Shown here: piece after piece, positions 1 through 64,000 of the stretch
Numbering within the stretch: position 1 is the stretch's first letter
Layout of the letters: the number at the start of each line of letters is the position of its first letter
Source: Bacteroidota bacterium
GTDB lineage: Bacteria > Bacteroidota > Bacteroidia > Bacteroidales > VadinHA17
NCBI GenBank assembly: GCA_012729475.1
Contig: JAAYDB010000003.1
Coordinates: 472-64,471 of the forward strand
DNA length: 64,000 bases
Direction of reading: 5' to 3'
Notes under the pieces: generated by a model
The model's input: only the letters and a program-made list of their open reading frames with translations
Database searches by the model: none
What the model was told of the DNA's origin: nothing
Translations under genes and position numbers: made by a program

Positions 1-157
1 TTTCGTCACTTTAAATATACTGATTTTCAGAGATATCTGAAAACTCCCTTTGCTTTTTTTATGCCATTTTATTAACTTTTTCTTACTTGCGAAACTTCAA
101 TTATTTATTTATATGTAAGTCGGGGTGAAGGAAAATCCTGTGACCTGATCTGTTCTT

Positions 158-808
158 TCAGGCCATCTTGATTAGAATGGATTTAATAATGTCAGCTACA
201 TCTTCTGCACGATCAACACACCTCTCGAGTATCTCAAGAATCTCATTGTTCTTAAGTAGTTCAGCAGCATCTTTTTCTTTGTCAAAAAGTTCTGAGACAG
301 CTACATAGTAATACTCATCAACCTTGTGTTCTATTGCTGTTACATTGTTACAGGCCTGGGTAATCTCTTTTTTATTGGCAGCAAAATCATTCAGACAGTG
401 GATGCCAACTTCAATTTCTTTGGCAGCTTCATAAAGCATGTCCGCCATGACCTTGTATACTGCAAGGAGTTTTTTTGGTTTGTAAAGACATATCCTTCTG
501 CTTACACCGTTAATTGAATCAACAACATCATCCATGTGAAAAATCAGATCCTGTATATCTTCCCGGTCAAATGGGGTGATAAAGGATTTGTTAAGCTGTT
601 CGTAGGTCTTATCTGTAATAATATCACCAATATGTTCAACTTCTTTTATCTCCTTATGTATCTTTTCATGGTCTTCAGTCTCTGTGAAAGTGAGCATGTG
701 CCTGAGAAGTTCTGAGGCTCTAACAAGATTTTTTGCACTTTCCTCGAAAAGAGGATGAAAAGAATGATCCTTTGGAACAAAAAACTTGAGGATCTTATCA
801 ATATTCAT
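158..808 (-). CDS. DUF47 family phosphate transport regulator (PhoU-like)
   Basis: 216 aa; 'SFITPFDREDI', 'EHxxD' and 'D(R)AEDVAD' motifs; directly downstream of a PiT gene. Confidence 0.9.
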   Translation of the reverse strand: MNIDKILKFFVPKDHSFHPLFEESAKNLVRASELLRHMLTFTETEDHEKIHKEIKEVEHIGDIITDKTYEQLNKSFITPFDREDIQDLIFHMDDVVDSINGVSRRICLYKPKKLLAVYKVMADMLYEAAKEIEVGIHCLNDFAANKKEITQACNNVTAIEHKVDEYYYVAVSELFDKEKDAAELLKNNEILEILERCVDRAEDVADIIKSILIKMA

Positions 809-888
809 CGTTAAAATTTATTGATCAGTGTGAAAAAAAAGAATAATACTTCTGTATTAAAATAACAAAAATAAAAAAAACCGGTGAA

Positions 889-3177
889 TCAGGTCATTTC
901 TATTTTACTGAATTGGTCAGTCATTTTTTGCGACTTGTTACTCAGGATGAAATCCCTGTGTGATTTTAGCATATTTATTGTATGAAGCACCAGATTTTTA
1001 CTTTCAGATAATAAATTCAGATACATAAGAGAATTTCTTGTACCGACCAGTTCGGATTTAATGAACTTAATGTGTCTTTTCTTTATTTTGGAGATATGAT
1101 CCAGAATCTCTTGCTGTTGTGATATCAGATTGTTTATTTCATTAAATTTTTTTGTTTTGCTTATTCTGAATATTTCATCAAAAAAATTATTCATCGATTC
1201 GTTAAGTTCATGCAGGTCTTTAACCTGTGCTGGTATCAATGGTGGGTGATTATTATCTATATATTCATATATACTGTCAGAAATATATCTGAGACAGTGG
1301 GCCATTTCTCTTATATAGTCAAGTATCTGGACATAAAACGGGCCAGTTTCAATAGAATCCTCCTCAAGCTTTTTTAAAATAGGGTAGATGTTGTATTTCA
1401 GTTCCTTGGCATCCTTGTTCAGTTCATTAACATTTTTGATGACTTTTTTCATTTTCTTTCTGTCTTCTCGGATCAGGCTTAAGATAGCTGAAAAATACAG
1501 CTTTGATACAGTATTTGCTACTTTTGTTATTGAAGAAGAACATTTTTGCATAACGTTTTCCCCGTTGAGAGTTTCTTTATCATCCAATTCATCTTTTTTG
1601 TTCTGGACAAGAAGTCGCTTTTTATGAATGAAATTGGTTTTTATTACGAGGAATACCGCAAGTGCCATAGCTGTAATAATAGCTATTAATCCGCCCCAGT
1701 TAAGGAAAAGGGCTACAATTGAGGATACAGTAAAAGCGATAAGGGCAGTAAAAAACCAGCCGCCGATTACAGTAGTTACACCAGTGATGCGGAAAACGGC
1801 ACTTTCCCTGCCCCAGGCTCCATCTGCGAAAGATGTACCCATGGCTACCATAAAAGTCACATATGTTGTTGAAAGAGGAAGTTTAAGTGAAGTTGCTGTT
1901 GCAATTAGTATACTGGCTACAAACATATTCACTGAAGCTCTTAGTTGATCAAAAGAGGTCGAATCATTTTTGTTTTTTGTCTTTTTGTTGAAAATCCGGG
2001 GGTCGAATCTTTTATCGACAAACTTTATTACTTTTAATGGAACAATTCTGTTGAAGAGTTTCGATGCTCCCAGTGATCCTCTTACTACTGTTCTTGATAT
2101 TCTGGAAGAAGCAAATCTTTCTGTTCCTGCATCCTGACGGGCAAGACCAATTTCGGTCTGTGATACACTGCGGGCTTTTTTTGAGAAGAATAATGTTGCA
2201 ACCATTATAAAGCCGGCCAGCATTAGAAAATATGTTGGTGTTTTTACCGGTTCACTGAGAGCTTCCATGGTGTATGTGTCAGGATTAAAACCGGGAGCAG
2301 ACAGTGCTTCTCTGAAAGATTCAAATCCGGCCAGAGGAACTCCTATGAAATTCACAAGATCATTTCCTGCAAAAGCCATTGCCAGGGAAAATGTTCCAAC
2401 CAGTACGATAATTCTCAGAATATTTATCCTGAAGAATGATATCAGGAGTTGCAATACAAGGGCAATGGAAACAAAAGAATATAACAACAGTTTTAGAGTG
2501 TTTTCCCTGAACCAGGTCAGCGATTCTTCGTTCATGAACGATGCTCCTTTGGCTCCTTTTACAATCATGAAATATATTATTGCAGTAATTGCTAATCCCC
2601 CCCACAAGGCACCGAAATATTTCATGTAACGCTGGTAATTAAAAGAGAAAACCAGCCTTGTGAAAAACTGGACTATCATACCTGCAGTAAAAGCGATTAC
2701 TACTGAAAGTAGAATGCCCGATATTATTGCCAAAGCTTTTGTTGAATTGATATAACCTGCTATATCAGAAAACCCTTCAGAGGTTTTTGAGATTTTAATA
2801 AGGGATATTGCTACCGCCGCCCCCAAGAGTTCAAATACTATAGAAACAGTTGTTGAAGTAGGTAAACCGAAAGTATTAAATGTGTCCAATAAAATAATAT
2901 CAGTGATCATTACTGCAAGGAAGATTATCATGATCTCTGAAAAATAGAATTTATCCGGGTGAAAGATCCCTGACCTTGCTATCTCCATCATTCCGCTGGA
3001 GAATGTAGCTCCAACAAGAACTCCCAATCCGGCAACAGCAAGAATCACTCTGAAGGGAGCTACTTTAGAACCTATGGCTGAATTGAGAAAATTTGCCGCA
3101 TCATTGGATACCCCGACTACAAGGTCCGAAATGGCCAGAATAAACAGAATGATTACAAAAATTAAATATATATTCAC
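889..3177 (-). CDS. Inorganic phosphate transporter (PiT family) with C-terminal PhoU-like helical domain
   Basis: GTG start; 'GVSNDAAN', 'GLPTSTT', 'GNDLVN' and 'LPLSTT' PiT signatures; many TM segments; soluble helical C-terminus. Confidence 0.88.
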   Translation of the reverse strand: MNIYLIFVIILFILAISDLVVGVSNDAANFLNSAIGSKVAPFRVILAVAGLGVLVGATFSSGMMEIARSGIFHPDKFYFSEIMIIFLAVMITDIILLDTFNTFGLPTSTTVSIVFELLGAAVAISLIKISKTSEGFSDIAGYINSTKALAIISGILLSVVIAFTAGMIVQFFTRLVFSFNYQRYMKYFGALWGGLAITAIIYFMIVKGAKGASFMNEESLTWFRENTLKLLLYSFVSIALVLQLLISFFRINILRIIVLVGTFSLAMAFAGNDLVNFIGVPLAGFESFREALSAPGFNPDTYTMEALSEPVKTPTYFLMLAGFIMVATLFFSKKARSVSQTEIGLARQDAGTERFASSRISRTVVRGSLGASKLFNRIVPLKVIKFVDKRFDPRIFNKKTKNKNDSTSFDQLRASVNMFVASILIATATSLKLPLSTTYVTFMVAMGTSFADGAWGRESAVFRITGVTTVIGGWFFTALIAFTVSSIVALFLNWGGLIAIITAMALAVFLVIKTNFIHKKRLLVQNKKDELDDKETLNGENVMQKCSSSITKVANTVSKLYFSAILSLIREDRKKMKKVIKNVNELNKDAKELKYNIYPILKKLEEDSIETGPFYVQILDYIREMAHCLRYISDSIYEYIDNNHPPLIPAQVKDLHELNESMNNFFDEIFRISKTKKFNEINNLISQQQEILDHISKIKKRHIKFIKSELVGTRNSLMYLNLLSESKNLVLHTINMLKSHRDFILSNKSQKMTDQFSKIEMT

Positions 3178-3482
3178 CTTTTGTTTATTTCCGTTATCAT
3201 GCTACCGGACTGAATTCTAATCTTTAACTCTATCTGCCAGGCTAATCCGGTAATGATATTCAAATATAATCTTTTTACAAAATTTGATGTAAAATTAGAA
3301 AATATGCCTTAATACTATCTGCCGGATTGTTAATTTTTTGTTACGAAACACAGACCATTTTTTTCATATTTAACTGCATCTTATGGTTAGAATTATTTTT
3401 ATTTATTAGCTGTAAACAAAAGAAATACCCAATACAGCAAAAACAATGATAAATATTCATCACAATACTTTACTTATTCCGA

Positions 3483-3535
3483 TAATAATCACTAATTTTA
3501 AGTCTTATGACAATAAGTAATAATCACTAATTTTA
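3483..3535 (+). repeat. Perfect 18-bp direct repeat TAATAATCACTAATTTTA (3483-3500, 3518-3535) upstream of pepD
   Basis: Read directly from the sequence. Confidence 0.8.
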
Positions 3536-3541
3536 TTAATA

Positions 3542-5002
3542 ATGAACGATATACGCAAACTTGAACCCGGGTCATTATGGAATTTCTTCTATGATCTGAC
3601 TCAGATCCCACGTCCTTCAAAAAAGGAACAAAAAGTTATAGATTATATAGTAAAGTTTGGTAAAGATCACAAACTGGAGACCATTGTTGACAAGACCGGG
3701 AATGTTATTATTAAAAAACCGGCTGCCAGGGGTATGGAAAAGAGGGAGGGTGTTGTATTACAGACACATCTTGACATGGTGCCTCAGAAAAACAATGATA
3801 AGAAGCATGATTTTGAGAAGGACCCTATTGAGACTCTTATTGATGGAGACTGGGTAAAAGCAAACGGGACTACACTGGGGTCTGACAATGGGATAGGTGT
3901 TGCTGCTACATTAGCTATTCTGGCTTCCAAAGAAATTCCCCACGGTCCGCTTGAAGCACTATTCACAATTGATGAGGAGACAGGAATGACCGGCGCTTTT
4001 GGTTTGAAAAAAGGACTACTGGATGGAGATATTCTTATTAATCTGGATTCTGAAGATATAAATGAGCTTTGTGTGGGATGTGCCGGTGGTCTAGATATTA
4101 GTGCAAGAAAGAAATACAAGGAAGAAAAAACACCTGAAGGCATGACTTCTTACAGAGTAACAGCCAAAGGGTTAAAAGGAGGTCATTCAGGAGTGGATAT
4201 TGCTATGGGCAGGGCTAACTCAAATAAGCTAATGTTCCGTTTCCTTATGCAGGCTGAATCGGATTTTGATATCCGGCTGGCTGAAGCAGAAGGAGGTAAT
4301 TTACGTAATGCAATACCACGGGAATCATATTCTGTACTGCTTGTTGAAGATGAAAAAGTAAAAGCTTTTGAGAAATTCGTGAAAGAATATGAAAAGATCT
4401 GTAAAGCTGAATTTACTGATACCGAGCCGGATATGTCATTTTTATCCATTAAATGCGAAATGCCTGAAAAAGTAATGGCAAAAAAGGATCAATACAGGAT
4501 TATAAGAGCCGTTTTTGCCTGCCCAAATGGTGTTCAGCGAATGAGTCAGGCAGTAAAAGGATTAGTTGAGACCTCTAACAACCTGGCTATCGTAAAAGTG
4601 AGCAATGGTAACTTTGAAGTCCAGAATCTGTGTCGCAGTTCTGTTGATTCAGCAAAAGAAGCTACGGCATGGCGTATAGCAGCTGTTTTCCATCTTATTG
4701 ATGCCAATGTAGAGATGTCAGGAGGTTATCCAGGATGGAAACCAGATATGGATTCTCCGATACTTGGTATATCTGCTGGTGTTTATAAAAAATTGTTCGG
4801 AGTAATGCCTGAAATAAAAGCTATTCATGCCGGACTGGAATGTGCAATTATAGGAGGAGTTTATCCGGCTCTTGATATGATCTCTTTTGGACCAACTATC
4901 AAGTACCCGCATTCCCCGGACGAAAAAGTAGGGATAACTTCTGTAAAGAAATTTTTCAGCCTGCTGTGTGAAACACTGAAACAGGTGCCTGAGAAGAAAT
5001 AG
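3542..5002 (+). CDS. pepD: Aminoacyl-histidine dipeptidase (M20C)
   Basis: 'QTHLDMV', 'GTTLGSDNGIG', 'DEETGMTGA', 'IHAGLEC' and 'HSPDE' motifs. Confidence 0.93.
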   Translation: MNDIRKLEPGSLWNFFYDLTQIPRPSKKEQKVIDYIVKFGKDHKLETIVDKTGNVIIKKPAARGMEKREGVVLQTHLDMVPQKNNDKKHDFEKDPIETLIDGDWVKANGTTLGSDNGIGVAATLAILASKEIPHGPLEALFTIDEETGMTGAFGLKKGLLDGDILINLDSEDINELCVGCAGGLDISARKKYKEEKTPEGMTSYRVTAKGLKGGHSGVDIAMGRANSNKLMFRFLMQAESDFDIRLAEAEGGNLRNAIPRESYSVLLVEDEKVKAFEKFVKEYEKICKAEFTDTEPDMSFLSIKCEMPEKVMAKKDQYRIIRAVFACPNGVQRMSQAVKGLVETSNNLAIVKVSNGNFEVQNLCRSSVDSAKEATAWRIAAVFHLIDANVEMSGGYPGWKPDMDSPILGISAGVYKKLFGVMPEIKAIHAGLECAIIGGVYPALDMISFGPTIKYPHSPDEKVGITSVKKFFSLLCETLKQVPEKK

Positions 5003-5050
5003 AGGAAGATTGAATACTATGGTGTATATGATTATGGTTGTAATGTGAGA

Positions 5051-5575
5051 TTAATCAACTTTTATCTCGACAAGTAAATCATCCTTCATTACATTTGCAT
5101 TAGGTTTAACAAGTATCCTGGTTACTGTGCCACTGACAGGTGATTGAATTTCATTCTGCATCTTCATGGCTTCCAGAATGACTACTGGTTCTCCGCGTTG
5201 TACGACAGCCCCCTCTCTGACGCATACATCTATTAATTTACCAGGCATCGGCGCTTTTACTGATTCTTGTTCAACCTTCTTTTTAGTAGCATTCAGGACT
5301 TTCATTCTCTTCATCGAGAAAGGAGTCTCCACGGTGAATGTATAGCTTATATCATTGAAAAGGATTTCATAGCTGTTTTGCCTTGACCTTATTATCTCAA
5401 CAGGGTATTTCCTGTTTTTCCATAAAATATAAGTGCCGTATTTTTCATCACTTTTTAAACTTACTACATAGTCGCGCTTGCCTATACGGATCTTGTTCCG
5501 TAAAGGAAGAGTGAAACAGAATTTTCTATTTTCTGATGACAGGGTATAAAGCTTTTTTATCTGAAGGGTACTCAT
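5051..5575 (-). CDS. Biotin carboxyl carrier protein of an acyl-CoA carboxylase
   Basis: 'APMPG' and 'EAMKM' biotinylation motif. Confidence 0.9.
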   Translation of the reverse strand: MSTLQIKKLYTLSSENRKFCFTLPLRNKIRIGKRDYVVSLKSDEKYGTYILWKNRKYPVEIIRSRQNSYEILFNDISYTFTVETPFSMKRMKVLNATKKKVEQESVKAPMPGKLIDVCVREGAVVQRGEPVVILEAMKMQNEIQSPVSGTVTRILVKPNANVMKDDLLVEIKVD

Positions 5576-5592
5576 GGTTTTTCAAAAATGTT

Positions 5593-7098
5593 TTAAAATT
5601 GGTTCATTCTCTTGTTCATAAGCCAGGGGCTCATCTCTTTTCCGTTTTCGAAATCTACCTGTATGCTGTTTTCCTCAAGGTTCTCCTCAACGAACATTTT
5701 TGTTGCCAGCCAGGCAGCAAGCATCTCCTCATATTCACTGTTTAAATAGTATTTTTCAATATCTTTTTCGATAAAGGCTGTTGTGAAAGTCCCTTCAAGG
5801 AACTTTTGGTTTCGTACCAACATCCTGAAAAAGGGAAGAGTGGTTTTTGTTCCTTTGATCCATACTTTGTCGAGAGCCATTTTACAATTCTTGATGGCAT
5901 CTTTCCTGTCTTTTCCTTTAACGATCAGTTTAGCTATCATGGAGTCATAACTGGATATTATTGAAGATCCCACTGTAATCCCTGTATCAACCCTAATGTC
6001 CGGTCCTGCAGGCATACTTAAATTTTCAATTTTACCGGGATCAGGTGCGAAACCAGCCTGTACATCTTCAGCATTTATCCGGCATTCAATGGCCCAACCC
6101 TTTAAATTAATATCTTCCTGTTTAATATTTAATGTATTGCCATTAGCAATTTGTATCTGCTGCTGGATGAGATCGATACCCGTAACCAACTCTGTCACCG
6201 GATGCTCAACCTGTATCCTTGTGTTCATCTCCATGAAGTAGAAATTATTATCCGAATCAAGAAGAAACTCAACAGTACCAGCAGAATAATAATCCACTGC
6301 TTTGGCTATTTTTACAGCTGTTGCACCCATTTTCTGCCTAAGATCACTGTTAAGTGCACTGGAAGGTGCTTCTTCAAGGAGTTTCTGATGCTTCCTTTGG
6401 ATAGAACACTCTCGTTCACCTAGATGTATCACATTCCCAAATTTGTCTCCGAGTATTTGAAACTCAATATGTTTAGGGTTTTCAATATATCTCTCGATAA
6501 AAACTGAAGGATCTTTGAACGCTTTCTCTGCTTCCTTGCTGGCTATTATAAAGAACTTCTCCATGTCTTCAGCTTTTCTCACGATACGCATACCTCTTCC
6601 ACCACCTCCCGAGGCCGCCTTAATGATAACCGGATAACCTATTTTATCTGCAAGAGTAATAGCTTCTTCTATATTGGATATATTTCCTTCACTACCACTT
6701 GCCACAGGAATACCATTGGCCAGAGCTATTTTTCTGGCAATAGTCTTGTTTCCCATTTTATATATGGAATCCGGGTCCGGCCCTATGAAAATAAGCTTGT
6801 TTTCAAGACATTTATTAGCGAAATATGCATTTTCTGCCAGGAAACCGTAGCCAGGATGAATAGCATCAGCTCCGGTATTCAACGCAATTTCAATAATTTT
6901 TTCAATATCCAGAAAAACTGGTATTTCCGGAAGTTCTTCGCTGTAATCATAAATCTCATCAGCGTATTCAAGATACATTGCGTTGGGTTCAACAGCAGCG
7001 CGAACAACAACTGTTCTTATTTTCATCTGTTTTGCAGTTCTTATTATCCTGATCGCAATCTCACCCCGGTTTGCTATTAATATCTTTTTTATTTTCAT
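5593..7098 (-). CDS. accC: Biotin carboxylase subunit
   Basis: 'ANRGEIA', 'HPGYGFLAEN', 'GGGGRGMR' and 'EMNTRIQVEH' motifs. Confidence 0.9.
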   Translation of the reverse strand: MKIKKILIANRGEIAIRIIRTAKQMKIRTVVVRAAVEPNAMYLEYADEIYDYSEELPEIPVFLDIEKIIEIALNTGADAIHPGYGFLAENAYFANKCLENKLIFIGPDPDSIYKMGNKTIARKIALANGIPVASGSEGNISNIEEAITLADKIGYPVIIKAASGGGGRGMRIVRKAEDMEKFFIIASKEAEKAFKDPSVFIERYIENPKHIEFQILGDKFGNVIHLGERECSIQRKHQKLLEEAPSSALNSDLRQKMGATAVKIAKAVDYYSAGTVEFLLDSDNNFYFMEMNTRIQVEHPVTELVTGIDLIQQQIQIANGNTLNIKQEDINLKGWAIECRINAEDVQAGFAPDPGKIENLSMPAGPDIRVDTGITVGSSIISSYDSMIAKLIVKGKDRKDAIKNCKMALDKVWIKGTKTTLPFFRMLVRNQKFLEGTFTTAFIEKDIEKYYLNSEYEEMLAAWLATKMFVEENLEENSIQVDFENGKEMSPWLMNKRMNQF

Positions 7099-7398
7099 AC
7101 GAATATTTTAATATTATTTTATTCGTTTATTTAGTTATTATTTCAGTGGTCGAATGGAACTTTCATGAATTGAACAATCATTTCTTTTTGTGAGTTTCTG
7201 CTCATGTAAGTTTCATCAGAGCTATTTTTATTATTAATGATTCTTCATCCTCACGCAAAATATATATTATCTGTCATTTTTATATTAGAGATCTGATAAG
7301 GATGGTTCATAATCATATACTTTTGTAAGTATTATAGATTAACAGTTATGAATAATTGATATGTTTTGAATTTAACCCCTATTGACAGGATTTGTTGC

Positions 7399-8955
7399 TT
7401 ACAATGGCATATTTCCATGTTTTCTTGAAGGCACTTTTACCCATTTATTGCTTAGAGCCTGAAGGGCAGATATAATTTTTTTCCGTGTTACTGCCGGATC
7501 TATTACCTCATCAATATAACCACTTTCATCAGCAATAAAAGGATTTGCAATTTTGTCACGGTATTTTTTTACCAGTTCTTTTTTTAGTTCGGCAGGATTG
7601 GAAGATTCTGCCAGTTCTTTCCTGTACAGAATTGCCACAGCACCATCAGGACCCATTACTGCAATTTCTGCAGTAGGCCAGGCAAAACTGAAATCCCCTC
7701 CCAGCTTCTTACAGTTCATTACAATAAATGCTCCTCCGTACGCTTTTCTTAGGATCACCGTTATGCGTGGTACTGTTGCTTCACTGTAGGCAAAAAGAAG
7801 CTTGGCCCCATTCCTTATAATTCCCGCATGTTCCTGATCAACACCTGGCAGAAAGCCCGGAACATCTTCCAGGGTGATAATGGGTATATTGAAAGCATCG
7901 CAGAAACGAATAAATCTTGCACCTTTTGTTGATGAGTCTATATCAAGGACACCGGCCAGTACCTTTGGTTGATTTGCAACAATCCCTATAGTTTTCCCTT
8001 TTATCCTGGCCAGCCCGGTTACAATATTGGGTGCATATAGTTCTGCTGTTTCAAAAAAACTGTTACGGTCAACAATAAGGTTGATAACATCCTTTACATC
8101 ATAAGGTTTATTTGGATCATCCGGAACAATATCCCTTAATTTATCATTTATATCAGGTGTTGAATTATCCTCAGGTACGAAAGGAGGATTCTCTACATTA
8201 TTTGAAGGCAGATATGTCAGGAATTTTTTAAGGGCCATAATGGTGTTTTCCTCGTCATCATATATCATATGTGCCACACCACTTTTACATGCATGTACTT
8301 TAGCTCCTCCCAGTTCATCAAATGTAACTTCTTCATTCAATACTTCCCTGACTACATTCGGTCCGGTTACAAACATATAACTGGTATGATTGACCATAAA
8401 GACAAAGTCAGTCAGTGCAGGGGAGTACACCGCTCCTCCGGCAGCAGGCCCCATTATCACTGAGATCTGAGGTATAATTCCGGAAGAATGAATAATGTTT
8501 TGAAAGATTGATGCATATCCGCTCAGGCTGGCAACACCTTCCTGTATCCTTGCTCCTCCCGAATCCATCATTCCTATAATGGGAGAACCCATTTTGAGTG
8601 CCATCTCCTGTATCTTAGCGATTTTTTGCGAATGTACAGCCCCAAGAGAACCTCCCATAATAGTGAAGTCCTGTGCATAGGCAAAAATGAGCCGGCCATT
8701 AACTTTTCCATAACCTACAATTACTCCATCACCGTAGGTTCTTTCAACTTTGCCGAATTCTACCGGCTGGTCAGCAGGAGTGACAAAGGTATCTATCTCT
8801 TCAAATGTGCCCGGATCAAATAGAAGATTTATCCTTTCCTGAGCCGTAAGCTTGCCTTTTGAATGCTGCTTTTCTGCCTGCTTTTCGCTGTACTGTTTTT
8901 TTAATGCCTCCTGACGTTTAAGGAAGGCCTTATAACTTTTACCCGATATGTCCAT
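7399..8955 (-). CDS. Acyl-CoA carboxylase carboxyltransferase (beta) subunit, PccB/MmdA-like
   Basis: 'DSGGARIQEG', 'DVPGFLPG', 'RKAYGGA' and 'KHGNMPL' motifs. Confidence 0.92.
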   Translation of the reverse strand: MDISGKSYKAFLKRQEALKKQYSEKQAEKQHSKGKLTAQERINLLFDPGTFEEIDTFVTPADQPVEFGKVERTYGDGVIVGYGKVNGRLIFAYAQDFTIMGGSLGAVHSQKIAKIQEMALKMGSPIIGMMDSGGARIQEGVASLSGYASIFQNIIHSSGIIPQISVIMGPAAGGAVYSPALTDFVFMVNHTSYMFVTGPNVVREVLNEEVTFDELGGAKVHACKSGVAHMIYDDEENTIMALKKFLTYLPSNNVENPPFVPEDNSTPDINDKLRDIVPDDPNKPYDVKDVINLIVDRNSFFETAELYAPNIVTGLARIKGKTIGIVANQPKVLAGVLDIDSSTKGARFIRFCDAFNIPIITLEDVPGFLPGVDQEHAGIIRNGAKLLFAYSEATVPRITVILRKAYGGAFIVMNCKKLGGDFSFAWPTAEIAVMGPDGAVAILYRKELAESSNPAELKKELVKKYRDKIANPFIADESGYIDEVIDPAVTRKKIISALQALSNKWVKVPSRKHGNMPL

Positions 8956-9167
8956 AGCCTTTTTAGATTATCTAAATATCAGGAAAAAGCTCAGATCACT
9001 GAACTTATCTGATTTATTTCCGTTTTTTTTTCGGCTCCAAAATTACGTAATATATACATATATCCAAATAAAAATTCGAACGTTATTATCATATATGTTT
9101 AAAACATTTGATAGCAAGTTATATATAACGAATAAATTATCGACCGTCTTGTTTTATCTGTCTGACT

Positions 9168-10526
9168 TTATTTCTGAGCTTGTCTTCCTGTTTTATATCC
9201 CCAAAATGCATAATACATAATTATCAGATAACATGGGACGCATATCCAGTATGCAGTCTGCGTTGAAAAGATTACAGCCAGCTTCCCATACATCAAAGGT
9301 AAAAGAGCTCCACCTGCTATTGCCATTATAAGCATGGCTGATCCGGTTTTTGTAAATTTCCCAAGACCGTTAAGTGCCAAAGGCCAGATAGCGGGCCAGA
9401 CAAGAGAATTGGCAAGACCCAGAAGTGCCACAAAGAGAACGCTAACAGGCAGAATAAGATCAAGCTTTCGGAAGGTTGTTATATCGATGAAAGGCATGAC
9501 AAACACTTTCTCAGCAGGAGATAATACTGCACCCAGTGAGAATAGTACACCCAGAATTGTGCATATTCGTAATGCATTAACCTGTTTGAGATATCGTGGA
9601 ATACATACAATACCCAGAAGATAACCCAAAATCATTCCCAAAAGAGTCAGTGAAGTAAAATACTTTGCTGAATCCATTGGAACTCCTATTGATTGGCCAT
9701 ACCTGATGATAGTGTCACCGGCTATTACCTCTACGCCAACATAAAAAAAGAGTGCTGTCACCCCGAGCAGGAGATGTGTAAACTGGAATATGTTTGTTTT
9801 TCCGGTATTTGATTTTTGAGTATTTCTATCTTCAGAATCCGTATCCACTTCCGGCAGGTTGGCAAATCTTAAAAGTAGGCCCAGTAGTATAAGAATTACC
9901 GCCATTGCAATGTATGGCATTATTACTCTGCGGGCCATCTCATCCAGTAACATGGCACGAAAAGCCTGATCGGCGGTTGTAGCGAGTTTTTCATCCAATA
10001 CCCCGGAGTCTTTCAAAATGATGCTTGCCAGTATAACCGGTGCAATAACTCCTGCAAACTTATTGGCAATTCCCATTATACTTATTCTTCTGGCAGCACT
10101 TTCACGTGGACCAATGATCGTAATATAAGGATTTGATGCAGTCTGTAACAGGGCTAAGCCTGTTCCTTCTATAAACAGTCCGGTAAGAAACAGACCGAAT
10201 GTTCTTGTGAGAGCTGCAGGTATGAAAATAAGAGAACCAAGTGCCATAACCCATAATCCTGCAGACATCCCATTCCTGAAACCGGTTTTCTTAAGGACAG
10301 CCGAAGATGGAAGTGCCATTACGAAATAAGAAATATAAAAGGCGAACGTAACAAAATAAGCCTGGAAATCATTTAACTCACAGGCAGTTCTCAAAAATGG
10401 TATAAGAATACCATTAAGCCATGTTACAAAACCGAAAATGAAAAAGAAAAGACCTATTATAGTAATTGAAAATATATAATCTCTCCTGTTAATTGGATCG
10501 GAGCTAGTTTTATTTGTCATAATCAA
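9168..10526 (-). CDS. Sugar MFS transporter (FucP/GluP family)
   Basis: 'LLQTASNPY', 'YVGVEV' and 'MAIAGGA' motifs; about 12 TM segments. Confidence 0.88.
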   Translation of the reverse strand: MIMTNKTSSDPINRRDYIFSITIIGLFFFIFGFVTWLNGILIPFLRTACELNDFQAYFVTFAFYISYFVMALPSSAVLKKTGFRNGMSAGLWVMALGSLIFIPAALTRTFGLFLTGLFIEGTGLALLQTASNPYITIIGPRESAARRISIMGIANKFAGVIAPVILASIILKDSGVLDEKLATTADQAFRAMLLDEMARRVIMPYIAMAVILILLGLLLRFANLPEVDTDSEDRNTQKSNTGKTNIFQFTHLLLGVTALFFYVGVEVIAGDTIIRYGQSIGVPMDSAKYFTSLTLLGMILGYLLGIVCIPRYLKQVNALRICTILGVLFSLGAVLSPAEKVFVMPFIDITTFRKLDLILPVSVLFVALLGLANSLVWPAIWPLALNGLGKFTKTGSAMLIMAIAGGALLPLMYGKLAVIFSTQTAYWICVPCYLIIMYYAFWGYKTGRQAQK

Positions 10527-10602
10527 ATAATTAAGTATCTATGGGAAAGGAGGTTATCCTTGTCTGTCTTACTAAAAAAAAAGTAGTGATACAAAAGAGA
10601 TT

Positions 10603-11214
10603 TTAATTACCGGTACCTGATTGTTCCCTTGATTTTTCCCCCAGATATCCTCCATGATGTCTTCTGGCATAATCAACAGGACTAAAACCTATTTTTTCCA
10701 TCATCAGAACGACAAGTGCGTCTCCTATTACAGTGAAAACAGTAGTTGATGTTGTCGGAGTTAATCCCAGAGGACAGACCTCTGGCGGAGCACCGGTAAA
10801 GATAGTGCAGAAAGCTTTTTCAACTAAAGGACTGTCAGGATTGCCTGTAATTACAACAAAAGGAACCCGGGGGAAAAGATTGTTTTTCAGTTCAACCAAT
10901 TCTATTAGTTCTCTTGTCTTACCTGAATTGGATATGATAAGCATTACATCATTTTCCTGGATAATTCCAAGGTCGCCATGCTGGGCTTCACTGGGATGAA
11001 GAAATACTGCAGGTGTACCGGTTGAGCTGAAAGTTGTGGCAATATTATTGGCTATTGCACCTGCTTTCCCCATGCCACTGGTGATCAGTTTGCCATGTAA
11101 ACGGTGTACATGCTTATAAATCAGTTCTGTCGCTTTTTCGAAAATATCATCGACAGGGATATTCCTTATTGCAATTGCTTCTTTTTCAAATATCTGAAGA
11201 ATCTTTTCTTTCAT
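10603..11214 (-). CDS. SIS-domain sugar-phosphate isomerase (KpsF/GutQ-like, no CBS pair)
   Basis: 'GMGKAG', 'HPSEAQHGDLG', 'PTTSTT' and 'HHGGYLG' motifs. Confidence 0.88.
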   Translation of the reverse strand: MKEKILQIFEKEAIAIRNIPVDDIFEKATELIYKHVHRLHGKLITSGMGKAGAIANNIATTFSSTGTPAVFLHPSEAQHGDLGIIQENDVMLIISNSGKTRELIELVELKNNLFPRVPFVVITGNPDSPLVEKAFCTIFTGAPPEVCPLGLTPTTSTTVFTVIGDALVVLMMEKIGFSPVDYARRHHGGYLGEKSREQSGTGN

Positions 11215-11236
11215 ACGTATATTTAATTATTATTTA

Positions 11237-12649
11237 TTACACAGTCTTTAATATATCGTTTAGTAATCTGTCAAAATCCATGGCTCCATTAGGGGAATAG
11301 CCGAGTACAACCACTACAAGGTCCTTTGATGGTATAATAAATATGCGTTGACCATCATGACCAATACACATGTAAGTATCATCAGGGGCAGAGGGCACTT
11401 CTCCTTTTCCGTTAAGCCAGAAAAGAGAACCATATTCACCTTCTGATGCAGATGCAGGTGTCCTTGTATAATCTGTCCAGCCCTCAGGAAGGATCTGTTC
11501 TCCATTGAAGTTACCTTCTCTTATATACAAAAGTCCAAAACGGGCATAGTCGCGGAGGGTGGCATATAAATAGGATGATCCTACGAAGGTGCCAGATAAG
11601 TCTGTTTCAAAGATGGCATTCGTAATGCCTGTTTTGTAGAAAAGATCAGTATAGGGGAAAGTATAATATATTGAATCGTTATTGATCCTTTTGCGGATCA
11701 GATAACAAAGAACATTAGCCATTCCCGATGAGTATTCAAAATGTGTTCCGGGTTCAAACTCCAGTGGCTGGTCATAGGCAAACTCAGCCATATCCTTTTC
11801 ACGGGTGAGCATGAGGGTTACATCAGAACGGTTGCCATAATCTTCATTCCATCTTAGGCCGCTTTGCATCTGCATGATATCATTTATGGTTATTTCCTTC
11901 CTCGCATCATTTTGCCATAGCTCAATATCTGTCTCTTCATAAATATCCAGAAAACCCTTCTTTACAAGAATTCCGATAAGAGCATTTGTCACACTCTTTG
12001 CCATCGACCAGCTAAGGAATAATGAATTTTTACCGAAACCTGGTTTATAAGCTTCTGCAACAGGCATACCCTTATGAAGAACCATGAATGAATAAGCGTT
12101 ACCTCCGTAACTGTTTCTTGTTATAAGATCATTTGTTATTATTTCCAGTGATTCAGTATTTATTCCGGTCACAGTATCAGGAATAATGTTTCCCAAGGGC
12201 CATTCTGTGGAATCTGATTCATATCCCGGATCAGGCAATACGGGAAAAGTCTTCCGGCGAAGCTCCTCTGCTGAAGATTTTCTCAGTAGGAGAGCCCCGT
12301 ATTCCTCAAGATCGATGGCTCTGGAACTACCCCAGAGAAAACGGCTTGTGACACTGCTGTCGCTATAGTTCACCCTGTTCTTAACATAATTAACAGGGAA
12401 AAAATTCAGATCGTTTGCTTCAAGATCTTCCTGATCCCTGTCGGCTATGAAGACACCGGAACATAGATTCTTAGCGGCATAACCTGTCATTATAGGAAGC
12501 AAAGAACTAAGATAGACAACCCCTGCTGTAATTAATAACAGGAGGAGAGTTAAAAAGAAATAGAAGATTTTCTTTTTCAGGGAAAGAGTTTTATAGTCCA
12601 TGTCTGTTTTTTTTCCGGCCTTTTTAATCCAATGTCTCAAAGTTATCAA
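11237..12649 (-). CDS. Serine hydrolase, beta-lactamase class C-like, with N-terminal membrane anchor (true start probably ATG at 12601)
   Basis: 'SWSMAKS' (SxxK), 'FEYSSG' and 'GHDGQ' motifs. Confidence 0.85.
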   Translation of the reverse strand: MITLRHWIKKAGKKTDMDYKTLSLKKKIFYFFLTLLLLLITAGVVYLSSLLPIMTGYAAKNLCSGVFIADRDQEDLEANDLNFFPVNYVKNRVNYSDSSVTSRFLWGSSRAIDLEEYGALLLRKSSAEELRRKTFPVLPDPGYESDSTEWPLGNIIPDTVTGINTESLEIITNDLITRNSYGGNAYSFMVLHKGMPVAEAYKPGFGKNSLFLSWSMAKSVTNALIGILVKKGFLDIYEETDIELWQNDARKEITINDIMQMQSGLRWNEDYGNRSDVTLMLTREKDMAEFAYDQPLEFEPGTHFEYSSGMANVLCYLIRKRINNDSIYYTFPYTDLFYKTGITNAIFETDLSGTFVGSSYLYATLRDYARFGLLYIREGNFNGEQILPEGWTDYTRTPASASEGEYGSLFWLNGKGEVPSAPDDTYMCIGHDGQRIFIIPSKDLVVVVLGYSPNGAMDFDRLLNDILKTV

Positions 12650-12772
12650 AATACTGTTTTATTTTTTATACAGATATGTTTTTCTTCTCAGTAGTATAAC
12701 CCGATTTCAAAGTTATTCTAATTTTGTATTCTGTCATTTTGACAAGAAGATTTATGCATCCTGTTGTTTCTG

Positions 12773-13675
12773 ATGATAAGTATCTGTATCCCTGTATATA
12801 ATTATGATGTTTCACGTCTGGTAACTGACTTGTCAATACAGGCAGAATCATCATATGTCCCTGTTGAAATAATTATTATTGATGATTTCTCGGAGGAAAG
12901 GTACCGCAGGAATAACAGGCTTGTTTGCAAAGAGCACATTTATATTGAACTTGACCATAATACCGGAAGAGCAAGGATCAGAAACCTTTTTATTACTTAT
13001 GCTAATTACAGATATCTTCTTTTCCTTGATTGCGATTCCATTATTTCTTCTTCTAATTTCCTTGAAAAATATATCGGGTTGACACCACAACAACCGTCAG
13101 TAGTTTGTGGAGGGAGTACATACACATTGATGTGTCCCGGCCGCAGGCAGAAGCTCAGATGGAAATACGGTAAGCTAAGAGAAAGTAAACCGGCAGATAT
13201 CAGGAATGGCAATCCTCACCGCTCATTCCTGTCTAATAATTTTCTGGCAGACAGACGGATATTTGACAGAATAAAATTTGATGAAAATCTTTCAGGTTAT
13301 GGCTATGAGGATACTCTTTTTGGTTACTCACTGAGAAAAGCAGGTATTGAAGTGATCCATACTGATAATCAGGTTCTCAACGGAGGTCTTGAATCAAATA
13401 AAGCCTATCTGAAAAAAACGAGGGAGGCTGTTCTTAATCTTGTTGAAATGGTGAAATCCGGTCGATATGGAGATGATTTAAATGATTACATCTCACTTTT
13501 ACATTTTTATAACAAAATAGAGAAATACAAAAATTGTATTGGTCTGGTTTATATTGTATTCCGGCCAGTAATATATTTCTTGCTGGCCAGAGGTTATATT
13601 TTTCTTGCTTTATTTGATCTTTACAGGCTGGGCCTTTTTATCCGTCTGAGTCGTTCTTTACAAAGTCAAAAATGA
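12773..13675 (+). CDS. Glycosyltransferase family 2
   Basis: 'ISICIPVYN', 'IDDFS', 'FLDCD' and 'GYEDT' motifs. Confidence 0.88.
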   Translation: MISICIPVYNYDVSRLVTDLSIQAESSYVPVEIIIIDDFSEERYRRNNRLVCKEHIYIELDHNTGRARIRNLFITYANYRYLLFLDCDSIISSSNFLEKYIGLTPQQPSVVCGGSTYTLMCPGRRQKLRWKYGKLRESKPADIRNGNPHRSFLSNNFLADRRIFDRIKFDENLSGYGYEDTLFGYSLRKAGIEVIHTDNQVLNGGLESNKAYLKKTREAVLNLVEMVKSGRYGDDLNDYISLLHFYNKIEKYKNCIGLVYIVFRPVIYFLLARGYIFLALFDLYRLGLFIRLSRSLQSQK

Positions 13676-13771
13676 TTTCTATTTCCTGTAATAAAATTTT
13701 TCTGCCGGAACAGCTGTTGGTCCATTGGATGAAGGAGTGAGATGGATCAAATGAAAGCTGGCAGGAAAAAG

Positions 13772-14644
13772 CTATTCATACCTGTAAAGACGAACCTTGT
13801 TATTTTGTAAAGTAGGTATGAAAAAAAGCTTCTGGTCTTCTATGAATTCAAAATCGGCACAAAAGACATTTTCAGCAGTCGTGTTCAGAATTTCCCTGGA
13901 TACTCCTTTATTATTCACAAAATAAATAATTCCCTGATAGTGTGAAATAAAGTAGCCGTCACCGTGTTTTTTTACACCGTCAATCACAGCAAATCCTTTT
14001 CCGGGAGCTGATATTATTTCTGTCTTTTTATCGTGTATGGATACCGACTTCAGACTACCGTCACTGCAAACCCCCACAATAATATTGTCTCCATCGCAAA
14101 TAATTCCATTGGGATTCATAAATTCATCGCTTTCTATCCATTTTTCAACTACGGAATCCTTTATCCTGTATATAATATTTATGTCACTGACAGTTACATA
14201 CAGATTTCCGTTATTATCCGCAGCAATGTCATTCAGGAAACCCGGACCCTCGATACGGTACCTCTTTACTACTTTATTCTGTGTAAGATCGAACTCAATA
14301 ATCCCGAATCTTTCAACAATATATAACAGATCATTATGAATACATAATCCTGTTGGAGCGGTTACATTGTCAATCATTTTTTGTTCAACTATTTCACCCT
14401 TGAGGTTAAATTTAGTAATGTAATCCTTACTGTACGACATTCCATTTCCGGGATTCTCACCAAAGTTGGATACATAGCAGCATGCTCTGCTTTTGTCGAA
14501 TACAATTGATTCAGGATTATAAGCAAGAGAATCTTTTTCCCAGATCAACCTCATCTGAGCTTCCGATTTGCAGTTTATGAGTGTGATGGCAATGAGAAAT
14601 GTAACTACACTTTTCATTCCCGGTTTAATGTTGGTTTTTTTCAT
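13772..14644 (-). CDS. Exported SMP-30/gluconolactonase-like beta-propeller protein
   Basis: Signal peptide; 'PES', 'YVSN', 'FLNDI', 'PNGI' and 'DG' propeller motifs. Confidence 0.7.
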   Translation of the reverse strand: MKKTNIKPGMKSVVTFLIAITLINCKSEAQMRLIWEKDSLAYNPESIVFDKSRACCYVSNFGENPGNGMSYSKDYITKFNLKGEIVEQKMIDNVTAPTGLCIHNDLLYIVERFGIIEFDLTQNKVVKRYRIEGPGFLNDIAADNNGNLYVTVSDINIIYRIKDSVVEKWIESDEFMNPNGIICDGDNIIVGVCSDGSLKSVSIHDKKTEIISAPGKGFAVIDGVKKHGDGYFISHYQGIIYFVNNKGVSREILNTTAENVFCADFEFIEDQKLFFIPTLQNNKVRLYRYE

Positions 14645-14983
14645 GTAACTACTTTTAATAATCAGGTATATATAGTGTTTAAGATCCGGAAATATTCTTT
14701 AAATAATATTTTCTGCAAGTAACATATTCCTGAAAGGAAATTTTTTCATAAATTTTCTTCAGAGTACCAATATAGGGTATTTAAAAATATTGTCAAAGCA
14801 ACTAACCTGAGAATCATATACTTTTTCAAGACTGCCATTGTTAAGGTAACAGAATGATCCGCAATTGTCTATGAAGAGAGTGTGAGAAGTATTTTAACAA
14901 TCAGAAATATTGATTTCTAAATTTTCTTATAGTATTTTTGATAAGAGATACAATCCGTCCTATATTATTAACAATTAATTATT

Positions 14984-15436
14984 ATGGATACCCCGAACCT
15001 AACACTTGACCTTATAGTCAGACTTGCAAGTCTTGGTACAGCCGGCATTTCTGTTTTTGGAATATTCTATACCGGCATAATAGTAAAATCTTTACCAAAT
15101 AATGTATCAGAAGCTAAATTGTCGGCGGTGAGGATGTATAAAAACATGTGCATTGTTATTGCAATTATTTGTGCTTTATCAGGTGCTTTGAATGCATTTT
15201 TCAATATGCAAAAGGTTCAGGATGCAAAAAATGATGTTGCCGAGATAGAAAGCAGTATTACAAATCAGGCTGACAGTTTGAAACAATCGAGAGAAGCTAT
15301 CGGACGTGACCTTAATGAACTCCGGAAGATTCTTGAGGATCAGCCCTGTGACAATACTCTGGCGGCGGGTGTTTTAAAAAGGATTGATCAGAATGTAAAT
15401 TCACTTACTTTCAAGCCATCCCGAATGCCGGATTAA
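14984..15436 (+). CDS. Hypothetical membrane protein (2 TM plus coiled coil)
   Basis: 150-aa ORF with ATG start after an AT-rich leader; two hydrophobic segments. Confidence 0.6.
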   Translation: MDTPNLTLDLIVRLASLGTAGISVFGIFYTGIIVKSLPNNVSEAKLSAVRMYKNMCIVIAIICALSGALNAFFNMQKVQDAKNDVAEIESSITNQADSLKQSREAIGRDLNELRKILEDQPCDNTLAAGVLKRIDQNVNSLTFKPSRMPD

Positions 15437-15595
15437 TTCTGAAAACAGATATTGATGTTATTAAGTCGGGGTTCGCTCTTTCGTTTTCTTTGAAGAATTA
15501 CTCTATTAATCTGTTGGTTTTATAGCTTAATTATGAAGACTTAATTTTGGCTCCGTTCAAAAATCAGACAGTAACTACAAAGAATAAAATAAAAC

Positions 15596-15641
15596 ATCAA
15601 AAACGCTAAAGTTCAGTAAAGGTAACAATAGCGTTTTTGAT
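15596..15641 (-). terminator. 13-bp inverted repeat immediately 3' of tRNA-Arg
   Basis: ATCAAAAACGCTA (15596-15608) / TAGCGTTTTTGAT (15629-15641), 20-nt loop, T-rich tail on the minus strand. Confidence 0.55.
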
Positions 15642-15644
15642 TTG

Positions 15645-15718
15645 TGATCCCGGAGGGATTCAAACCCCCAACCTTCTGATCCGTAGTCAGATGCTCTATT
15701 CAGTTAAGCTACGGGACC
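15645..15718 (-). tRNA. tRNA-Arg (anticodon ACG)
   Basis: Reverse complement GGTCCCGTAGCTTAACTGAATAGAGCATCTGACT-ACG-GATCAGAAGGTTGGGGGTTTGAATCCCTCCGGGATCA folds as a cloverleaf; CCA not encoded; TATATTTG promoter element just upstream. Confidence 0.95.
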
Positions 15719-15939
15719 TTTGTTTTCGACTGCAAATATAATAATAATTGTTTTCAGGAGGTAAAGAAAGAAATCCCGTATTTAATAAACATATATTATA
15801 CAAATCCGTTTAATATAAACTGAGATAGTAAACTGTCCCATACTTTTTTTATTACGGAGAATATTAGTTACTTTAAATCAGTGGTTTTGATTACATATCA
15901 AATATTTAAAAATCAGACATATAATTAATTGTACATGAT

Positions 15940-18762
15940 ATGAAAAGACTGTCACGAATAATTCTTTTATCTCTTGCCGGACTTATTTTGCTGGTTATGG
16001 TTTTATTATTTACAGTTCCGGTTCTTTTCAAAGACAAGATCGGGACAAAGGTGGAGCAGGTGATCAATGAATCTGTTAATGCCAGTGTGAGTTTTGGCAG
16101 TTATAAACTCGGGTTTTTTAGAAATTTTCCAAATTTATCCTTTTCTCTTGATAAGCTTGCCATAGTTGGACAAGATGAGTTTGAGAATGATACACTGGCT
16201 GCTTTTGAATCTTTTGATATTGTATTCAACCTCGGAAGTTTACTTAAAAAAAGTGGCTATGAGGTAAAGTCAATTATCCTTAACGAAGCCACAATGAATG
16301 CAATTTATCTTGAAGATGGAAAAGCAAACTGGGATATTTTTAAAGAAAGTGCTGAACAAGAGGAGGAAGAAACAAACAGCGCAGAATCAGACCTTAAAAT
16401 TCTGCTTAAAAAAGTTACTCTTTTGAACAGTTCTTTGTCATATATTGATAAAAGTTCGAATATGTCTGCCTTCATGAATGATATCAATTTTTATCTCAAA
16501 GGTGATATGTCCATGAGTGAAACAGATATGGAGATAATTCTGAATGCAGGTGATGTGAGTTTTATTATGGATGGAATAAAATATCTTGACAAAGCAGTGG
16601 CAGAGTCAAGGATAGACCTTCTGGCTGATCTTGAGAATATGCAATTCAGTCTGGGGGAAAATTATTTAGCCCTTAATGATCTGAAGCTTGGTTTTACTGG
16701 TGTTGTTGAAATGCCGGAAGATGATATCAGGACTGATATATCTTTTGAAACACAAAAGACTTCATTCAAAACACTGCTATCGCTTATTCCGGCAGTATTC
16801 ATGAAAGATTTTGAAGAGCTGCAGACAAGTGGTGAATTTGCTCTTACGGGTTCTGCAATAGGTATTTACAGTGATGCTGATTCAACTTTACCGGATATTA
16901 ATCTGAAACTCCGGGTTGACAATGGCTCGATAAGTTATCCCTCCCTTCCAGAAGATATAACCAATATAAATATTAGTTTAGACCTGTTTGCAGATGGCAG
17001 AGACCCCGATAATACAACTCTTGATATTGATGATTTTCACCTGGAGCTTGCAGATAATCCATTTGATTTTCATTTATCTCTGAGAACGCCAATAAGTGAT
17101 CCCGATTTCAATGGTTCTATGATCGGGAAAATAGATCTTTCAGCTCTTACTAATGCAATACCTTTTGACAGCCTCGAACTATCAGGTACGATAGATATGT
17201 CGGTTATGATGAAAGGCAGGTTATCCATGATAGAAAAAGAGGAATATGGAAATTTCCAGGCTTCGGGGAATCTGGGAATAATGAATATTCTGATAGCCAT
17301 GACCGGATATCCTGAGGTGAATATTAAAGAAGCAGGTTTCGAATTTTCTCCTGCTTTTGCCGCTTTAACGAAAGCTGATTTAATGGTGGGAGAGAAGAGC
17401 GATATGAACCTGAGTGGCCGTCTTGAAAATTATGTTCCATATCTTTTTAAGGACGGGATAATAAAGGGTAATATGACACTTATATCACAACAGATCGATG
17501 TTACTGATCTACTCGAAAGTATAGCAACAGATACAACACAGGTGGAAGATACAACATCTCTGGCCGTCATCAGGATACCTGAAAATATTGATTTTGATTT
17601 TAACGCTAGTATTAATAATCTTAATTACGGGAGTATTAACGCAAGAGAAATGAAAGGGCATATCATCATCCGTAATGGTGTACTTAATTTAAAAGAGACG
17701 GAGATGAATATTCTTGGAGGAATTATTGCTATGGATGCTGATTATGATACACGAGATTCACTTAAGCCGCTTATTAAGGCAGGGATGAGTATTCAAAACC
17801 TTGGAGTAAAGGATGCTTACAATACTTTTAACACTATTCAGAAGCTGGCGCCTGCAGCAGCCGGAGTTGATGGTAAGGTAAATGTGGAGATGAACTATGA
17901 AAGTCTGTTGGGAGGGAATATGATGCCAGTGGTTCATACCATTACAGGAGGTGGTAGTATCCGTTCTGATGAGATAACTCTGGTTACTTCTGCTGCTTAC
18001 GATAAAATGAAGGAATTGCTTAAATTGGGAGATAATTTCACTAATGTATTCAAAGATATTAATGTCAGTTTTAATTTAAAAGATGGCAGAGTTTATGTTA
18101 AGCCCTTTGATACAAAAGTCGGGGATATCAAAATGAATATCAGTGGGGATCAGGGGATTGATCAGACTATGAATTATGTTATCAGGACAGAGATACCAAG
18201 ATCGGCACTGGGCGGTTCTGTAAATTCTTTAATAGATAATCTTTCGTCCCAGGCCTCTGCTTTCGGACTGTCAATAAAGCCGGCTGATATCATGAAGATA
18301 AACTTAAAAGTTGGCGGTGTGTTTGGCAAACCCGTTGTTACTCCGCTCCTGGGATCTTCTTCCGGTGATTCTGAGTCAATTGTCACTCAGTCAGGAGAAA
18401 CAGTAAAAGAAGCAGTGGGAGCAACTATTGACAGTGGAAAGGACAGATTGAGAGAAGAAGCTGAAGAGAGAGGAGATGAATTAATAAGGGAAGCAGAGCT
18501 GCGGGCCCAACAACTGCGTGAAGAAGCAGCTACTGGGGCAGAAAAAATACGGAAGGAAGCTGATTTGCAGGCAGAAAATCTTGTCAGGGAGGCCTCTGAT
18601 AAAGGCACTCTGGCTCGAATAGCTGCAGAAAGAGCTGCTGAAGCCCTTAGAAATGAAGCTGACAAAAAAGCTGCTCAACTAATAGAACAAGCTGATATTA
18701 AGGCAGATAAACTCATAGATGAAGCCCGGATAAGAAAACAGGAAATGATAGAAAAAATCTGA
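15940..18762 (+). CDS. AsmA family protein with C-terminal Ala/Glu-rich coiled-coil tail
   Basis: N-terminal anchor; 'FRNFPNLS' AsmA N-terminal motif; beta-rich body; helical tail. Confidence 0.8.
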   Translation: MKRLSRIILLSLAGLILLVMVLLFTVPVLFKDKIGTKVEQVINESVNASVSFGSYKLGFFRNFPNLSFSLDKLAIVGQDEFENDTLAAFESFDIVFNLGSLLKKSGYEVKSIILNEATMNAIYLEDGKANWDIFKESAEQEEEETNSAESDLKILLKKVTLLNSSLSYIDKSSNMSAFMNDINFYLKGDMSMSETDMEIILNAGDVSFIMDGIKYLDKAVAESRIDLLADLENMQFSLGENYLALNDLKLGFTGVVEMPEDDIRTDISFETQKTSFKTLLSLIPAVFMKDFEELQTSGEFALTGSAIGIYSDADSTLPDINLKLRVDNGSISYPSLPEDITNINISLDLFADGRDPDNTTLDIDDFHLELADNPFDFHLSLRTPISDPDFNGSMIGKIDLSALTNAIPFDSLELSGTIDMSVMMKGRLSMIEKEEYGNFQASGNLGIMNILIAMTGYPEVNIKEAGFEFSPAFAALTKADLMVGEKSDMNLSGRLENYVPYLFKDGIIKGNMTLISQQIDVTDLLESIATDTTQVEDTTSLAVIRIPENIDFDFNASINNLNYGSINAREMKGHIIIRNGVLNLKETEMNILGGIIAMDADYDTRDSLKPLIKAGMSIQNLGVKDAYNTFNTIQKLAPAAAGVDGKVNVEMNYESLLGGNMMPVVHTITGGGSIRSDEITLVTSAAYDKMKELLKLGDNFTNVFKDINVSFNLKDGRVYVKPFDTKVGDIKMNISGDQGIDQTMNYVIRTEIPRSALGGSVNSLIDNLSSQASAFGLSIKPADIMKINLKVGGVFGKPVVTPLLGSSSGDSESIVTQSGETVKEAVGATIDSGKDRLREEAEERGDELIREAELRAQQLREEAATGAEKIRKEADLQAENLVREASDKGTLARIAAERAAEALRNEADKKAAQLIEQADIKADKLIDEARIRKQEMIEKI

Positions 18763-18783
18763 TAAGGAAATATTTGTTCCTGC

Positions 18784-19131
18784 TTAGAATTTTCTTTCTT
18801 TTATTCTGGCTTTTTTACCTGTCAGATTGCGCAGATAAAAAATTCTTGCACGACGAACTTTACCGTGCTTGTTAACCTCTATCTTGTCAATGAATGGGGA
18901 TGAAACAGGGAAAATCCTTTCAACTCCTACATTGCCCGACATCTTTCTGACAGTAAAAGTAGCAGTATGACTACTTCCGGATCTTTGTATCACTACTCCA
19001 CGGAACTGCTGAATTCTTTCCTTGTTTCCTTCTTTTATTTTGTAGTGAACCGTAATGGTATCTCCAGCTATGAATTTTGGAAACTGTTTTTCAACAGCCA
19101 GTTCATTTTCAACAACATTCATCAGATTCAT
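18784..19131 (-). CDS. rplS: 50S ribosomal protein L19
   Basis: '[19 protein letters not shown]', 'GVERIFP' and '[12 protein letters not shown]' motifs; TACATTTG promoter element upstream. Confidence 0.97.
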
Positions 19132-19329
19132 CTCGAACAATATTTCACGTTATTAAATATAACTCTTTTAAAATCGGACGCAAATGTATAAATAATATTT
19201 GAAAATACACAATCAGTGATAATTATTACATATAAAACAACAAATATTAATACGACTATTTAATATGCTTTCGAAAGATCAAAATACATATTGACAGTCT
19301 TTTGTCTTTCTCCAAAGTATATTATTGGT

Positions 19330-21063
19330 TCAATGTCCGGATGCATCTGCAGGCATAAGTAATTTATCACCTGTATCCTGAATAACTGCTTTTTTCCACT
19401 TTTCTGAATATCCGGGCTGTGAAGGCATCACAGGATAACCTGTTTCTGTTCTTTCAAACTCCCCGTCTCTTTCTTTTTTAATATTTCCGTCGATATATTT
19501 TACAAGCAGGTATTCGCTTAGTTGTTTCCATTGTGTGAAGGTATTTTGTGCTGTCTTGAGGGAATATTCTGTAAGGTAGTCCCGGGCTTTCCATACATCA
19601 TCTTCATAGAGTTTAACTGCCTCGGCGTCAGTTTTTTCTGTTTCAGAAATATATGATGATTCAAGTTGCTTTTGTAATTTTATTGCATCAGCACTCATCA
19701 TGTCATAACGTGAGTAGCACATATTTGCTACAAGGTTGAAGAGCCAGAATGCTGAAGTTGGCGAGTAGGTATTAAGGTCACCGTTACCTTTTTCAAAGCA
19801 CTCAGGTATCTCAGTGATACCGCAATACATAGGATTAAACACTGTTGTTCCCGCATCATCGACACCAAACCAGAAAATACCTCCTATAGGATCAGGAAGC
19901 CAGTTTCTTGATTCTGCTACAAAGACAAAACCTGTTTGTTGTGTGGCTGTAGCTCTTTCATTGGTATATTCCCTTCCTTCAGGATCATCAGAGAGTGTCC
20001 ATGAGAGTGGTCGCCAGCGGTAGGGACATCCAAAAGATCCTGCACCAATATCAAGACGCATATCAAGAGGTGTTCCTTCCAAATGATCACGCATGAAATT
20101 CATCATATCATAATTTGAAATCTTACGATCAGGTTTTATCCATAAAGGCATTCTTTGACTGAGATCATGCCCTGTGGCATAATTATAATACTGTTCCATA
20201 TCATCATTGACTGCATTGAAAAAAGCCCATACGCGAATTTCACAATATCTTGCACCAGAAAAAGTTATTGGGTTGTAAGTATCAGAAAAACTAAAATCGC
20301 TATCACTTCCTTCATAAAGATTATTAGCTCTTGCAACATCAATGACGTCATAAGAATAGACACATTCAACAGCTGGATCAGATATTCTTCTGAGATCTTT
20401 AGAAGTAATTGCTATACTGTTTCTTTTTCCGGTTGCAAGAGGAAAGGTTTGTATTCTTGCCTGGTTAGCATGAGCCGACACATATCCGTCAGGTATAAGA
20501 CGTGCTACCCATACTGCACCTTTATTGCCCGGTCCTTTGCCTATTAATTCAAATATCCATACCTCATTGGGATCGGATATGGAAAATGATTCACCTGTAC
20601 TTGCATATCCGTATTCCGATAGTAATTCTGACATGACTTTTATAGCCTCCCTCGCATTTCTTGCTCTTTGAAGAGTGATGTAGATAAGGCTTCCGTAATC
20701 AATTATGCCCTCAGGATCAATAAGGCTCTCAATACCTGTATAGGTTGTTTCTCCTATTGCCAGTTGATGTTCATTCATGTTTCCTATAACTGAATATGTA
20801 TGTGGCACCTGTTTTATTTTTCCCAGAAATCTGTTAGTGTCCCATTCATATACATCAAGCATAGCTCCTGCAGGATAATCTCTTGCAGGCCAGTAATATA
20901 GTTCTCCATACAGAACATGTGAATCAGCAGAGTACGAGATCATCGTTGATCCGTTAACAGAAGCTCCCCGGGTAATGAGTAAATTTGTACAGGCAAAAAC
21001 ATTCTCACTTGTAATAAAAACTCCGAGGATTATCCCTAAAAGCATTATCGTATATCTTCTCAT
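19330..21063 (-). CDS. C69 family dipeptidase, exported
   Basis: Signal peptide followed by 'ACTN' nucleophile; 'MNEHQLAIGETT' and 'HANQARI' motifs. Confidence 0.9.
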   Translation of the reverse strand: MRRYTIMLLGIILGVFITSENVFACTNLLITRGASVNGSTMISYSADSHVLYGELYYWPARDYPAGAMLDVYEWDTNRFLGKIKQVPHTYSVIGNMNEHQLAIGETTYTGIESLIDPEGIIDYGSLIYITLQRARNAREAIKVMSELLSEYGYASTGESFSISDPNEVWIFELIGKGPGNKGAVWVARLIPDGYVSAHANQARIQTFPLATGKRNSIAITSKDLRRISDPAVECVYSYDVIDVARANNLYEGSDSDFSFSDTYNPITFSGARYCEIRVWAFFNAVNDDMEQYYNYATGHDLSQRMPLWIKPDRKISNYDMMNFMRDHLEGTPLDMRLDIGAGSFGCPYRWRPLSWTLSDDPEGREYTNERATATQQTGFVFVAESRNWLPDPIGGIFWFGVDDAGTTVFNPMYCGITEIPECFEKGNGDLNTYSPTSAFWLFNLVANMCYSRYDMMSADAIKLQKQLESSYISETEKTDAEAVKLYEDDVWKARDYLTEYSLKTAQNTFTQWKQLSEYLLVKYIDGNIKKERDGEFERTETGYPVMPSQPGYSEKWKKAVIQDTGDKLLMPADASGH

Positions 21064-21554
21064 AGTAAAAAGTATTATTGTCAGTTATTATTATCAATTA
21101 AAACATATCTGCCAGGTTAATATCTAATATTCCTGTTCACCGTCATTATTATACAGGAAGTCAAATCACAGACCATCATGGAAGTCCTGCACGTCCCTGG
21201 TTCATTTCTTTTTATCTGATCGCAGGATTCTCCGTATCCTTATGTGTCGTTTTGTTTTTCCGGTTATTTAAATATATAATTCTTATATCAGCAATTACTT
21301 CTGATCACTGTATAGTAATGCATCTTATGCAAAGATAAGATGTCGATGCTAAATTCAAAGTGATATCTTTTCAATTTGGTCTTTATGCTTAGTGTTTTTT
21401 TTAATCTGATTACTAATTGTTTATATCATTGTAATTGCTGGTTCTCCCTTAAAACCAATTCTTTTAAGATAAAAAGATAATAATTATACTTTTTTCAGTT
21501 TCATCATTCAGGATTGCAAATTTTTAAGTATACTTGCTAATAAAACTCATACTT

Positions 21555-22454
21555 ATGAAACCATCAATATTAGTACTGGCAGCGGGAATGGGAAGCCGTT
21601 ACGGGGGAAATAAACAGCTTGATGAAGTTGGACCTGCAGGGGAGACAATAATAGACTATTCTATATATGATGCAATTCGGGCAGGATTTGGGAAAATCGT
21701 ATTTGTTATCCGTCATGATATTGAAGAACAGGTCAAAGAGCGTTTTGTCGATAAATTAAAGGATAAAATTGAAGTTGAATATGTTTTTCAGGAAATAACC
21801 GATCTGCCGGAGGGAGTAAAGGTGTCTGCGGAAAGATCGAAACCCTGGGGTACGAGCCACGCAATACTGGTAGCTGAAGATAAGATTAAGGAGCCTTTTG
21901 GCGTAATTAACTCAGATGATTATTATGGAGTCGAGTCATTCAGGATACTTTATGATTTTCTTACCTCTGACACTGATCCCAATTCATATACTATTATCGG
22001 ATATAAACTGGGCAATACTCTTTCTGATCACGGAACAGTTAACAGAGGTATATGCAGGGTAGGAGATAACGGACTTCTTCAGGATATTGTGGAAACCAGA
22101 CAAATTCAAAAGACAGAAACAGGAGCAAAAGCTCCCGGTGCTGATGGGAATGATTTGCTTTTAAGTGGTGATGAGGTTGTTTCTATGAATTTATTCGGTT
22201 TTAAGCCATCAGTTTATGAATACCTGGGAGAGGAGTTCAGGAATTTTATTGATAGTAAGGGTATGGACCTGAAGTCTGAACTGGATATTCCCACATCACT
22301 TGATAAATTTGTTAAGAATGGGGATATTAAAATTAATGTACTGATGAGTGGTGAAAAATGGTTTGGAGTTACATACAGGGACGATAAGCCTTTCGTTGTG
22401 GAAAACATAAAAAAGATGATCAGAAGAGGTATTTATCCGGCAAGGATATATTGA
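21555..22454 (+). CDS. Sugar-phosphate nucleotidyltransferase
   Basis: 'LAAGMGSRYGG', 'KPWGT', 'INSDDYYG' and 'WFGVTY' motifs. Confidence 0.88.
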   Translation: MKPSILVLAAGMGSRYGGNKQLDEVGPAGETIIDYSIYDAIRAGFGKIVFVIRHDIEEQVKERFVDKLKDKIEVEYVFQEITDLPEGVKVSAERSKPWGTSHAILVAEDKIKEPFGVINSDDYYGVESFRILYDFLTSDTDPNSYTIIGYKLGNTLSDHGTVNRGICRVGDNGLLQDIVETRQIQKTETGAKAPGADGNDLLLSGDEVVSMNLFGFKPSVYEYLGEEFRNFIDSKGMDLKSELDIPTSLDKFVKNGDIKINVLMSGEKWFGVTYRDDKPFVVENIKKMIRRGIYPARIY

Positions 22455-22458
22455 ATTA

Positions 22459-24186
22459 TCACCACTTAAAATCACATTTAAATATGCTCTGATTGTCTTT
22501 GTTGTCAGTTACCTTCAGTTCAAGTGTGTGGTTGCAGTTTGCCGGAATCCGGTCAGGATCAAATTCACAAATAATTAAATTATTTTTCTGGTCGTATTCA
22601 AAAAGAGTCCATCGTCCGTCAATAAGGGGTTCATAACTCTTAATTCCCGAAAGATCATCACTGATCTTTATTTTCATTTTACTGTTTCGCGAAAAATTAT
22701 GACCTGACGAAAACCCTACCGGAACAATTGAAGGGGCTGTCGTGTCAGCAGAGATACTGAACATACCGAATGTTGGAGAATCAGCTGTGAAGTAGCCATC
22801 TGAATACGTTGTTTTTAATCCCCCCATTATCTTTTTATTGTTGAATAATTGCACAATCATCATTTTTGATTCCAGCCCTTCAGGTATGGAATCCGGCTTT
22901 ATTGACAAAGAAAAAGGCTTATGCACAGGGGTGTATATGTTATGAATATGGTGAATTTCAGAAAACATGCCATTGATACAATCTTCCTTTTTATATGTAA
23001 AACCAATAGTGTCGTAAAGACAACCTGCCGGTACATTAACAAAAATATCCTCAGCCCTGAATGTGTTTGATTTAGTATAATCCATATATACTTTATTCTT
23101 ATCAACAGGATAGCTATTTTTATCAGACTGAGTTTCCTGATCTCCCTGAACATAAAAATTAAGTGTGGATACATTACCATGAACATCGGAGATAATTATT
23201 TCTATCTTATATTCTCTGTCCTCATTGAAATTAAATATTCCTCTGTTCACCTTATTTGAATACAGGCTCAGTTTATCATTAGGGAGAACATAAGTCTTCT
23301 GTATACGGATGTTTTCCTTCAGGTATGTCTCATAGTCAATATGGCTGTTAATGTATTTGGTTTCGTTAAAAGAAAAAATATCCATCACATAATTATATAT
23401 GGAAACGGAGTCTATTTTAAGCTCTATTGAATATATTCCGCATTTATTATGACTGTCATTAAGCCGGTCAAAAGACTGAATTCCGAAACCTGCGGGTCCG
23501 TATATTTTGACAGTTCTGGAAGCAGGAATGTAATATTTACCTTTTCCTCCTGCCACTTTTATTATCGCCGGCTTATTTTCGTCGTTGACTCTGGAGGACC
23601 TGTTGATGGGATATATGGCAAGTCTTTCTATCACTGGTTCAATATCATCACTTGCTCCAAATTCAAAGAGGAGTGGGTTAATAGGTTTTTCAGAATCAGA
23701 TTTTCTTATTTCATAATGCAGATGGGGTCCGGATGAACTCCCTGTATTACCCGACCAGGCTATAAGATCACCCTGTTTAACAGAAAATCTGTTTTTTGGG
23801 GGAAAGAGATTGACAGTAAAACTCTTATTATTATATTGTTGTTGCCTGACATATCTCTCCACATCCGGAGTAAAACGGTCAAGATGTCCGTATACAGTTG
23901 AATATCCTGAAGGATGGCGAAGGTAAAGAGCTTTTCCAAACCCGCCAGGAGATACCGCAATACGGTATATATATCCATCTGCAGCTGCAATAATCTCTTT
24001 CCCGGTAACTCCCTGGGTCTTAATGTCCACTCCCGAGTGGAAATGATCACTTCTAAGCTCGCCGAAATTAGCAGAGAAGGAAAGAGGTATGTTTACTGGA
24101 GAAATAAACATCGCCCTGTCATCTGTTATGTCATCAGGTATGTTTAAAAATAAAATACTGAAAATAAAAAATCGGATAAGTAACAT
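22459..24186 (-). CDS. M23 family metallopeptidase
   Basis: 'HFHSGVD', 'YGHL' and 'GPHLHYE' motifs. Confidence 0.9.
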   Translation of the reverse strand: MLLIRFFIFSILFLNIPDDITDDRAMFISPVNIPLSFSANFGELRSDHFHSGVDIKTQGVTGKEIIAAADGYIYRIAVSPGGFGKALYLRHPSGYSTVYGHLDRFTPDVERYVRQQQYNNKSFTVNLFPPKNRFSVKQGDLIAWSGNTGSSSGPHLHYEIRKSDSEKPINPLLFEFGASDDIEPVIERLAIYPINRSSRVNDENKPAIIKVAGGKGKYYIPASRTVKIYGPAGFGIQSFDRLNDSHNKCGIYSIELKIDSVSIYNYVMDIFSFNETKYINSHIDYETYLKENIRIQKTYVLPNDKLSLYSNKVNRGIFNFNEDREYKIEIIISDVHGNVSTLNFYVQGDQETQSDKNSYPVDKNKVYMDYTKSNTFRAEDIFVNVPAGCLYDTIGFTYKKEDCINGMFSEIHHIHNIYTPVHKPFSLSIKPDSIPEGLESKMMIVQLFNNKKIMGGLKTTYSDGYFTADSPTFGMFSISADTTAPSIVPVGFSSGHNFSRNSKMKIKISDDLSGIKSYEPLIDGRWTLFEYDQKNNLIICEFDPDRIPANCNHTLELKVTDNKDNQSIFKCDFKW

Positions 24187-24306
24187 CTGCAAATGTATTA
24201 TTTTGTCAATTTACAAAACTATTCATCCCGTTCATATCGGCAAACTATTTGAACCTATTTTTTGAAAATATCGCTAACAATATTAACTTTGTATAAAGAT
24301 TTGATT

Positions 24307-24600
24307 ATGTCCGGTCAGGGTGAGGAAGAATTGAAGATTCTGAACATAAAGCTTGATGAATTGTTTAAAAGATATTATGACCTGAAGACCGAATGTATGA
24401 CACTTAAGGTACGGAATGACCAATTGACAGGGAAGATTCAGGAACGTGACTTAAGGATAAAAGAATTGGAGAACAAATACGAACAGGTTAAATTATCAGG
24501 AGCACTGTTGGGAGAAGGAGAACATGCAGGGGAGGCAAGAAAGAAGATTACAGAGTTAGTGCGGGAAATTGACAGATGTGTTGCTCTTTTAAATAGATAA
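24307..24600 (+). CDS. Coiled-coil protein upstream of zapA (ZapB-like)
   Basis: Heptad-rich; ends in 'LVREIDRCVALLN'; TAACTTTG element at 24284-24291 favours the ATG at 24307. Confidence 0.75.
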   Translation: MSGQGEEELKILNIKLDELFKRYYDLKTECMTLKVRNDQLTGKIQERDLRIKELENKYEQVKLSGALLGEGEHAGEARKKITELVREIDRCVALLNR

Positions 24601-24608
24601 AATATACA

Positions 24609-24902
24609 ATGGATGATAAGCTCTCTATCAGGGTCAATGTAGCAGACAGGTATTATCCATTGAAAGTGGAACCGGAAAATGAAGAGAAGATCAGGAAAGC
24701 TGCCAGGATGATCAATGAAAAGGTGTTGCAGTACAAACAACACTATAGTGACAAAGATGTACAGGATTATCTGGCAATGGCTGCACTTCAGTATGTGATA
24801 AAACTTACAGAAGAGGAAGAAAAGAAGAATAATGATCATCTCCCGGAAGCCATTAAAGAACTGATCACTAAGATAGATCTGGTTCTTGAAACAAAAGAGT
24901 AA
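24609..24902 (+). CDS. zapA: Cell division protein ZapA
   Basis: 'VADRYYPLKV', 'EEKIRKAA' and 'QDYLAMAAL' motifs. Confidence 0.9.
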   Translation: MDDKLSIRVNVADRYYPLKVEPENEEKIRKAARMINEKVLQYKQHYSDKDVQDYLAMAALQYVIKLTEEEEKKNNDHLPEAIKELITKIDLVLETKE

Positions 24903-24930
24903 CTGCGTTCTTTTACATAGCAAATGAAAT

Positions 24931-25130
24931 TGCCCGCATTGTTTCTTCATTCATTTTTGAAACTCAACAGTTAAAACTTTGGAGCGATCCTTAGTTCGTC
25001 AAGAACAGGCCGCATTCTGATTCGTCAGGATTCCGCCGAAAGGCAGAACAGTGGAAGTTCGAAATGAATTAGTAGCACCAACCATGAATGATTGGGGTTT
25101 TATAAAATCTGGGGGAACTTTGCGGGTTTT
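24931..25130 (+). ncRNA. ssrS: Probable 6S RNA
   Basis: About 195-nt ORF-free region between zapA and rny; closing stem CCCGCA (24933-38) / TGCGGG (25121-26) followed by a U-run; internal arm AAACTCAA / TTGGGGTTT and GCC-GAAA-GGC hairpin; ends approximate. Confidence 0.7.
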
Positions 25131-25178
25131 TTATTTATATATAATTAATTACACTTATACAATATAACACTATATATC

Positions 25179-26741
25179 ATGACACTATTAACCGGAACGA
25201 TAGGTACAGGACTGACATTTATTTTCTGTACCGCCTCACTTGTGCTGGGCTCAGCGGTTGCATATTTCATCTGGCAAAAAGCACTTCATAACAAAAGTCG
25301 CAAAATAATAGCAGAAGCAGAAGCAGAAGCAGAAGTTATAAAGAAGGAAAAGATACTTCAGGCCAAAGAGAGATTCCTTCAATTAAAAACAGAGCATGAA
25401 AAAGTAATAAATGAGAAAAATAATAAGATATCACAGGCTGAAAACAGGATTAAACAAAAAGAACTGACTCTTTCGCAGAAACTCGAAGAATCGCAGAGAA
25501 AGAAAAACGAAGCCGACTTAATACGTGAAAATCTTACAACCCAGCTTGAACTCGTTGAAAAGAAAAATGAAGAACTGGAAAAACTGCACAGACAGCAGGT
25601 TGAGCAACTCGAAGCTATCTCCGGTCTCTCAGCCGAAGAAGCAAAAAACAGCCTTATTGAATCCCTGAAAGAAGAAGCTAAAACAGGAGCAATGTCATAT
25701 ATTAACGAGATTCTTGATGAAGCCAAGATGACTGCCAATAAGGAGGCCAGGAGAATAGTTGTTCAGACTATTCAGAGAGTAGCTGCAGAAAATGCTATTG
25801 AGAATGCAGTGACAGTCTTTCATATTGAATCAGATGAGATGAAAGGTCGTATTATAGGACGTGAAGGCCGGAATATAAGGGCACTTGAAGCTGCCACAGG
25901 GGTTGAAATAATTGTTGATGATACACCCGAAGCAATAGTCCTTTCTGCCTTTGACCCTGTCAGAAGAGAGATAGCACGGCTCGCTCTTCATCAGCTGGTT
26001 ACTGACGGACGTATACATCCGGCCAGAATAGAGGAGATAGTTGAAAAAACAAAAAAGCAGGTTGAGGACGAGATACTGGAAGTAGGTAAGAGAACAACCA
26101 TCGATCTGGGTATACACGGTCTCCATCCGGAACTGATCAGACTTGTGGGGAAAATGAAATATCGCTCATCCTATGGACAAAACCTGCTAATGCACTCCCG
26201 CGAAGTTGCAAACCTTGCTTCAATTATGGCTGCCGAACTGGGATTGAACCCGAAAATTGCAAAAAGAGCCGGGTTGCTTCATGATATTGGGAAAGTGCCC
26301 GACGATGAACCAGAGTTGCCACATGCAATCCTTGGAATGAAGATAGCTGAGAAATTCAAGGAGAAACCTGAGATTTGTAATGCTATCGGAGCTCATCATG
26401 ACGAGACAGAGATGACAACACTCATTGCTCCAATAGTACAGGTTTGTGATGCAATCTCCGGAGCACGCCCCGGAGCACGTCGCGAAGTGGTGGAATCATA
26501 TATAAAAAGACTTAAGGAACTCGAATCACTGGCATTACAGTATCCGGGCGTTATGAAAACTTATGCTATTCAGGCAGGAAGAGAACTGAGAGTAATAGTG
26601 GGAGCTGAAAAAGTATCAGATAAAGATGCTGAAGGATTATCCTTCGAAATTGCCCGTAAAATACAGAATGAAATGACTTATCCCGGTCAGATTAAAATTA
26701 CTGTTATTAGAGAAACCAGGGCAATCCAATATGCCAAATAG
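25179..26741 (+). CDS. rny: Ribonuclease Y
   Basis: N-terminal TM, coiled coil, KH '[12 protein letters not shown]', HD 'LLHDIGK'. Confidence 0.96.
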
Positions 26742-26848
26742 ATTAATCGTATTGCTTTTGTTTACATAAACAGACATATGTGACTACTTAATGATTACTT
26801 ATTATTCAGATATTTTTTTAAATTTGGACATCCGAATTTTAGAAAATA

Positions 26849-28006
26849 ATGTCAGCAATAAAATTAATCAATATTGTCGGAGCCAGACCACAAATAATCA
26901 AGGCTTCGGCAATAAGCAGAGCTATCAGGCTGCATTTTGCCGATCGCATCAATGAAATAACAATTCACACCGGACAACACTACGACAAGGAAATGTCCGC
27001 TGTTTTTTTTGATGAACTCGAAATTCATAAACCTGATTATAATCTCGAAGTAGGATCTGCCAGCCATGGCCGGCAAATATCCATGATGATAATCGGTATC
27101 GAAGAGATACTGACGAAAGAAAAACCTGACTGTGTCCTCTTATACGGCGATACTAACTCTACTCTTGCTGGAGCTGTGGCAGCAGCTAAGCTCCAGTTTC
27201 CGATAGTACATATAGAAGCAGGACTGAGATCCTTTAATAAAAAAATGCCCGAAGAATTAAACAGGATAGTCAGTGACCATTCATCAACACTCCTCTTTGC
27301 ACCTACCAATGCCGCCTTCAAGAACCTCATAAGAGAGGGTTTCCGTCCCGAAAACTCACCTCCTTATACTTTGGATAATCCTAAGATATATCTTACAGGA
27401 GATATCATGTATGATAACTCACTGTTTTTTGCCAGCCTTGCTGAAAAAAAGAAAAAAGGATTCCTAAGGGAACTGGATATAGACAGGGATAACTTTATCC
27501 TGACTACCATTCACCGTGATATTAATACTGACAATATACAAAGGCTACAGACTATTTTAACGACTCTTAAATCTCTGGCTGAAAAGTATTCCATTAAGTT
27601 TGTAATGCCTTTGCACCCCCGTACTATATCGTCACTTAAAATAAATCTTGACAAAGTGTATAAGGAACTTGTCAGTTTCGATCTGATAAAAATAGTACCT
27701 CCTGTATCATTTCTGGAAATGACTTTACTGGAAAAAACAGCCAAAATCATAATTACTGATTCCGGTGGGGTCCAGAAAGAATCACATTTTTTCAAAAAAC
27801 CCTGTATTGTATTACGTAAGGAAACTGAATGGATTGAGTTGGTTAATAACGGAACAACAGTGCTTGTTGATGCAGATGAGGATAAAATAAGAAATGAGTT
27901 TGAAAGAATAATGGCTGATCAGTCTGATTTTAGTTATCCTACTTTCTATGGCGACGGCAGGACAGCAGAGTTTATTCTCAATGAAGTGCTCATGATGTTT
28001 GAGTAA
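26849..28006 (+). CDS. wecB: UDP-N-acetylglucosamine 2-epimerase (non-hydrolysing)
   Basis: 'GARPQIIK', 'HTGQHYD', 'HIEAGLRS' and 'TDSGGVQKE' motifs. Confidence 0.9.
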   Translation: MSAIKLINIVGARPQIIKASAISRAIRLHFADRINEITIHTGQHYDKEMSAVFFDELEIHKPDYNLEVGSASHGRQISMMIIGIEEILTKEKPDCVLLYGDTNSTLAGAVAAAKLQFPIVHIEAGLRSFNKKMPEELNRIVSDHSSTLLFAPTNAAFKNLIREGFRPENSPPYTLDNPKIYLTGDIMYDNSLFFASLAEKKKKGFLRELDIDRDNFILTTIHRDINTDNIQRLQTILTTLKSLAEKYSIKFVMPLHPRTISSLKINLDKVYKELVSFDLIKIVPPVSFLEMTLLEKTAKIIITDSGGVQKESHFFKKPCIVLRKETEWIELVNNGTTVLVDADEDKIRNEFERIMADQSDFSYPTFYGDGRTAEFILNEVLMMFE

Positions 28007-28054
28007 AATATCCTGTCATGTGACAGTTTTTTTATTTCTGTAAATAATCTATTT

Positions 28055-29038
28055 ATGACACAATTACTAAAAAATAGCAGGGTACTGGTAACAGGTGGTG
28101 CAGGTTTCATCGGTTCAAATCTCGTTGAATCATTATTACTTGCTGATAATAGTGTTGTTTGTCTTGATAACTTTTCCACGGGTAAAAAGAAAAACATAGA
28201 AAGTTTTTTAAATGACTCCCGTTTTGAACTTATAGAAGGTGACATCCGTAACTATGATGATTGCTGCAAAGCTGCAGGGGGCATTGATTATGTTTTTCAT
28301 CAGGCAGCTCTCGGGTCTGTGCCGAGGTCAATAAAAGACCCTGTGACATCGACTGATGTCAATATCGGGGGATTTGTCAAGATGTTGTTTGCTTCAAAGG
28401 AGGCAGGTGTCCGAAGGTTTATTTATGCTGCCAGTTCATCCACCTATGGTGATCATCCAGGACTTCCGAAAGTGGAGGACAAGATAGGAAAACCTTTATC
28501 ACCTTATGGGATAACGAAATATGTAGATGAGCTTTTTGCATATAATTTTGCTGTTACATATAATATTGATGTTATAGGTCTGAGGTATTTCAATGTATTT
28601 GGTCGCCGGCAGGATCCTGACGGCGCCTACGCAGCTGTTATCCCTAAATTTCTTAAGATGCTGAAAGCCCATGAGGCTCCTGTGATAAACGGAGACGGTA
28701 CATTTTCACGTGATTTTACATATATAGACAATGTAATGCAGGCAAATCATCTTGCTGCCCTGGTGAGTGATGAGCAGGCTCTTAACCAGGTGTATAATGT
28801 TGCTCATGGAGAACGCACAACATTAACCGGGCTTTTTAACCATATAAAAGAGCTGGCATTAAATTATGACCAAGGCATAAAGGCTATAGAACCGGTTTAT
28901 GGTCCGGAAAGGACAGGGGATATACCTCATTCTCTTGCATCAATAGAAAAGGCAAAACAACTACTGGGATACTCTCCGACACACAACATAAAACAAGGAC
29001 TCAAAGAAGCCGTGGACTGGTATTGGAAAAATCTGTGA
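28055..29038 (+). CDS. UDP-GlcNAc/GlcNAcA 4-epimerase (WbpP/TviC-like SDR)
   Basis: 'GGAGFIGS', 'HQAALGSVPRS', YxxxK and 'YAAVIP' motifs. Confidence 0.88.
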   Translation: MTQLLKNSRVLVTGGAGFIGSNLVESLLLADNSVVCLDNFSTGKKKNIESFLNDSRFELIEGDIRNYDDCCKAAGGIDYVFHQAALGSVPRSIKDPVTSTDVNIGGFVKMLFASKEAGVRRFIYAASSSTYGDHPGLPKVEDKIGKPLSPYGITKYVDELFAYNFAVTYNIDVIGLRYFNVFGRRQDPDGAYAAVIPKFLKMLKAHEAPVINGDGTFSRDFTYIDNVMQANHLAALVSDEQALNQVYNVAHGERTTLTGLFNHIKELALNYDQGIKAIEPVYGPERTGDIPHSLASIEKAKQLLGYSPTHNIKQGLKEAVDWYWKNL

Positions 29039-29116
29039 ACTGGAATATAGGGTAATGAAAATTATTATAACTATTTCTTTATTCTGATATTACCATCGCT
29101 TATTTCTTTTATAATA

Positions 29117-30502
29117 ATGAAAATATCTAAAAAAGATGTTATTTGGAGTTTTTCTGCTACCTTTTTCAAAGTGGCTTCAAGTGCTCTTTTGCTTCCACTT
29201 ATTTTAAGAATGCTTCCTGCAGAAGATGTGGGGCTTTATACTATTTTTCTTTCAGTTACAACAATGGTAAGTCTTTTTGATTTTGGTTTCAGCCCTTCTT
29301 TTTCAAGGAATATTTCATATATTTTTAGTGGGGTTAATGAATTAAAAAAAGAAGGTTTAAGCGAATCTGTTAAGAATGGTAAAGTGGATTATTGTCTCCT
29401 GAAAGGGACAATCGATTCAATGAAATGGCTGTATATTAGAATAGCCTTTGCAGTGTTTTTCTTTCTTGCCATTGCAGGAACGTATTACATAAGTCTTGTT
29501 CTTGATAATTACTCGGGTAATATTCCCCATGCATATATAGCCTGGGGAATATTATGTATAATTAACTGTTACAACCTTTATACATATTATTATGATTCAC
29601 TTCTCATTGGGAAAGGCCTGATAAAAACATCAAAACAGATTATTGTCTTTTCTCAGATAATATTTCTTCTTGCAGCAACATTTCTTTTGTTACTGGGATA
29701 TGGTTTAATTGCAATAGTATCATCACAATTATTGTATGTTGTAATTTCGCGTACCCTTTCGAGAAAAGCATTTTTTACAATTGAACTCAGATCAAAGCTA
29801 AAAAAAACAGTCAGTGGATTACGCTCATCGGTTTTGAAATCTGTTACTCCTAACGCAATAAAACTTGGATTAACAATATTGGGCGGTATATTGATTCAGC
29901 GTTCTGCAATTATTATAGGATCTCTGTTTATACCTTTGTCAGATATTGCATCTTACGGCCTTACCAGGCAATTATTTGACATTTTATCCGGACTTGCACC
30001 AGTATATATAACTACCTACATTCCTCTGATATCAAAATACAGAGTAGAAGGGAAGAATGAAAAAATAAAATCCATATATATAAAGGGTACGATCATTTCA
30101 TTTATGATATTCTTTATAGGTTTCTTTATTATTTACCTCTTTGGAGAGAATGCTCTTGCTCTATTAGGGTCTGAAACCATACTACTTCCAAAGGGATTGA
30201 TAGTTGCAGCAATGTTAGTGACTATATTGGAGATGAATCATGCATCTGCTGGAAACATTCTGGTAACAAAGAATGAAGTGCCATTTTTTAAACCCTCCAT
30301 CATTTCTGGATTAATCACGGCTATATTAATATATATATATCTTAGATTTACTGACATAGGCCTTTTTAGTCTTTTTCTTGCTCCGGGGATTGTAGATATT
30401 GCATATCAGAGCTGGAAATGGCCAATAGAAGTGATAAAGGACTTGAAAATATCACTTAGGGATGTTTTTCAGGAAATACGTAATTTTATCGAATCCCTAT
30501 AA
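29117..30502 (+). CDS. wzx: Wzx-type oligosaccharide flippase
   Basis: About 12 TM segments; 'LFDFGFSPSFSRN'; position in the cluster. Confidence 0.8.
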   Translation: MKISKKDVIWSFSATFFKVASSALLLPLILRMLPAEDVGLYTIFLSVTTMVSLFDFGFSPSFSRNISYIFSGVNELKKEGLSESVKNGKVDYCLLKGTIDSMKWLYIRIAFAVFFFLAIAGTYYISLVLDNYSGNIPHAYIAWGILCIINCYNLYTYYYDSLLIGKGLIKTSKQIIVFSQIIFLLAATFLLLLGYGLIAIVSSQLLYVVISRTLSRKAFFTIELRSKLKKTVSGLRSSVLKSVTPNAIKLGLTILGGILIQRSAIIIGSLFIPLSDIASYGLTRQLFDILSGLAPVYITTYIPLISKYRVEGKNEKIKSIYIKGTIISFMIFFIGFFIIYLFGENALALLGSETILLPKGLIVAAMLVTILEMNHASAGNILVTKNEVPFFKPSIISGLITAILIYIYLRFTDIGLFSLFLAPGIVDIAYQSWKWPIEVIKDLKISLRDVFQEIRNFIESL

Positions 30503-31482
30503 TGAATAGATTCTCCAGAGATATGAAATGTAGAATATGTGAAAATGATTCAAAGAATAAAATTTTTGAGATAAAGGAGATGATGATGGGGCTGAAAGAA
30601 GCCTTTACTTATTTTCTATGCTCAAAATGTGGGTCACTTCAAATAGCTGATATTACGACAGACTTAAAAAAGTATTACCCAGAAAATTACTACAGTTTCC
30701 ATAATACAACAGAACGAAGTTCTTATTTAAAATTATTTTTAAAAAAAATCAGGGATGAATATACGATTTACCAGAAAGGGAAAATTGGGAAATTCCTTTT
30801 TAGAATATTCCTTGATACTGAACTGCTAATTCTTTCAGGAATTCCCAAAGATGCCTTTATACTGGATGTGGGTTGTGGTAACGGCAGGCTTCTTTTTAGA
30901 TTACATGAATTAGGATTCAGAAATGCTCGTGGTATTGATCCATATATTCAGGAGCCAATAATGTATTCAGATAATTTGTTGGTCAATAAAAAGAAACTTA
31001 CTGATGTTGGAGGTAAATGGGATGTGATTTTATTTAATCATTCTTTTGAACATGTTCTTGATCCTGTGAAAGAGATCATACTGGTGGAAAAGTTGCTCTC
31101 TGATTCTGGTGTGTGTATTATAAGTACACCAATAGTTGATTCATTTGCCTGGGATTACTATAAGACTGACTGGGTACAGATCGATGCACCTCGTCATCAA
31201 CATATTCATTCGAAGAAAAGTATTACAATTCTTGCAGAAAAAGCAAATCTTTTGTTAAACAGAATCTTTTATAATTCTACTGAATTTCAGTTTCTAGGAA
31301 GTGAGCAATACAAAAGAGAAATTCCACTTAATGATGCAAGATCTTTTTTTGTTAACAAGAATCAGTCAATATTTACAAAATATGACATTGAAAAATTTAA
31401 AAGAAAATCAATTGAACTTAATGAACTAGAAATGGGAGACCAGGCTGTTTTCTATTTAAAAAAGAAAGAAAATAAACGCTGA
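30502..31482 (+). CDS. Class I SAM-dependent methyltransferase with N-terminal Cys (Zn) motifs
   Basis: 'CRIC', 'CSKCGS', 'LDVGCGNG', 'HSFEH' and 'DAPRH' motifs. Confidence 0.85.
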   Translation: MNRFSRDMKCRICENDSKNKIFEIKEMMMGLKEAFTYFLCSKCGSLQIADITTDLKKYYPENYYSFHNTTERSSYLKLFLKKIRDEYTIYQKGKIGKFLFRIFLDTELLILSGIPKDAFILDVGCGNGRLLFRLHELGFRNARGIDPYIQEPIMYSDNLLVNKKKLTDVGGKWDVILFNHSFEHVLDPVKEIILVEKLLSDSGVCIISTPIVDSFAWDYYKTDWVQIDAPRHQHIHSKKSITILAEKANLLLNRIFYNSTEFQFLGSEQYKREIPLNDARSFFVNKNQSIFTKYDIEKFKRKSIELNELEMGDQAVFYLKKKENKR

Positions 31483-31527
31483 TATATTGTATATATAGAA
31501 GGTATTAATTATGATCTCTAGATATTA

Positions 31528-32463
31528 ATGGATGTTTCTGTAATTATTGTAAACTATAATACCACTGATCAGTTATGTGTTTCAGTTGAGAGTGTGATTA
31601 CTCATACAGAATTAATAAATTATGAGATCATTGTAGTTGACAATTCAAAGGATGACAAAGCCCGTGGGGTACTTGAAGAAAGATTTCAGGATAAAGTGAG
31701 GTATCTGGGAATACATAAAAATATTGGATTTGGAAAGGCAAATAACGAGGGACTCAGATATGCAAAAGGAAGAAATATCTTATTTTTAAATCCCGATACA
31801 ATCCTTTTAAATAATGCATTATTGATTCTAAGCGATTTTCTGGATAATAATCCAAGTACAGGAATGGCAGGAGGCAATCTATATAACAGGGATCTGAATC
31901 CTGCATATTCATTCAGACAATTCAGACCGTCATTATTCTGGGAATTAAATGAATTGTTTTTCTCTTTTCCGGAAAATCTGATTTATAGGAAGAACAAATA
32001 TTTTAATCATAGCAGCGTGCCGATGGATGTTGCCTATATAACAGGAGCTGATGTGATGATTCCAAGGAGGATTTTAGAAATTACCGGTAGTTTTGATCCT
32101 TCATTTTTTCTGTATTTTGAGGAAACCGATCTGGCTCACAGGGTTAGAAAAGCCGGGTATAATATTAAGAATGTGCCTCAGGCCAGGATCATACATCTGG
32201 AAGGGACCAGCTTCAGATCAGGTTTCGAGAGGCACTACAATTTTGCTTGTGGAAAAATAAATTACTATAAGAAAAATAAGAGCCGGGTAGAATTTATTGT
32301 TATGAGCATTATCAGTATGTTTACAATATATGCAAGAATCATGTTTTTTTGGGTTTTATCCGAAGAGTCGAAACTGAAAGAATGGCAAACCATATACAAA
32401 TCATACCTGGAAGCTTGTAGAAAAGTGGGAAAAAACAGAAATATTCACCGAATTAATATTTAA
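31528..32463 (+). CDS. Glycosyltransferase family 2 (WbbL-like)
   Basis: 'IIVNYN', 'GFGKANN', 'LNPD' and 'YFEETD' motifs. Confidence 0.88.
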   Translation: MDVSVIIVNYNTTDQLCVSVESVITHTELINYEIIVVDNSKDDKARGVLEERFQDKVRYLGIHKNIGFGKANNEGLRYAKGRNILFLNPDTILLNNALLILSDFLDNNPSTGMAGGNLYNRDLNPAYSFRQFRPSLFWELNELFFSFPENLIYRKNKYFNHSSVPMDVAYITGADVMIPRRILEITGSFDPSFFLYFEETDLAHRVRKAGYNIKNVPQARIIHLEGTSFRSGFERHYNFACGKINYYKKNKSRVEFIVMSIISMFTIYARIMFFWVLSEESKLKEWQTIYKSYLEACRKVGKNRNIHRINI

Positions 32464-32542
32464 ATAATCTGTTTAAAGAGCACTTTAGTTTTACAAGTGG
32501 CCTTAAAAGGCTAAAAAACATATTGAAGGAAAACTCACTTAT

Positions 32543-33640
32543 TTGAAGAAAATTCTTTATATAACAGCATTTGTTCCCTCCCGTAGTGGTGCCGGAGAAA
32601 ACTTTTCTCTTCATCTTATTGATGATTTATCACGGAACAATTCTGTTGACCTTGTATATTTTAAATATTCGAATAATAAAAATTACATAACAGAATCACC
32701 TAATGTCAGTGTTATATGGATCTTTAAGAATTCAACTTTTATTAAACTTCTGAATTATTTGATGTGTCCGTTTCTGTTTCCTCTTTTTGTGGTGAGATTC
32801 AACCTTGGAAGACTTCTCATACTAAAGAAGATTATAAGGAACAAAAGTTATGATCTGGTTTTGTTTGATTTCAGTCAAACCTTTTTATTTTCAAAGTTCC
32901 TTGACCACCCAAATAAAGTACTGATTTCACATGATGTTATTGCCCAACGTTACTCACGTATCTATGCGGGTGTATTTATGCCTTTTGTAAGATTATCTGA
33001 AAGATTAGTAATAAAGAATAGAAACAATAAAGTATTTACCTTCAGTCAAAAGGATAAACATTTATTAAAAAATTTATATTTAGTGGATTCAGAGGTTACC
33101 TGTCTGTATATTGATGATATTGTAATAAAATCCAGACCAAAGAATATTGGTAATTATTATGTTTTTTTTGCAAATTGGAAAAGAAGGGATAACCTGTCAG
33201 GATTGAAATGGTTTATAAAATATGTACTTCCTGAAGTAAAGAATGATATAGAATTCAAGATTGTAGGATGTGGTCTACAGAATAGTGTTCGTGAATTATT
33301 ATTGGAATATCCGAATGTTGAATACCTTGGATTTATTGATGATCCTTACCAACTTATATCTAATTCAAGAGCATTATTATCTCCCCTGTTTACAGGTGCA
33401 GGTGTGAAAGTAAAAGTCTTGGAATCACTTGCATCAGGAACACATGTAATAGGCACTGAGATTTCATTTGAGGGTATTCCGAGTGAATTTGAAGATTTTA
33501 TGTTAGTGGCAAATTATGCTGAATATTTTATTTCATTAATTAATAATTTTCAGATTGACTTAAATGAAAAAATAAACCTGAAAAAAATATTTATGAAAAA
33601 TTATAACCAGCATACTTTAAGTGAATATATAAACTCATAA
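32543..33640 (+). CDS. Glycosyltransferase family 4
   Basis: TTG start; C-terminal 'GAGVKVKVLESLASG' motif. Confidence 0.8.
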   Translation: MKKILYITAFVPSRSGAGENFSLHLIDDLSRNNSVDLVYFKYSNNKNYITESPNVSVIWIFKNSTFIKLLNYLMCPFLFPLFVVRFNLGRLLILKKIIRNKSYDLVLFDFSQTFLFSKFLDHPNKVLISHDVIAQRYSRIYAGVFMPFVRLSERLVIKNRNNKVFTFSQKDKHLLKNLYLVDSEVTCLYIDDIVIKSRPKNIGNYYVFFANWKRRDNLSGLKWFIKYVLPEVKNDIEFKIVGCGLQNSVRELLLEYPNVEYLGFIDDPYQLISNSRALLSPLFTGAGVKVKVLESLASGTHVIGTEISFEGIPSEFEDFMLVANYAEYFISLINNFQIDLNEKINLKKIFMKNYNQHTLSEYINS

Positions 33641-33701
33641 GGTTTAAGCGGGATAAACCTATAAATCTGAAAAGTGAGATTTAGTAAATGGGAAAATCTG
33701 T

Positions 33702-34499
33702 ATGGACAAAAAAATAGTGTCAATTATTATTCTTGAATATTTTTCAGTACAAGACGTTAAACGATGTATTTCTTCGATAAGAAGCAGTATCGAAACCTTG
33801 CAACATGAAATTATTGTATCTTCAAATTCATGTTATAGCATTGACAAGCAAAATAAGATAATTAATACATTTAAGGATGTAAAGTGGTTGTTTAACGAGA
33901 AAAACGGTGGGTTTGCCTATGGAATGAATAAGGGACTGGCTGAAGCATCAGGTCGTTATTTGCTAATAATCAATTCAGACGTTATTATACAAAATGGATT
34001 TAGAGGAATGATTGAATTCATGGAAGCCAATCCTGGGATAGGAGCAATCGGACCACAGATGATTGATGATTTCGGTTTAATTCAGGATACCTGCAGACCG
34101 TATGTGACGCTTCCGGGATTTGTGAGTCGCCAGACACGAAGACTTATTACGCGGGAGATTTCAGTTATGACTAAAAATTTTAATTATTCAATGATCCAGA
34201 CTGTTGACTGGCTTGCAGGTGCTTGTATTATGATTCCTTACTCTGTATTTAGTCTTACAGGGGGATTTTCTACAGATTATTTTATGTATGCTGAAGACAT
34301 GGACTTATGTACCAGGATCAGGCAATATGGCTATGAAGTTGTATTTTACCCGAAAATGCAAGTAATATATAAGGGGTCTCGTCAGGCAAGAAAATTGAAC
34401 AAATTTACCCGGATGTTTATTAAAAGCCATTTTAAATATTGGATGAAATTTGGCTTTTTCTCAGGTTATCCAAAAAGAGAGGACCATAAATATGAATGA
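33702..34499 (+). CDS. Glycosyltransferase family 2
   Basis: 'NGGFAYGMN', 'INSD', 'DWLAGAC' and 'YAEDMD' motifs. Confidence 0.88.
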   Translation: MDKKIVSIIILEYFSVQDVKRCISSIRSSIETLQHEIIVSSNSCYSIDKQNKIINTFKDVKWLFNEKNGGFAYGMNKGLAEASGRYLLIINSDVIIQNGFRGMIEFMEANPGIGAIGPQMIDDFGLIQDTCRPYVTLPGFVSRQTRRLITREISVMTKNFNYSMIQTVDWLAGACIMIPYSVFSLTGGFSTDYFMYAEDMDLCTRIRQYGYEVVFYPKMQVIYKGSRQARKLNKFTRMFIKSHFKYWMKFGFFSGYPKREDHKYE

Positions 34500-35694
34500 T
34501 ATGGTTCTTGATAGTATAAGGTATTCAGTACCCTATATTTTCTTAATAGGGTATTTTATTCTGCTATTTATATTAGAAAATGTTGTAAATAAACAGGATC
34601 TCAAAAAGAATTCAAATAAACTGATAATACAACTGGCGGCAGGAACGGGTCTGCTTCTCTTTTTTGGGTTCAGAGGTTTTGTTGGTTGGGACTGGACAAT
34701 TTATTATCCAACTTTTCAAAATGTTCAGTCTTTGTTTCAACTTGATAAAACTGTTTTTGCAGAGACACGTTATGAACCGGCTTTTGTGACCTGGATTTCT
34801 GTTTTTAAACTCTTTTCAGGTAACTATCATTTTTTTATTTTCATAAATACCTTTATTGATATTATAATTCTCCTTGCATTTTTCAGACAATTCTCAAAAG
34901 AAAATTATGCACTATCATTTCTTATGTTTATTGTTATGGGAGGATTCTATTTCGAAACAGATCTTCTCAGAAATGCAAAAAGCATTATGCTTTTCTTGCT
35001 ATCTCTTAAATATTTGAGAAACAGGAGTATAATCACTTATATAGTGATTAATGTTCTGGGCTGCATGTTTCATTTTAGTTCTTTGTTATATATACCATTA
35101 TATTTCGTTCTTCACAAACAATGGTCAAGAACTCTCATATTTTTTATTTTCCTGATCGGTATTGCAATATATTTATTGCAAGTAGAATATATAAGACCTT
35201 TTATCATCTGGGTAGCAAACCTGATGGGTGAAAAACCTTTAGAAATAGTAAACAAGTACCTTAGTAATGAACTTTATTCATCAGGATATGGTCTGAGTAT
35301 TGGATTTATTGAAAGGGTATTTACATGTCTGATGATACTAATTTATTACAAGAAACTTATAAAAATTAGTAAGGATAATATTATTTTCATTAACAGTTTC
35401 GTGCTTTTTTTCATATTCTTCTTTTATTTCTCTGAAGTTAAAATAATACCTGTAAGAGTCGCAGGCTTGTTCTATTTTTCATACTGGATATTATATCCGG
35501 TACTATTATCTGTAATCAGATTAAGAAATAACCGTGCACTATTTCTCGTTTTTATTTTTGTTTATTCATTTGCTAAAATTATAAGTATGACTGATGCTAT
35601 TTTATATAAATACAAATCGGTACTTTTTAGAAAAGAAATTTATGAAGAACGTTTAAAGATATTTGAATCTACAAAAGATTATTTTTTAAGGTGA
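34492..35694 (+). CDS. EpsG family polysaccharide polymerase (Wzy-like)
   Basis: 'GFRGFVGWDWTIY', 'YEP' and 'FHFSS' motifs; multi-TM. Confidence 0.8.
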   Translation: MNDMVLDSIRYSVPYIFLIGYFILLFILENVVNKQDLKKNSNKLIIQLAAGTGLLLFFGFRGFVGWDWTIYYPTFQNVQSLFQLDKTVFAETRYEPAFVTWISVFKLFSGNYHFFIFINTFIDIIILLAFFRQFSKENYALSFLMFIVMGGFYFETDLLRNAKSIMLFLLSLKYLRNRSIITYIVINVLGCMFHFSSLLYIPLYFVLHKQWSRTLIFFIFLIGIAIYLLQVEYIRPFIIWVANLMGEKPLEIVNKYLSNELYSSGYGLSIGFIERVFTCLMILIYYKKLIKISKDNIIFINSFVLFFIFFFYFSEVKIIPVRVAGLFYFSYWILYPVLLSVIRLRNNRALFLVFIFVYSFAKIISMTDAILYKYKSVLFRKEIYEERLKIFESTKDYFLR

Positions 35695-35709
35695 TATTTT
35701 ATCAGAACT

Positions 35710-36990
35710 ATGCAATTGGAAACAAACAGATCATCAATATATTTTAAGGCAGGCCGCGTAGGTGTTATAAGTCTTTTTTGCACTTTTTTTCTGCTCTCTT
35801 TTCCGCGATCATGGTCCTTGTATCCACTTGGCCTTTTTTTATTTTGCGGTCTCTTATTATGGATATCAGACTTCAGATTAATCTGTAGTAAATTATTGGG
35901 CCTTTGGTTTTTTATATTACCTCCGGTCCTGTATTTCCTGATACACCTGCTTAGTGTAATTTTACAGAATGCTGAACTAAATATCCTAACGAACAGACTT
36001 ATGTTCATTCTGATTCCTTTATTGGGCTTCCCGGTCTTTATTCATGATACCTTTAAAAAAAACTCTGAATATTCTTTAAAAATATTTATTGCTGGATTAT
36101 TTATAGTTTCAGTATTTTTAATAACTAGAATCATAATAATTAGTATTATTGGTGCTGGGCAAGGATCAATTTTGGATTTTGTAAAGAATAATAATGAAGA
36201 TTTATTTTCTCTGGGCTTTTCTATTCTTGAGCACCCTACCTACATGTCATTAAAAGTAAATTTTACCATTTTGCTTTTGTTATTGTTTAAGAATAAATGG
36301 CAGCTAAAAAATATATATTTCATATCATCACTTATCGTTTTGTCAGTGGTGATATTTTTACTGGCTTCAAAAGCAGGTATAATAGTATTTATGATCATTG
36401 TCATTTCTGTTATGATCAGAATAGCTTCAACCGGAGCCAAGAAGATAATCACTTATTTGTTGTTGATCCCAACCTTTATTTTTCTTTCATTTTCAATAGT
36501 TAAAAATATCGACCGGATAGAATGGTTCATTCATTATACTGAACTGGAACTTAAATCCGAAAACGGAGATCTGAAGAAATTCGATCAGCGTATGCGTGAG
36601 TGGTATACTGCAATCCAGCTTATTAAAGAAAAACCTTTCACGGGATTTGGTCTGGCAAATATTGAAAAGAGAATGGTTGAAGAATACCTCAGATATGGAT
36701 TTGAAGAAGAAGCTAAATTAAAAGTGAATGCCCACAATCAATATTTAGAAGCACAAGTGACTTTTGGAATAGCTGGCAGTATATCTTTGCTCATGATGCT
36801 TCTGATACCACTCATTTACAGAAAGCAAATAAGATATCCCCGACTGATGACAATTTTTATAGTCATGGTATCGTTCTTTCTTTTGTTTGAATCAATGTTC
36901 AACAGACAATGGGGAATAATGTTCTTTTTACTTTTCTATTGTATATTATGTTTAGGTGAAAAATATGTTAATATTAAAGCATTTAAATAA
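35710..36990 (+). CDS. O-antigen ligase family protein (WaaL/Wzy_C)
   Basis: 'HPTY', 'SKAG', 'PFTGFG' and 'NAHNQY' motifs; multi-TM. Confidence 0.82.
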   Translation: MQLETNRSSIYFKAGRVGVISLFCTFFLLSFPRSWSLYPLGLFLFCGLLLWISDFRLICSKLLGLWFFILPPVLYFLIHLLSVILQNAELNILTNRLMFILIPLLGFPVFIHDTFKKNSEYSLKIFIAGLFIVSVFLITRIIIISIIGAGQGSILDFVKNNNEDLFSLGFSILEHPTYMSLKVNFTILLLLLFKNKWQLKNIYFISSLIVLSVVIFLLASKAGIIVFMIIVISVMIRIASTGAKKIITYLLLIPTFIFLSFSIVKNIDRIEWFIHYTELELKSENGDLKKFDQRMREWYTAIQLIKEKPFTGFGLANIEKRMVEEYLRYGFEEEAKLKVNAHNQYLEAQVTFGIAGSISLLMMLLIPLIYRKQIRYPRLMTIFIVMVSFFLLFESMFNRQWGIMFFLLFYCILCLGEKYVNIKAFK

Positions 36991-37051
36991 ATATTTCCGA
37001 ACAGAAGATTAGTATTTTAACTAATCCATATTTAATGTCTAAATTTCAATC

Positions 37052-38164
37052 ATGTCATATGCTTCATTGATATCGGATTTTCAACCGTTTTGGATAATTA
37101 TTTTTGCGGGATTTTTGACTTCATTCGTGATCACATTTTTTGGGATACCTTCTTTAGTCAGAATTGCCAGAATAAAAGGCTTGCTGGATCTGCCAGGAAC
37201 CAGGAAATCGCACTCAGCGCCAACTCCCCGGCTGGGTGGGACAATGATTTTCGCAGGAGTAATTATTGCTTCTCTTCTTTTTACCGGAATTTCTTGTGCT
37301 ACAAGCCTGAGATTTATTGTTGCAGGATTATTAATACTATTTTTCGTCGGACTGAAAGACGATATTGTAGCCCTGGTCGCTTATAAAAAACTGACAGGAC
37401 AAATCATTGCAGCCTTAATACTTGTTATCCCCGGAAATATAAGACTGACATTCAACAGCATGAGTCAGAGCCCCGAATATTTGTCAACCTTTGTCAGTAT
37501 AGCAGTATCTGCTGCCATTATATTATTACTAATTAACAGCTTTAACTTAATTGATGGTATAGACGGACTTGCATCAGGAGTGGGGATGATTGGATCAGTA
37601 GCATTCGGAGTATGGTTCATTCTGAATAATGAAATTTCTTTGGCTGTCCTGGCTTTTTCACTGTTAGGTTCACTGGCAGCTTTTTTCTGGTACAATGTTT
37701 TCAGTAAAAAGTATAAGATTTTTTTGGGAGATACAGGATCTATGATAACAGGTTTCCTGCTGGCATTCTTCCTGATAAGATTTCTGGAAATAAATCTACA
37801 TAACACTCCTATAAAACCTGCAGAAGTTATTCCGGCCATTTCACTTGCAATTTTCATTATACCTGTCTTTGATCTTTTCAGAATAGTATTTGTAAGGATA
37901 ATAAAACACAAATCACCTTTTTCCGGGGATAATAATCATATTCATCACAAAATTCTTATCCTGGCCGGGTCACATCTGAAAGCAACCATTATAATCCTTT
38001 CTGTTAATGTCGCAATGATAGCTATAGTCTGGATACTGAGAGCGCTGGGGAATGCAATACTTATTGCATTCCTTCTTTCAATATGCCTTATCCTTTTACT
38101 GATAATCCATTATTGCTGTAATATTAAGAATGGTAATGGTAATAAAATAATACCAGAGGGCTGA
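37052..38164 (+). CDS. Undecaprenyl-phosphate GlcNAc-1-phosphate transferase (WecA/MraY family)
   Basis: 'RKSH', 'GLKDD', 'NLIDGIDG', 'FLGDTGS' and 'HIHH' motifs. Confidence 0.9.
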   Translation: MSYASLISDFQPFWIIIFAGFLTSFVITFFGIPSLVRIARIKGLLDLPGTRKSHSAPTPRLGGTMIFAGVIIASLLFTGISCATSLRFIVAGLLILFFVGLKDDIVALVAYKKLTGQIIAALILVIPGNIRLTFNSMSQSPEYLSTFVSIAVSAAIILLLINSFNLIDGIDGLASGVGMIGSVAFGVWFILNNEISLAVLAFSLLGSLAAFFWYNVFSKKYKIFLGDTGSMITGFLLAFFLIRFLEINLHNTPIKPAEVIPAISLAIFIIPVFDLFRIVFVRIIKHKSPFSGDNNHIHHKILILAGSHLKATIIILSVNVAMIAIVWILRALGNAILIAFLLSICLILLLIIHYCCNIKNGNGNKIIPEG

Positions 38165-38183
38165 AATATCTTTTTCTGACAGC

Positions 38184-39170
38184 TTAATATTTCTTATAAA
38201 CTTCCTGTAGTTTTTTTCTGTTATCTATGAAAAGTAATATGATAACAGCTAATATAAAGAAACATGGAATCATTATTCTACCGTAATATAGAACACCATT
38301 TTCAGCTTTTGAGGGAGGGGTAAAATCGCTGAGAAGTGTTATAAGACCTGCATGTATGGTTTTTATCCTTTCAATTTCCTGTCTCTTCTCAATCAGTTCA
38401 TATATGTCTTCATGAAGTAACTGAGTTTCATAATCCTGAAGGAATATCATCTGCCCACCTTCTCCCGGTATCAGTTTCCTTGTTTCTTCAAAATATTTTA
38501 CTTTCTGAAGACTATCCAATTGCTCAACCTCATAATCAATGCGCTTAAGCAAAACTTCAGCCTGACTAAGTCTGAGCTCATTCTGAGCCTGATAGAACTG
38601 GTTTTTTTCAATATATTTAACTATTCCGTCACGAATAACTGATAGCTCCTGCGGTATGGTCGTCTTCACCCTTATAAGAAAACGGTCTCTCATACGGACA
38701 TTAACTGTATCAAGAACATTGTGTCTGTTTTTAAAATCCACATAATCAGGAATAAGATCTGATCCGCGGTCTATTATCCAGAAAGCTTCTATATCTTTGA
38801 TATTAATTATTCCGGATCTGGGCACAGATAGGGCAGATGCAAGTTCGTCAAAGTTTTTTCCCTCACAGAATGTATGAAGCTTGTTAATGTAACTTATCAT
38901 TTCATCATTTGGAATAGCATTGCTCCTGAAGATAATATCTGAAGAATATAATCTCTCAGTTGATAATTTTAGGGAAAATGACAGGGCAACTCCAACTAAA
39001 AGGCTCATTGTCAGCCAAAACCATTTTTTCACAAGAAAAAAGAATACGATAAGAAAACCTTTACCTATGGCTTTAGATCCTCTTCTAATGCTTTTCCCTA
39101 AGCGGTACATCAGATCAAGAAGATCAATTTCATTGTCAACCTTATCTGTTGATCCTGTTTTTTTTGACAT
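38184..39170 (-). CDS. Chain-length-determinant-like (Wzz-like) protein
   Basis: 'EIDLLDL' N-terminus; two TM segments flanking a periplasmic coiled coil; adjacent to the polysaccharide cluster. Confidence 0.65.
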   Translation of the reverse strand: MSKKTGSTDKVDNEIDLLDLMYRLGKSIRRGSKAIGKGFLIVFFFLVKKWFWLTMSLLVGVALSFSLKLSTERLYSSDIIFRSNAIPNDEMISYINKLHTFCEGKNFDELASALSVPRSGIINIKDIEAFWIIDRGSDLIPDYVDFKNRHNVLDTVNVRMRDRFLIRVKTTIPQELSVIRDGIVKYIEKNQFYQAQNELRLSQAEVLLKRIDYEVEQLDSLQKVKYFEETRKLIPGEGGQMIFLQDYETQLLHEDIYELIEKRQEIERIKTIHAGLITLLSDFTPPSKAENGVLYYGRIMIPCFFILAVIILLFIDNRKKLQEVYKKY

Positions 39171-39235
39171 GAGTGTTTGAATGAATATAATGAAAAACAA
39201 ATTTATAAATAATAGTAAATAATACAATTACAATT

Positions 39236-40114
39236 TTAAATCATCTGTATGATATTTTTGCCCAGCTCCATTATCAGAGGTTTGTAATCATCAATAAATT
39301 CACCGGTAACCCTGTTTGCAATAACACTGCAAACAGTGATCGCTTTATGTCCGAGAAGAGCTGCCAGTCCGTAAATAGCAGAACTCTCCATCTCATAATT
39401 GCATATAACTCTTCCCCTGTAGTTAAACTCCGACAATTTTTTGTTTAGTTCATTGTCGAAAGGGTCTAAGCGCAAATATCTTCCCTGTGGGCCATAAAAA
39501 CCTGGGGCGGAGATAGAAATTCCTTTTAAAAAATTATCAGATAAAAACAAATCTGTGAGATCTTTATGGGCATTCACAGCATAAGGATAGGGAAGAGTGT
39601 CAGGCCATTCCATGTATTCTGTCAGAACATCGGCTAATAAGGTGTCCAGTATCCAGTCATACCCGGAATAAAAGTGCAATAATCCGTCAAAACCCACAGC
39701 TGTTTCTGTCATGACAAATGATCCTGCAGGAACATCCTTGCGTAATCCTCCTGAAGTTCCCAGTCTTATCAGGTTAAGTGATGTCAGATCTTCTTTTGGT
39801 AAGCCTGTCATAAGGTCAATATTAACCAGAGCATCAAGCTCATTAAGAACAATGTCTATATTGTCTGTCCCTATTCCGGATGAGATAATTGTTATTTCAC
39901 TGCTGCCATAGAAACCTGTAACAGTTTTGAATTCTCTGTTTTCCTTTTTTACTCTGACATCATGAAGAAGCACAGAAAGCATATCAACACGGCCGGGATC
40001 ACCAACAATTATGATATTCTCAGATATATCTTCAGGAAGCAGGTTCAGGTGGTATATACTGCCATCTTTGTTGGTTATCAGTTCTGTTCTTTTTTGCATA
40101 AAGTAAATTTTCAC
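39236..40114 (-). CDS. Nucleoside (uridine-type) phosphorylase
   Basis: 'VGDPGRV', 'GIGTDN', 'RLGTSG', 'GFYGPQGR' and 'YEME' motifs. Confidence 0.9.
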   Translation of the reverse strand: MKIYFMQKRTELITNKDGSIYHLNLLPEDISENIIIVGDPGRVDMLSVLLHDVRVKKENREFKTVTGFYGSSEITIISSGIGTDNIDIVLNELDALVNIDLMTGLPKEDLTSLNLIRLGTSGGLRKDVPAGSFVMTETAVGFDGLLHFYSGYDWILDTLLADVLTEYMEWPDTLPYPYAVNAHKDLTDLFLSDNFLKGISISAPGFYGPQGRYLRLDPFDNELNKKLSEFNYRGRVICNYEMESSAIYGLAALLGHKAITVCSVIANRVTGEFIDDYKPLIMELGKNIIQMI

Positions 40115-40343
40115 CTAATGTAATGTTTTTTATCTGATGTTAAAACAATCATCGAGACAGATAGTATAACTTTAAATAAGTCAAAAGCTTAATCAGTTAA
40201 AAATTGTTAATTAAAACAGGTTTTATTTCTTCATTTTGAAAGTATACGGACTTTAGAATATCTTTGTCTGGTTTTTAAAAAATGTTGAACAAATCTTAAT
40301 GATAAAGCATAATATTATGCCATATCAAATTTTTACATATGTA

Positions 40344-42871
40344 ATGAGATTCCGCTTATCTGTTTTAATACTGCTCTTCCTGGTAAAAGCTGTTTCAGGA
40401 ACAGCTAGTTTCATTCAGGAAGAGGATAAAAAGCGGATAATAGCCGTCAGAGCTTCTCAACCTCCTGAAATAGATGGTGTTTTGGATGATGAAGCATGGA
40501 GAGATGTCCCTGTGGCAGATAATTTTATTATTTACAGTCCGGATAACGGAAAACCGTCAAACTTTGAAACGCAGGTAAAAATTGTTTATGACGATATTGC
40601 CCTTTATGTTGGGGCATTTATGTATGATCCTTTTCCGGACAGCATTTTTGTTGAATTAGGAGAAAGGGATGGAGACAGGATGATAAATGCTGATAATTTC
40701 AGTATCGAGTTGTGTCCGTATAATGATGGTATAAATGGTTTCAGGTTTAAAGTTACGGCCTCCGGAGTTCAATCTGACAGCAGGATAGAGCAATTTGAAT
40801 TTGGCATGCCTGGGGGAGGACGTCGTGGTGGCGGAGGCGGAATGATGATGGCCGGAGGCGGTGGTTTTGGTTCGCAGGATAACTGGGATGCTGTATGGGA
40901 GAGCGATGTTAAGATAAATGAAAAAGGATGGGTGGCTGAATTTAAAATACCTTATTCAGCTTTACGGTTTCCAAAGGAAGAAATTCAAACATGGGGAATA
41001 AATTTTTGGCGTGAAGTAAGAAGAATTAAAGAGCAGTCTTCCTGGAACTATGTTAACAGAGATATAGGTTCTTCTATCAACCATCTTGGTGAATTATGTG
41101 AGATATGCGAAGTTAAACCTCCTTTAAGACTTTCTGTAACACCTTATATTTCAGGTTATGTTGATAAATATACCGGAAATGATGCTACATTTTCATACAA
41201 TGGTGGCCTTGATATAAAACTGGGTATAACAGAGAGTTTTACGGTTGATGCAACGCTTATACCCGATTTTGGACAGGTTCAGGCTGATGATCAGATACTC
41301 AATCTTACTCCTTTTGAAGTAATGTATAGTGAAAAAAGGCCCTTTTTCATGGAAGGGACTGAACTGTTTGATAAGGGAAGGATCTTTTATTCAAGAAGAA
41401 TAGGGAGTACACCTAAGCTTTTTTATAATGTTTACGATACCCTCGAAGCTAATGAGATAATTGTTGAAAACCCTCCGGAAGCCGGAATGATTAACGCCAC
41501 TAAACTGTCAGGACGTACTCATTTTGGTCTTGGTATAGGAGTTTTGAATGCAATGACTGCAGAAATGAATGCTGTTATTGAGGATACAATTACTGGATCA
41601 TCCCGGACTGTTAAAACACAACCATTCACCAATTATAATATTCTGGTTCTCGATCAGAACCTGGGAAACAGTTCATATGTAAGTCTGATTAATACCAATG
41701 TCCGGAGAAGAGGGCCGAAAGATGAAAATTTCTATACTTCCAATGTTACTGCTACCGATTTTATGATTCGGACAAAAAATAACCTGTATTCAATTTCAGG
41801 AGCTATTGCTCTCAGCCAGAAATATTATGATTCCCGGGATACTGAATTTGGCCATTCATACGATCTCCGTATGGGTAAGACAGGTGGGGCATTTAGAATT
41901 GAATATACCCTGAGTGGGGTTTCTGATACCTACGATCCTAATGATATGGGATACATCCGGAGAAATAATGAGTTCAGCAATGAGTTACAGTTTTCATACA
42001 ACATTAACAGACCAGTATGGAGAATTAACAGCTCCAGAAATAGTTTTCAGGTTGATTATTCCCAGTTATATTCACCCAGAGTGTTCACACGCACACGAAT
42101 AAGCCTTTCTTCTTTTACAATTTTCCGCAATCATTCAAATGTAAACCTACGGTTTCAGTATTCTCCAAAAGGAATGGACGATTATTTCGAACCCAGAGTG
42201 GAAGGATGGTTCTATCACAGCGGGAAAGAAATCCAGACTTCATTTTCCTATGATACAAACAGAGATAAAAAATTCTTTATTGGAACGAATTTTTCTTTGA
42301 CTAAAATATGGTCGGAATATGACCAGAGAAACTATATGCTTTCCTTAAATCCGGGTATTCGTCTGAACAACAGATTGTCCATTAATCACATGTTTTCCTA
42401 TCAATCTCAGTTAAACGATTTCGGCTATGTGAATAATTTTATGAATCAGGAGAAATATTCTTTGGTAAACGGAATAATAAGACATATATGAATACACTTT
42501 CTGCCGGATATATTTTCTCCTCTGAAGCATATCTGTCATTAAGATTACGCCATTACTGGTCGCGTGCAGATTATACCAATGATTATTTTCTCCTGACAGA
42601 AAATGGAGAACTTGATCCCGATACTCCTTATACAGGTATCCATGACAGTAATTTTAACTCCTTTAATGTGGATCTGGTTTATAACTGGCGTTTTGCTCCG
42701 GGTAGCGATATTTCCATTGTATGGAAAAATGCAATATATAGTTATGGCGATATGATTTTTAATAACTTTACTGACAATATAGATTATATGTTCAATTCTC
42801 CACAGAGCAACAGTATCTCTGTTAAGATATTATACTATCTTGATTATCAATATTTAAAGAGAAGAAAATAA
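40344..42871 (+). CDS. CBM9-like/DUF5916 outer-membrane protein, split by a 1-nt frameshift near 42437-42440 (track ORFs 40299-42491 and 42488-42871)
   Basis: 'IDGVLDDEAW', 'IPYSALRF', 'PDFGQVQAD' and 'EKRPFFMEG' motifs; the second ORF supplies the barrel C-terminus 'WRFAPGS...YYLDY'. Confidence 0.8.
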
Positions 42872-42897
42872 GTATCATATAATAATATAAGATCAAC

Positions 42898-43362
42898 ATG
42901 ATACAACGTATTCAATCAGTTTATCTTTTTTTTATTTCAGTGTTTTCGATTCTGTCCCTGACCGGTAATTTTTTTTCTTTTTCAAATGATTCAGGTAAGC
43001 TATTAATTAGTCTATTTCCGGTAAATCCGGAAATTCATGTATCGGGAAGTGTATTTCCGGTATTAATAACATTGACCACTATTTTGCTTATTCTTATCGC
43101 ACTACTGGCACTGATAACTCTGTTTCTTTTCAGAAACAGAAAGATACAGTTAAAACTTACTTTACTACTTATTATTCTTACCGGGATCCTTATTCTTGTA
43201 GTTGTCTCCTTTATGTTTTTATTCTCAACTGCCGGTTTCGCTTCTATCAGCCTATCCATACGTCAGTTATTCCCTCTGATGATGTTTATATTTTCAATAC
43301 TGGGCCACAGAGGTATCAGGAAAGATGAGATGCTTGTAAGGTCATACGAAAGGCTGAGATAG
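42898..43362 (+). CDS. DUF4293 family membrane protein
   Basis: 'MIQRIQSVYL' start and 'IRKDEMLVRSYERLR' end. Confidence 0.88.
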   Translation: MIQRIQSVYLFFISVFSILSLTGNFFSFSNDSGKLLISLFPVNPEIHVSGSVFPVLITLTTILLILIALLALITLFLFRNRKIQLKLTLLLIILTGILILVVVSFMFLFSTAGFASISLSIRQLFPLMMFIFSILGHRGIRKDEMLVRSYERLR

Positions 43363-43402
43363 TAATTTTTGATATAAAGTAAACTTATTATGCAGGAGAC
43401 TT

Positions 43403-43861
43403 TTAAATAATAAACATGTTTTCCTGATCTGTGATTTTTTCACAATAGAGGCATTTTAGGGTCACATTTTTTTTGGATACAACACGGAAGCGTGTCTTAA
43501 CCTGTTCGAAATTTGTTATACATTTGGGATTCATGCATTTAGCAATTCCTGTAATGTAGTCAGGAACCTCCACTACCTTTTTTTCAACGACTTCATAGTC
43601 ATTTATAATATTCAGTTTGGCATCAGGAGCTACCAGGGCAATGCGATTAATATCAGCATTTTCAAAATATTTGTCAGCAATTTTAATAATTGCCTTTTTC
43701 CCAAGCTTTTTGCTCTCCAGGTTTGTTCCAAATGTAATCTGGTGATCAAATTTATCAAGCCCCAGAATATGAATAACTTTGAAGAGATTTTTGGCTGGGA
43801 TGTGATCAATCACTGTCCCGTTTTGGATAGCACTGACGCTTAATTGTTTTGGTTCCTTCAT
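43403..43861 (-). CDS. pyrI: Aspartate carbamoyltransferase regulatory chain
   Basis: 'GTVIDHIP', 'CMNPKCIT' and 'CLYCE' motifs. Confidence 0.95.
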   Translation of the reverse strand: MKEPKQLSVSAIQNGTVIDHIPAKNLFKVIHILGLDKFDHQITFGTNLESKKLGKKAIIKIADKYFENADINRIALVAPDAKLNIINDYEVVEKKVVEVPDYITGIAKCMNPKCITNFEQVKTRFRVVSKKNVTLKCLYCEKITDQENMFII

Positions 43862-43874
43862 TCTGCCGGGAGTA

Positions 43875-44783
43875 TTACTTAATATTTAACAGTTTGCAAA
43901 TAATAGCCTGCCTGGTAAAAACACCATTGAGAGCTTGTTTAAAATAATAGGCTTTGGGATTGGAATCAACATCAGGACTGATTTCATTCACCCTGGGAAG
44001 GGGGTGGAGAATACGCATTGTTGGTTTAGTATTTTCCAGCATAGAATTTCTAAGAACATATATGTTCTTAACTTTTTCATAATCAATGGGGTCGGAGAAA
44101 CGCTCTTTCTGTACTCTGGTCATATAAATGATATCTGCTTTAGAAATAATATCATTAAAATCAGAATGTTCATAGTATTTCAGCCCCAGGTTATCAAGAT
44201 ACAGTTTGAATTCATCAGGCATCTTAAGTTCTTCAGGTGCAATGAAATTGAATACCGTATTCCATCTCGACATAGCCATCATAAGAGAGTGAACAGTTCT
44301 TCCGTATTTCAGATCACCAACCATGAAAATATTAAGATTATCCAGTGTCCCCTGGGTTTTGCGTATAGAATACAGATCAAGCATTGTCTGCGTAGGATGC
44401 TGGTTAGCTCCGTCTCCAGCATTAATTACCGGAACAGACGCCACCTCACTGGCATATCTTGCGCTTCCCTCGATAGGATGCCTCATGACTATCAGATCAC
44501 TGTAACTGCTTACCATTCTGATAGTATCATGAAGCGATTCGCCTTTTGTTACACTGGAAGAAGATGCATCGGTAAAACCGACAATTTTACCACCAAGTTT
44601 GTTAATGGCACTTTCAAAACTAAGTCTTGTACGTGTTGATGGTTCAAAAAAGAGAGTGGCTATTACCTTGCCCTCAAGAAGCTTCTGGACAGGCTCTTTT
44701 TCAAATTGTTCAGCCAGGTCCAGAGTCGATATAATTTCCTCTGTCGAGAAATCGTCTATTGACACTAAGCTTCTGTTATTCAT
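43875..44783 (-). CDS. pyrB: Aspartate carbamoyltransferase catalytic chain
   Basis: '[12 protein letters not shown]', 'HPTQ', 'TRVQKER' and 'HPLPR' motifs. Confidence 0.97.
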
Positions 44784-44940
44784 AGTATTGCTGGTTTACG
44801 GGTTGTTATTCATAATATAATCAAAATTACTTAACATAATCATTTCAGGAAGGACTTGTTAATAATTAATTAACAACTTTTATACTTAATGATGTAATTT
44901 TGTTCTGAAAATTCATAAGCATATTGTTTTATGCATTTTA

Positions 44941-45552
44941 TCATAAAGCCAGATGATTAATAGTGAGATCATCTATTCTGGATAAACGGGATAACAGATC
45001 TTCTTCCAGAGATAATCGTACCTGTATTACTATTTTACATGTCAGATCAAAAACATGTTCGCTTTGTTCTATATCATATTCCTTCAGGAGAGTCATAACA
45101 TTCTGCATTGCCGAATACGGATATATCAATTCATATCTTTCACTTAATACCCTCTCAATAAATGAAGCATTTTCAAGAGCTGATCGGGCTGCTGTTTTAT
45201 AGGCAACAGTCAATCCGCTGACACCAAGTAGCTTTCCTCCGAAATACCTCGTTACTGTGATCAGTATGTTAGTAAGTCCAAATGATTTTATTTGCCCCAG
45301 AATAGGTCGTCCTGCAGTGCCTGATGGTTCTCCGTCATCGTTAATCTTCCAGACATCTTCATCCTTCCCCAAAACATATGCATAACAATGATGTTTCGCA
45401 TCATGATGTTCTTTCTTAACTTCATCAATTATTCTTTTTGCTTCAGGTTCATCAGATACAGGTGATGCCAGTGCAATAAATTTGCTTCCTTTTTCCCTGT
45501 ACAAACCGTATGATATTTTTTTGATGGTCTTATATGTGTCCTGTGTATCCAT
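44941..45552 (-). CDS. YigZ/IMPACT family protein
   Basis: 'KGSKF', 'DDGEPSGTAG' and 'RYFGGKLLG' motifs. Confidence 0.9.
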   Translation of the reverse strand: MDTQDTYKTIKKISYGLYREKGSKFIALASPVSDEPEAKRIIDEVKKEHHDAKHHCYAYVLGKDEDVWKINDDGEPSGTAGRPILGQIKSFGLTNILITVTRYFGGKLLGVSGLTVAYKTAARSALENASFIERVLSERYELIYPYSAMQNVMTLLKEYDIEQSEHVFDLTCKIVIQVRLSLEEDLLSRLSRIDDLTINHLAL

Positions 45553-45655
45553 TTTAGTGTGGTAAAATAATAATATTTTATTCAATTTTTCTTAATTGGA
45601 TCTCTGTACTCACAGATTTAGATAAAAATGGCTAAATTTGTCGTTTATTGTTTTA

Positions 45656-46042
45656 ATGATGGGTGTATTATTAGATGAGAAAGATCTTCAGAAGCTGATT
45701 GTAATTGGTGACAGAATTCTGATAAAACCAAAAGTTCCACAGTCTAAGACAAAGAGCGGACTATATCTTCCTCCAGGGGTAAATGAAAACGAAAAAGTCC
45801 AGATAGGATATGTCCTTAAAGTAGGGCCGGGATATCCTATACCTGCTGTCAGTGATATTGATGAGCCATGGAAGAACAGCAGTGAAGAGCCAAAATATGT
45901 TCCTCTTCAGCCTAAGGAGGGTGATCAGGCTGTCTATCTTCAGAGCAGTGCTATTGAAATAGAATTCAATAAAGAAAAATATATTGTTGTTCCTCAGTCA
46001 GCTATCCTTCTGCTTTTACGTGACGATGGGCTGTTTGAATAA
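45656..46042 (+). CDS. GroES-family co-chaperone (no adjacent groEL)
   Basis: 'GDRILIKP', 'TKSGLYLP' and 'VGPG' motifs. Confidence 0.8.
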   Translation: MMGVLLDEKDLQKLIVIGDRILIKPKVPQSKTKSGLYLPPGVNENEKVQIGYVLKVGPGYPIPAVSDIDEPWKNSSEEPKYVPLQPKEGDQAVYLQSSAIEIEFNKEKYIVVPQSAILLLLRDDGLFE

Positions 46043-46044
46043 AC

Positions 46045-46443
46045 ATGAGCATTATGGAAAAAAAATCACTTGAAGGAATAAAGATTCTGATAGTTGAAGA
46101 TGATCCAGCAAGCAGATTATACCTCAATAAGATTCTGGAAAAAACAGGAGCTGTTCTGTTTAATGCTGGAGACGGAAGCGAAGCTGTATTAAGTGCTATG
46201 GATAACCCTGATATCTCATTGATATTGATGGATATCCAATTACCATTATTAAATGGTTATCTCGCAGCAACAAAAATAAAAGAATCTGGTCATACAGGTA
46301 AAATAATTGCACAAACCGCTTATAGTCTGGCTGATGATCTTGAGAAAATAAGATCATCAGATTTTGATGATTATATAATTAAACCAATTTATCCTGACCA
46401 GCTGATCAATAAATTATCAGAGATCCTGAAAAAAAATAGTTAA
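46045..46443 (+). CDS. Single-domain response regulator
   Basis: 'IVEDD', 'MDIQLP', 'AQTA' and 'KP' motifs. Confidence 0.9.
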   Translation: MSIMEKKSLEGIKILIVEDDPASRLYLNKILEKTGAVLFNAGDGSEAVLSAMDNPDISLILMDIQLPLLNGYLAATKIKESGHTGKIIAQTAYSLADDLEKIRSSDFDDYIIKPIYPDQLINKLSEILKKNS

Positions 46444-46462
46444 ACGGACTGGTTAATTTTTT

Positions 46463-47637
46463 CTATTCAGAATAAGCAGAAATTTCCCTGAAATCTTTAA
46501 TGAAATCTTCAATTTCATATTTCCATCTTTCTTTTTCTGAAGATAAAGAATTACCGGATTCCAGGATTTTTCTCATTCCATCATCACCTGAAAGTATGTC
46601 AAAGGGCATTAACCGGGTTTCATATTCATATGGAGGAAGTCTGAACTTAAGAGTTCCTTCTGGCGTTGTTTTGATAACGGCATTGAAAATCTCAAGGGCT
46701 GTAGCCACAGGGTAATAGTTATCCGGATCTGTTACATGTATTTGTATCCCATTACAGTACTCTCCATTATACTTATTGAATGTGGGTATAAAGCCGTGAA
46801 CACGAAACACGCAGCCACTTATTTTTCTTTTGTCGAGGAAGTCTTTTAATCTGTATGCATTAATAAATGGAGCTCCGGTCAGCTCAAAAGGGATAGTTGT
46901 ACCTCTGCCTTCTGAAATATTTAGTGCTTCTGCAAGTACTGTCCCGGGATATACCATGGAAGTGTCAATTGATGGCATATTGGGAGAAGGTAATACCCAT
47001 GGCAGGCCTGTCTCTGTAAATAATGAATCTCTGTGCCAGTCTTTCATCCAGACTATATTAAGATCAGCATTATTGTAATATCTTTCTTTGATCCACAGAG
47101 CCATTTCTCCAATTGTCATCCTGTGACACATTGGTATTGATGCCCCCCCACAAAGGTAAAATACTCCTTTTTAAGCACCGGACCATCATAGGGTAACCGT
47201 CCTATAGGATTCGGCCTGTCCAGTATCCAAATGGGAATACCCATTTCAGAACATGCTTCAATACATAACTTTGTTGTCCAGACATATGTATAGAGTCTTG
47301 CACCTACATCCTGCAGATCAATCACAAAAGCTTCTATGTTTTTTAGCATGTCCCTGTCGGGTTTGCGATTTTTACCATAAAGGCTGAAAACCGGAACATG
47401 TAGCCGGTCATCTTTGTGTCCTTCCCATTCTATCATGTTGTCCTGAGTTTGTCCGAACATGCCGTGCTGAGGACCAAAGATGGCAGAAAGATGTATATCC
47501 TTCATTTCTGATAGAATGTCTGTTATATGACAGAAATCTGATGCCACACTTGGAGCATGGCATAAAACACCTGTTTTTTTCCCTTTTAATTGACGGGGAA
47601 GTTTGTTTCTTATAATTTCAAGACCTGTCTTTACCAT
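46463..47637 (-). CDS. DUF1343/NamZ exo-beta-N-acetylmuramidase, split by a 1-nt frameshift in a G7 run (47143-47149)
   Basis: 'PQHG', 'DLQDVGARLYTY' and 'DRPNP' in the 5' ORF; 'MTIGE', 'PSPNMP' and 'EGRGT' in the 3' ORF. Confidence 0.85.
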
Positions 47638-47749
47638 ATTATGACATTATGATGTAAAGATATGTTATAACAACGGATTTGTTTTACCTGAATTAGGATT
47701 ACCGTATATGAATATTCTTTCATAAGTTTATAGCTTTAATTGCAAAAAA

Positions 47750-49507
47750 ATGGCTTGTGCTTATAAAAAACAATTCTTCCTTTTATGCTTTGTTCTGATT
47801 ATGCTTTTGTCCTGCAATGGAAGAGAGGACATAACAATAACTATACTTCAGACTACTGATTTACATGGGGCCATTCTGCCATATGATTACATTGAAAGGT
47901 GTAAGACTGATGTCTCTCTTGCCAATATTTCAGGTTATATTAAAAAAATCAGGAAACAAAGGGAGTCACTCATACTTCTCGACGGAGGAGATATTATTCA
48001 GGGACAACCTTTGGTTTATTACTATAATTTTATTGACACTGCTTCAAATCATATTGTATCGGAAGCAATGAACTGGCTGGAATATGACGCTGGAACAGCA
48101 GGCAATCATGATATTGAAGCAGGCCATCAGGTTTACGACCGGCTTTCTGAAGAATTTAATTTTCCCTGGCTGGGAGCAAATGCAGTCAATACATTAACCG
48201 GTGATCCATACTTCATTCCATATATAATGATCCGCAAAAATAATCTTAAAATAGCTGTACTTGGATTAATAACGCCGGCTATACCTTTATGGTTACCGGA
48301 AGAATTATATAAGGGAATAGAATTCAGAGATATGCTTGAAACAGCCAGACAATGGATGCCGGAAATACAGAAACAAGATCCTGATCTTATTATAGGTCTT
48401 TTCCATTCAGGCTGGGATAGTCGGGACTATAAGAAAAACAAACCTTTTAGTGAAAACGGTTCTGCATCCGTTGCTTATAATATTCCGGGCTTTGATATCA
48501 TTTTTACAGGTCATGATCATAATTATGCCAATGAACAATTTGTAAACAGGAAAGGTGATACTGTTTTAATACTTAATGCAGGTGACAGGGCAGAAAAGAT
48601 TGCCCGTGTTGATATTACTTTTTCATCAAGCCGTATCAACGGGAAACAAATAAAAAAAATAACAGGAAGTATTATTGATGTATCGGATTTCAAACCAGAC
48701 AGGGAATTCACCGGGAGATTCAGTCACCAGGACCATGCTGTAAAAGAGTATGTGGATAAGATAATAGGATATTCAGAAAACACAGTTTCAACACGTGACT
48801 CCTATTTTGGGTCTTCATCTTTTGTTGATATGATTCATACTGAGCAGCTTAAGCTGACAGGAGCCGATATTTCCTTTGCAGCACCTTTTTCTTTCGATGC
48901 CAGCATAGAAAAGGGAGCTGTTAGAGTGAGCGATATGTTTAAACTTTACAGGTATGAAAACCTCTTATATACAATAAGTATGAGTGGTGAGGAAATACGG
49001 AAATATCTTGAATTCTCATATTCCGGGTGGCTTAACACTATGGATGGGCCGGATGATTATCTGTTAAATTATCGCCTAAATAAATACGGGAAGCCTTTGC
49101 TTATTAACGGAAGGGCATGGCTGAAAAATCCTGTCTATGATTTTGATTCGGCGGCAGGTATTGAATATGTCGTTGATGTTAGCAAACCAAAAGGAAAAAG
49201 AGTCTTAATAAAATCGATGAGCGATGGACGACTGTTCAACACACAGACAGTATACAAGGTTGCAGTAAATTCGTTCAGAGGGACCGGGGGAGGAGGACAT
49301 CTTACCAGAGGTGCAGGAATAAAAGCTGAAGAAATACCTTCCAGATTGCTTTGTTCAACCCAAAGTGATTTGAGATATTTAATGATAAAATCAATTCAGG
49401 AGAAAGAAAATATATCTCCAGAACCATTAAATAACTGGAAAATTATTCCGGAAGACTGGGTAGAGATTGCTTCAAAGAAAGAATACAGACTTCTTTTTGG
49501 AGAATAA
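47750..49507 (+). CDS. Bifunctional metallophosphatase/5'-nucleotidase lipoprotein
   Basis: Lipobox 'LLSC'; 'TTDLHG', 'DGGD', 'GNHD' and 'GHDH' motifs. Confidence 0.9.
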   Translation: MACAYKKQFFLLCFVLIMLLSCNGREDITITILQTTDLHGAILPYDYIERCKTDVSLANISGYIKKIRKQRESLILLDGGDIIQGQPLVYYYNFIDTASNHIVSEAMNWLEYDAGTAGNHDIEAGHQVYDRLSEEFNFPWLGANAVNTLTGDPYFIPYIMIRKNNLKIAVLGLITPAIPLWLPEELYKGIEFRDMLETARQWMPEIQKQDPDLIIGLFHSGWDSRDYKKNKPFSENGSASVAYNIPGFDIIFTGHDHNYANEQFVNRKGDTVLILNAGDRAEKIARVDITFSSSRINGKQIKKITGSIIDVSDFKPDREFTGRFSHQDHAVKEYVDKIIGYSENTVSTRDSYFGSSSFVDMIHTEQLKLTGADISFAAPFSFDASIEKGAVRVSDMFKLYRYENLLYTISMSGEEIRKYLEFSYSGWLNTMDGPDDYLLNYRLNKYGKPLLINGRAWLKNPVYDFDSAAGIEYVVDVSKPKGKRVLIKSMSDGRLFNTQTVYKVAVNSFRGTGGGGHLTRGAGIKAEEIPSRLLCSTQSDLRYLMIKSIQEKENISPEPLNNWKIIPEDWVEIASKKEYRLLFGE

Positions 49508-49567
49508 AAGTATGTTGGACAGGGTAATTGGCAGATAATTTGTTGAATTTATTTTACATGTAACTAA

Positions 49568-50188
49568 ATGGTCAGTGAATTAAAAAATACAGAAAAACTC
49601 CCGCTGGTGGAAGAATTCTTCAGCATACAGGGCGAAGGTTTTTTTTCAGGGAAAGCGGCCTGGTTTATAAGGCTTGGTGGCTGTGACATCGGCTGTAGAT
49701 GGTGTGATTCGCGGTTTACATGGGACCCGGGATTATTTCCTGCAGTGGAAACCGACAGGATCATTGAACATGCAATTAAATCAGGATCAGATTCTGTTGT
49801 TATAACGGGAGGAGAGCCTCTTTTATGGAATCTCGATCATTTATGTTCAGAACTCAGAAAAAACAAGATCAGAACTTTTCTTGAAACATCAGGAGCCCAT
49901 CCAATGAGCGGTATGTGGGACTGGATATGTTTGTCTCCAAAACAAAATATGCCTCCATTGGCTGAAAATTACCCTTTAGCCAATGAACTAAAAGTTATTA
50001 TTCAAAGTAAAACTGATTTCATTTGGGCAGAGAATAGCAGAAAACTGGCAGGGAAGAAGTGTAAACTCTATCTGCAACCTGAATGGAGGCAATTCGAACA
50101 AATTATTCCTGAAATCGTAGAATATGTAAAACAAAATAATATGTGGAGTATTTCTCTTCAGATTCACAAGTACATGCATATACCATAG
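49568..50188 (+). CDS. queE: 7-carboxy-7-deazaguanine synthase (radical SAM)
   Basis: 'SIQGEG', CxxxCxxC 'CDIGCRWCD', 'TGGEP' and 'LQIHK' motifs. Confidence 0.9.
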   Translation: MVSELKNTEKLPLVEEFFSIQGEGFFSGKAAWFIRLGGCDIGCRWCDSRFTWDPGLFPAVETDRIIEHAIKSGSDSVVITGGEPLLWNLDHLCSELRKNKIRTFLETSGAHPMSGMWDWICLSPKQNMPPLAENYPLANELKVIIQSKTDFIWAENSRKLAGKKCKLYLQPEWRQFEQIIPEIVEYVKQNNMWSISLQIHKYMHIP

Positions 50189-50192
50189 GCAA

Positions 50193-52136
50193 ATGATGCA
50201 AACGAAATACATATTTACTATCTTCATTTTCTCCTGTGTTCTATTATCAAAAATTGTATCACAGGACTTACATTCAAGGTCAAACAAAGCTTTAAAGGCA
50301 TATAATGATGGCTTGAGATCATACGAGTATGTGGATTATGAAAACGCGGAGATTTATTTTAAACTGGCTTTGTCGTATGATGAAAATTTTCTTGAATCGT
50401 ATATGATGCTTGGAGAATTATACAGCAGGCAGAATAAGTATGCTCCTGCTGTCGAAAATTATAAAACTGCTTTTAATATCGATTCTTCTTTTTACAGGCC
50501 TGCTTATTTTAATCTTGCCAATGCTGAGATGATGATAGAAGATTATTCCGGAGCACTCCTTCATTACAAAGCCTATCTCCGAAGTGATAAGACTTCTGAA
50601 AAAAACAGACTTCTTGCGATAAAGAACATAAAAAACTGTGAGTTTGCCATACAAGCTATACTGGAACCTGTTTCTTTCAATCCGGTAAGTGTTGGCAATA
50701 ATATTAATACAAAAAGTGATGAATACTGGCCTTCTATTACAGCCGACGGAAAGACTCTTATGTTTACAAGACAGGAGCTTATTGGGCATTATTCATTACC
50801 ATTCAGGACGGCACAGGAAGATTTTTATATCAGTTACAGGTCAGATGATGGGTGGACGCAGGCTGTAAATGCCGGAGCTCCTCTCAATACCAGTCAGAAT
50901 GAAGGAGCTCAAACCTTATCTTCCAGCGGTAATTACATGTTTTTTACAGCTTGTGACCGGCAAGGAGGATTTGGAAGCTGTGACATCTATTTCTCAGCTT
51001 ACAGGAATGGTAAATGGACAATACCGTACAATCTGGGGCCACCGATAAATACAAGCGCATGGGAATCAACACCTTCAGTGAGTGCTGATGGCTCTATGCT
51101 TTTCTTTTCCAGCAACAGACCCGGAGGCCTGGGAGGAAAAGATTTGTGGTATACTGTTTTGAATGAAAAAGGGATATGGTCAGAACCGGTTAATCTTGGT
51201 GAAATTATTAACACAGAGGGAGATGAAATGTCTCCGTTCATTCATTTCGATGGAAAAACACTCTATTTTGCGTCAGATGGCAGACCTGGTATGGGGGGCT
51301 TTGATATATGGATGAGCAGAATGAAGGATGATAGTACCTGGACTGAACCCCGGAATCTGGGATATCCCATCAATACAGCCAGTGATGATATGGGCCTGGT
51401 AATAGAGGCAAGCGGGCAAAATGCTTATTTTTCGTCAAAGCGTGACAATGAGAACAGGAAAGATATATTTTTCTTCAAACTTGATGAATCAGTAAGACCA
51501 AATGCTGTGGCCTATCTTAGCGGCACTGTAATTGATAAGGAAACAGGCAGATCCCTTATGGCTGAATATGAGTTGATCAATCTGTCTACAAATCGTGTGA
51601 CAATGAGAAATACGACAGATGAAAATGGCAATTTTCTGATATGTCTGCCCTCAGGATTTAATTACGGAATCAATATTTCAAACCCTGGTTATCTTTTTTA
51701 TTCTGAGAATTTTATGTTTGAAGGAGAACATTCGGTGATGGAGCCACTCATAAAGAAAATTTATCTTAATCCGCTTAAAGTTGGTGAGAAGATGCTTCTT
51801 TCAAATGTTTTTTATGAGATTGATTCATGGGAACTGAAAAAAGAATCTGTAGCTGAATTAAATAACCTTGTGGAATTACTTGCTTCAAATAAAGGCCTTA
51901 TTGTGGAAATAGGTGGACATACTGATTCAACCGGAACCGATGAACATAATCTGATATTATCAGAGAGAAGAGCATTGTCTGTGGTCGATTATCTCGTTAA
52001 TAACAAGATATCAGTGACAAGACTTACATATAAAGGCTATGGCAACACTTCTCCCATTGGTGACAATGTTACTTATGAAGGAAGAAGGATGAACAGGAGG
52101 ACTGAAGTTAAAATCACAGGAACGAATAAAGAATAA
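50193..52136 (+). CDS. OmpA family protein with TPR, PD40 and OmpA-C domains (PorE-like architecture)
   Basis: N-terminal TPR; repeated 'NLGxxINT' PD40 units; 'GHTDSTG...LSERRA...NRRTE'. Confidence 0.88.
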   Translation: MMQTKYIFTIFIFSCVLLSKIVSQDLHSRSNKALKAYNDGLRSYEYVDYENAEIYFKLALSYDENFLESYMMLGELYSRQNKYAPAVENYKTAFNIDSSFYRPAYFNLANAEMMIEDYSGALLHYKAYLRSDKTSEKNRLLAIKNIKNCEFAIQAILEPVSFNPVSVGNNINTKSDEYWPSITADGKTLMFTRQELIGHYSLPFRTAQEDFYISYRSDDGWTQAVNAGAPLNTSQNEGAQTLSSSGNYMFFTACDRQGGFGSCDIYFSAYRNGKWTIPYNLGPPINTSAWESTPSVSADGSMLFFSSNRPGGLGGKDLWYTVLNEKGIWSEPVNLGEIINTEGDEMSPFIHFDGKTLYFASDGRPGMGGFDIWMSRMKDDSTWTEPRNLGYPINTASDDMGLVIEASGQNAYFSSKRDNENRKDIFFFKLDESVRPNAVAYLSGTVIDKETGRSLMAEYELINLSTNRVTMRNTTDENGNFLICLPSGFNYGINISNPGYLFYSENFMFEGEHSVMEPLIKKIYLNPLKVGEKMLLSNVFYEIDSWELKKESVAELNNLVELLASNKGLIVEIGGHTDSTGTDEHNLILSERRALSVVDYLVNNKISVTRLTYKGYGNTSPIGDNVTYEGRRMNRRTEVKITGTNKE

Positions 52137-52164
52137 ATGGCCGTATACTGGTGATACGGCCATT
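52136..52164. terminator. Hairpin terminator between convergent genes
   Basis: AATGGCCGTAT-actggtg-ATACGGCCATT, 11-bp stem; T-rich tail on the minus strand. Confidence 0.7.
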
Positions 52165-52218
52165 CCGGTCTCATGCTAGAGGGTGAGACAGACATTGATA
52201 TTGCATGGAAAAAACTTA

Positions 52219-53043
52219 TCAGATAGCGATCGTGGAATTAAAATATTTATTTATAGATAAATCTGAACTATCTGCAACTTTCACAGGAATGGAAAAATAA
52301 ATCCCTGAACTGGTTAGTCCGTTGCATTCAATCCGGATAGATCCGTTAAGAACACTTATCAGTTTTCTGGCCAATATAATGTTAATGGCTGTAACTGTAT
52401 CATTATACTTCCCGAGTGATTGGTTAACATCCTCAGTATGAAGAAATTCCTTGCATTTAAAATATCCCTGACCGGAGTCCAGAACATAAAAAGTCATCTG
52501 GTTATCCCTGAAATAGTAACCAATTTTTATGTACCCCGATTTAGTATTATTCAATGCACTCTGAAAAAGACTACGAATAACCCTGAATACCCTGGCGGAA
52601 TCAATAATGATATCGACAGCTTCGCAAAAACTTGTTTCAGACACCAATTCGACATTTTTGTTGACTTCTTTCTTTAATATTTCCCTGAATTCAGAAAGAA
52701 GCTCATCAAGAAATTTATTGAGTTTGCAAATTTTGTAATTGGGTTTTGATTTCACTGTATCAATAATTGCTGAATCGCAAAAGTTATCAAATAGACCAAT
52801 TAATTGTTCACAGGAAGCCAGTATCTGGTTGGTGAATTCTTTTCGTTCTGTTTCATCACATCCATCCTGATTCATGAGAAATGAGAAAGCCACTATTGCA
52901 TTCATGTGTGTCCTCAATTCATGTGACATTCCTGCTAAAACTGTAGGACAATTGACCATAGTATTACCAAAATTATTATCCTGATCATTTACAGTATGAT
53001 CAACAGCATTCTTATCCACACTATTTTCAGGATACTTTTCCAT
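52219..53043 (-). CDS. Sensor-less histidine-kinase-like protein (HisKA plus degenerate HATPase)
   Basis: H-box 'MSHELRTHMNAI'; G1 'DSGQG'; N and G2 boxes degenerate. Confidence 0.75.
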   Translation of the reverse strand: MEKYPENSVDKNAVDHTVNDQDNNFGNTMVNCPTVLAGMSHELRTHMNAIVAFSFLMNQDGCDETERKEFTNQILASCEQLIGLFDNFCDSAIIDTVKSKPNYKICKLNKFLDELLSEFREILKKEVNKNVELVSETSFCEAVDIIIDSARVFRVIRSLFQSALNNTKSGYIKIGYYFRDNQMTFYVLDSGQGYFKCKEFLHTEDVNQSLGKYNDTVTAINIILARKLISVLNGSIRIECNGLTSSGIYFSIPVKVADSSDLSINKYFNSTIAI

Positions 53044-53091
53044 CTGCCGGGAAATAGATTTGGTACTAAAACACTAAATCGACTATATTAA

Positions 53092-53853
53092 TTATTTGAT
53101 CTTTCTCAGGATTTTTCTGGCTTCGTTGCGATAAAGACTGCCGGAATTCTTTATGGTTTTAAGTTGATTAACAGCTTTCTCTTTTTCGTCTGTTTTGATG
53201 TAACAAAGAGCAAGATACCATTGAGCATCTTCTATGAAAAAGTTATCATTATCGTCTATCACCTCTGTAAAGGACCTCTGAGCTATAGGATAATTTTTCT
53301 GTTCAAAATTTGATACTCCATAGAGCATTCTTGATTCCATATAATGAGGATCGCTTGAGATAACTTTGCTAAAATAAACTGCAGCATTCCTGTAATCACT
53401 TACATTATAGTAATCGACAGCAGTTATGTAATCTGAATTTACATTTGTGACATCATCAAACGACCTGGACGGGGTGTTCGTCTGTATTTGGTATGTCGTA
53501 TAATAATCATTGAATAATTCATCAGATTGCACATTTCTGCCTTTGAATAGAACAAGGCTTCCGATAAGCATGAATCCTGCAATTACAGCAGCATACCTGA
53601 AAAAATGATTTTTCCCGGTATGTTTTTTCTGCGAAAATGTTGCGGCTTTTTTCTTTTCTATTTCTGAAAGTTTATTCCGCAACTGAAGTACATCACGGTT
53701 CCTGAGAACCATATCGGTATTTCTCCGGAGAGCTACTTCTTCCTGAAGCATCCTGTTGCCACTGAGTTCTTTCTCGAACCAGATCCTTTCAGCTTCATTC
53801 ATATCTCCGGCATTATACCTTTCAATGTAATAAGAAAAGTCAATTGTCTTCAT
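53092..53853 (-). CDS. Single-pass membrane TPR protein, probable anti-sigma factor
   Basis: N-terminal 'IERYNAGDMNEAERIWFEKEL' anti-sigma-like helices; TM 'YAAVIAGFMLIGSLVLF'; C-terminal TPRs ('AQWYLALCYIK'). Confidence 0.7.
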   Translation of the reverse strand: MKTIDFSYYIERYNAGDMNEAERIWFEKELSGNRMLQEEVALRRNTDMVLRNRDVLQLRNKLSEIEKKKAATFSQKKHTGKNHFFRYAAVIAGFMLIGSLVLFKGRNVQSDELFNDYYTTYQIQTNTPSRSFDDVTNVNSDYITAVDYYNVSDYRNAAVYFSKVISSDPHYMESRMLYGVSNFEQKNYPIAQRSFTEVIDDNDNFFIEDAQWYLALCYIKTDEKEKAVNQLKTIKNSGSLYRNEARKILRKIK

Positions 53854-54056
53854 AGTCCTTTATATATTATTATTTTAAGTATTCCATATCTAAGCAGCTA
53901 TAAATTAATTATATAGCTATAATTTATTTTGCAGTATAATATTATTATACGTATTTTTTTTCAGACTGTTTACGGTCTGTGAACTCAGAACTGCAAATAA
54001 ACCGGAAGTATCAGAAAATTATGCCTGTCAGAAAAGACAGATACTTTTTATTGGTG

Positions 54057-54218
54057 TCAGATTTTGATAGGTGGGTTACACGGTTTGACAATGGGCTCAG
54101 GAAGAAGTTCATCATGTTCGCCAGATCCTCCACGAACATTAATCATTTCTTTTGTTGAAAGAGCAAATTCAGTAAACATGTTTCTTGTCTTGTCGAAATT
54201 CAGGGTTCTTGTTTTCAT
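54057..54218 (-). CDS. Double-glycine-leader precursor peptide, 53 aa: MKTRTLNFDKTRNMFTEFALSTKEMINVRGG|SGEHDELLPEPIVKPCNPPIKI
   Basis: Translated by hand: ATG at 54218-54216, TGA at 54059-54057; 'LSxxEMxxVxGG' leader; A-rich 5' context; C39 exporter 4 kb away. Confidence 0.85.
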   Translation of the reverse strand: MKTRTLNFDKTRNMFTEFALSTKEMINVRGGSGEHDELLPEPIVKPCNPPIKI

Positions 54219-54467
54219 AATTTTGGGTTTAATTATTGTTACTAATTCAGGGAAATTTCTTTTAGTTACAATACTACATGTCGTATACCCTTAATTTGTG
54301 ACACAAAAAAAGTTAAAAAAATTTAAAATCAAAAAAAATATTCAGAAAATCAGTTACTTATATATAAAATAAAGTATTAAAAGGAAGAAAATTTGATTTT
54401 AATGTTAAATTTTGAGAAATTTCGATTGTAAAAACGTATACAGTCATTGTACATACTCTGCAATATT

Positions 54468-57400
54468 ATGCAATTCCGAACACTCTTCTGCTTTTTTCAG
54501 GTTTTTATGTGTTTAATGACGTTTTCTGTTTTTCAGGCTGATGCTTCTGTTTCTTCAAAACAACATTTCAGATTATTACCTGATGAAGAGAACACAGAAA
54601 ATTATCATACAGAAGCTATCGGGAAAATAAATAAACGGATAATTAGTCTTGTTTCGCTTAATGACAGAGATGGGTTGCTTAATCTTGCCGATTCATTACG
54701 TATGGCGATTGACAATGAGGTTACTGACAGTGCGACAACAGCAGAGTACTACTATTATATTGGGGTCTGTTATTTATTAACAGGCAGGTATGCTAAGGCA
54801 ATATCAGGTCTGAAACAATCTTTAACCCTGAAGAAGGCTCTTGACATAGTTGATGATAATTATCTTAAAGCCATATACAATATTGGTGTTTCCTATAATT
54901 TTCTGGGTGATTATATTCAGGTGGGTAATTACATGCTTGATTATATCAATCTGGCAACTGATTATAGCAGTTCTGCTGAAAGGGAAATTGCCGAAGCGTA
55001 TTCAGCACTTATAGGCACAGCAGTGGAATGTAAAGACTTTGAGAATTTCACTGACTATACAAATAGGATACAGAGTATTCTGAGCAACAACCGGAATACC
55101 ATAACAGGAGATGATCTGATACGTCTTTATATCAATATAGGTGTTGGTTTTATAAGAATGGGTGATTATTCAAAGAGCAGGGTTTATCTTGAACAGGCAG
55201 AATCGTTATTCCGGAATAGCAGAAAGGAAGCAGATGCAGATTATATCAACCTTATCAATAGTCTTGCAGTTACTTACAGTTATCTTGGTTTGCCGGAAAA
55301 AGAAGAAGAATACTATAGAAAAGGCATAGAGTTTGCTCTAAAGGAAAATTCTTTCCTTGGTTTCAATATGGTCAACAGTTATGCTATTAAGCTAGGTAAC
55401 TCAGGCAATGCAGACAGAGGAGAAAAATTGTTGGCTCAAATGGTTGAAAGAGCAGGTCACTGGTATGGTACAGACTCCCGGTACTATATTGAAGTACTTA
55501 ATAATTACGCAATTTATCTTCTTTCTTATAAAAAAGACATTGAAAATGCTATTAGATTTTTCCGTATCTGTAGCGCTTATCTGGATAAAAACAAAGAAGA
55601 TAGCGGTTTGCGCTTTCCGGTAATGAATGGTTATGCCAAGGCTTTATACAATGGGGGGCAGCCTGAAAAAGCCCTGGAAAAGATTCAGGAGTTGCTTTTC
55701 CAGGGCTCTGATACCCGTGAAGATGAAGGCTTATGGATCAACCCTTCTCCTGAATCATTGAATGCAGACAGGTCAGTGTTGACAACCCTTATGCTGAAAT
55801 ATGAGATATTACGCAATATGTATTCTTCGTCAGAGGATACAGACATTCTCATAGCAGCAGCCAACACATCTGAACTTATTGTCTTTGTAGTGGATAATAT
55901 AAGAATAAATATAAGTGAAGAAGAGAGCAGGTTAATACTCGGTGACCGTTACAGAGATGCATATCTGAGAGCTATACAGGATTTTGAATTATGTTATAGA
56001 ACAACGGGAGAACAGGAATATCTTGAGAAGGCTTTCACCTACAGCGAAAAGAGTAAGGTTGCAGGCTTGCTGGCAGCTACAAGAGAGTTAAATGCCATAC
56101 AGCTCAATATTCCGGAAACAACAGCACAGTTTGAAAAACAACTACAGAGAGAAATAGGCTTTTATAATGCCAGGATCGCTGCAGAAAATGAAAAAAGTAA
56201 TCCGGACATGGCAGCTGTCAATCTGTGGAAAGAAAAACTTCTGCAGACAATCAGTGTTCGTGATTCACTTGTCTTAACATTCAGAAGAGATTATCCGGGT
56301 TATTTCACTATGAAATACCATATCCATACCCCGGATATGAATGATATACCTTCGGTTATTGGTCGAAATTACAATTATCTGAGTTATGTTATTTCAGATA
56401 AAATGTTATATATATTTGTTGTGAACCGCAGACATAAAGAACTATTATCTTTTCATACTGATTCTCTTTTTGCGGAAAAAATTGCAGAGTTTCAGAATCT
56501 GTTGTCTTCTGCAGAGCTTCATACGGATGCAAGACTGAAATTTGAAAACTACAATCTACTGGGCCATCATCTTTATAAGACGCTGATAGAACCAGTGGAG
56601 AAGTATCTGATTTCAGATAATCTGCTTATTTCGCCTGACAATTTCCTTTCTTACCTTCCTTTTGAAACTCTTCTTACTTCCGTTTACACCGGTAATGAAA
56701 TACTGTACAGGAAACTGAAATATCTCATGAATAATTATAATATATCTTATTCATATTCAGCAACATTTCTCCAGGAAGTTTTAACCAGGCAGTATAGGAA
56801 CAGCCATAGTCTTGTGGCATTTGCCCCTGTTTACAAAAAAGCTCTTCATCTTGATTCCATTATGTCGCTGCGACATAGCACCAGCAGAGTGTTCTATGAT
56901 CTGCCTTATGCCAGGCAGGAAGCCCAATATATATCCGGTCTTTCAGGAGGCAGTGTATATCTTAACGATGAGGCCATGGAGTCTGTATTTAAAGAGAAAG
57001 CAGGAGAATATGATATCATTCACCTGGCAATGCACACTTATTTGAATGATGTCAATCCTATGAATTCAGCAATGATTTTCATGCAGGATGCTGATCCGTC
57101 AGAAGACGGCTTGCTTCATACTTATGAGGTTTATGGCATTCAGCTAAAAGCACGGATGGTAGTCTTAAGTTCCTGCAATACCGGAACTGGAAAACTGTCG
57201 AAAGGAGAGGGGATTTTAAGTCTGGCAAGAGGCTTTCTGTATTCCGGAAGTCAATCAGTGGTAATGTCAATGTGGGATATTGATGATAAATCCGGTACTG
57301 ACATAATGAAATCTTTTTATGACAATCTGAGTAAGGGTATGTCAAAAAGCGCAGCATTAAGGAAAGCAAGGTCACAATATCTGAAAAATGCCAGCCAGCT

Positions 57401-57548
57401 GAAATCACATCCCTACTTCTGGTCAAGTCTTGTTGTGTATGGGGCTAATGATTCTGTTTTTACATCAAAAAGAAATATCCTGGTATCGATCCCGTTACTA
57501 CTTATCATATCATTAACAGTTTATTTTTTGTATCGGAGATACTCCTGA
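54468..57548 (+). CDS. TPR-CHAT (caspase/HetF-like) protease with signal peptide and C-terminal TM anchor
   Basis: TPR array; 'AFTYSEKSK'; 'SPDNFLSYLPFETL'; catalytic His in 'HLAMH' and Cys in 'VLSSCNTG'; 'SMWDIDD'; 'HPYFWS'; C-terminal hydrophobic helix followed by RR. Confidence 0.9.
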   Translation: MQFRTLFCFFQVFMCLMTFSVFQADASVSSKQHFRLLPDEENTENYHTEAIGKINKRIISLVSLNDRDGLLNLADSLRMAIDNEVTDSATTAEYYYYIGVCYLLTGRYAKAISGLKQSLTLKKALDIVDDNYLKAIYNIGVSYNFLGDYIQVGNYMLDYINLATDYSSSAEREIAEAYSALIGTAVECKDFENFTDYTNRIQSILSNNRNTITGDDLIRLYINIGVGFIRMGDYSKSRVYLEQAESLFRNSRKEADADYINLINSLAVTYSYLGLPEKEEEYYRKGIEFALKENSFLGFNMVNSYAIKLGNSGNADRGEKLLAQMVERAGHWYGTDSRYYIEVLNNYAIYLLSYKKDIENAIRFFRICSAYLDKNKEDSGLRFPVMNGYAKALYNGGQPEKALEKIQELLFQGSDTREDEGLWINPSPESLNADRSVLTTLMLKYEILRNMYSSSEDTDILIAAANTSELIVFVVDNIRINISEEESRLILGDRYRDAYLRAIQDFELCYRTTGEQEYLEKAFTYSEKSKVAGLLAATRELNAIQLNIPETTAQFEKQLQREIGFYNARIAAENEKSNPDMAAVNLWKEKLLQTISVRDSLVLTFRRDYPGYFTMKYHIHTPDMNDIPSVIGRNYNYLSYVISDKMLYIFVVNRRHKELLSFHTDSLFAEKIAEFQNLLSSAELHTDARLKFENYNLLGHHLYKTLIEPVEKYLISDNLLISPDNFLSYLPFETLLTSVYTGNEILYRKLKYLMNNYNISYSYSATFLQEVLTRQYRNSHSLVAFAPVYKKALHLDSIMSLRHSTSRVFYDLPYARQEAQYISGLSGGSVYLNDEAMESVFKEKAGEYDIIHLAMHTYLNDVNPMNSAMIFMQDADPSEDGLLHTYEVYGIQLKARMVVLSSCNTGTGKLSKGEGILSLARGFLYSGSQSVVMSMWDIDDKSGTDIMKSFYDNLSKGMSKSAALRKARSQYLKNASQLKSHPYFWSSLVVYGANDSVFTSKRNILVSIPLLLIISLTVYFLYRRYS

Positions 57549-58090
57549 TATTCAGGGTCTTTTGCTACTATTTTCATGAGAGCTTCTTTTGAAAGGTATT
57601 TCTTTCTCCTGGCATAAGTTTCATTCTTCAGATTCATCCTTTGTGCTATTTCCTCATAAGTGAATCCTTCATAAAAAAGATTTAATACGGTTTGTAAATC
57701 GGGTTTAAGCTGTTTAAATGCCCTGCTTATTATTCTTTCAAACATCCTTTCATTATCTTCATCAGGATTGTTATTCTCATCCATGAGGTCAGGTTCCAGC
57801 TCTATAGTCTTCCTTTTTTTCCTAAGCTGTGAATTCCATATATTTCTGACTATTCCAAAAAAGTAACCTTTCAGATCAGTGGTAAGATTCAGGGTATCAC
57901 CCGTGATCTGATTATATAAAACAATCACAGAGTCCTGGAATACGTCTGAAACATCATCAGGAGAACCGTTGTTTTTAAGGATGTGCTTACTAACCATTTG
58001 ATAATAATTATCATAAAGCCAGTTCAGCGTTTTGTCATCCTGGTTTCGTATTCCTTCTATTATCTTGCTATCTGAAACTCTCTTAAACAA
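57521..58090 (-). CDS. ECF-type RNA polymerase sigma factor
   Basis: TTG start; region 2 'DDVSDVFQDSVIVLY...LKGYFFGIVRNIW'; region 4 'LNLFYEGFTYEEIAQRM'. Confidence 0.88.
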   Translation of the reverse strand: MFKRVSDSKIIEGIRNQDDKTLNWLYDNYYQMVSKHILKNNGSPDDVSDVFQDSVIVLYNQITGDTLNLTTDLKGYFFGIVRNIWNSQLRKKRKTIELEPDLMDENNNPDEDNERMFERIISRAFKQLKPDLQTVLNLFYEGFTYEEIAQRMNLKNETYARRKKYLSKEALMKIVAKDPEYQEYLRYKK

Positions 58091-58116
58091 TCCTGTACGG
58101 ATATTAAATCAATTAC

Positions 58117-58124
58117 CAAAGATA
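58117..58124 (-). promoter_or_regulatory. Bacteroidota primary-sigma -7 element (TATCTTTG) for the ECF sigma gene
   Basis: Matches TAnnTTTG; 26 nt upstream of the start codon. Confidence 0.55.
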
Positions 58125-58247
58125 GTATTTCCCTGAATGAAAAATATTTGATCCGATCTTTGACTGCTATTTTAAAGAAAATTGTTCTATTTTCTAAAAA
58201 AAATATAAATATCTTTACTGTGAATAAATTATATTTCCGGATATTTT

Positions 58248-60434
58248 ATGTCATTCCCTTTTGTAAAACAACCTGATGCTATGGATTGCGGGCCTGCATG
58301 CCTCAAAATGATAGCCGGGTTCTATAAGAAATCTTTTTCCTTCGAAACAATCCGGAAAAAATGTTATATAACAAGAGAAGGAGTCTCTTTTCTGGGACTA
58401 TCAGAAGCAGCTGATAATCTGGGCTTTCGTACTCTCGGTGTAAAGATAACTTTTGAAATGCTGGCAGAGAAAATTCCTTTGCCCTGTATTATCCATTGGC
58501 GTCAAAAGCATTTTGTTGTGGTCTATAAAATAAAAAATGACAAAATCTGGGTTGCCGATCCTGCCTTTGGTCTGATCAAATATAATAAGGAAGAATTTGT
58601 AAAAAACTGGACATCAACTTTGTCTGATGGACAACCAGTAGGTTTAGTTCTTATTGTGGAACCAACTCCTGCTTTGTTCGAAAAAGAAAATGAAGAGGAG
58701 AGAACAGATGGATTCAGGTTTTTATTTAAATATTTCCGTCTTTATAAAAAATACTTTTTTCAACTGATACTTGGTTTATTAATAGGGAGTGTAATACAAT
58801 TACTGATACCTTTTCTTACTCAGTCGATTATTGATATAGGGCTGAATAACAGCGATCTCAATTTTATTTATCTTATCCTTTTTGCTCAATTAGCCCTGGT
58901 TATAGGAAGGATGTCTGTTGAATTTATAAGAGGGTGGTTGCTTCTCCACATCGGTACGCGTGTAAATGTGTCTGTTATTTCAGGCTTCCTTCATAAACTT
59001 ATGTCGCTGCCTGTTGCATTTTTTGATACAAAGCTGACAGGAGATATCCTTCAAAGAATAGAAGATAATAAACGTATTGAGGAATTTCTTACATCAGCTT
59101 CTCTGAGCATACTGTTCTCATTTTTTAACCTCTTCATTTTTGGAATAGTCCTTGCAATCTACAATATTAAAATACTGATAATTTTTATAACCGGTTCGCT
59201 TTTGTATATTACATGGGTGTCTTTATTTATGAAGTCACGGGCGAGGATTGATCATCAGCGATTTAAGCAGATGTCGGAAGCCAATAGCAAACTGATTACC
59301 ATTATTAACGGAATGCAGGAGATCAAGCTGACACAGAGTGAAACCAGTAAACGCTGGGATTGGGAAAATCTCCAGGCATCTCTATTCAGTGTGAAAACGA
59401 AGGGGTTGGGAATAGTACAGTATCAGACTGCCGGAGCTACTTTTATTAATGAAGTTACTAATATACTAATCACTATTGTTGCTGCTACCGCTGTTTTAAA
59501 AGGCAATATGACTCTCGGTATGATGCTTGCCGTGCAATTCATTATCGGTCAGCTGAACGTGCCTGTCAGTCAGATCATAGGGTTCTTCAGATTATCACAG
59601 GATGCTAAGATGAGTCTTGACAGACTCTCAGAGATCCACTATATGGACGAAGAAGAGATAAATACGGAAATGAAAGTCAGAAAACTGCCTGAAAAAAAGG
59701 ATATTTTCATAAACAATGTATCATATCAGTACGAAGGTCCTCATTCTCCTTTTGCTCTTAAAGATGTAGACCTATATATTGAAGACAGAAAAAATACGGC
59801 TATTGTTGGTGTCAGTGGAAGCGGAAAAACAACACTCCTGAAATTGCTGCTTGGCTTTTATCAACCCATAAATGGTGAAATTCTTGTTGGGGATACGAAA
59901 CTTTCAGGGCTGAGTTTAAAAATATGGAGAGAAAAAACAGGAGCAGTAATGCAGGATGGCTTTCTTTTTCCGGAATCTATTGCACGTAACATAGCTCCGG
60001 GAACAGAAGATATCGATCAGGAAAAACTGACAAAAGCTGTGGAAGTTGCCAACATAAAGAGCTTTATCGAATCATTGCCTTTGGGATATAATACCAAAAT
60101 AGGTATTAACGGACATGGATTGAGCGAAGGCCAGAAACAAAGACTTCTCATTGCCAGAATCATATATAAAGATCCGGATATTATTATTTTTGATGAAGCG
60201 ACAAATTCACTTGATGCAAATAATGAAAAGGTAATAGTGGAAAATCTTTCTTCCTGTTTCGAAGGTAAAACAGTGATTATCGTTGCTCACCGATTGAGTA
60301 CTGTTAAGAACGCCGACAAAATTGTAGTTCTCGATGGCGGGCGTGTAATTGAAACAGGTAATCACAATTCTCTGATAGAAATGAGAGGCGCCTACTATAA
60401 TCTTGTAAAAAATCAACTGGAGCTTGGTAATTAA
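58248..60434 (+). CDS. Peptidase-containing ABC transporter (C39 PCAT, SunT/LagD-like)
   Basis: C39 'QPDAMDCGPACL', 'HFVV' and 'ADP'; TM domain; Walker A 'GVSGSGKT'; 'LSEGQKQR'; 'FDEAT'; 'AHRL'. Confidence 0.95.
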   Translation: MSFPFVKQPDAMDCGPACLKMIAGFYKKSFSFETIRKKCYITREGVSFLGLSEAADNLGFRTLGVKITFEMLAEKIPLPCIIHWRQKHFVVVYKIKNDKIWVADPAFGLIKYNKEEFVKNWTSTLSDGQPVGLVLIVEPTPALFEKENEEERTDGFRFLFKYFRLYKKYFFQLILGLLIGSVIQLLIPFLTQSIIDIGLNNSDLNFIYLILFAQLALVIGRMSVEFIRGWLLLHIGTRVNVSVISGFLHKLMSLPVAFFDTKLTGDILQRIEDNKRIEEFLTSASLSILFSFFNLFIFGIVLAIYNIKILIIFITGSLLYITWVSLFMKSRARIDHQRFKQMSEANSKLITIINGMQEIKLTQSETSKRWDWENLQASLFSVKTKGLGIVQYQTAGATFINEVTNILITIVAATAVLKGNMTLGMMLAVQFIIGQLNVPVSQIIGFFRLSQDAKMSLDRLSEIHYMDEEEINTEMKVRKLPEKKDIFINNVSYQYEGPHSPFALKDVDLYIEDRKNTAIVGVSGSGKTTLLKLLLGFYQPINGEILVGDTKLSGLSLKIWREKTGAVMQDGFLFPESIARNIAPGTEDIDQEKLTKAVEVANIKSFIESLPLGYNTKIGINGHGLSEGQKQRLLIARIIYKDPDIIIFDEATNSLDANNEKVIVENLSSCFEGKTVIIVAHRLSTVKNADKIVVLDGGRVIETGNHNSLIEMRGAYYNLVKNQLELGN

Positions 60435-60442
60435 AAGCAGCA

Positions 60443-61732
60443 ATGAAAAACAGGGTAAATGAAATAATATATTCCGAACCTGTTCAGGAAATAATATCAA
60501 ATCCTCCTGCAAAAATAATCAGATGGGGAACTGCCCTTATTGCATTTGTTTTTATTCTTCTTATAACTCTTTCCTGGATAATAAAATATCCCGATGTTGT
60601 TCCTGCACCTGTCGAGATCACCACAGTTAACCCTCCGGTTACTCTTGCAACCAAAATAACAGGACGAATTAATAAGCTTATGGTTGAAGATGGTGAAAAA
60701 GTAATGCCCGGACAGTTGCTTGCAGTTATGGAAACAGCTGCTTCATTGTCTGATATAGAGACTCTTAAGTCTATAGTTGATACAATTTCCAAACCTTCTA
60801 TTCTTTTTCCGGAATCCATCCCTCTGTTTTCACAACTGGGAGAGATACAGAGTTTTTATTCATCTTTTATGAAAGCTCTTGCAGATTATAATTCTTACGT
60901 TAATAACGATTATTATGGCAGTAAAATAGTCTCAATAACAGAAGAAATAACAGCTCTTCAGGAGTATATAGAAAGAATGAAGGCCAAAGAACGAATTATC
61001 ACAGATAATCTTAAACTGGAATATAATAAATATATTAGAGATTCAGGTCTTTATGTTAACAAAGTGTTTTCTGAGAGTGAATTTGAACTATCAAAAAAGT
61101 CATATAACAACAGTAAGCTGGAACTCCAACAGGTTCGACTCGAGCAATCTCAAAATATTATTTCTCTGGCTGAGAAAAACCAGTTGCTTCAGGATTACCG
61201 GATAAAGAGGGAAGAGGAAAGGCAAAATCTGGCTTCACTCCTGGATGAGACATACCTTAATCTGAAAGCTCAGATTAATATCTGGAGAAATAATTATTTG
61301 CTTATAACACCTGTTGAGGGGACAGTTTCCTTTACAAAGTTCTGGAGTGAAAATCAGTCTGTGGTTAAAGATGAACCTGTAATCAGTATAGTACCTCTCG
61401 AGCCAGGTGATTTCGTAGGAAGAATTAATCTCAGAATGCAGCGTTCCGGAAAAGTTACACCAGGTCAGACAGTCAATATTAAACTTAGTGGCTATCCTTA
61501 TCTGGAATATGGTATGGTAAGAGGTGTTGTGAAATCCAAATCGCTGGTCCCGGCCAGTGATGCCTATATAATTGAAATAGACTTCCCTTCCGGTCTTACA
61601 ACTCTTTACGGGAAAAAGCTTGATTTTACCCAGAATATGCAGGGAACAGCCGAGATCCTCACAGATAACCTCAGACTACTGCAAAAAGTTATAAATCCTT
61701 TTAGATATCTGGTGACTAAAAACAGGACCTGA
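60443..61732 (+). CDS. HlyD family membrane fusion protein
   Basis: 'SEPVQEII..PP..IIRWG'; TM; coiled coil; 'YPYLEYG'; 8 nt after the PCAT. Confidence 0.92.
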   Translation: MKNRVNEIIYSEPVQEIISNPPAKIIRWGTALIAFVFILLITLSWIIKYPDVVPAPVEITTVNPPVTLATKITGRINKLMVEDGEKVMPGQLLAVMETAASLSDIETLKSIVDTISKPSILFPESIPLFSQLGEIQSFYSSFMKALADYNSYVNNDYYGSKIVSITEEITALQEYIERMKAKERIITDNLKLEYNKYIRDSGLYVNKVFSESEFELSKKSYNNSKLELQQVRLEQSQNIISLAEKNQLLQDYRIKREEERQNLASLLDETYLNLKAQINIWRNNYLLITPVEGTVSFTKFWSENQSVVKDEPVISIVPLEPGDFVGRINLRMQRSGKVTPGQTVNIKLSGYPYLEYGMVRGVVKSKSLVPASDAYIIEIDFPSGLTTLYGKKLDFTQNMQGTAEILTDNLRLLQKVINPFRYLVTKNRT

Positions 61733-61736
61733 TAGT

Positions 61737-61916
61737 TTATTTACCTGAATAAGGTTCATAGTTATCGTCGCTGCTATCTGACTTGAATAACGATGATGAC
61801 TGATCGTGCTTATCACTATCAATTTCCGAATGTTTCTTTTTTGAATACTTTTTGTATAATGATAATCCCGATATAATAAAAAGCGTAATTATCAGTATTA
61901 ATTCAGAGGTGCTCAT
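61737..61916 (-). CDS. Small single-TM protein, 59 aa: MSTSELILIITLFIISGLSLYKKYSKKKHSEIDSDKHDQSSSLFKSDSSDDNYEPYSGK
   Basis: Translated by hand; below the track cutoff; hydrophobic N-terminus, Lys cluster, acidic tail. Confidence 0.6.
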   Translation of the reverse strand: MSTSELILIITLFIISGLSLYKKYSKKKHSEIDSDKHDQSSSLFKSDSSDDNYEPYSGK

Positions 61917-62193
61917 GTTAATATTTTTTAATCCTGATCAGTATTTTGTGCAGAAATCAAAGATATTATTAATATTTCAATTTCTGAAAATACGAAACTC
62001 AAATTGATACGACATCATCTCAGTGCCATTTACAGCTTCTTTTTGAATACCTTCCGGGGATGTCTTCAGGGCATTTATTTAAAGAAAACTTTGACCATAA
62101 TTAAATATTCAATATTTTCGTAGCTTGAAAAATTCAAAGTGTGATTAATGATGTATTATATCATACTAGAGCTGAAATTAGAAAGGATTGATT

Positions 62194-64000
62194 ATGACAA
62201 AGAAAAATCCGGATGACTCTGTTCTGAATGAACAATCCGAAGCATTTGAAGATGCCGGCGGAATTGAGGATGCCAACCAGGCTGAAAAAGCGCAGGAATC
62301 AAACTCCGAAAAAACTGAGACAGGAGAAAGTAATAACCGGGATACTGTTAACAAGTCACAGGAAAAAGAAGAAGAAGAAAAAGAAGAAAAAAAGGGAAAA
62401 GACCCAGGAAAACAAACTGATGGTATTGTTGCAGGCCCAAAAAGAAAGCGTACAACAAAGTCAGATGATCCTGAAGAAGATGATAATGATGCCTCAGGGG
62501 AGGATAATGAAAATCTGGAAAATGTTTCGCTTCCGCCTGTGGATTATTCAGGTTATTCAAAAGATGATCTTGTTGATACTCTGGCTTTGTTAATTGAAAA
62601 CAGACCTCCGGCAGAAATTCGTGGCGATATTGACCGAATAAAATTCTTTTTTTATAAAAAACTGAAAGCCGAAGCCGAAGAAAGGAAAAATAAATTTCTT
62701 GAAGATGGAGGGAAAATAGAAGAGTACAGGGCTTGGGTTGACCCGGCAGAAGCGAAGGTAAAACATCTTATAGACAGATATAAACAAAAAAAATCAGATT
62801 TTAATAAAGTCCAGGAAGCTGAGAAATATGAGAATCTGAAAAAAAAATATGAAATAATTGACAAGATAAAAGATCTTGTCAACCGTGAAGAATCTATCAA
62901 CAAGACATTTCATGAGTTCCGCTCATTACAGAATGAGTGGCATTCAGTAGGAGTAGTGCCTCAGAGTTCCCTGAAAGATCTGTGGGAAAATTATCATCAC
63001 AGTGTTGAAATGTTTTATGATTATATCAAAATCAACAAGGAACTAAGAGATCTTGATCTGAAGAAGAACCTGGAATCGAAAATCAGATTATGTGAAAAAG
63101 CAGAAGAATTATTACTTGAACCAAATCCGGTAAATGCATTCAGGCTTTTGCAGGATTATCATAACCACTGGCGTGAAATAGGACCAGTACCACCGGAATC
63201 AAAAAATGAGATATGGGAGCGTTTCAGAGAAGCTACTTCGCAGATAAACAAAAGACATCACGAATATTTTGAAAAGCAGAAGGAGGAACAGAAGAAAAAC
63301 CTGGAGGCAAAAATAGCCCTCTGCGAAGAAGTTGAAGCAATTAATTTGTTGGATATTAATACTTTCAAGGATTTTGATGCCAGAGCTGAAAAAATTATTG
63401 CACTGCAGAAGATGTGGCGAACATTGGGTTTTGCCCCTAAAAAACAAAACACTAAGATTTACCAGCGTTTCAGAGATGCCTGTGATAGTTTTTTCGAAAA
63501 GAAAAGAGCTTTCTATGCTGAAAATAAAGAAACACAGCTTAATAACCTCCAAAGGAAGATCGATTTATGTCTTCAGGCTGAAGCTCTGCAGGACAGCGAC
63601 GACTGGAAAGCTACATCTGACGCACTGATTAATCTTCAGAAAGAATGGAAATCTATAGGCCCTGTTCCAAGAAAACAATCAGATAAATGCTGGAAAAGAT
63701 TCAGAAAAGCATGCGATCATTTTTTTGACAGGAAAAGCCAGCATTTTTCTGAACTGGATACATCATACGAAGATAACCTTAAAGCCAAAATTAAAATAAT
63801 TGAAGAACTGGAAAATTTTGATGCAGGAGCAGATGTGCAAACAGCATTTGAGAGTCTTAAGGAATTACAGAAAAAATGGACTGAAATAGGTTTTGTTCCT
63901 TTTAACCGTAAAGATGAAATAACAAACAGATACAGAAATGCCCTTAACAAAGAGTTCGATAAGCTTAAAATAGGCGATAACGATAAGAGTATTTTAAAAT
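62194..64000 (+). CDS. DUF349 domain protein (3' partial, runs off the window)
   Basis: Open frame from ATG 62194 to the window end; acidic disordered N-terminus; repeated 'LQxEWxxIGPVP...WxRF' units. Confidence 0.88.
   Translation, partial: MTKKNPDDSVLNEQSEAFEDAGGIEDANQAEKAQESNSEKTETGESNNRDTVNKSQEKEEEEKEEKKGKDPGKQTDGIVAGPKRKRTTKSDDPEEDDNDASGEDNENLENVSLPPVDYSGYSKDDLVDTLALLIENRPPAEIRGDIDRIKFFFYKKLKAEAEERKNKFLEDGGKIEEYRAWVDPAEAKVKHLIDRYKQKKSDFNKVQEAEKYENLKKKYEIIDKIKDLVNREESINKTFHEFRSLQNEWHSVGVVPQSSLKDLWENYHHSVEMFYDYIKINKELRDLDLKKNLESKIRLCEKAEELLLEPNPVNAFRLLQDYHNHWREIGPVPPESKNEIWERFREATSQINKRHHEYFEKQKEEQKKNLEAKIALCEEVEAINLLDINTFKDFDARAEKIIALQKMWRTLGFAPKKQNTKIYQRFRDACDSFFEKKRAFYAENKETQLNNLQRKIDLCLQAEALQDSDDWKATSDALINLQKEWKSIGPVPRKQSDKCWKRFRKACDHFFDRKSQHFSELDTSYEDNLKAKIKIIEELENFDAGADVQTAFESLKELQKKWTEIGFVPFNRKDEITNRYRNALNKEFDKLKIGDNDKSILK

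What the first reader, a model, noticed from the sequence alone, without database searches (positions are those of the whole stretch)
52219..61732. Candidate peptide-CHAT protease-anti-sigma-ECF signalling system (quorum-sensing-like)
Seen: seven contiguous genes encoding a degenerate kinase, a membrane TPR protein, a GG-leader peptide, an exported TPR-CHAT protease, an ECF sigma, a C39 PCAT and HlyD, with no RiPP-modifying or immunity genes. Established: C39 PCATs cleave GG leaders during export. TPR arrays bind peptide signals (RRNPP family). CHAT proteases cleave regulatory partners elsewhere: type III-E Csx29 cleaves the sigma-binding Csx30, and cyanobacterial HetF cleaves PatU3. Inference: the exported 22-aa core binds the TPRs of the periplasmic CHAT protease, which cuts the anti-sigma's periplasmic TPR domain and frees the ECF sigma. 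The sigma then drives peptide and anti-sigma transcription as an autoinduction loop. I know of no described peptide signalling system in a Gram-negative organism with a caspase-like receptor.
Basis: partly seen in the sequence, partly recalled or inferred. Interest (0 to 1): 0.93.

Follow-up and report, generated by a model that had tools for sequence, protein, structure and literature searches.

The report
Peptide-linked ECF sigma–CHAT protease circuit
A gene cluster conserved in uncultured Bacteroidales joins a small exported peptide to a membrane sigma/anti-sigma switch that carries a caspase-like protease, and it probably forms a self-amplifying peptide signalling loop of a kind not yet described.

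Summary
All seven genes are real and lie at the stated coordinates. They encode a HisKA protein with a degenerate ATPase domain, a single-pass TPR protein, a 53-aa GG-leader peptide, a TPR-CHAT protein with an intact His/Cys dyad, an ECF sigma, a C39 PCAT and HlyD. The cluster is inherited vertically at one chromosomal site throughout a large uncultured Bacteroidales family. The link between peptide and sigma/TPR/CHAT also recurs in a 27%-identical paralogous system and in other families of the order. In related loci the TPR protein sits directly after the sigma gene, so it is read as the anti-sigma. It carries an invariant Arg about 25 residues outside the membrane, a candidate cleavage site. 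A bipartite ECF-type promoter, unique in the genome, precedes peptide–anti-sigma–kinase. RNA contigs from four metatranscriptome studies cover exactly this operon and stop just downstream of the motif. Sigma-driven peptide and anti-sigma expression is therefore supported. Peptide-less relatives place a T9SS cargo gene under the same promoter type, and one large genus lacks HlyD. The peptide could therefore be only an output, or act within the periplasm. Verdict: a real, expressed, uncharacterised regulatory module, and a new variant combining DdvA-like and ComC/ComAB-like logic.

The parts
52135..52165 (-). Terminator-like hairpin after the kinase-like gene; likely 3' end of the peptide operon
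   Evidence: 12-pair stem with a T-rich tail. RNA contigs of X4 and X6 end at 52164.
52219..53043 (-). Soluble HisKA protein with a degenerate ATPase domain (sensorless kinase-like); last gene of the peptide operon
   Evidence: HisKA 38.2 bits. HATPase_c 14.1 bits, below the 26.4 cut-off. H-box His, N box and DxGxG are conserved, and the G2 box is replaced, in 64 orthologues. No TM segment.
53092..53853 (-). Single-pass TPR protein, read as the anti-sigma: cytoplasmic residues 1-83, TM 84-106, periplasmic linker and TPRs
   Evidence: TPR hits. TM found in 71 of 72 orthologues. Homologues lie directly after the sigma gene on the same strand in 16 of 20 loci of other families. A protein-language-model lead points to zf-HC2/RseA_N/RskA_N clusters at 0.80-0.85.
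53461..53466 (-). Codons of R130-S131, a candidate site-1 cleavage site in the juxtamembrane linker
   Evidence: R130 is invariant in A2 (46 sequences). An Arg followed by Ser/Gly/Ala lies 23-28 residues past the TM in 71 of 72 genus sequences and in 40 of 42 cross-family sequences. The Arg itself is present in all the exceptions printed.
54024..54041 (-). Weak hairpin just after the peptide stop codon (possible attenuator)
   Evidence: 6-pair stem found by the pattern scan only.
54057..54218 (-). GG-leader peptide gene: 31-aa leader and 22-aa core ending PPIKI
   Evidence: ORF. Found in 69 of 70 genus loci with room. 70 distinct sequences aligned. The leader fits the L(-12)/E(-8)/hydrophobic(-7)/V(-4) consensus.
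54274..54304 (-). Bipartite ECF-type promoter-like motif: GTGTCACAAA (54304..54295), an 11-nt spacer here (12 nt in some orthologues), then CGACATGTAG (54283..54274)
   Evidence: Both boxes are conserved while the spacer varies, across the genus and in other genera of the family. The motif occurs once in the 2.97-Mb genome. RNA contigs of four studies stop at 54248-54259.
54447..57548 (+). TPR-CHAT (caspase-like) protease with an N-terminal signal-like segment and a C-terminal TM anchor. The probable ATG start is at 54468
   Evidence: CHAT 199.5 bits. H859/H863/C910 invariant. Hydrophobic ends in 67 of 76 sequences (N-terminus) and 75 of 76 (C-terminus), with a K/R-rich tail.
57521..58090 (-). 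ECF sigma factor, monocistronic
   Evidence: TIGR02937 68 bits against a cut-off of 42.9. Sigma70_r4_2 30.8 bits.
58117..58124 (-). TAnnTTTG-like box (TATCTTTG) upstream of the sigma gene, suggesting a housekeeping-type promoter
   Evidence: Conserved block GGAAATA.TATATTTG in 77 aligned upstream regions. That TAnnTTTG is the Bacteroidota -7 element is recalled knowledge.
58248..60434 (+). Peptidase-containing ABC transporter (PCAT) with an intact C39 triad
   Evidence: Peptidase_C39 129.9 bits, plus ABC_membrane and ABC_tran. Q8/C14/H88/D104 spacing equals that of LahT. 72-87% identical across the genus.
60443..61732 (+). HlyD-family periplasmic adaptor
   Evidence: HlyD_3 27.4 bits. TIGR01843 86 bits, below its cut-off. 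N-terminal TM at 22-54.

Best explanation
This is a dedicated regulatory cassette with a five-gene core and an exporter.

What is supported by evidence:
- The ECF sigma (57521-58090) appears to be made from a housekeeping-type promoter.
- It is held at the membrane by the single-pass TPR protein (53092-53853), which acts as its anti-sigma.
- Free sigma transcribes one operon from the unique promoter at 54274-54304. That operon holds the GG-leader peptide, the anti-sigma and a sensorless, degenerate histidine-kinase-like protein.

What is inferred:
- The TPR-CHAT protein faces the periplasm and is tethered by a C-terminal helix. It acts as the site-1 protease and cuts the anti-sigma at the invariant Arg130, about 25 residues outside the membrane.
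- An RseP-type protease then finishes the job and releases sigma.
- The PCAT removes the leader after Gly-Gly and moves the short, acidic and proline-rich core to the periplasm. With HlyD and an unlinked outer-membrane channel it moves the core out of the cell. The core has a conserved free C-terminus.
- The core acts back on the periplasmic TPR domain of the anti-sigma and/or of CHAT to promote cleavage. This gives a peptide autoinduction loop with built-in negative feedback from the co-transcribed anti-sigma. The kinase-like protein is the output branch.

In effect this is a split version of the fused TPR-CHAT anti-sigma DdvA, wired to a ComC/ComAB-style peptide and exporter.
For: Gene content and active-site residues.

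The TPR protein is read as the anti-sigma because its homologues follow the sigma gene directly on the same strand in 16 of 20 loci from other families. It has an N-in single-pass topology. There is also a weak lead to anti-sigma N-terminal domains.

Linkage of peptide with sigma/TPR/CHAT beyond vertical inheritance:
- 20 of 20 loci from other genera of the family hold a peptide. One of them is rearranged and lies outside the PorE flank (L144).
- A 27%-identical paralogous set (peptide, CHAT, TPR protein, sigma, kinase) exists in this genome and in a complete genus-mate.
- 5 of 20 loci from other families of the order hold a peptide.
- On a CHAT tree, every sub-clade of the order-level clade except one 14-row clade contains peptide-linked rows.

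Loss pattern: the five core genes are absent together in 9 of 9 resolvable genus-mates that lack CHAT.

Promoter:
- The GTCACAAA / N11-12 / GACATGTA motif is conserved with a variable spacer upstream of the peptide.
- It is unique in the genome.
- In other families the motif [A/T][A/T]ACCTTT precedes the sigma gene in 13 of 17 loci, always 30-42 nt from the estimated start. About 0.55 such hits are expected by chance.
- The same motif class precedes GG peptides in L152, L159, L143 and L187.

RNA:
- A single 2095-nt contig with no mismatch spans 52164-54258.
- Contigs of four studies stop at 54248-54259. CHAT, sigma and PCAT are only sparsely covered.
- Nine further RNA runs hold 0.62-0.66 of the 53000-55000 query. 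That share equals the operon part of the query, 1259 of 2001 nt.

Other points:
- Invariant Arg at the right distance from the membrane.
- An M50 (RseP-type) protease is present in the genome.
- Precedent for a periplasmic TPR-CHAT domain proposed to act as site-1 protease of an anti-sigma: DdvA (passages of PMC11506125).
Against: - No result here shows peptide binding, CHAT activity or anti-sigma cleavage.
- Mutual information between peptide positions and columns of the anti-sigma, CHAT and the other cluster proteins did not exceed that of three flanking control proteins.
- A 14-row clade of relatives has no peptide. In L153 and L156 it carries the same promoter type in front of a T9SS-secreted protein and the short kinase. 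The triad can therefore work without a peptide, and the peptide occupies the position of an exported output.
- HlyD is missing in 4 of 4 loci of a genus in which 61 of 64 genomes carry the system.
- No outer-membrane channel gene lies in the cluster.
- From general knowledge, a 1.4-2.4 kDa peptide would not re-enter through ordinary porins. Intercellular sensing by periplasmic TPRs therefore needs an unexplained uptake step. A cell-autonomous periplasmic loop fits as well.
- PCAT-HlyD persists in 4 of 9 genomes that lost the core, and other PCATs exist in genomes without any such CHAT.
- No fused anti-sigma-CHAT form was found.
Confidence: 0.45

Rival explanations
1. Output-only model. The sigma/anti-sigma/CHAT triad senses some other periplasmic or surface cue. 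The peptide is merely one of its exported products, in the way the T9SS cargo is in related loci. It could be a bacteriocin-like, adhesion-modulating or interspecies peptide, and it does not feed back on the triad.
For: Peptide-less relatives place the same promoter type before a T9SS-secreted protein and the short kinase. The promoter and RNA evidence fits an output as well as an autoinducer. There is no covariation between peptide and receptor candidates.
Against: The core is only 12-22 residues, acidic and proline-rich. It is strongly conserved within the genus and not diversifying. No immunity gene is present. The promoter motif is unique in the genome, so the predicted regulon would consist only of the peptide, its own negative regulator and a kinase-like protein. 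The peptide travels with the triad in a paralogue that has no exporter nearby.
Confidence: 0.28
2. Inhibitor model. The exported peptide is a pseudosubstrate or TPR-blocking inhibitor of the CHAT protease, analogous to securin acting on separase. It is co-expressed with the anti-sigma as a second arm of negative feedback.
For: The peptide is co-transcribed with the anti-sigma, the known negative regulator. Separase, a TPR-CHAT relative, is controlled by a pseudosubstrate inhibitor (mentioned in passages of PMC11506125). All leaders carry [R/K]GG and the anti-sigma site is R-[S/G/A]. This resemblance is unexplained.
Against: The basic residue lies in the leader, which an intact C39 domain should remove in the cytoplasm. 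No motif of the core recurs in the anti-sigma or CHAT. The high steady-state RNA of the operon in four studies is easier to reconcile with positive feedback.
Confidence: 0.12
3. Coincidental neighbours. A class-II bacteriocin-type peptide and export cassette simply lies next to an unrelated ECF sigma module at a conserved chromosomal site.
For: Within the family the whole region, including the housekeeping flanks NT5-QueE-PorE, is syntenic. Synteny there alone proves nothing. PCAT-HlyD can persist without the core.
Against: The peptide is interleaved with the regulators, lying between the anti-sigma and CHAT genes, and shares an operon with the anti-sigma. The peptide-triad link recurs in a paralogue, in a rearranged locus and in other families. 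An ECF-type promoter precedes the peptide. The orthologous PCAT-HlyD was kept in 4 of 4 core-less genomes that still have the paralogous system. It was lost in 4 of 4 genomes that have none. One genome (G521) has the paralogue but no PCAT found.
Confidence: 0.05
4. Phage-defence regulator like DdvA-DdvS. The triad senses a phage-derived periplasmic protein and switches on a defence output.
For: DdvA is the only characterised TPR-CHAT anti-sigma, and it controls a CBASS-CRISPR island (abstract and passages of PMC11506125).
Against: No PADLOC model matches any of the six proteins apart from generic ABC ATPase similarity. No defence genes lie in the cluster. The predicted regulon is the peptide operon only. 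Csx29 and type III-E sigma models score far below their cut-offs (16.6 against 300, and 27.1 against 100).
Confidence: 0.05

Closest known systems
DdvA-DdvS of Myxococcus xanthus (transmembrane TPR-CHAT anti-sigma with its ECF sigma; PMC11506125, abstract and passages read)
   Same: An ECF sigma is held by a single-pass anti-sigma. A large periplasmic TPR-CHAT module has a His-Cys dyad. CHAT is proposed to cut a juxtamembrane linker as site 1, followed by RseP. The activating signal is unknown.
   Different: Here the anti-sigma (253 aa, TPR only) and the TPR-CHAT protein (1033 aa, with its own C-terminal anchor) are separate proteins. No zf-HC2/CHCC motif was detected. No fused form was found. 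Sequence similarity to the PDB chain 8rot_B 'CHAT domain-containing protein' is not significant (E=1.6). That this chain is DdvA is my guess. The cluster carries a GG peptide and a PCAT, and the predicted regulon is the peptide operon, not a defence island.
ComC/CSP-ComAB-ComDE and related class-II bacteriocin pheromone circuits of Gram-positive bacteria (recalled; GG-leader and PCAT biochemistry from passages of PMC6363468)
   Same: A short unmodified peptide has a double-glycine leader. A C39 PCAT works with a HlyD-like accessory protein. The peptide gene lies behind a promoter controlled by the circuit it belongs to.
   Different: This is a Gram-negative envelope. The candidate receptor is a TPR anti-sigma and/or a caspase-like protease, not a membrane histidine kinase. 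The only kinase-like protein is soluble, sensorless and degenerate in its ATP lid. The transducer is an ECF sigma, not a response regulator.
RseA-DegS-RseP sigma-E pathway of E. coli (recalled)
   Same: Peptides with a free C-terminal motif activate a periplasmic site-1 protease. That protease cuts the anti-sigma about 30 residues outside the membrane, and an M50 protease then releases the sigma. Here the peptide has a strictly conserved free C-terminus, and the invariant Arg lies 23-28 residues from the TM.
   Different: The protease is a TPR-CHAT cysteine protease, not a PDZ serine protease. The peptide is a dedicated gene product exported by a PCAT, not the tail of a misfolded porin.
Type III-E CRISPR craspase: Csx29 (TPR-CHAT), Csx30 and an RpoE-like sigma (PMC10028731 seen in search listing and abstract only)
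   Same: A TPR-CHAT protease cleaves a sigma-binding partner.
   Different: That system is cytoplasmic, RNA-guided and Cas7-11 associated. The NCBIfam Csx29 and III-E sigma models score far below their cut-offs here. No cas genes are present.
RRNPP peptide receptors (recalled)
   Same: A TPR array acts as receptor for a short, unmodified, often proline-containing signalling peptide encoded next to it.
   Different: RRNPP receptors are cytoplasmic and need peptide import. Here the TPR domains are predicted to be periplasmic, and the output is sigma release by proteolysis.

Membership tests
ECF (group 4) sigma-70 factor | Only sigma-2 and sigma-4 regions; passes a curated ECF model | tested here: met
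   TIGR02937 68 bits against a cut-off of 42.9. Sigma70_r4_2 30.8 against 25.7 and Sigma70_ECF 23 against 21.1. 189 aa.
Peptidase-containing ABC transporter (PCAT/AMS) | N-terminal C39 domain with the catalytic Cys (not a C39-like domain), plus ABC TMD and NBD | tested here: met
   Peptidase_C39 129.9, ABC_membrane 101.5 and ABC_tran 106.1 bits. Q8/C14/H88/D104 are spaced as LahT Q21/C27/H101/D117. The equivalog models TIGR03796 and TIGR01193 score below their cut-offs, so no named subfamily is claimed.
Double-glycine leader peptide | Leader ending Gly-Gly with Leu(-12), Glu(-8) and hydrophobic residues at -7 and -4 | tested here: met
   L20, E24, M25, V28, G30 and G31 in the window peptide. 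L20, M25, G30 and G31 are invariant, and E24 is at least 90% conserved, in 46 sequences. The consensus comes from passages of PMC6363468.
TIGR04149 rSAM-modified RiPP (GG_sam_targ_CFB) | Passes the model and is paired with a radical-SAM maturase | tested here: not met
   12.6 bits against a cut-off of 25. The only radical-SAM gene nearby is QueE-like and remains in genomes that lack the cluster.
CHAT (clan CD, caspase-like) protease | CHAT domain with a conserved His-Cys dyad | tested here: met
   PF12770 199.5 bits, covering 286 of 289 profile positions. H859/H863 and C910 are invariant in 15 of 15 sequences. Catalytic activity itself was not tested.
DdvA-type anti-sigma | A zinc-binding anti-sigma domain, a TM helix and a periplasmic TPR-CHAT module in one polypeptide | tested here: not met
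   Two separate genes. No zf-HC2 hit for residues 1-85 even at E up to 10. No fused relatives among longer proteins or among the best 150 of 391 strong profile hits.
DdvA-type anti-sigma | Separase/craspase-like fold of the periplasmic domain | not testable with these tools
Class I anti-sigma factor (anti-sigma domain binding sigma-2 and sigma-4) | N-terminal helical domain that binds the cognate sigma; gene adjacent to the sigma gene | tested here: inconclusive
   Adjacency is met in 16 of 20 related loci but not in the window itself. No Pfam family. Only a sub-threshold language-model lead and a 16.7-bit zf-HC2 hit in a 497-aa relative. Binding could not be modelled.
Histidine kinase | HisKA with the phospho-acceptor His, plus a functional HATPase_c with N, G1 and G2 boxes | tested here: not met
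   HisKA passes. HATPase_c reaches 14.1 bits against 26.4. The G2 box is replaced by NDTxxAIN in the consensus of 64 orthologues, while the rest is conserved.
Type III-E craspase (Csx29/Csx30/sigma) | Passes the Csx29 model and is associated with Cas7-11 | tested here: not met
   NF041237 scores 16.6 bits against a cut-off of 300, and NF041236 27.1 against 100. No cas genes lie in the cluster. No PADLOC hit.
Peptide quorum-sensing system | The secreted peptide is sensed by the producer population and induces its own synthesis in a density-dependent way | not testable with these tools
   Only the wiring is shown: an exporter, an ECF-type promoter before the peptide, and a strongly transcribed operon. 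Sensing and density dependence need experiments.

The most novel reading that the evidence does not exclude
A family of Bacteroidales peptide autoinduction circuits. A PCAT-exported, unmodified, proline-rich peptide is read in the periplasm by the TPR domains of an anti-sigma and a caspase-like protease. It triggers Arg-specific site-1 cleavage of the anti-sigma and release of an ECF sigma. This would be the first peptide signalling pathway that runs through regulated proteolysis by a CHAT protease. It would also supply the missing kind of signal for DdvA-like TPR-CHAT anti-sigma systems.
Probability: 0.35. Interest if true: 0.9.

Novelty: new variant of a known kind. Interest (0 to 1): 0.78.

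Why it matters
- Peptide-based cell-cell signalling is textbook in Gram-positive bacteria. It is almost unknown in Gram-negatives and undescribed in Bacteroidota.
- The activating signal of the only studied TPR-CHAT anti-sigma (DdvA) is still unknown.
- This cluster offers a compact, testable candidate for both problems. It has a defined peptide, a defined exporter, a single predicted promoter target, a predicted cleavage residue (R130) and a predicted catalytic residue (C910).
- It is not a curiosity of one genome. The anti-sigma-like family has 391 representatives at E<=1e-30 in a 50%-clustered library.
- The CHAT orthologue or a close homologue is present in 161 of 201 sampled genomes of the family.
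- The operon is among the most strongly covered stretches of the locus in metatranscriptomes of anaerobic digesters from four studies.
- Public annotations call the anti-sigma only 'TPR repeat protein' or 'hypothetical'. Recognising it as an anti-sigma would re-annotate a widespread family.

Tried and rejected
1. Covariation. I computed mutual information between 12 variable peptide positions and every column of the anti-sigma, CHAT, sigma, PCAT, HlyD and kinase alignments. Three flanking proteins served as the phylogenetic null. No protein stood out. The anti-sigma had 0 columns above the control maximum at every position. CHAT and sigma had a few at low-entropy positions. This is inconclusive and was not used.

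2. Rosetta-stone search for an anti-sigma fused to CHAT or to the sigma. The word-based search of longer proteins returned 4 proteins of 496-497 aa with TPRs only. The best 150 of the profile search are 120-514 aa long. The roughly 500-aa forms carry an unassigned N-terminal extension.

3. Sequence search of solved structures. With the whole-protein profile only TPR proteins matched. With the CHAT domain alone nothing was significant.

4. Rfam gave nothing near a gathering score. PADLOC gave no defence model.

5. Motif mimicry. No segment of the cluster proteins resembles the peptide core.

6. A generic GG-leader scan found no peptide next to CHAT in 20 loci from other classes of the phylum, or in 15 of 20 order-level loci. 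Short ORFs are easy to miss.

7. Literature. The searches were:
- 'CHAT domain' + ECF + anti-sigma
- extracytoplasmic function + CHAT + Bacteroidetes + classification (0 papers)
- 'CHAT domain' + double-glycine (0 papers)
- CHAT/PCAT/sigma factor/Bacteroid (the RiPP-mining paper PMC10352776 has no whole-word 'CHAT')
- extracytoplasmic function + CHAT + TPR
- ECF54
- double-glycine + Bacteroidetes + quorum sensing + peptide
None describes this arrangement. A review passage links CHAT genes to the group ECF54 (PMC8999054), and the reclassification paper places that group in Actinobacteria (PMC7826278). The main text of the ECF reclassification paper has no 'CHAT' (PMC7826278). Its supplementary group descriptions could not be seen and may mention such a context.

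8. RNA. The parts of the locus without RNA contig cover (most of CHAT, sigma, PCAT and HlyD) are not evidence of silence. No DNA run was laid as a control.

9. The IQ-TREE-type build of the CHAT tree did not finish in time. The FastTree result was used. L145 (fragmented CHAT) and rows matching fewer than 500 profile positions were left out.

- Complex prediction (intended chains were anti-sigma residues 104-253 and the peptide, both as alignments)
- Structure prediction

Full report
The ORF list and the profile searches give seven genes at 52219-61732.
- A soluble HisKA protein. Its ATPase domain scores 14.1 bits against a cut-off of 26.4, and its G2 box is replaced.
- A 253-aa protein with one TM segment (residues 84-106) and C-terminal TPRs.
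- A 53-aa ORF with a 31-residue double-glycine leader and a 22-residue core.
- A 1033-aa TPR-CHAT protein with hydrophobic N- and C-terminal segments and a basic tail. Its His/Cys dyad is invariant in 15 of 15 sequences.
- An ECF sigma (TIGR02937, 68 bits against a cut-off of 42.9).
- A PCAT whose Q8/C14/H88/D104 have exactly the spacing of the LahT oxyanion Gln and Cys-His-Asp triad (passages of PMC6363468).
- A HlyD-family adaptor.

The leader has L(-12), E(-8), M(-7) and V(-4), which is the published recognition pattern. No modifying or immunity gene lies inside the cluster.

**Distribution.** The CHAT protein has hundreds of full-length relatives annotated only as 'CHAT domain-containing protein'.
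- A scan of species-representative genomes returned 185 loci, of which the best 80 were kept. All 80 show the same gene order, together with the housekeeping flanks NT5-QueE-PorE upstream and a DUF349 gene downstream.
- Of the 58 loci with enough sequence on both sides, 52 have all seven genes, 5 lack only the kinase-like gene, and 1 lacks kinase and peptide.
- Whole-genome searches show that these 80 loci belong to the window's own GTDB genus. There 52 of 64 sampled genomes have the CHAT orthologue. Other genera of the same family carry 33-36%-identical versions (161 of 201 family genomes at E<=1e-100).
- The 20 loci I fetched from those other genera again show the cluster at the same chromosomal site. 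Two differ. One sits at a contig end (L143). One is rearranged and elsewhere (L144: sigma-HlyD-PCAT-kinase-TPR | CHAT | sigma).

Synteny within the family is therefore mostly vertical inheritance and by itself says little about function.

**Evidence for linkage that does not depend on that inheritance.**
1. The window's genome holds a second, 27%-identical set on contig C17: a PAS-HisKA-HATPase kinase, a sigma, a TPR protein, CHAT and a GG peptide. The contig ends there. In a complete genus-mate the orthologous set is peptide-CHAT / TPR-sigma / kinase, with no PCAT within 8 kb.
2. In 20 loci from other families of the order, the sigma and the TPR protein are adjacent on the same strand in 16. 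CHAT is next to them. A short HisKA kinase lies within 2-3 kb in six.
3. GG-leader ORFs with acidic, proline-rich cores lie beside CHAT or the TPR gene in 5 of those 20 loci (L152, L155, L159, L168, L171). The HMM E-values range from 1e-5 to 4e-2, and the weaker ones rest on the leader motif and position. PCAT-HlyD is adjacent in 2 of them (L159, L171).
4. On a FastTree of 67 CHAT proteins, the order-level clade (49 rows, support 99) splits into several sub-clades. All contain peptide-linked rows except one 14-row clade with none. CHAT proteins from other classes of the phylum, at 25-32% identity, have no detectable peptide.

**Natural deletions.** Twelve genus-mates lacked the CHAT orthologue in the family search.
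- In 5 the whole cluster is gone, and PorE abuts the DUF349 gene.
- In 4 the five genes from kinase to sigma are gone but PCAT-HlyD remains.
- In 3 the locus could not be resolved.

No genome keeps part of the five-gene core. All 4 genomes that kept PCAT-HlyD still have the paralogous CHAT system. Of the 5 that lost everything, 4 have no such CHAT at E<=1e-30. One (G521, 360 contigs) has the paralogue but no PCAT at E<=1e-80. This fits a five-gene core served by a shared exporter. That would also explain why the PCAT is the most conserved protein of the locus (72-87% identity, against 43-65% for CHAT). The genomes are related, the numbers are small, and contiguous genes can be lost in one event. 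I count this as consistent and not as proof.

**The TPR protein as anti-sigma.**
- Its position directly after the sigma gene in related loci supports this reading.
- So do its N-in single-pass topology and its highly conserved cytoplasmic N-terminus.
- Pfam finds no family for that N-terminus.
- A language-model search places it nearest to zf-HC2, RseA_N, RskA_N and NepR clusters, but at 0.80-0.85, below the level the tool calls more than a lead.
- The most conserved feature of the periplasmic linker is an Arg followed by Ser, Gly or Ala, 23-28 residues past the membrane. It is found in 71 of 72 genus sequences and 40 of 42 sequences from other genera, families and paralogues. The Arg itself is present in the exceptions.
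- From general knowledge, several clan-CD proteases cut after Arg, and RseP-type proteases need a short periplasmic stub. R130 is therefore a concrete candidate site-1 position.
- An M50 protease gene is present in the genome, as in all 14 control genomes.

**Promoter evidence.**
- Upstream of the peptide, 72 aligned regions share two nearly invariant boxes separated by a variable spacer of 11-12 nt: GTGTCACAAA and CGACATGTAG. The same boxes are found in the other genera of the family.
- The strict pattern occurs once in the 2.97-Mb genome.
- In the other families the sigma gene is preceded by [A/T][A/T]ACCTTT, typically GGTTACCTTTT, then N11-13, then GAAT(T/A)AA. This holds in 13 of 17 loci, always 30-42 nt from the estimated start. 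The pattern density in those loci predicts about 0.55 hits. This looks like the usual autoregulated ECF promoter.
- The same motif class lies in front of the GG peptide in L152, L159, L143 and the paralogue L187. It also lies in front of the short kinase and a T9SS-secreted protein in L153 and L156.
- In the peptide-type systems the sigma gene itself carries a TAnnTTTG-like box. From memory, this is the Bacteroidota housekeeping -7 element.

The inferred wiring is a constitutive sigma and a sigma-dependent peptide-anti-sigma-kinase operon. This rests on motif comparison only.

**RNA.** A search with window 53000-55000 found 24 runs, 18 recorded as RNA, from 16 studies of digesters, bioreactors and sludge. 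Nine RNA runs hold 0.62-0.66 of the sampled words. The operon part of that query is 1259 of 2001 nt, or 0.63. Four runs from four studies were laid on 51500-62000.
- X4 gives one 2095-nt contig, 52164-54258, with no mismatch. It covers the kinase, anti-sigma and peptide genes.
- X5, X6 and X11 give contigs that stop at 54259, 54248 and 54255.
- These ends lie 15-26 nt downstream of the second box (54283..54274) and about 40 nt upstream of the peptide ATG.
- The other end coincides with a 12-pair terminator-like hairpin at 52165..52135.
- Cover of CHAT, sigma, PCAT and HlyD is sparse.

Caveats given by the tool apply. Contigs show neither strand nor true ends. Holders were chosen with part of this stretch. 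No DNA run was laid. Still, the uneven cover argues against DNA carry-over, and the common stop in four studies is at least a weak hint of a transcript start at the predicted promoter.

**What remains open.** The complex and structure predictors were closed, and covariation gave nothing above background. Three observations weigh against a simple quorum-sensing reading.
- Peptide-less relatives work with the same triad and put an exported T9SS protein where the peptide gene stands.
- One large genus has no HlyD at the locus, since PCAT is followed directly by DUF349.
- Re-entry of a 1.4-2.4 kDa peptide into the periplasm is unexplained.

I therefore commit to the split-DdvA, peptide-feedback mechanism at 0.45. 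The output-only reading stands at 0.28 and an inhibitor reading at 0.12.

**Comparison with known systems.**
- The closest described system is DdvA-DdvS. It has the same parts fused into one anti-sigma and an unknown signal.
- The peptide and exporter half resembles ComC/ComAB.
- The logic of a C-terminal peptide activating a site-1 protease resembles DegS-RseA.
- The cluster fails the membership tests for DdvA-type (not fused, no zinc motif), for craspase, for TIGR04149 RiPPs and for a bona fide histidine kinase.
- Seven literature searches found no description of this combination. Supplements of the ECF classification paper could not be read.

I rate it a new variant of known kinds. It would become categorically new if the peptide-CHAT-anti-sigma step is shown.

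Noticed in passing
L054:8686-9598 (minus strand): One genus-mate carries five tandem, identical copies of the peptide gene spaced 196 nt apart, where other genomes have one. L047 has two diverged copies, and L143 and L159 have two each.
   Followed up: partly
L152:7457-13548: One locus of another family has both layouts at once: a sigma-TPR operon behind a TAnnTTTG-like box, and a second TPR paralogue in a peptide-TPR-kinase operon behind the ECF-type motif. A LanC-like gene (152.7 bits) lies 1.7 kb further on.
   Followed up: partly
L153:12293-13543 and L156:12486-13787, L157:11289-12536: In peptide-less relatives a roughly 420-aa protein with an SdrD_B/prealbumin-like domain and a T9SS C-terminal sorting domain lies between CHAT and the short kinase. 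In L153 and L156 it is preceded by the same ECF-type motif as the sigma gene.
   Followed up: partly
window 54219-54273 (minus strand, 5' leader of the peptide operon): A block GAATTACCCTGAATTAGTA.CAATAATTAAA in the predicted 5' untranslated region is conserved at 60-90% per column across 72 loci. No Rfam match, and the block was not folded.
   Followed up: no
G000 contigs C17 (end), C128, C135 (end), C11: The assembly breaks at PCAT genes. C128 starts inside a second PCAT followed by HlyD. C39-domain fragments sit at the ends of C135 and C11, both with an odd low-complexity insertion. Whether the C17 paralogous system adjoins one of them cannot be told.
   Followed up: partly
peptide leaders in all loci; anti-sigma residues 129-132: Every leader found has Arg or Lys at -3 ([R/K]GG), which is unusual for GG leaders. 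The invariant anti-sigma site reads x-R-[S/G/A]-x, most often VRSG in other families. The resemblance is unexplained.
   Followed up: no
L011, L021, L022, L024, L048 (and L009): A sub-lineage of the genus lacks the kinase-like gene but keeps the other six. Its peptides form a distinct group (leader MKNLNS..., core ...SEPI(I/M)LPP(T/S)PPIKI).
   Followed up: no
L182:8312-11433 and L181: In G668 the CHAT gene is in three pieces while its neighbours are intact, so it may be a pseudogene. In G728 every gene of the region is fragmented, which looks like assembly error.
   Followed up: no
P0266, P0277, P0241 and about 35 others: Many relatives of the anti-sigma are about 500 aa long, with a 250-residue N-terminal extension that matches the profile's N-terminal part repeatedly. 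One of them is from the cultured Tangfeifania diversioriginum and has a sub-threshold zf-HC2 hit.
   Followed up: partly

Follow-up and report, generated by a model that had tools for sequence, protein, structure and literature searches.

Cleavage of an anti-sigma factor in response to a peptide is known from the DegS-RseA-sigmaE pathway of E. coli, in which a free C-terminal peptide motif binds the periplasmic site-1 protease and the anti-sigma factor is then cut. DegS is a serine protease provided with a PDZ domain and senses misfolded porins. Separase binds its partners securin and SCC1 in extended form along a long TPR-like superhelix; the partner either controls the caspase-like domain or is cut by it. 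As for the Bacteroidota, which dominate guts, sediments and digesters, no dedicated peptide signalling system turned up in the literature searched, nor did any description of a sigma switch that is gated by a protease and responds to a signal exported by the cell itself.

A periplasmic TPR-CHAT module of the separase/craspase type, with a His-Cys dyad, is coupled to an ECF sigma factor in DdvA, where the module is proposed to release the sigma factor by making the site-1 cut (for a list of DdvA-like proteins see the supplementary tables of PMC11506125). A TPR-CHAT cut acting on an ECF-type sigma partner is also known from Craspase (type III-E CRISPR: Csx29, Csx30 and an RpoE-like sigma factor; PMC10028731). 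On the side of the peptides, the streptococcal double-glycine (GG) precursors ComC and BlpC are cut and exported by the C39-ABC transporters ComA and BlpA, act on the circuit of the producer and are sensed by membrane histidine kinases in these Gram-positive organisms (PMC7595303). The Bacteroidales themselves make GG-leader peptides exported by peptidase-containing ABC transporters (PCATs), namely the bacteroidetocins, for which the pertinent sections of PMC6671954 give a leader of 15-16 aa, a mature peptide of 42-48 aa with four Cys and a charge of +2 to +6, and neighbouring genes for a thiol oxidoreductase and a TM protein.

The window (the whole 64,000-nucleotide stretch of DNA that was analysed) contains a cassette made up of a small GG peptide gene and of genes encoding a PCAT, an HlyD-family adaptor, an ECF sigma factor, a membrane TPR protein (TM-TPR), a histidine-kinase-like (HK-like) protein and a periplasmic TPR-CHAT protease. 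The peptide is probably a self-made signal which, in these uncultured Bacteroidales, is read by the neighbouring switch of caspase-like periplasmic protease and sigma factor. As in DdvA, the TPR-CHAT protein carries the His-Cys dyad, is extracytoplasmic and is encoded next to an ECF gene. In DdvA, however, a cytoplasmic zinc anti-sigma domain, a TM helix and the periplasmic TPR-CHAT part are joined in a single polypeptide, whereas here the anti-sigma-like part and the TPR-CHAT part are two separate membrane proteins, the protease being held by a C-terminal helix anchor. Furthermore, the present system comes with a GG peptide of its own and the exporter for it, while for TPR-CHAT-gated anti-sigma factors no activating signal is known, even in DdvA, the only one studied so far. 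The island under the control of DdvA is a CBASS/CRISPR island; in the present case, a search of the genome with the promoter matrix revealed no target beyond the peptide operon. In comparison with DegS, the protease is a caspase-like Cys protease, the predicted binding surface a TPR groove and the proposed ligand a dedicated gene-encoded peptide whose export is predicted. Separase is eukaryotic and cytoplasmic and has large protein partners, in place of which there is here a peptide of 15-22 aa, again with predicted export. Craspase is cytoplasmic and RNA-activated, whereas the present system is periplasmic, membrane-anchored and devoid of CRISPR genes. Whereas ComC and BlpC are sensed by kinases, the receptor predicted here is a protease located in the periplasm of Gram-negative cells, and the output is an ECF sigma factor. 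Finally, leaders of 24-31 aa, cores of 15-22 aa and the lack of an oxidoreductase among the seven neighbours scanned set these peptides apart from the bacteroidetocins.

The Peptide Gene and Its Product

The peptide gene lies on the minus strand at 54057..54218 (stop codon included) and encodes 53 aa. It was recognized from the ORF list and its translation, from its conservation and pN/pS, and from RNA contigs. As stated in the initial annotation, the frame is present and has a leader with L-12, M-7, V-4 and GG. Its overlap with a plus-strand ORF, reported in the same place, is real as well, except that two such ORFs exist and not one (53979-54158, 59 aa, and 54064-54294, 76 aa).

The leader, delimited with alignment A1, comprises residues 1-31 (54126..54218, minus strand) and ends in VRGG (...FALSTKEMINVRGG). 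In the 22 sequences of A1, positions L20, M25, V28, G30 and G31 are invariant and E24, at -8, is nearly so; the same pattern holds in 119 database sequences. The leader, with its conserved motif ..EEMIxVRGG, has the traits of a GG leader: the residues at -4, -7 and -12 are hydrophobic, and one near -8 is acidic.

The predicted mature core (residues 32-53; 54060..54125, minus strand) is SGEHDELLPEPIVKPCNPPIKI, with 22 aa, 5 Pro, one Cys and a net charge of -2. The length, the five Pro and the single Cys had been noted correctly, although the Cys is a peculiarity of the window peptide: it is missing from the 21 other peptides compared and is not conserved. The length of the core is also exceptional. 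Among 121 peptides, cores are usually of 15-17 aa (15 in 65, 16 in 33 and 17 in 21 of them) and the window peptide alone has 22. A core opens with an acidic stretch followed by D/E-P, contains 3-5 Pro and 0-1 Cys, has a net charge of -2 to 0 and would be exported as a peptide of 1.6-2.4 kDa. The conserved part is formed by the last ~13 residues, D/E-P-I-x-K-P-x-x-P-P-V/I-K-I-COOH, in which P49 is invariant and P50 nearly so; the most frequent endings listed are PPVKI (45/121), PPIKI (27/121) and PPIII (18/121). A conserved leader and a conserved PPxxI end with a more variable middle, anticipated in the initial annotation, are thus found in the 121 peptides. Its view that the core is of neither the bacteriocin nor the lanthipeptide type extends to the relatives, given the short length and the charge of their cores and the absence of any conserved Cys, Ser or Thr in the peptide alignments.

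The same absence bears on the idea that the gene product is a RiPP precursor of the TIGR04149 radical-SAM type, to be turned into a modified peptide, so that the active product would be something other than the linear core. TIGR04149 is the sole family match of the peptide (E 0.098), and a radical-SAM ORF is found 3.9 kb away (49568-50188). However, the match reaches 12.6 bits, against a cut-off of 25, and concerns the leader only. The radical-SAM ORF, of 206 aa, has its best matches in the QueE families (77.7-107 bits versus cut-offs of 200-300), and its only SPASM-type match is ScmF, at 19.3 bits versus a cut-off of 400; it belongs to a genus-specific flank, missing from the cassettes of other families. 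None of the seven proteins of the cluster is a radical-SAM protein. A RiPP precursor of this type is very improbable.

The 53-codon gene is real and is conserved far beyond chance. Of 24 genomes of the genus, 21 have a homologous open frame of 45-57 aa, always at the same place, and the locus is a fixed core locus of the whole genus and no variable island. Among 80 related MAG loci, retrieved with an alignment of the neighbouring TM-TPR gene, the peptide ORF is kept in 77 (76 found by the parser, and L123 added by eye). The three others are L114 and L121, both cut by contig ends, and L105, which has lost the ORF but retains the promoter and the downstream genes; the downstream genes can thus do without the ORF, which is no proof that it is untranslated elsewhere. 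In the protein collection, the peptide profile matches 863 of 910 candidate proteins at E <= 0.01, and, for the 120 relatives listed, all names shown read 'hypothetical protein'.

The Neighbouring Genes

The gene of the TM-TPR protein (253 aa, anti-sigma-like) is located at 53092..53853 on the minus strand. The protein (AF2 model, pLDDT 84) has four helices in the cytoplasm and a single TM helix, then a disordered linker in which a Y..Y/R-S motif is conserved. On the periplasmic side is a domain of three TPRs, similar in fold to the TPR domain of YbgF, to BamD and to peptide-binding TPR domains. Neither Pfam, for all 86 proteins, nor Foldseek, for the model, recognized an anti-sigma domain at the N-terminus, TPR being the only match; the Cys/His zinc motif is missing from the 253-aa protein. 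In many loci of other families the TM-TPR gene (a paralogue) follows or overlaps an ECF sigma gene; in the window it does not adjoin the sigma gene. It is followed at 52219..53043 (minus strand) by the gene of the HK-like protein, a soluble protein of 274 aa with a HisKA and a weak HATPase_c match, present in 73 of the 80 related loci.

On the plus strand, 54447..57548 encodes the TPR-CHAT protease, of 1033 aa (Pfam CHAT, 1e-58; AF2 pLDDT 85.6), whose true start is probably at M8 (54468). An N-terminal signal or TM segment is followed by ~17 helical-repeat pairs and the CHAT domain, and a TM anchor closes the C-terminus. In fold, the protein is best matched by Craspase Csx29 (E 3e-14), separase and DdvA (8rot, rank 8, E 2.5e-13); when the sequences of the CHAT and TM-TPR proteins were compared with those of the PDB by phmmer, only generic TPR matches were returned, with neither DdvA nor Csx29 among them. 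Since the dyad H863/C910 is invariant in 71 sequences and the fold matches that of Csx29, separase and DdvA, the protein is predicted to be a competent protease.

The ECF-type sigma factor (189 aa, TTG start; 57521..58090, minus strand) is of the type with regions 2 and 4 only, scoring 68 bits against TIGR02937 (cut-off 42.9), and the 3' end of its gene overlaps that of the CHAT gene. The PCAT gene (58248..60434, plus strand) encodes C39 and ABC parts, with Pfam matches to Peptidase_C39 (6.8e-38), ABC_membrane and ABC_tran and a match to TIGR01193 (3.2e-126) below the cut-off; it was found in 66 of the 80 related loci (several loci are truncated). Next to it, 60443..61732 (plus strand) encodes the HlyD-family periplasmic adaptor (Pfam HlyD_3; TIGR01843 2.4e-24, below the cut-off). 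No gene for an outer-membrane channel is found in the cluster. With an intact C39-ABC exporter and an HlyD adaptor 4 kb away, and with its conserved leader spacing, the identification of the peptide as a double-glycine precursor is supported.

The Predicted Receptor

Co-folding was carried out with three chains, namely residues 35-700 of the CHAT protein, 106-253 of the TM-TPR protein and 24-53 of the peptide. The ipSAE was 0.75 (0.76, 0.75 and 0.74 in the individual runs), with 0.01 for the best of three controls; the runs have at least 77% of their contacts in common and the partner pLDDT is at least 58. The mark applied is passed by 58 of 80 solved complexes and by 2 of 110 mismatched pairs, in a calibration which, unlike the present case, did not use own alignments and three chains. 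In the model, the last 16 residues of the peptide follow the groove on the concave side of the TPR superhelix in the N-terminal part of the CHAT protein, the contacts listed joining peptide residues 38-53 to residues 62-398 with the periodicity of the repeats. The set includes a ladder of conserved Asn (N145 97%, N268 92%, N271 97%, N307 98%, N310 91% and N353 84%). The suggestion of the initial annotation that the core is an extended ligand suited to a TPR groove is therefore supported by the prediction, in which the model picks the CHAT protease as the receptor rather than the small membrane TPR protein.

A different role within the same switch has to be weighed, in which the peptide binds the periplasmic domain of TM-TPR, or is a securin-like pseudosubstrate or inhibitor of CHAT with a homeostatic function. 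In the genus of the window and in L032, L033, L035, L040 and L041, the TM-TPR gene comes directly after the peptide gene, and the fold of the TM-TPR domain resembles TPR domains solved with C-terminal peptides, such as those of RPAP3 and Sti1. When both TPR proteins were offered, however, all confident contacts were with the CHAT protein. A control in which the CHAT chain was replaced gave 0.01 for the peptide with the TM-TPR domain, a value that is neither support for nor evidence against binding to TM-TPR. An inhibitor would be in line with the presence of separase-securin and separase-SCC1 complexes among the fold matches of the CHAT protein, with the acidic start of the cores before D/E-P, and with the orientation of the co-folded peptide, whose N-terminus points to the C-terminal repeats and towards the protease domain, itself outside the co-fold. 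On the other hand, the peptide and the TM-TPR linker have no sequence likeness, and the sign of the regulation is not readable from sequence. Taken together, a role of this kind is unlikely, though binding to TM-TPR also finds a footing in the co-divergence data.

In fact, when distances were compared over 50 loci, with the PCAT/HlyD distance removed, the divergence of the core was found to track the TPR region of CHAT (partial r 0.30, permutation p 0.001) and, as strongly, the periplasmic domain of TM-TPR (partial r 0.30, p 0.001). Over the same loci it is uncorrelated with the cytoplasmic part of TM-TPR (0.11), HK (-0.14), ECF (0.07) and C39 (-0.06), which, with the exception of the TM-TPR part, are what the divergence of the leader tracks instead. 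The signal does not resolve into the contacts of the model: for peptide positions -2 and -6 to -10, 0-2 of the top 25 covarying CHAT columns are contact columns, against a background of 6%; the partial r between core and contact columns, given the non-contact columns, is 0.08, with no specific signal; and contact residues are no more conserved overall than the others (0.57 versus 0.54, p 0.18). In two loci whose PCATs are 5.6% apart, the CHAT proteins are 33% apart and the 15-aa cores differ by several substitutions. A fast, pherotype-like co-diversification of core and TPR groove between close relatives is a tentative interpretation of these distances.

Promoter and Transcription

The peptide gene is preceded by a promoter-like block, TGTCACAAA-N-CGACATGTA, with a T-rich stretch before it (54275..54303, minus strand; -35-like 54298-54303, -10-like 54275-54283). 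All 21 genus loci examined keep the block, as do 75 of 77 upstream regions. With a 42.6-bit matrix it is the sole site above 12 bits in the 2.97-Mb genome, and the exact pattern likewise has one match genome-wide, the peptide promoter itself; in the absence of a second site, no output regulon is visible. Past the gene, 16 nt from the stop codon, is a terminator-like hairpin (54024..54041, minus strand): two terminator-like sites, which are one hairpin read on either strand, were found against 0.1 expected in shuffles. Hairpins with differing stem sequences occupy the same place in most genus loci.

In four metatranscriptome runs from four studies, the peptide gene is on an RNA contig (1.8-2.4 kb, 0 mismatches, k-mer depths of 52, 45, 12 and 55). 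These contigs extend from 52000-52492 to 54238-54259, ending just downstream of the promoter block, continue through the hairpin and are shared by the peptide, TM-TPR and HK-like genes. In the same runs, the CHAT, ECF, PCAT and HlyD genes are represented by fragments only, with bins of 0-5x, and no RNA cover was seen at 54338-55005, a gap which, in contigs, cannot prove absent transcription. The peptide gene has its own alternative-sigma-type promoter and is transcribed; the sigma factor driving it would be the ECF factor of the cassette. In the genus of the window, the ECF gene has a housekeeping-type box upstream (TAnnTTTG-like), unlike the box of the peptide gene, and the link between promoter and sigma factor is for this reason drawn there by analogy. 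The analogy comes from loci L179, L037 and L036, in which the peptide and ECF genes carry the same 12-14-nt GGTTACCTTTT box, accompanied in L179 by a shared -10-like GGAATATA. A shared box of this kind is reached by 0-3 of 200 shuffles; only 3 of the 9 loci gave significance, and these come from two lineages.

The small ORF precedes the TM-TPR gene by 200 nt, shares its RNA contigs and is separated from it by a hairpin. This position would also be that of a mere regulatory leader ORF for the TM-TPR and HK-like genes, or of a frame that is not translated. Against this, it is the amino-acid sequence that is conserved and not just the RNA (pN/pS 0.52, with pS saturated at 0.60), the GG leader is complete and has a cognate exporter nearby, tandem duplicates of the peptide gene exist in other genomes (L021, L032 and L175), and no Rfam family was matched at 53800-54500. 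A mere leader ORF or an untranslated frame can hardly be expected, and less so than any other alternative considered here.

A Possible Mechanism

On balance, we lean slightly towards the gene being the precursor of a small, linear, unmodified, Pro-rich peptide that serves as the dedicated extracytoplasmic signal of a protease-gated sigma switch. The gene would be transcribed from its own alternative-sigma-type promoter, with read-through into the TM-TPR and HK-like genes. From what is known of the exporter families, the C39 domain of the neighbouring PCAT would cut the 31-aa leader after G30-G31, and the 22-aa core (15-17 aa in relatives) would leave the cell through the exporter and the HlyD adaptor. 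The last ~16 residues of the core, with the free ...PPIKI carboxy-terminus, are predicted to lie extended in the Asn-lined groove of the periplasmic TPR-CHAT protein. By analogy with DdvA and DegS/RseA, occupancy of the groove may alter the activity of the His863/Cys910 protease towards TM-TPR, the candidate anti-sigma factor, whose conserved disordered juxtamembrane linker would be the likely target of a site-1 cut of regulated intramembrane proteolysis. The ECF sigma factor so freed would transcribe the peptide operon and close a feedback loop, of which the anti-sigma-like and kinase-like genes are presumably co-induced members. The peptide might either activate the protease, in a positive, quorum-like loop, or block it in the manner of securin, in a homeostatic one.

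A bolder version, possible but somewhat doubtful, sees in the cassette a peptide-pheromone system of Bacteroidota: the signal would be received by a periplasmic caspase-like protease, and not by a kinase or a transcription factor, and the one strong promoter of the ECF factor would be that of the peptide operon. If true, bacterial peptide sensing would gain a new class of receptor, a caspase-like protease that has a TPR groove, and GG peptides of Bacteroidales regarded as 'bacteriocin-like' would in many cases have to be re-read as signals. The cassette is a testable candidate, with a linear ligand of 15-22 aa that can be synthesized, a defined receptor surface and a promoter as read-out; moreover, since it encodes the probable ligand, the proposed mechanism of CHAT as a site-1 protease becomes directly testable in vitro.

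Occurrence of the Cassette

The cassette recurs across other Bacteroidales families with differing gene orders and flanks, which indicates a cassette and not mere synteny. Twelve loci, 11 of them from other families, were found via peptide-like ORFs. In these, the peptide is adjoined by TPR-CHAT in 9; a TM-TPR gene is present in 9, a PCAT in 7 and an ECF sigma gene in 9, including L036. CHAT is missing from three: contig ends cut L033 and L034, and L039 shows no match at all. The split architecture, with TM-TPR apart from TPR-CHAT, is also seen in other families.

Homologues of the TPR-CHAT protein were found in 150 of 301 genomes of the order. Starting from CHAT, a GG peptide was located within 1.5 kb, by the A1 profile or pattern, in only 8 of the 29 best loci of other genomes and was missing in 21, the control with reversed sequences giving 2 of 29. 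In 20 CHAT loci with flanks of ~8 kb, the peptide was found in 2 and missing in 18, the TM-TPR gene was found in 19 and the ECF gene in 13. Gaps of 1.7-2 kb upstream of several CHAT genes contained no convincing small ORF on the one strand searched. The switch does not need the peptide, as most of the CHAT loci searched in other genomes show no GG peptide.

Since most genomes have the switch but no such peptide, the peptide might stand at the output of the switch and not at its input. An antimicrobial peptide, of the class II bacteriocin type or Pro-rich, would then be exported by the PCAT, with the sigma and CHAT genes regulating it or adjoining it by chance; GG leader, PCAT and HlyD adaptor form the classical bacteriocin export set, no promoter target other than the peptide operon was seen, and Bacteroidales do make GG-leader toxins according to the corresponding part of PMC6671954. 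Such a function is nevertheless improbable for cores of the size and charge described above, which lack a conserved Cys and, because of their 3-5 Pro, allow no amphipathic helix. Moreover, the seven neighbours scanned include no immunity-like or oxidoreductase gene, the locus is fixed throughout the genus, and the core co-diverges with periplasmic TPR modules, in one of which it is predicted to dock.

A signal peptide dedicated to its own switch may also be present more than once in a cell: in the genome of the window, a different contig carries a further cassette with a GG peptide of its own, so that one genome can hold two separate cassettes.

A conserved family of double-glycine peptides

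The initial annotation placed a 53-aa ORF on the minus strand at 54057-54218, and both the ORF list and the translation confirm it. The leader of 31 residues terminates in ...EMINVRGG and is followed by a proline-rich core of 22 residues with an acidic start and a hydrophobic end (translation); two plus-strand ORFs overlap the gene (ORF list), and an Rfam scan of this region gave no match. Whole-genome protein searches recovered an open, stop-free homologue from 21 of the 24 genomes searched within the genus, whereas the 16 from other families of the order gave none; all 20 genus loci fetched are syntenic. The leader spacing proposed from the single sequence holds in an alignment of 22 peptides, where L-12, M-7, V-4 and GG are invariant; P49 is invariant as well and P50 nearly so, three residues ahead of the C-terminus. 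The one core cysteine pointed out at the same time is present in the window's peptide and is not conserved in the family.

Of 910 candidates drawn from a collection of 5.8 billion proteins, 863 fit the profile of these 22 peptides at E <= 0.01. Among the 120 matches listed, every given name is 'hypothetical protein', no Pfam domain is present, and wherever a source is named it is a Bacteroidales/Bacteroidia MAG. Counting these and the window's peptide (121 peptides), the core has 15 aa in 65 cases, 16 aa in 33 and 17 aa in 21, with one read-through of 41 aa; the 22-aa core, found in the window only, is the family core with an N-terminal extension. The C-terminal endings are PPVKI (45), PPIKI (27) and PPIII (18), plus minor variants. 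The peptide represents a new family of GG-leader peptides.

Using the neighbouring TM-TPR protein as query, a scan of GTDB genomes retrieved 350 relatives, of which the best 80, all from uncultured Bacteroidales MAGs, were taken as loci. Of these 80, 77 have the peptide gene (76 by the parser; L123, with HGG, was added by eye), while two of the remaining three are ended by a contig edge and one, L105, has lost the ORF. In L105 (9600-10010) the promoter block is kept and runs directly into the TM-TPR gene, possibly a natural variant that has lost the peptide or is a 'listener only'. Over all pairs the pN/pS of the peptide gene is 0.52, with pS saturated (0.60). Tandem copies with slightly different cores occur in L021 (two, 9524-9837), L032 (two, 9818-10199) and L175 (four, 6440-7361). 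That the small ORF is a mere leader ORF is unlikely in view of its conservation at the protein level, its tandem duplications and the accompanying exporter.

Promoter and transcription

A promoter-like block upstream of the peptide gene (54303-54275, minus strand) is common to 21 of 21 genus loci and consists of a T-run, TGTCACAAA(A), 9-11 nt and C-GACATGT(A). A matrix of 42.6 bits, built from 73 unique sites, found in the 2.97-Mb genome a single site above 12 bits, the peptide gene's own, and the exact pattern also occurs once. In place of this promoter, the ECF and PCAT genes bear TAnnTTTG-like boxes, a consensus which we take to be the Bacteroidetes housekeeping type. A hairpin lies 16 nt past the peptide stop codon, where a terminator scan returned two sites (the same hairpin on either strand) against 0.1 expected; most genus loci have hairpins at the peptide gene, with different stem sequences.

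Four runs labelled as metatranscriptomic, from four studies of bioreactor and anaerobic-digester samples (X4-X7), each contain one contig of 1.8-2.4 kb with 0 mismatches to this locus, starting from 52000-52492 and with upper ends at 54259, 54238, 54254 and 54252 and k-mer depths of 52, 45, 12 and 55, respectively. These four independent assemblies end 15-45 nt downstream of the -10-like box. The CHAT, ECF, PCAT and HlyD genes are represented in the same runs only by fragments of 158-579 nt, at 0-5x when binned and 2-7x as single contigs, and 54338-55005 has no contig at all. Assembled contigs do not strictly yield strand, ends or levels; still, because the depth contrast is about tenfold inside one organism's locus, DNA carry-over is hard to reconcile with these data. 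We read the contig ends and depths as transcription of the peptide, TM-TPR and HK-like genes from the conserved promoter, far above the level of the neighbours and with read-through of the hairpin. X6 and X7 also contain a contig that agrees with the locus as far as 54156 and differs from it over the 32-67 letters beyond, probably from a related strain with a different leader or upstream region.

As for the sigma factor responsible, in other families a G-T/C-T/C-A-C-C-TTTT box is located about 70-100 nt upstream of the peptide ATG. In L179, L037 and L036 the same 12-14-nt box precedes both the ECF gene and the peptide gene (0-3 of 200 shuffles gave one that long), and in L179 it is followed by an identical -10-like element; in 6 of 9 loci, with start codons guessed, no significant box common to the two genes was found. 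ECF sigmas commonly transcribe their own operon, so that a shared box points to the peptide gene as part of the sigma's regulon; in the window's genus this membership is suggested by analogy only.

The surrounding cassette

Directly downstream of the peptide gene and on the same strand (53092-53853, minus) lies the gene for the TM-TPR protein (253 aa), whose AF2 model (pLDDT 84) comprises four cytoplasmic helices, one TM helix (residues 89-102 in the model; hydropathy windows begin at 84-88), a disordered linker that carries the conserved motif Y121...R130-S131, and a TPR domain of three repeats. The divergent gene (54447-57548, plus strand) encodes the 1033-aa CHAT protein (Pfam CHAT 1e-58), which starts with a hydrophobic segment and continues with a long region of helical repeats, the CHAT domain and a C-terminal TM helix. 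RRYS follows this helix, and under the positive-inside rule the bulk of the protein would be periplasmic. All of 71 homologues retain His863 and Cys910. Among solved structures, the AF2 model of the CHAT protein (pLDDT 85.6, pTM 0.82) comes closest to the Craspase Csx29, to separase from human and yeast, and to DdvA, an anti-sigma factor (E 3e-14 to 4e-10). The listed ORF begins at a TTG (54447); at least 90% of the 71 homologues retain M8, and the true start is probably the ATG at 54468. The ECF sigma gene (57521-58090, minus strand; TIGR02937, 68 bits) is convergent with the CHAT gene, and the two share their last 28 nt (57521-57548), as in most genus loci. Beyond it are the genes for the C39-ABC exporter (PCAT, 58248-60434, plus strand) and the HlyD adaptor (60443-61732, plus strand).

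A precursor modified by a radical-SAM enzyme is an unlikely reading of the peptide: the TIGR04149 score is under the cut-off, and the one radical-SAM ORF in the vicinity fits the QueE families best and sits in the genus-specific flank. This 206-aa ORF (49568-50188) scores below all curated cut-offs (107 bits vs 200).

Synteny in the genus alone does not prove a functional link, because the flanking housekeeping genes are syntenic too. Across the order, the peptide profile gave weaker matches in 15 of 301 genomes (11 of 208 genera), and in 12 loci fetched at this level the peptides have a GG leader and a core that is short, acidic and rich in Pro, in varying gene orders and flanks. Beside the peptide these loci contain TPR-CHAT (9), TM-TPR (9), ECF sigma (9), PCAT (7) and HK-like (5) genes; of the three CHAT-less loci, L033 and L034 are ended at the peptide by a contig edge and in L039 nothing matched. 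The window's own genome carries a second, diverged cassette (contig C17, 3345-9541), in which an ECF sigma, a TM-TPR protein of 309 aa and a TPR-CHAT protease are accompanied by a full-length histidine kinase of 425 aa and a GG peptide. The latter, with the core DGEGSEGGSEPIIIIPPGV and the end ...SEPIIIIPPGV, is encoded upstream of and on the same strand as its CHAT gene, and the contig ends right after.

CHAT homologues at E <= 1e-30 are present in 150 of 301 genomes and 106 of 208 genera of the order; they share the signal-TPR-CHAT-anchor architecture, and TM-TPR and ECF genes usually adjoin (L135-L179). A GG peptide was found within 1.5 kb in 8 of the 29 best CHAT-first loci (2 of 29 in the reversed-sequence control) and in 2 of 20 with flanks of about 8 kb, both with a PCAT; in several of these loci a stretch of 1.7-2 kb upstream of the CHAT gene holds no convincing ORF on the one strand read. 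Most CHAT/ECF/TM-TPR loci are without a detectable GG peptide, and because so few CHAT-first loci carry one, the sigma/TM-TPR/CHAT trio is the widespread core, to which peptide and exporter are added in a subset. Several loci (L032, L040) have two TM-TPR paralogues, one directly after the ECF gene and one directly after the peptide; the window's sole copy is the one after the peptide gene.

Co-divergence and predicted docking

Co-divergence was measured on 50 loci with all parts complete, with PCAT/HlyD distance removed as a proxy for phylogeny. Peptide-core distance follows that of the CHAT TPR region and of the TM-TPR periplasmic domain (partial r 0.30, p 0.001 for each) and, weakly, that of the CHAT domain (0.14, p 0.03), and it shows no correlation with the TM-TPR cytoplasmic part, HK, ECF or C39 domain. 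The leader behaves in the opposite way, tracking the cytoplasmic proteins and C39. In L112 and L116 the PCATs are 5.6% apart, the CHAT proteins 33%, and the 15-aa cores differ at several positions; in L083 and L089 the PCATs are also 5.6% apart, the CHAT proteins 15%, and the cores are identical. The pattern is suggestive of a partnership between the core and the periplasmic TPR modules and is not proof, because a mirror-tree signal can also arise from shared rate variation of exposed domains. A bacteriocin is an unlikely identity for the peptide given this co-divergence, the fixation of the locus in the core genome and, compared with bacteroidetocins, its size, charge and missing Cys.

A three-chain co-fold combined peptide residues 24-53 with residues 35-700 of the CHAT protein and 106-253 of the TM-TPR protein, using separate, unpaired alignments for the chains. 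It gave an ipSAE of 0.75 (runs 0.76, 0.75 and 0.74) against 0.01 for the best of three controls, with at least 77% of contacts common between runs and partner pLDDT of at least 58; in calibration, 58 of 80 solved complexes passed the mark for such co-folds, as did 2 of 110 mismatched pairs, a rough guide here since the set-up differs. Every confident contact in the model joins peptide residues 38-53 to CHAT residues 62-398, at repeat periodicity. The C-terminal residues 51-52 are predicted at CHAT 107-152 (K141, Y144, N145, V148) and residues 44-47 at CHAT 190-268, with the N-terminal part of the core directed to later repeats, toward the protease domain. Offered both, the peptide is modelled in the CHAT groove and not on the TM-TPR domain. 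The contact set includes a conserved ladder of Asn residues (N145, N268, N271, N307, N310 and N353; 84-98% in 64 sequences) alternating with highly variable positions, as would be expected for a groove that holds the peptide backbone and reads side chains. Contact residues are not more conserved than the rest (0.57 vs 0.54, p 0.18), and residue-by-residue covariation between peptide and CHAT protein did not single out the predicted contacts; since neither gave a signal, the interface is a proposal of the fold model, which supports binding and does not show it. Together with the core's tracking of the periplasmic TPR modules, the co-fold lends support to the initial suggestion of an extended linear ligand for a TPR groove.

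Proposed circuit and precedents

The best-supported reading is a sigma circuit gated by the CHAT protein and an exported peptide. From family knowledge and analogy, the leader would be cleaved and the linear peptide exported, to return to the periplasmic face of the cell; its free C-terminal end is predicted to dock in the TPR groove of the CHAT protease. Docking may then control a site-1 cut of the TM-TPR protein, a putative anti-sigma, and through this cut the ECF sigma, which by analogy would in turn drive the peptide operon. The sign of the loop is likewise a matter of analogy. DegS/RseA provides the model of a site-1 protease that is switched on by a C-terminal peptide. In separase-securin an extended peptide inside the superhelix blocks the protease, and this fold match of the CHAT protein offers the alternative of the peptide as a blocker. 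The closest precedent for the gated circuit is DdvA/DdvS, in which the anti-sigma and a periplasmic TPR-CHAT domain are joined in one protein, with self-cleavage proposed to follow an unknown signal (PMC11506125). In openly available full texts no description of the cassette was found, and nothing relevant came up beyond papers on DdvA and Craspase. The peptide probably has a new kind of receptor.

The gene next after that of the TM-TPR protein (52219-53043, minus strand) encodes a soluble, HisKA/HATPase-like protein of 274 aa. It recurs in 73 of the 80 related loci, has a full HK as its counterpart in the second cassette and is carried on the same RNA contigs as the peptide gene. We speculate that this gene may be the circuit's route to other genes; the genome has no second promoter of the peptide type. 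The protein may be a degenerate kinase, judging from its motifs: a second glycine-rich lid motif was not seen in the sequence and the HATPase_c match is weak (E 0.066), while the H-box (SHELRT) and a DxGxG-like box are kept.
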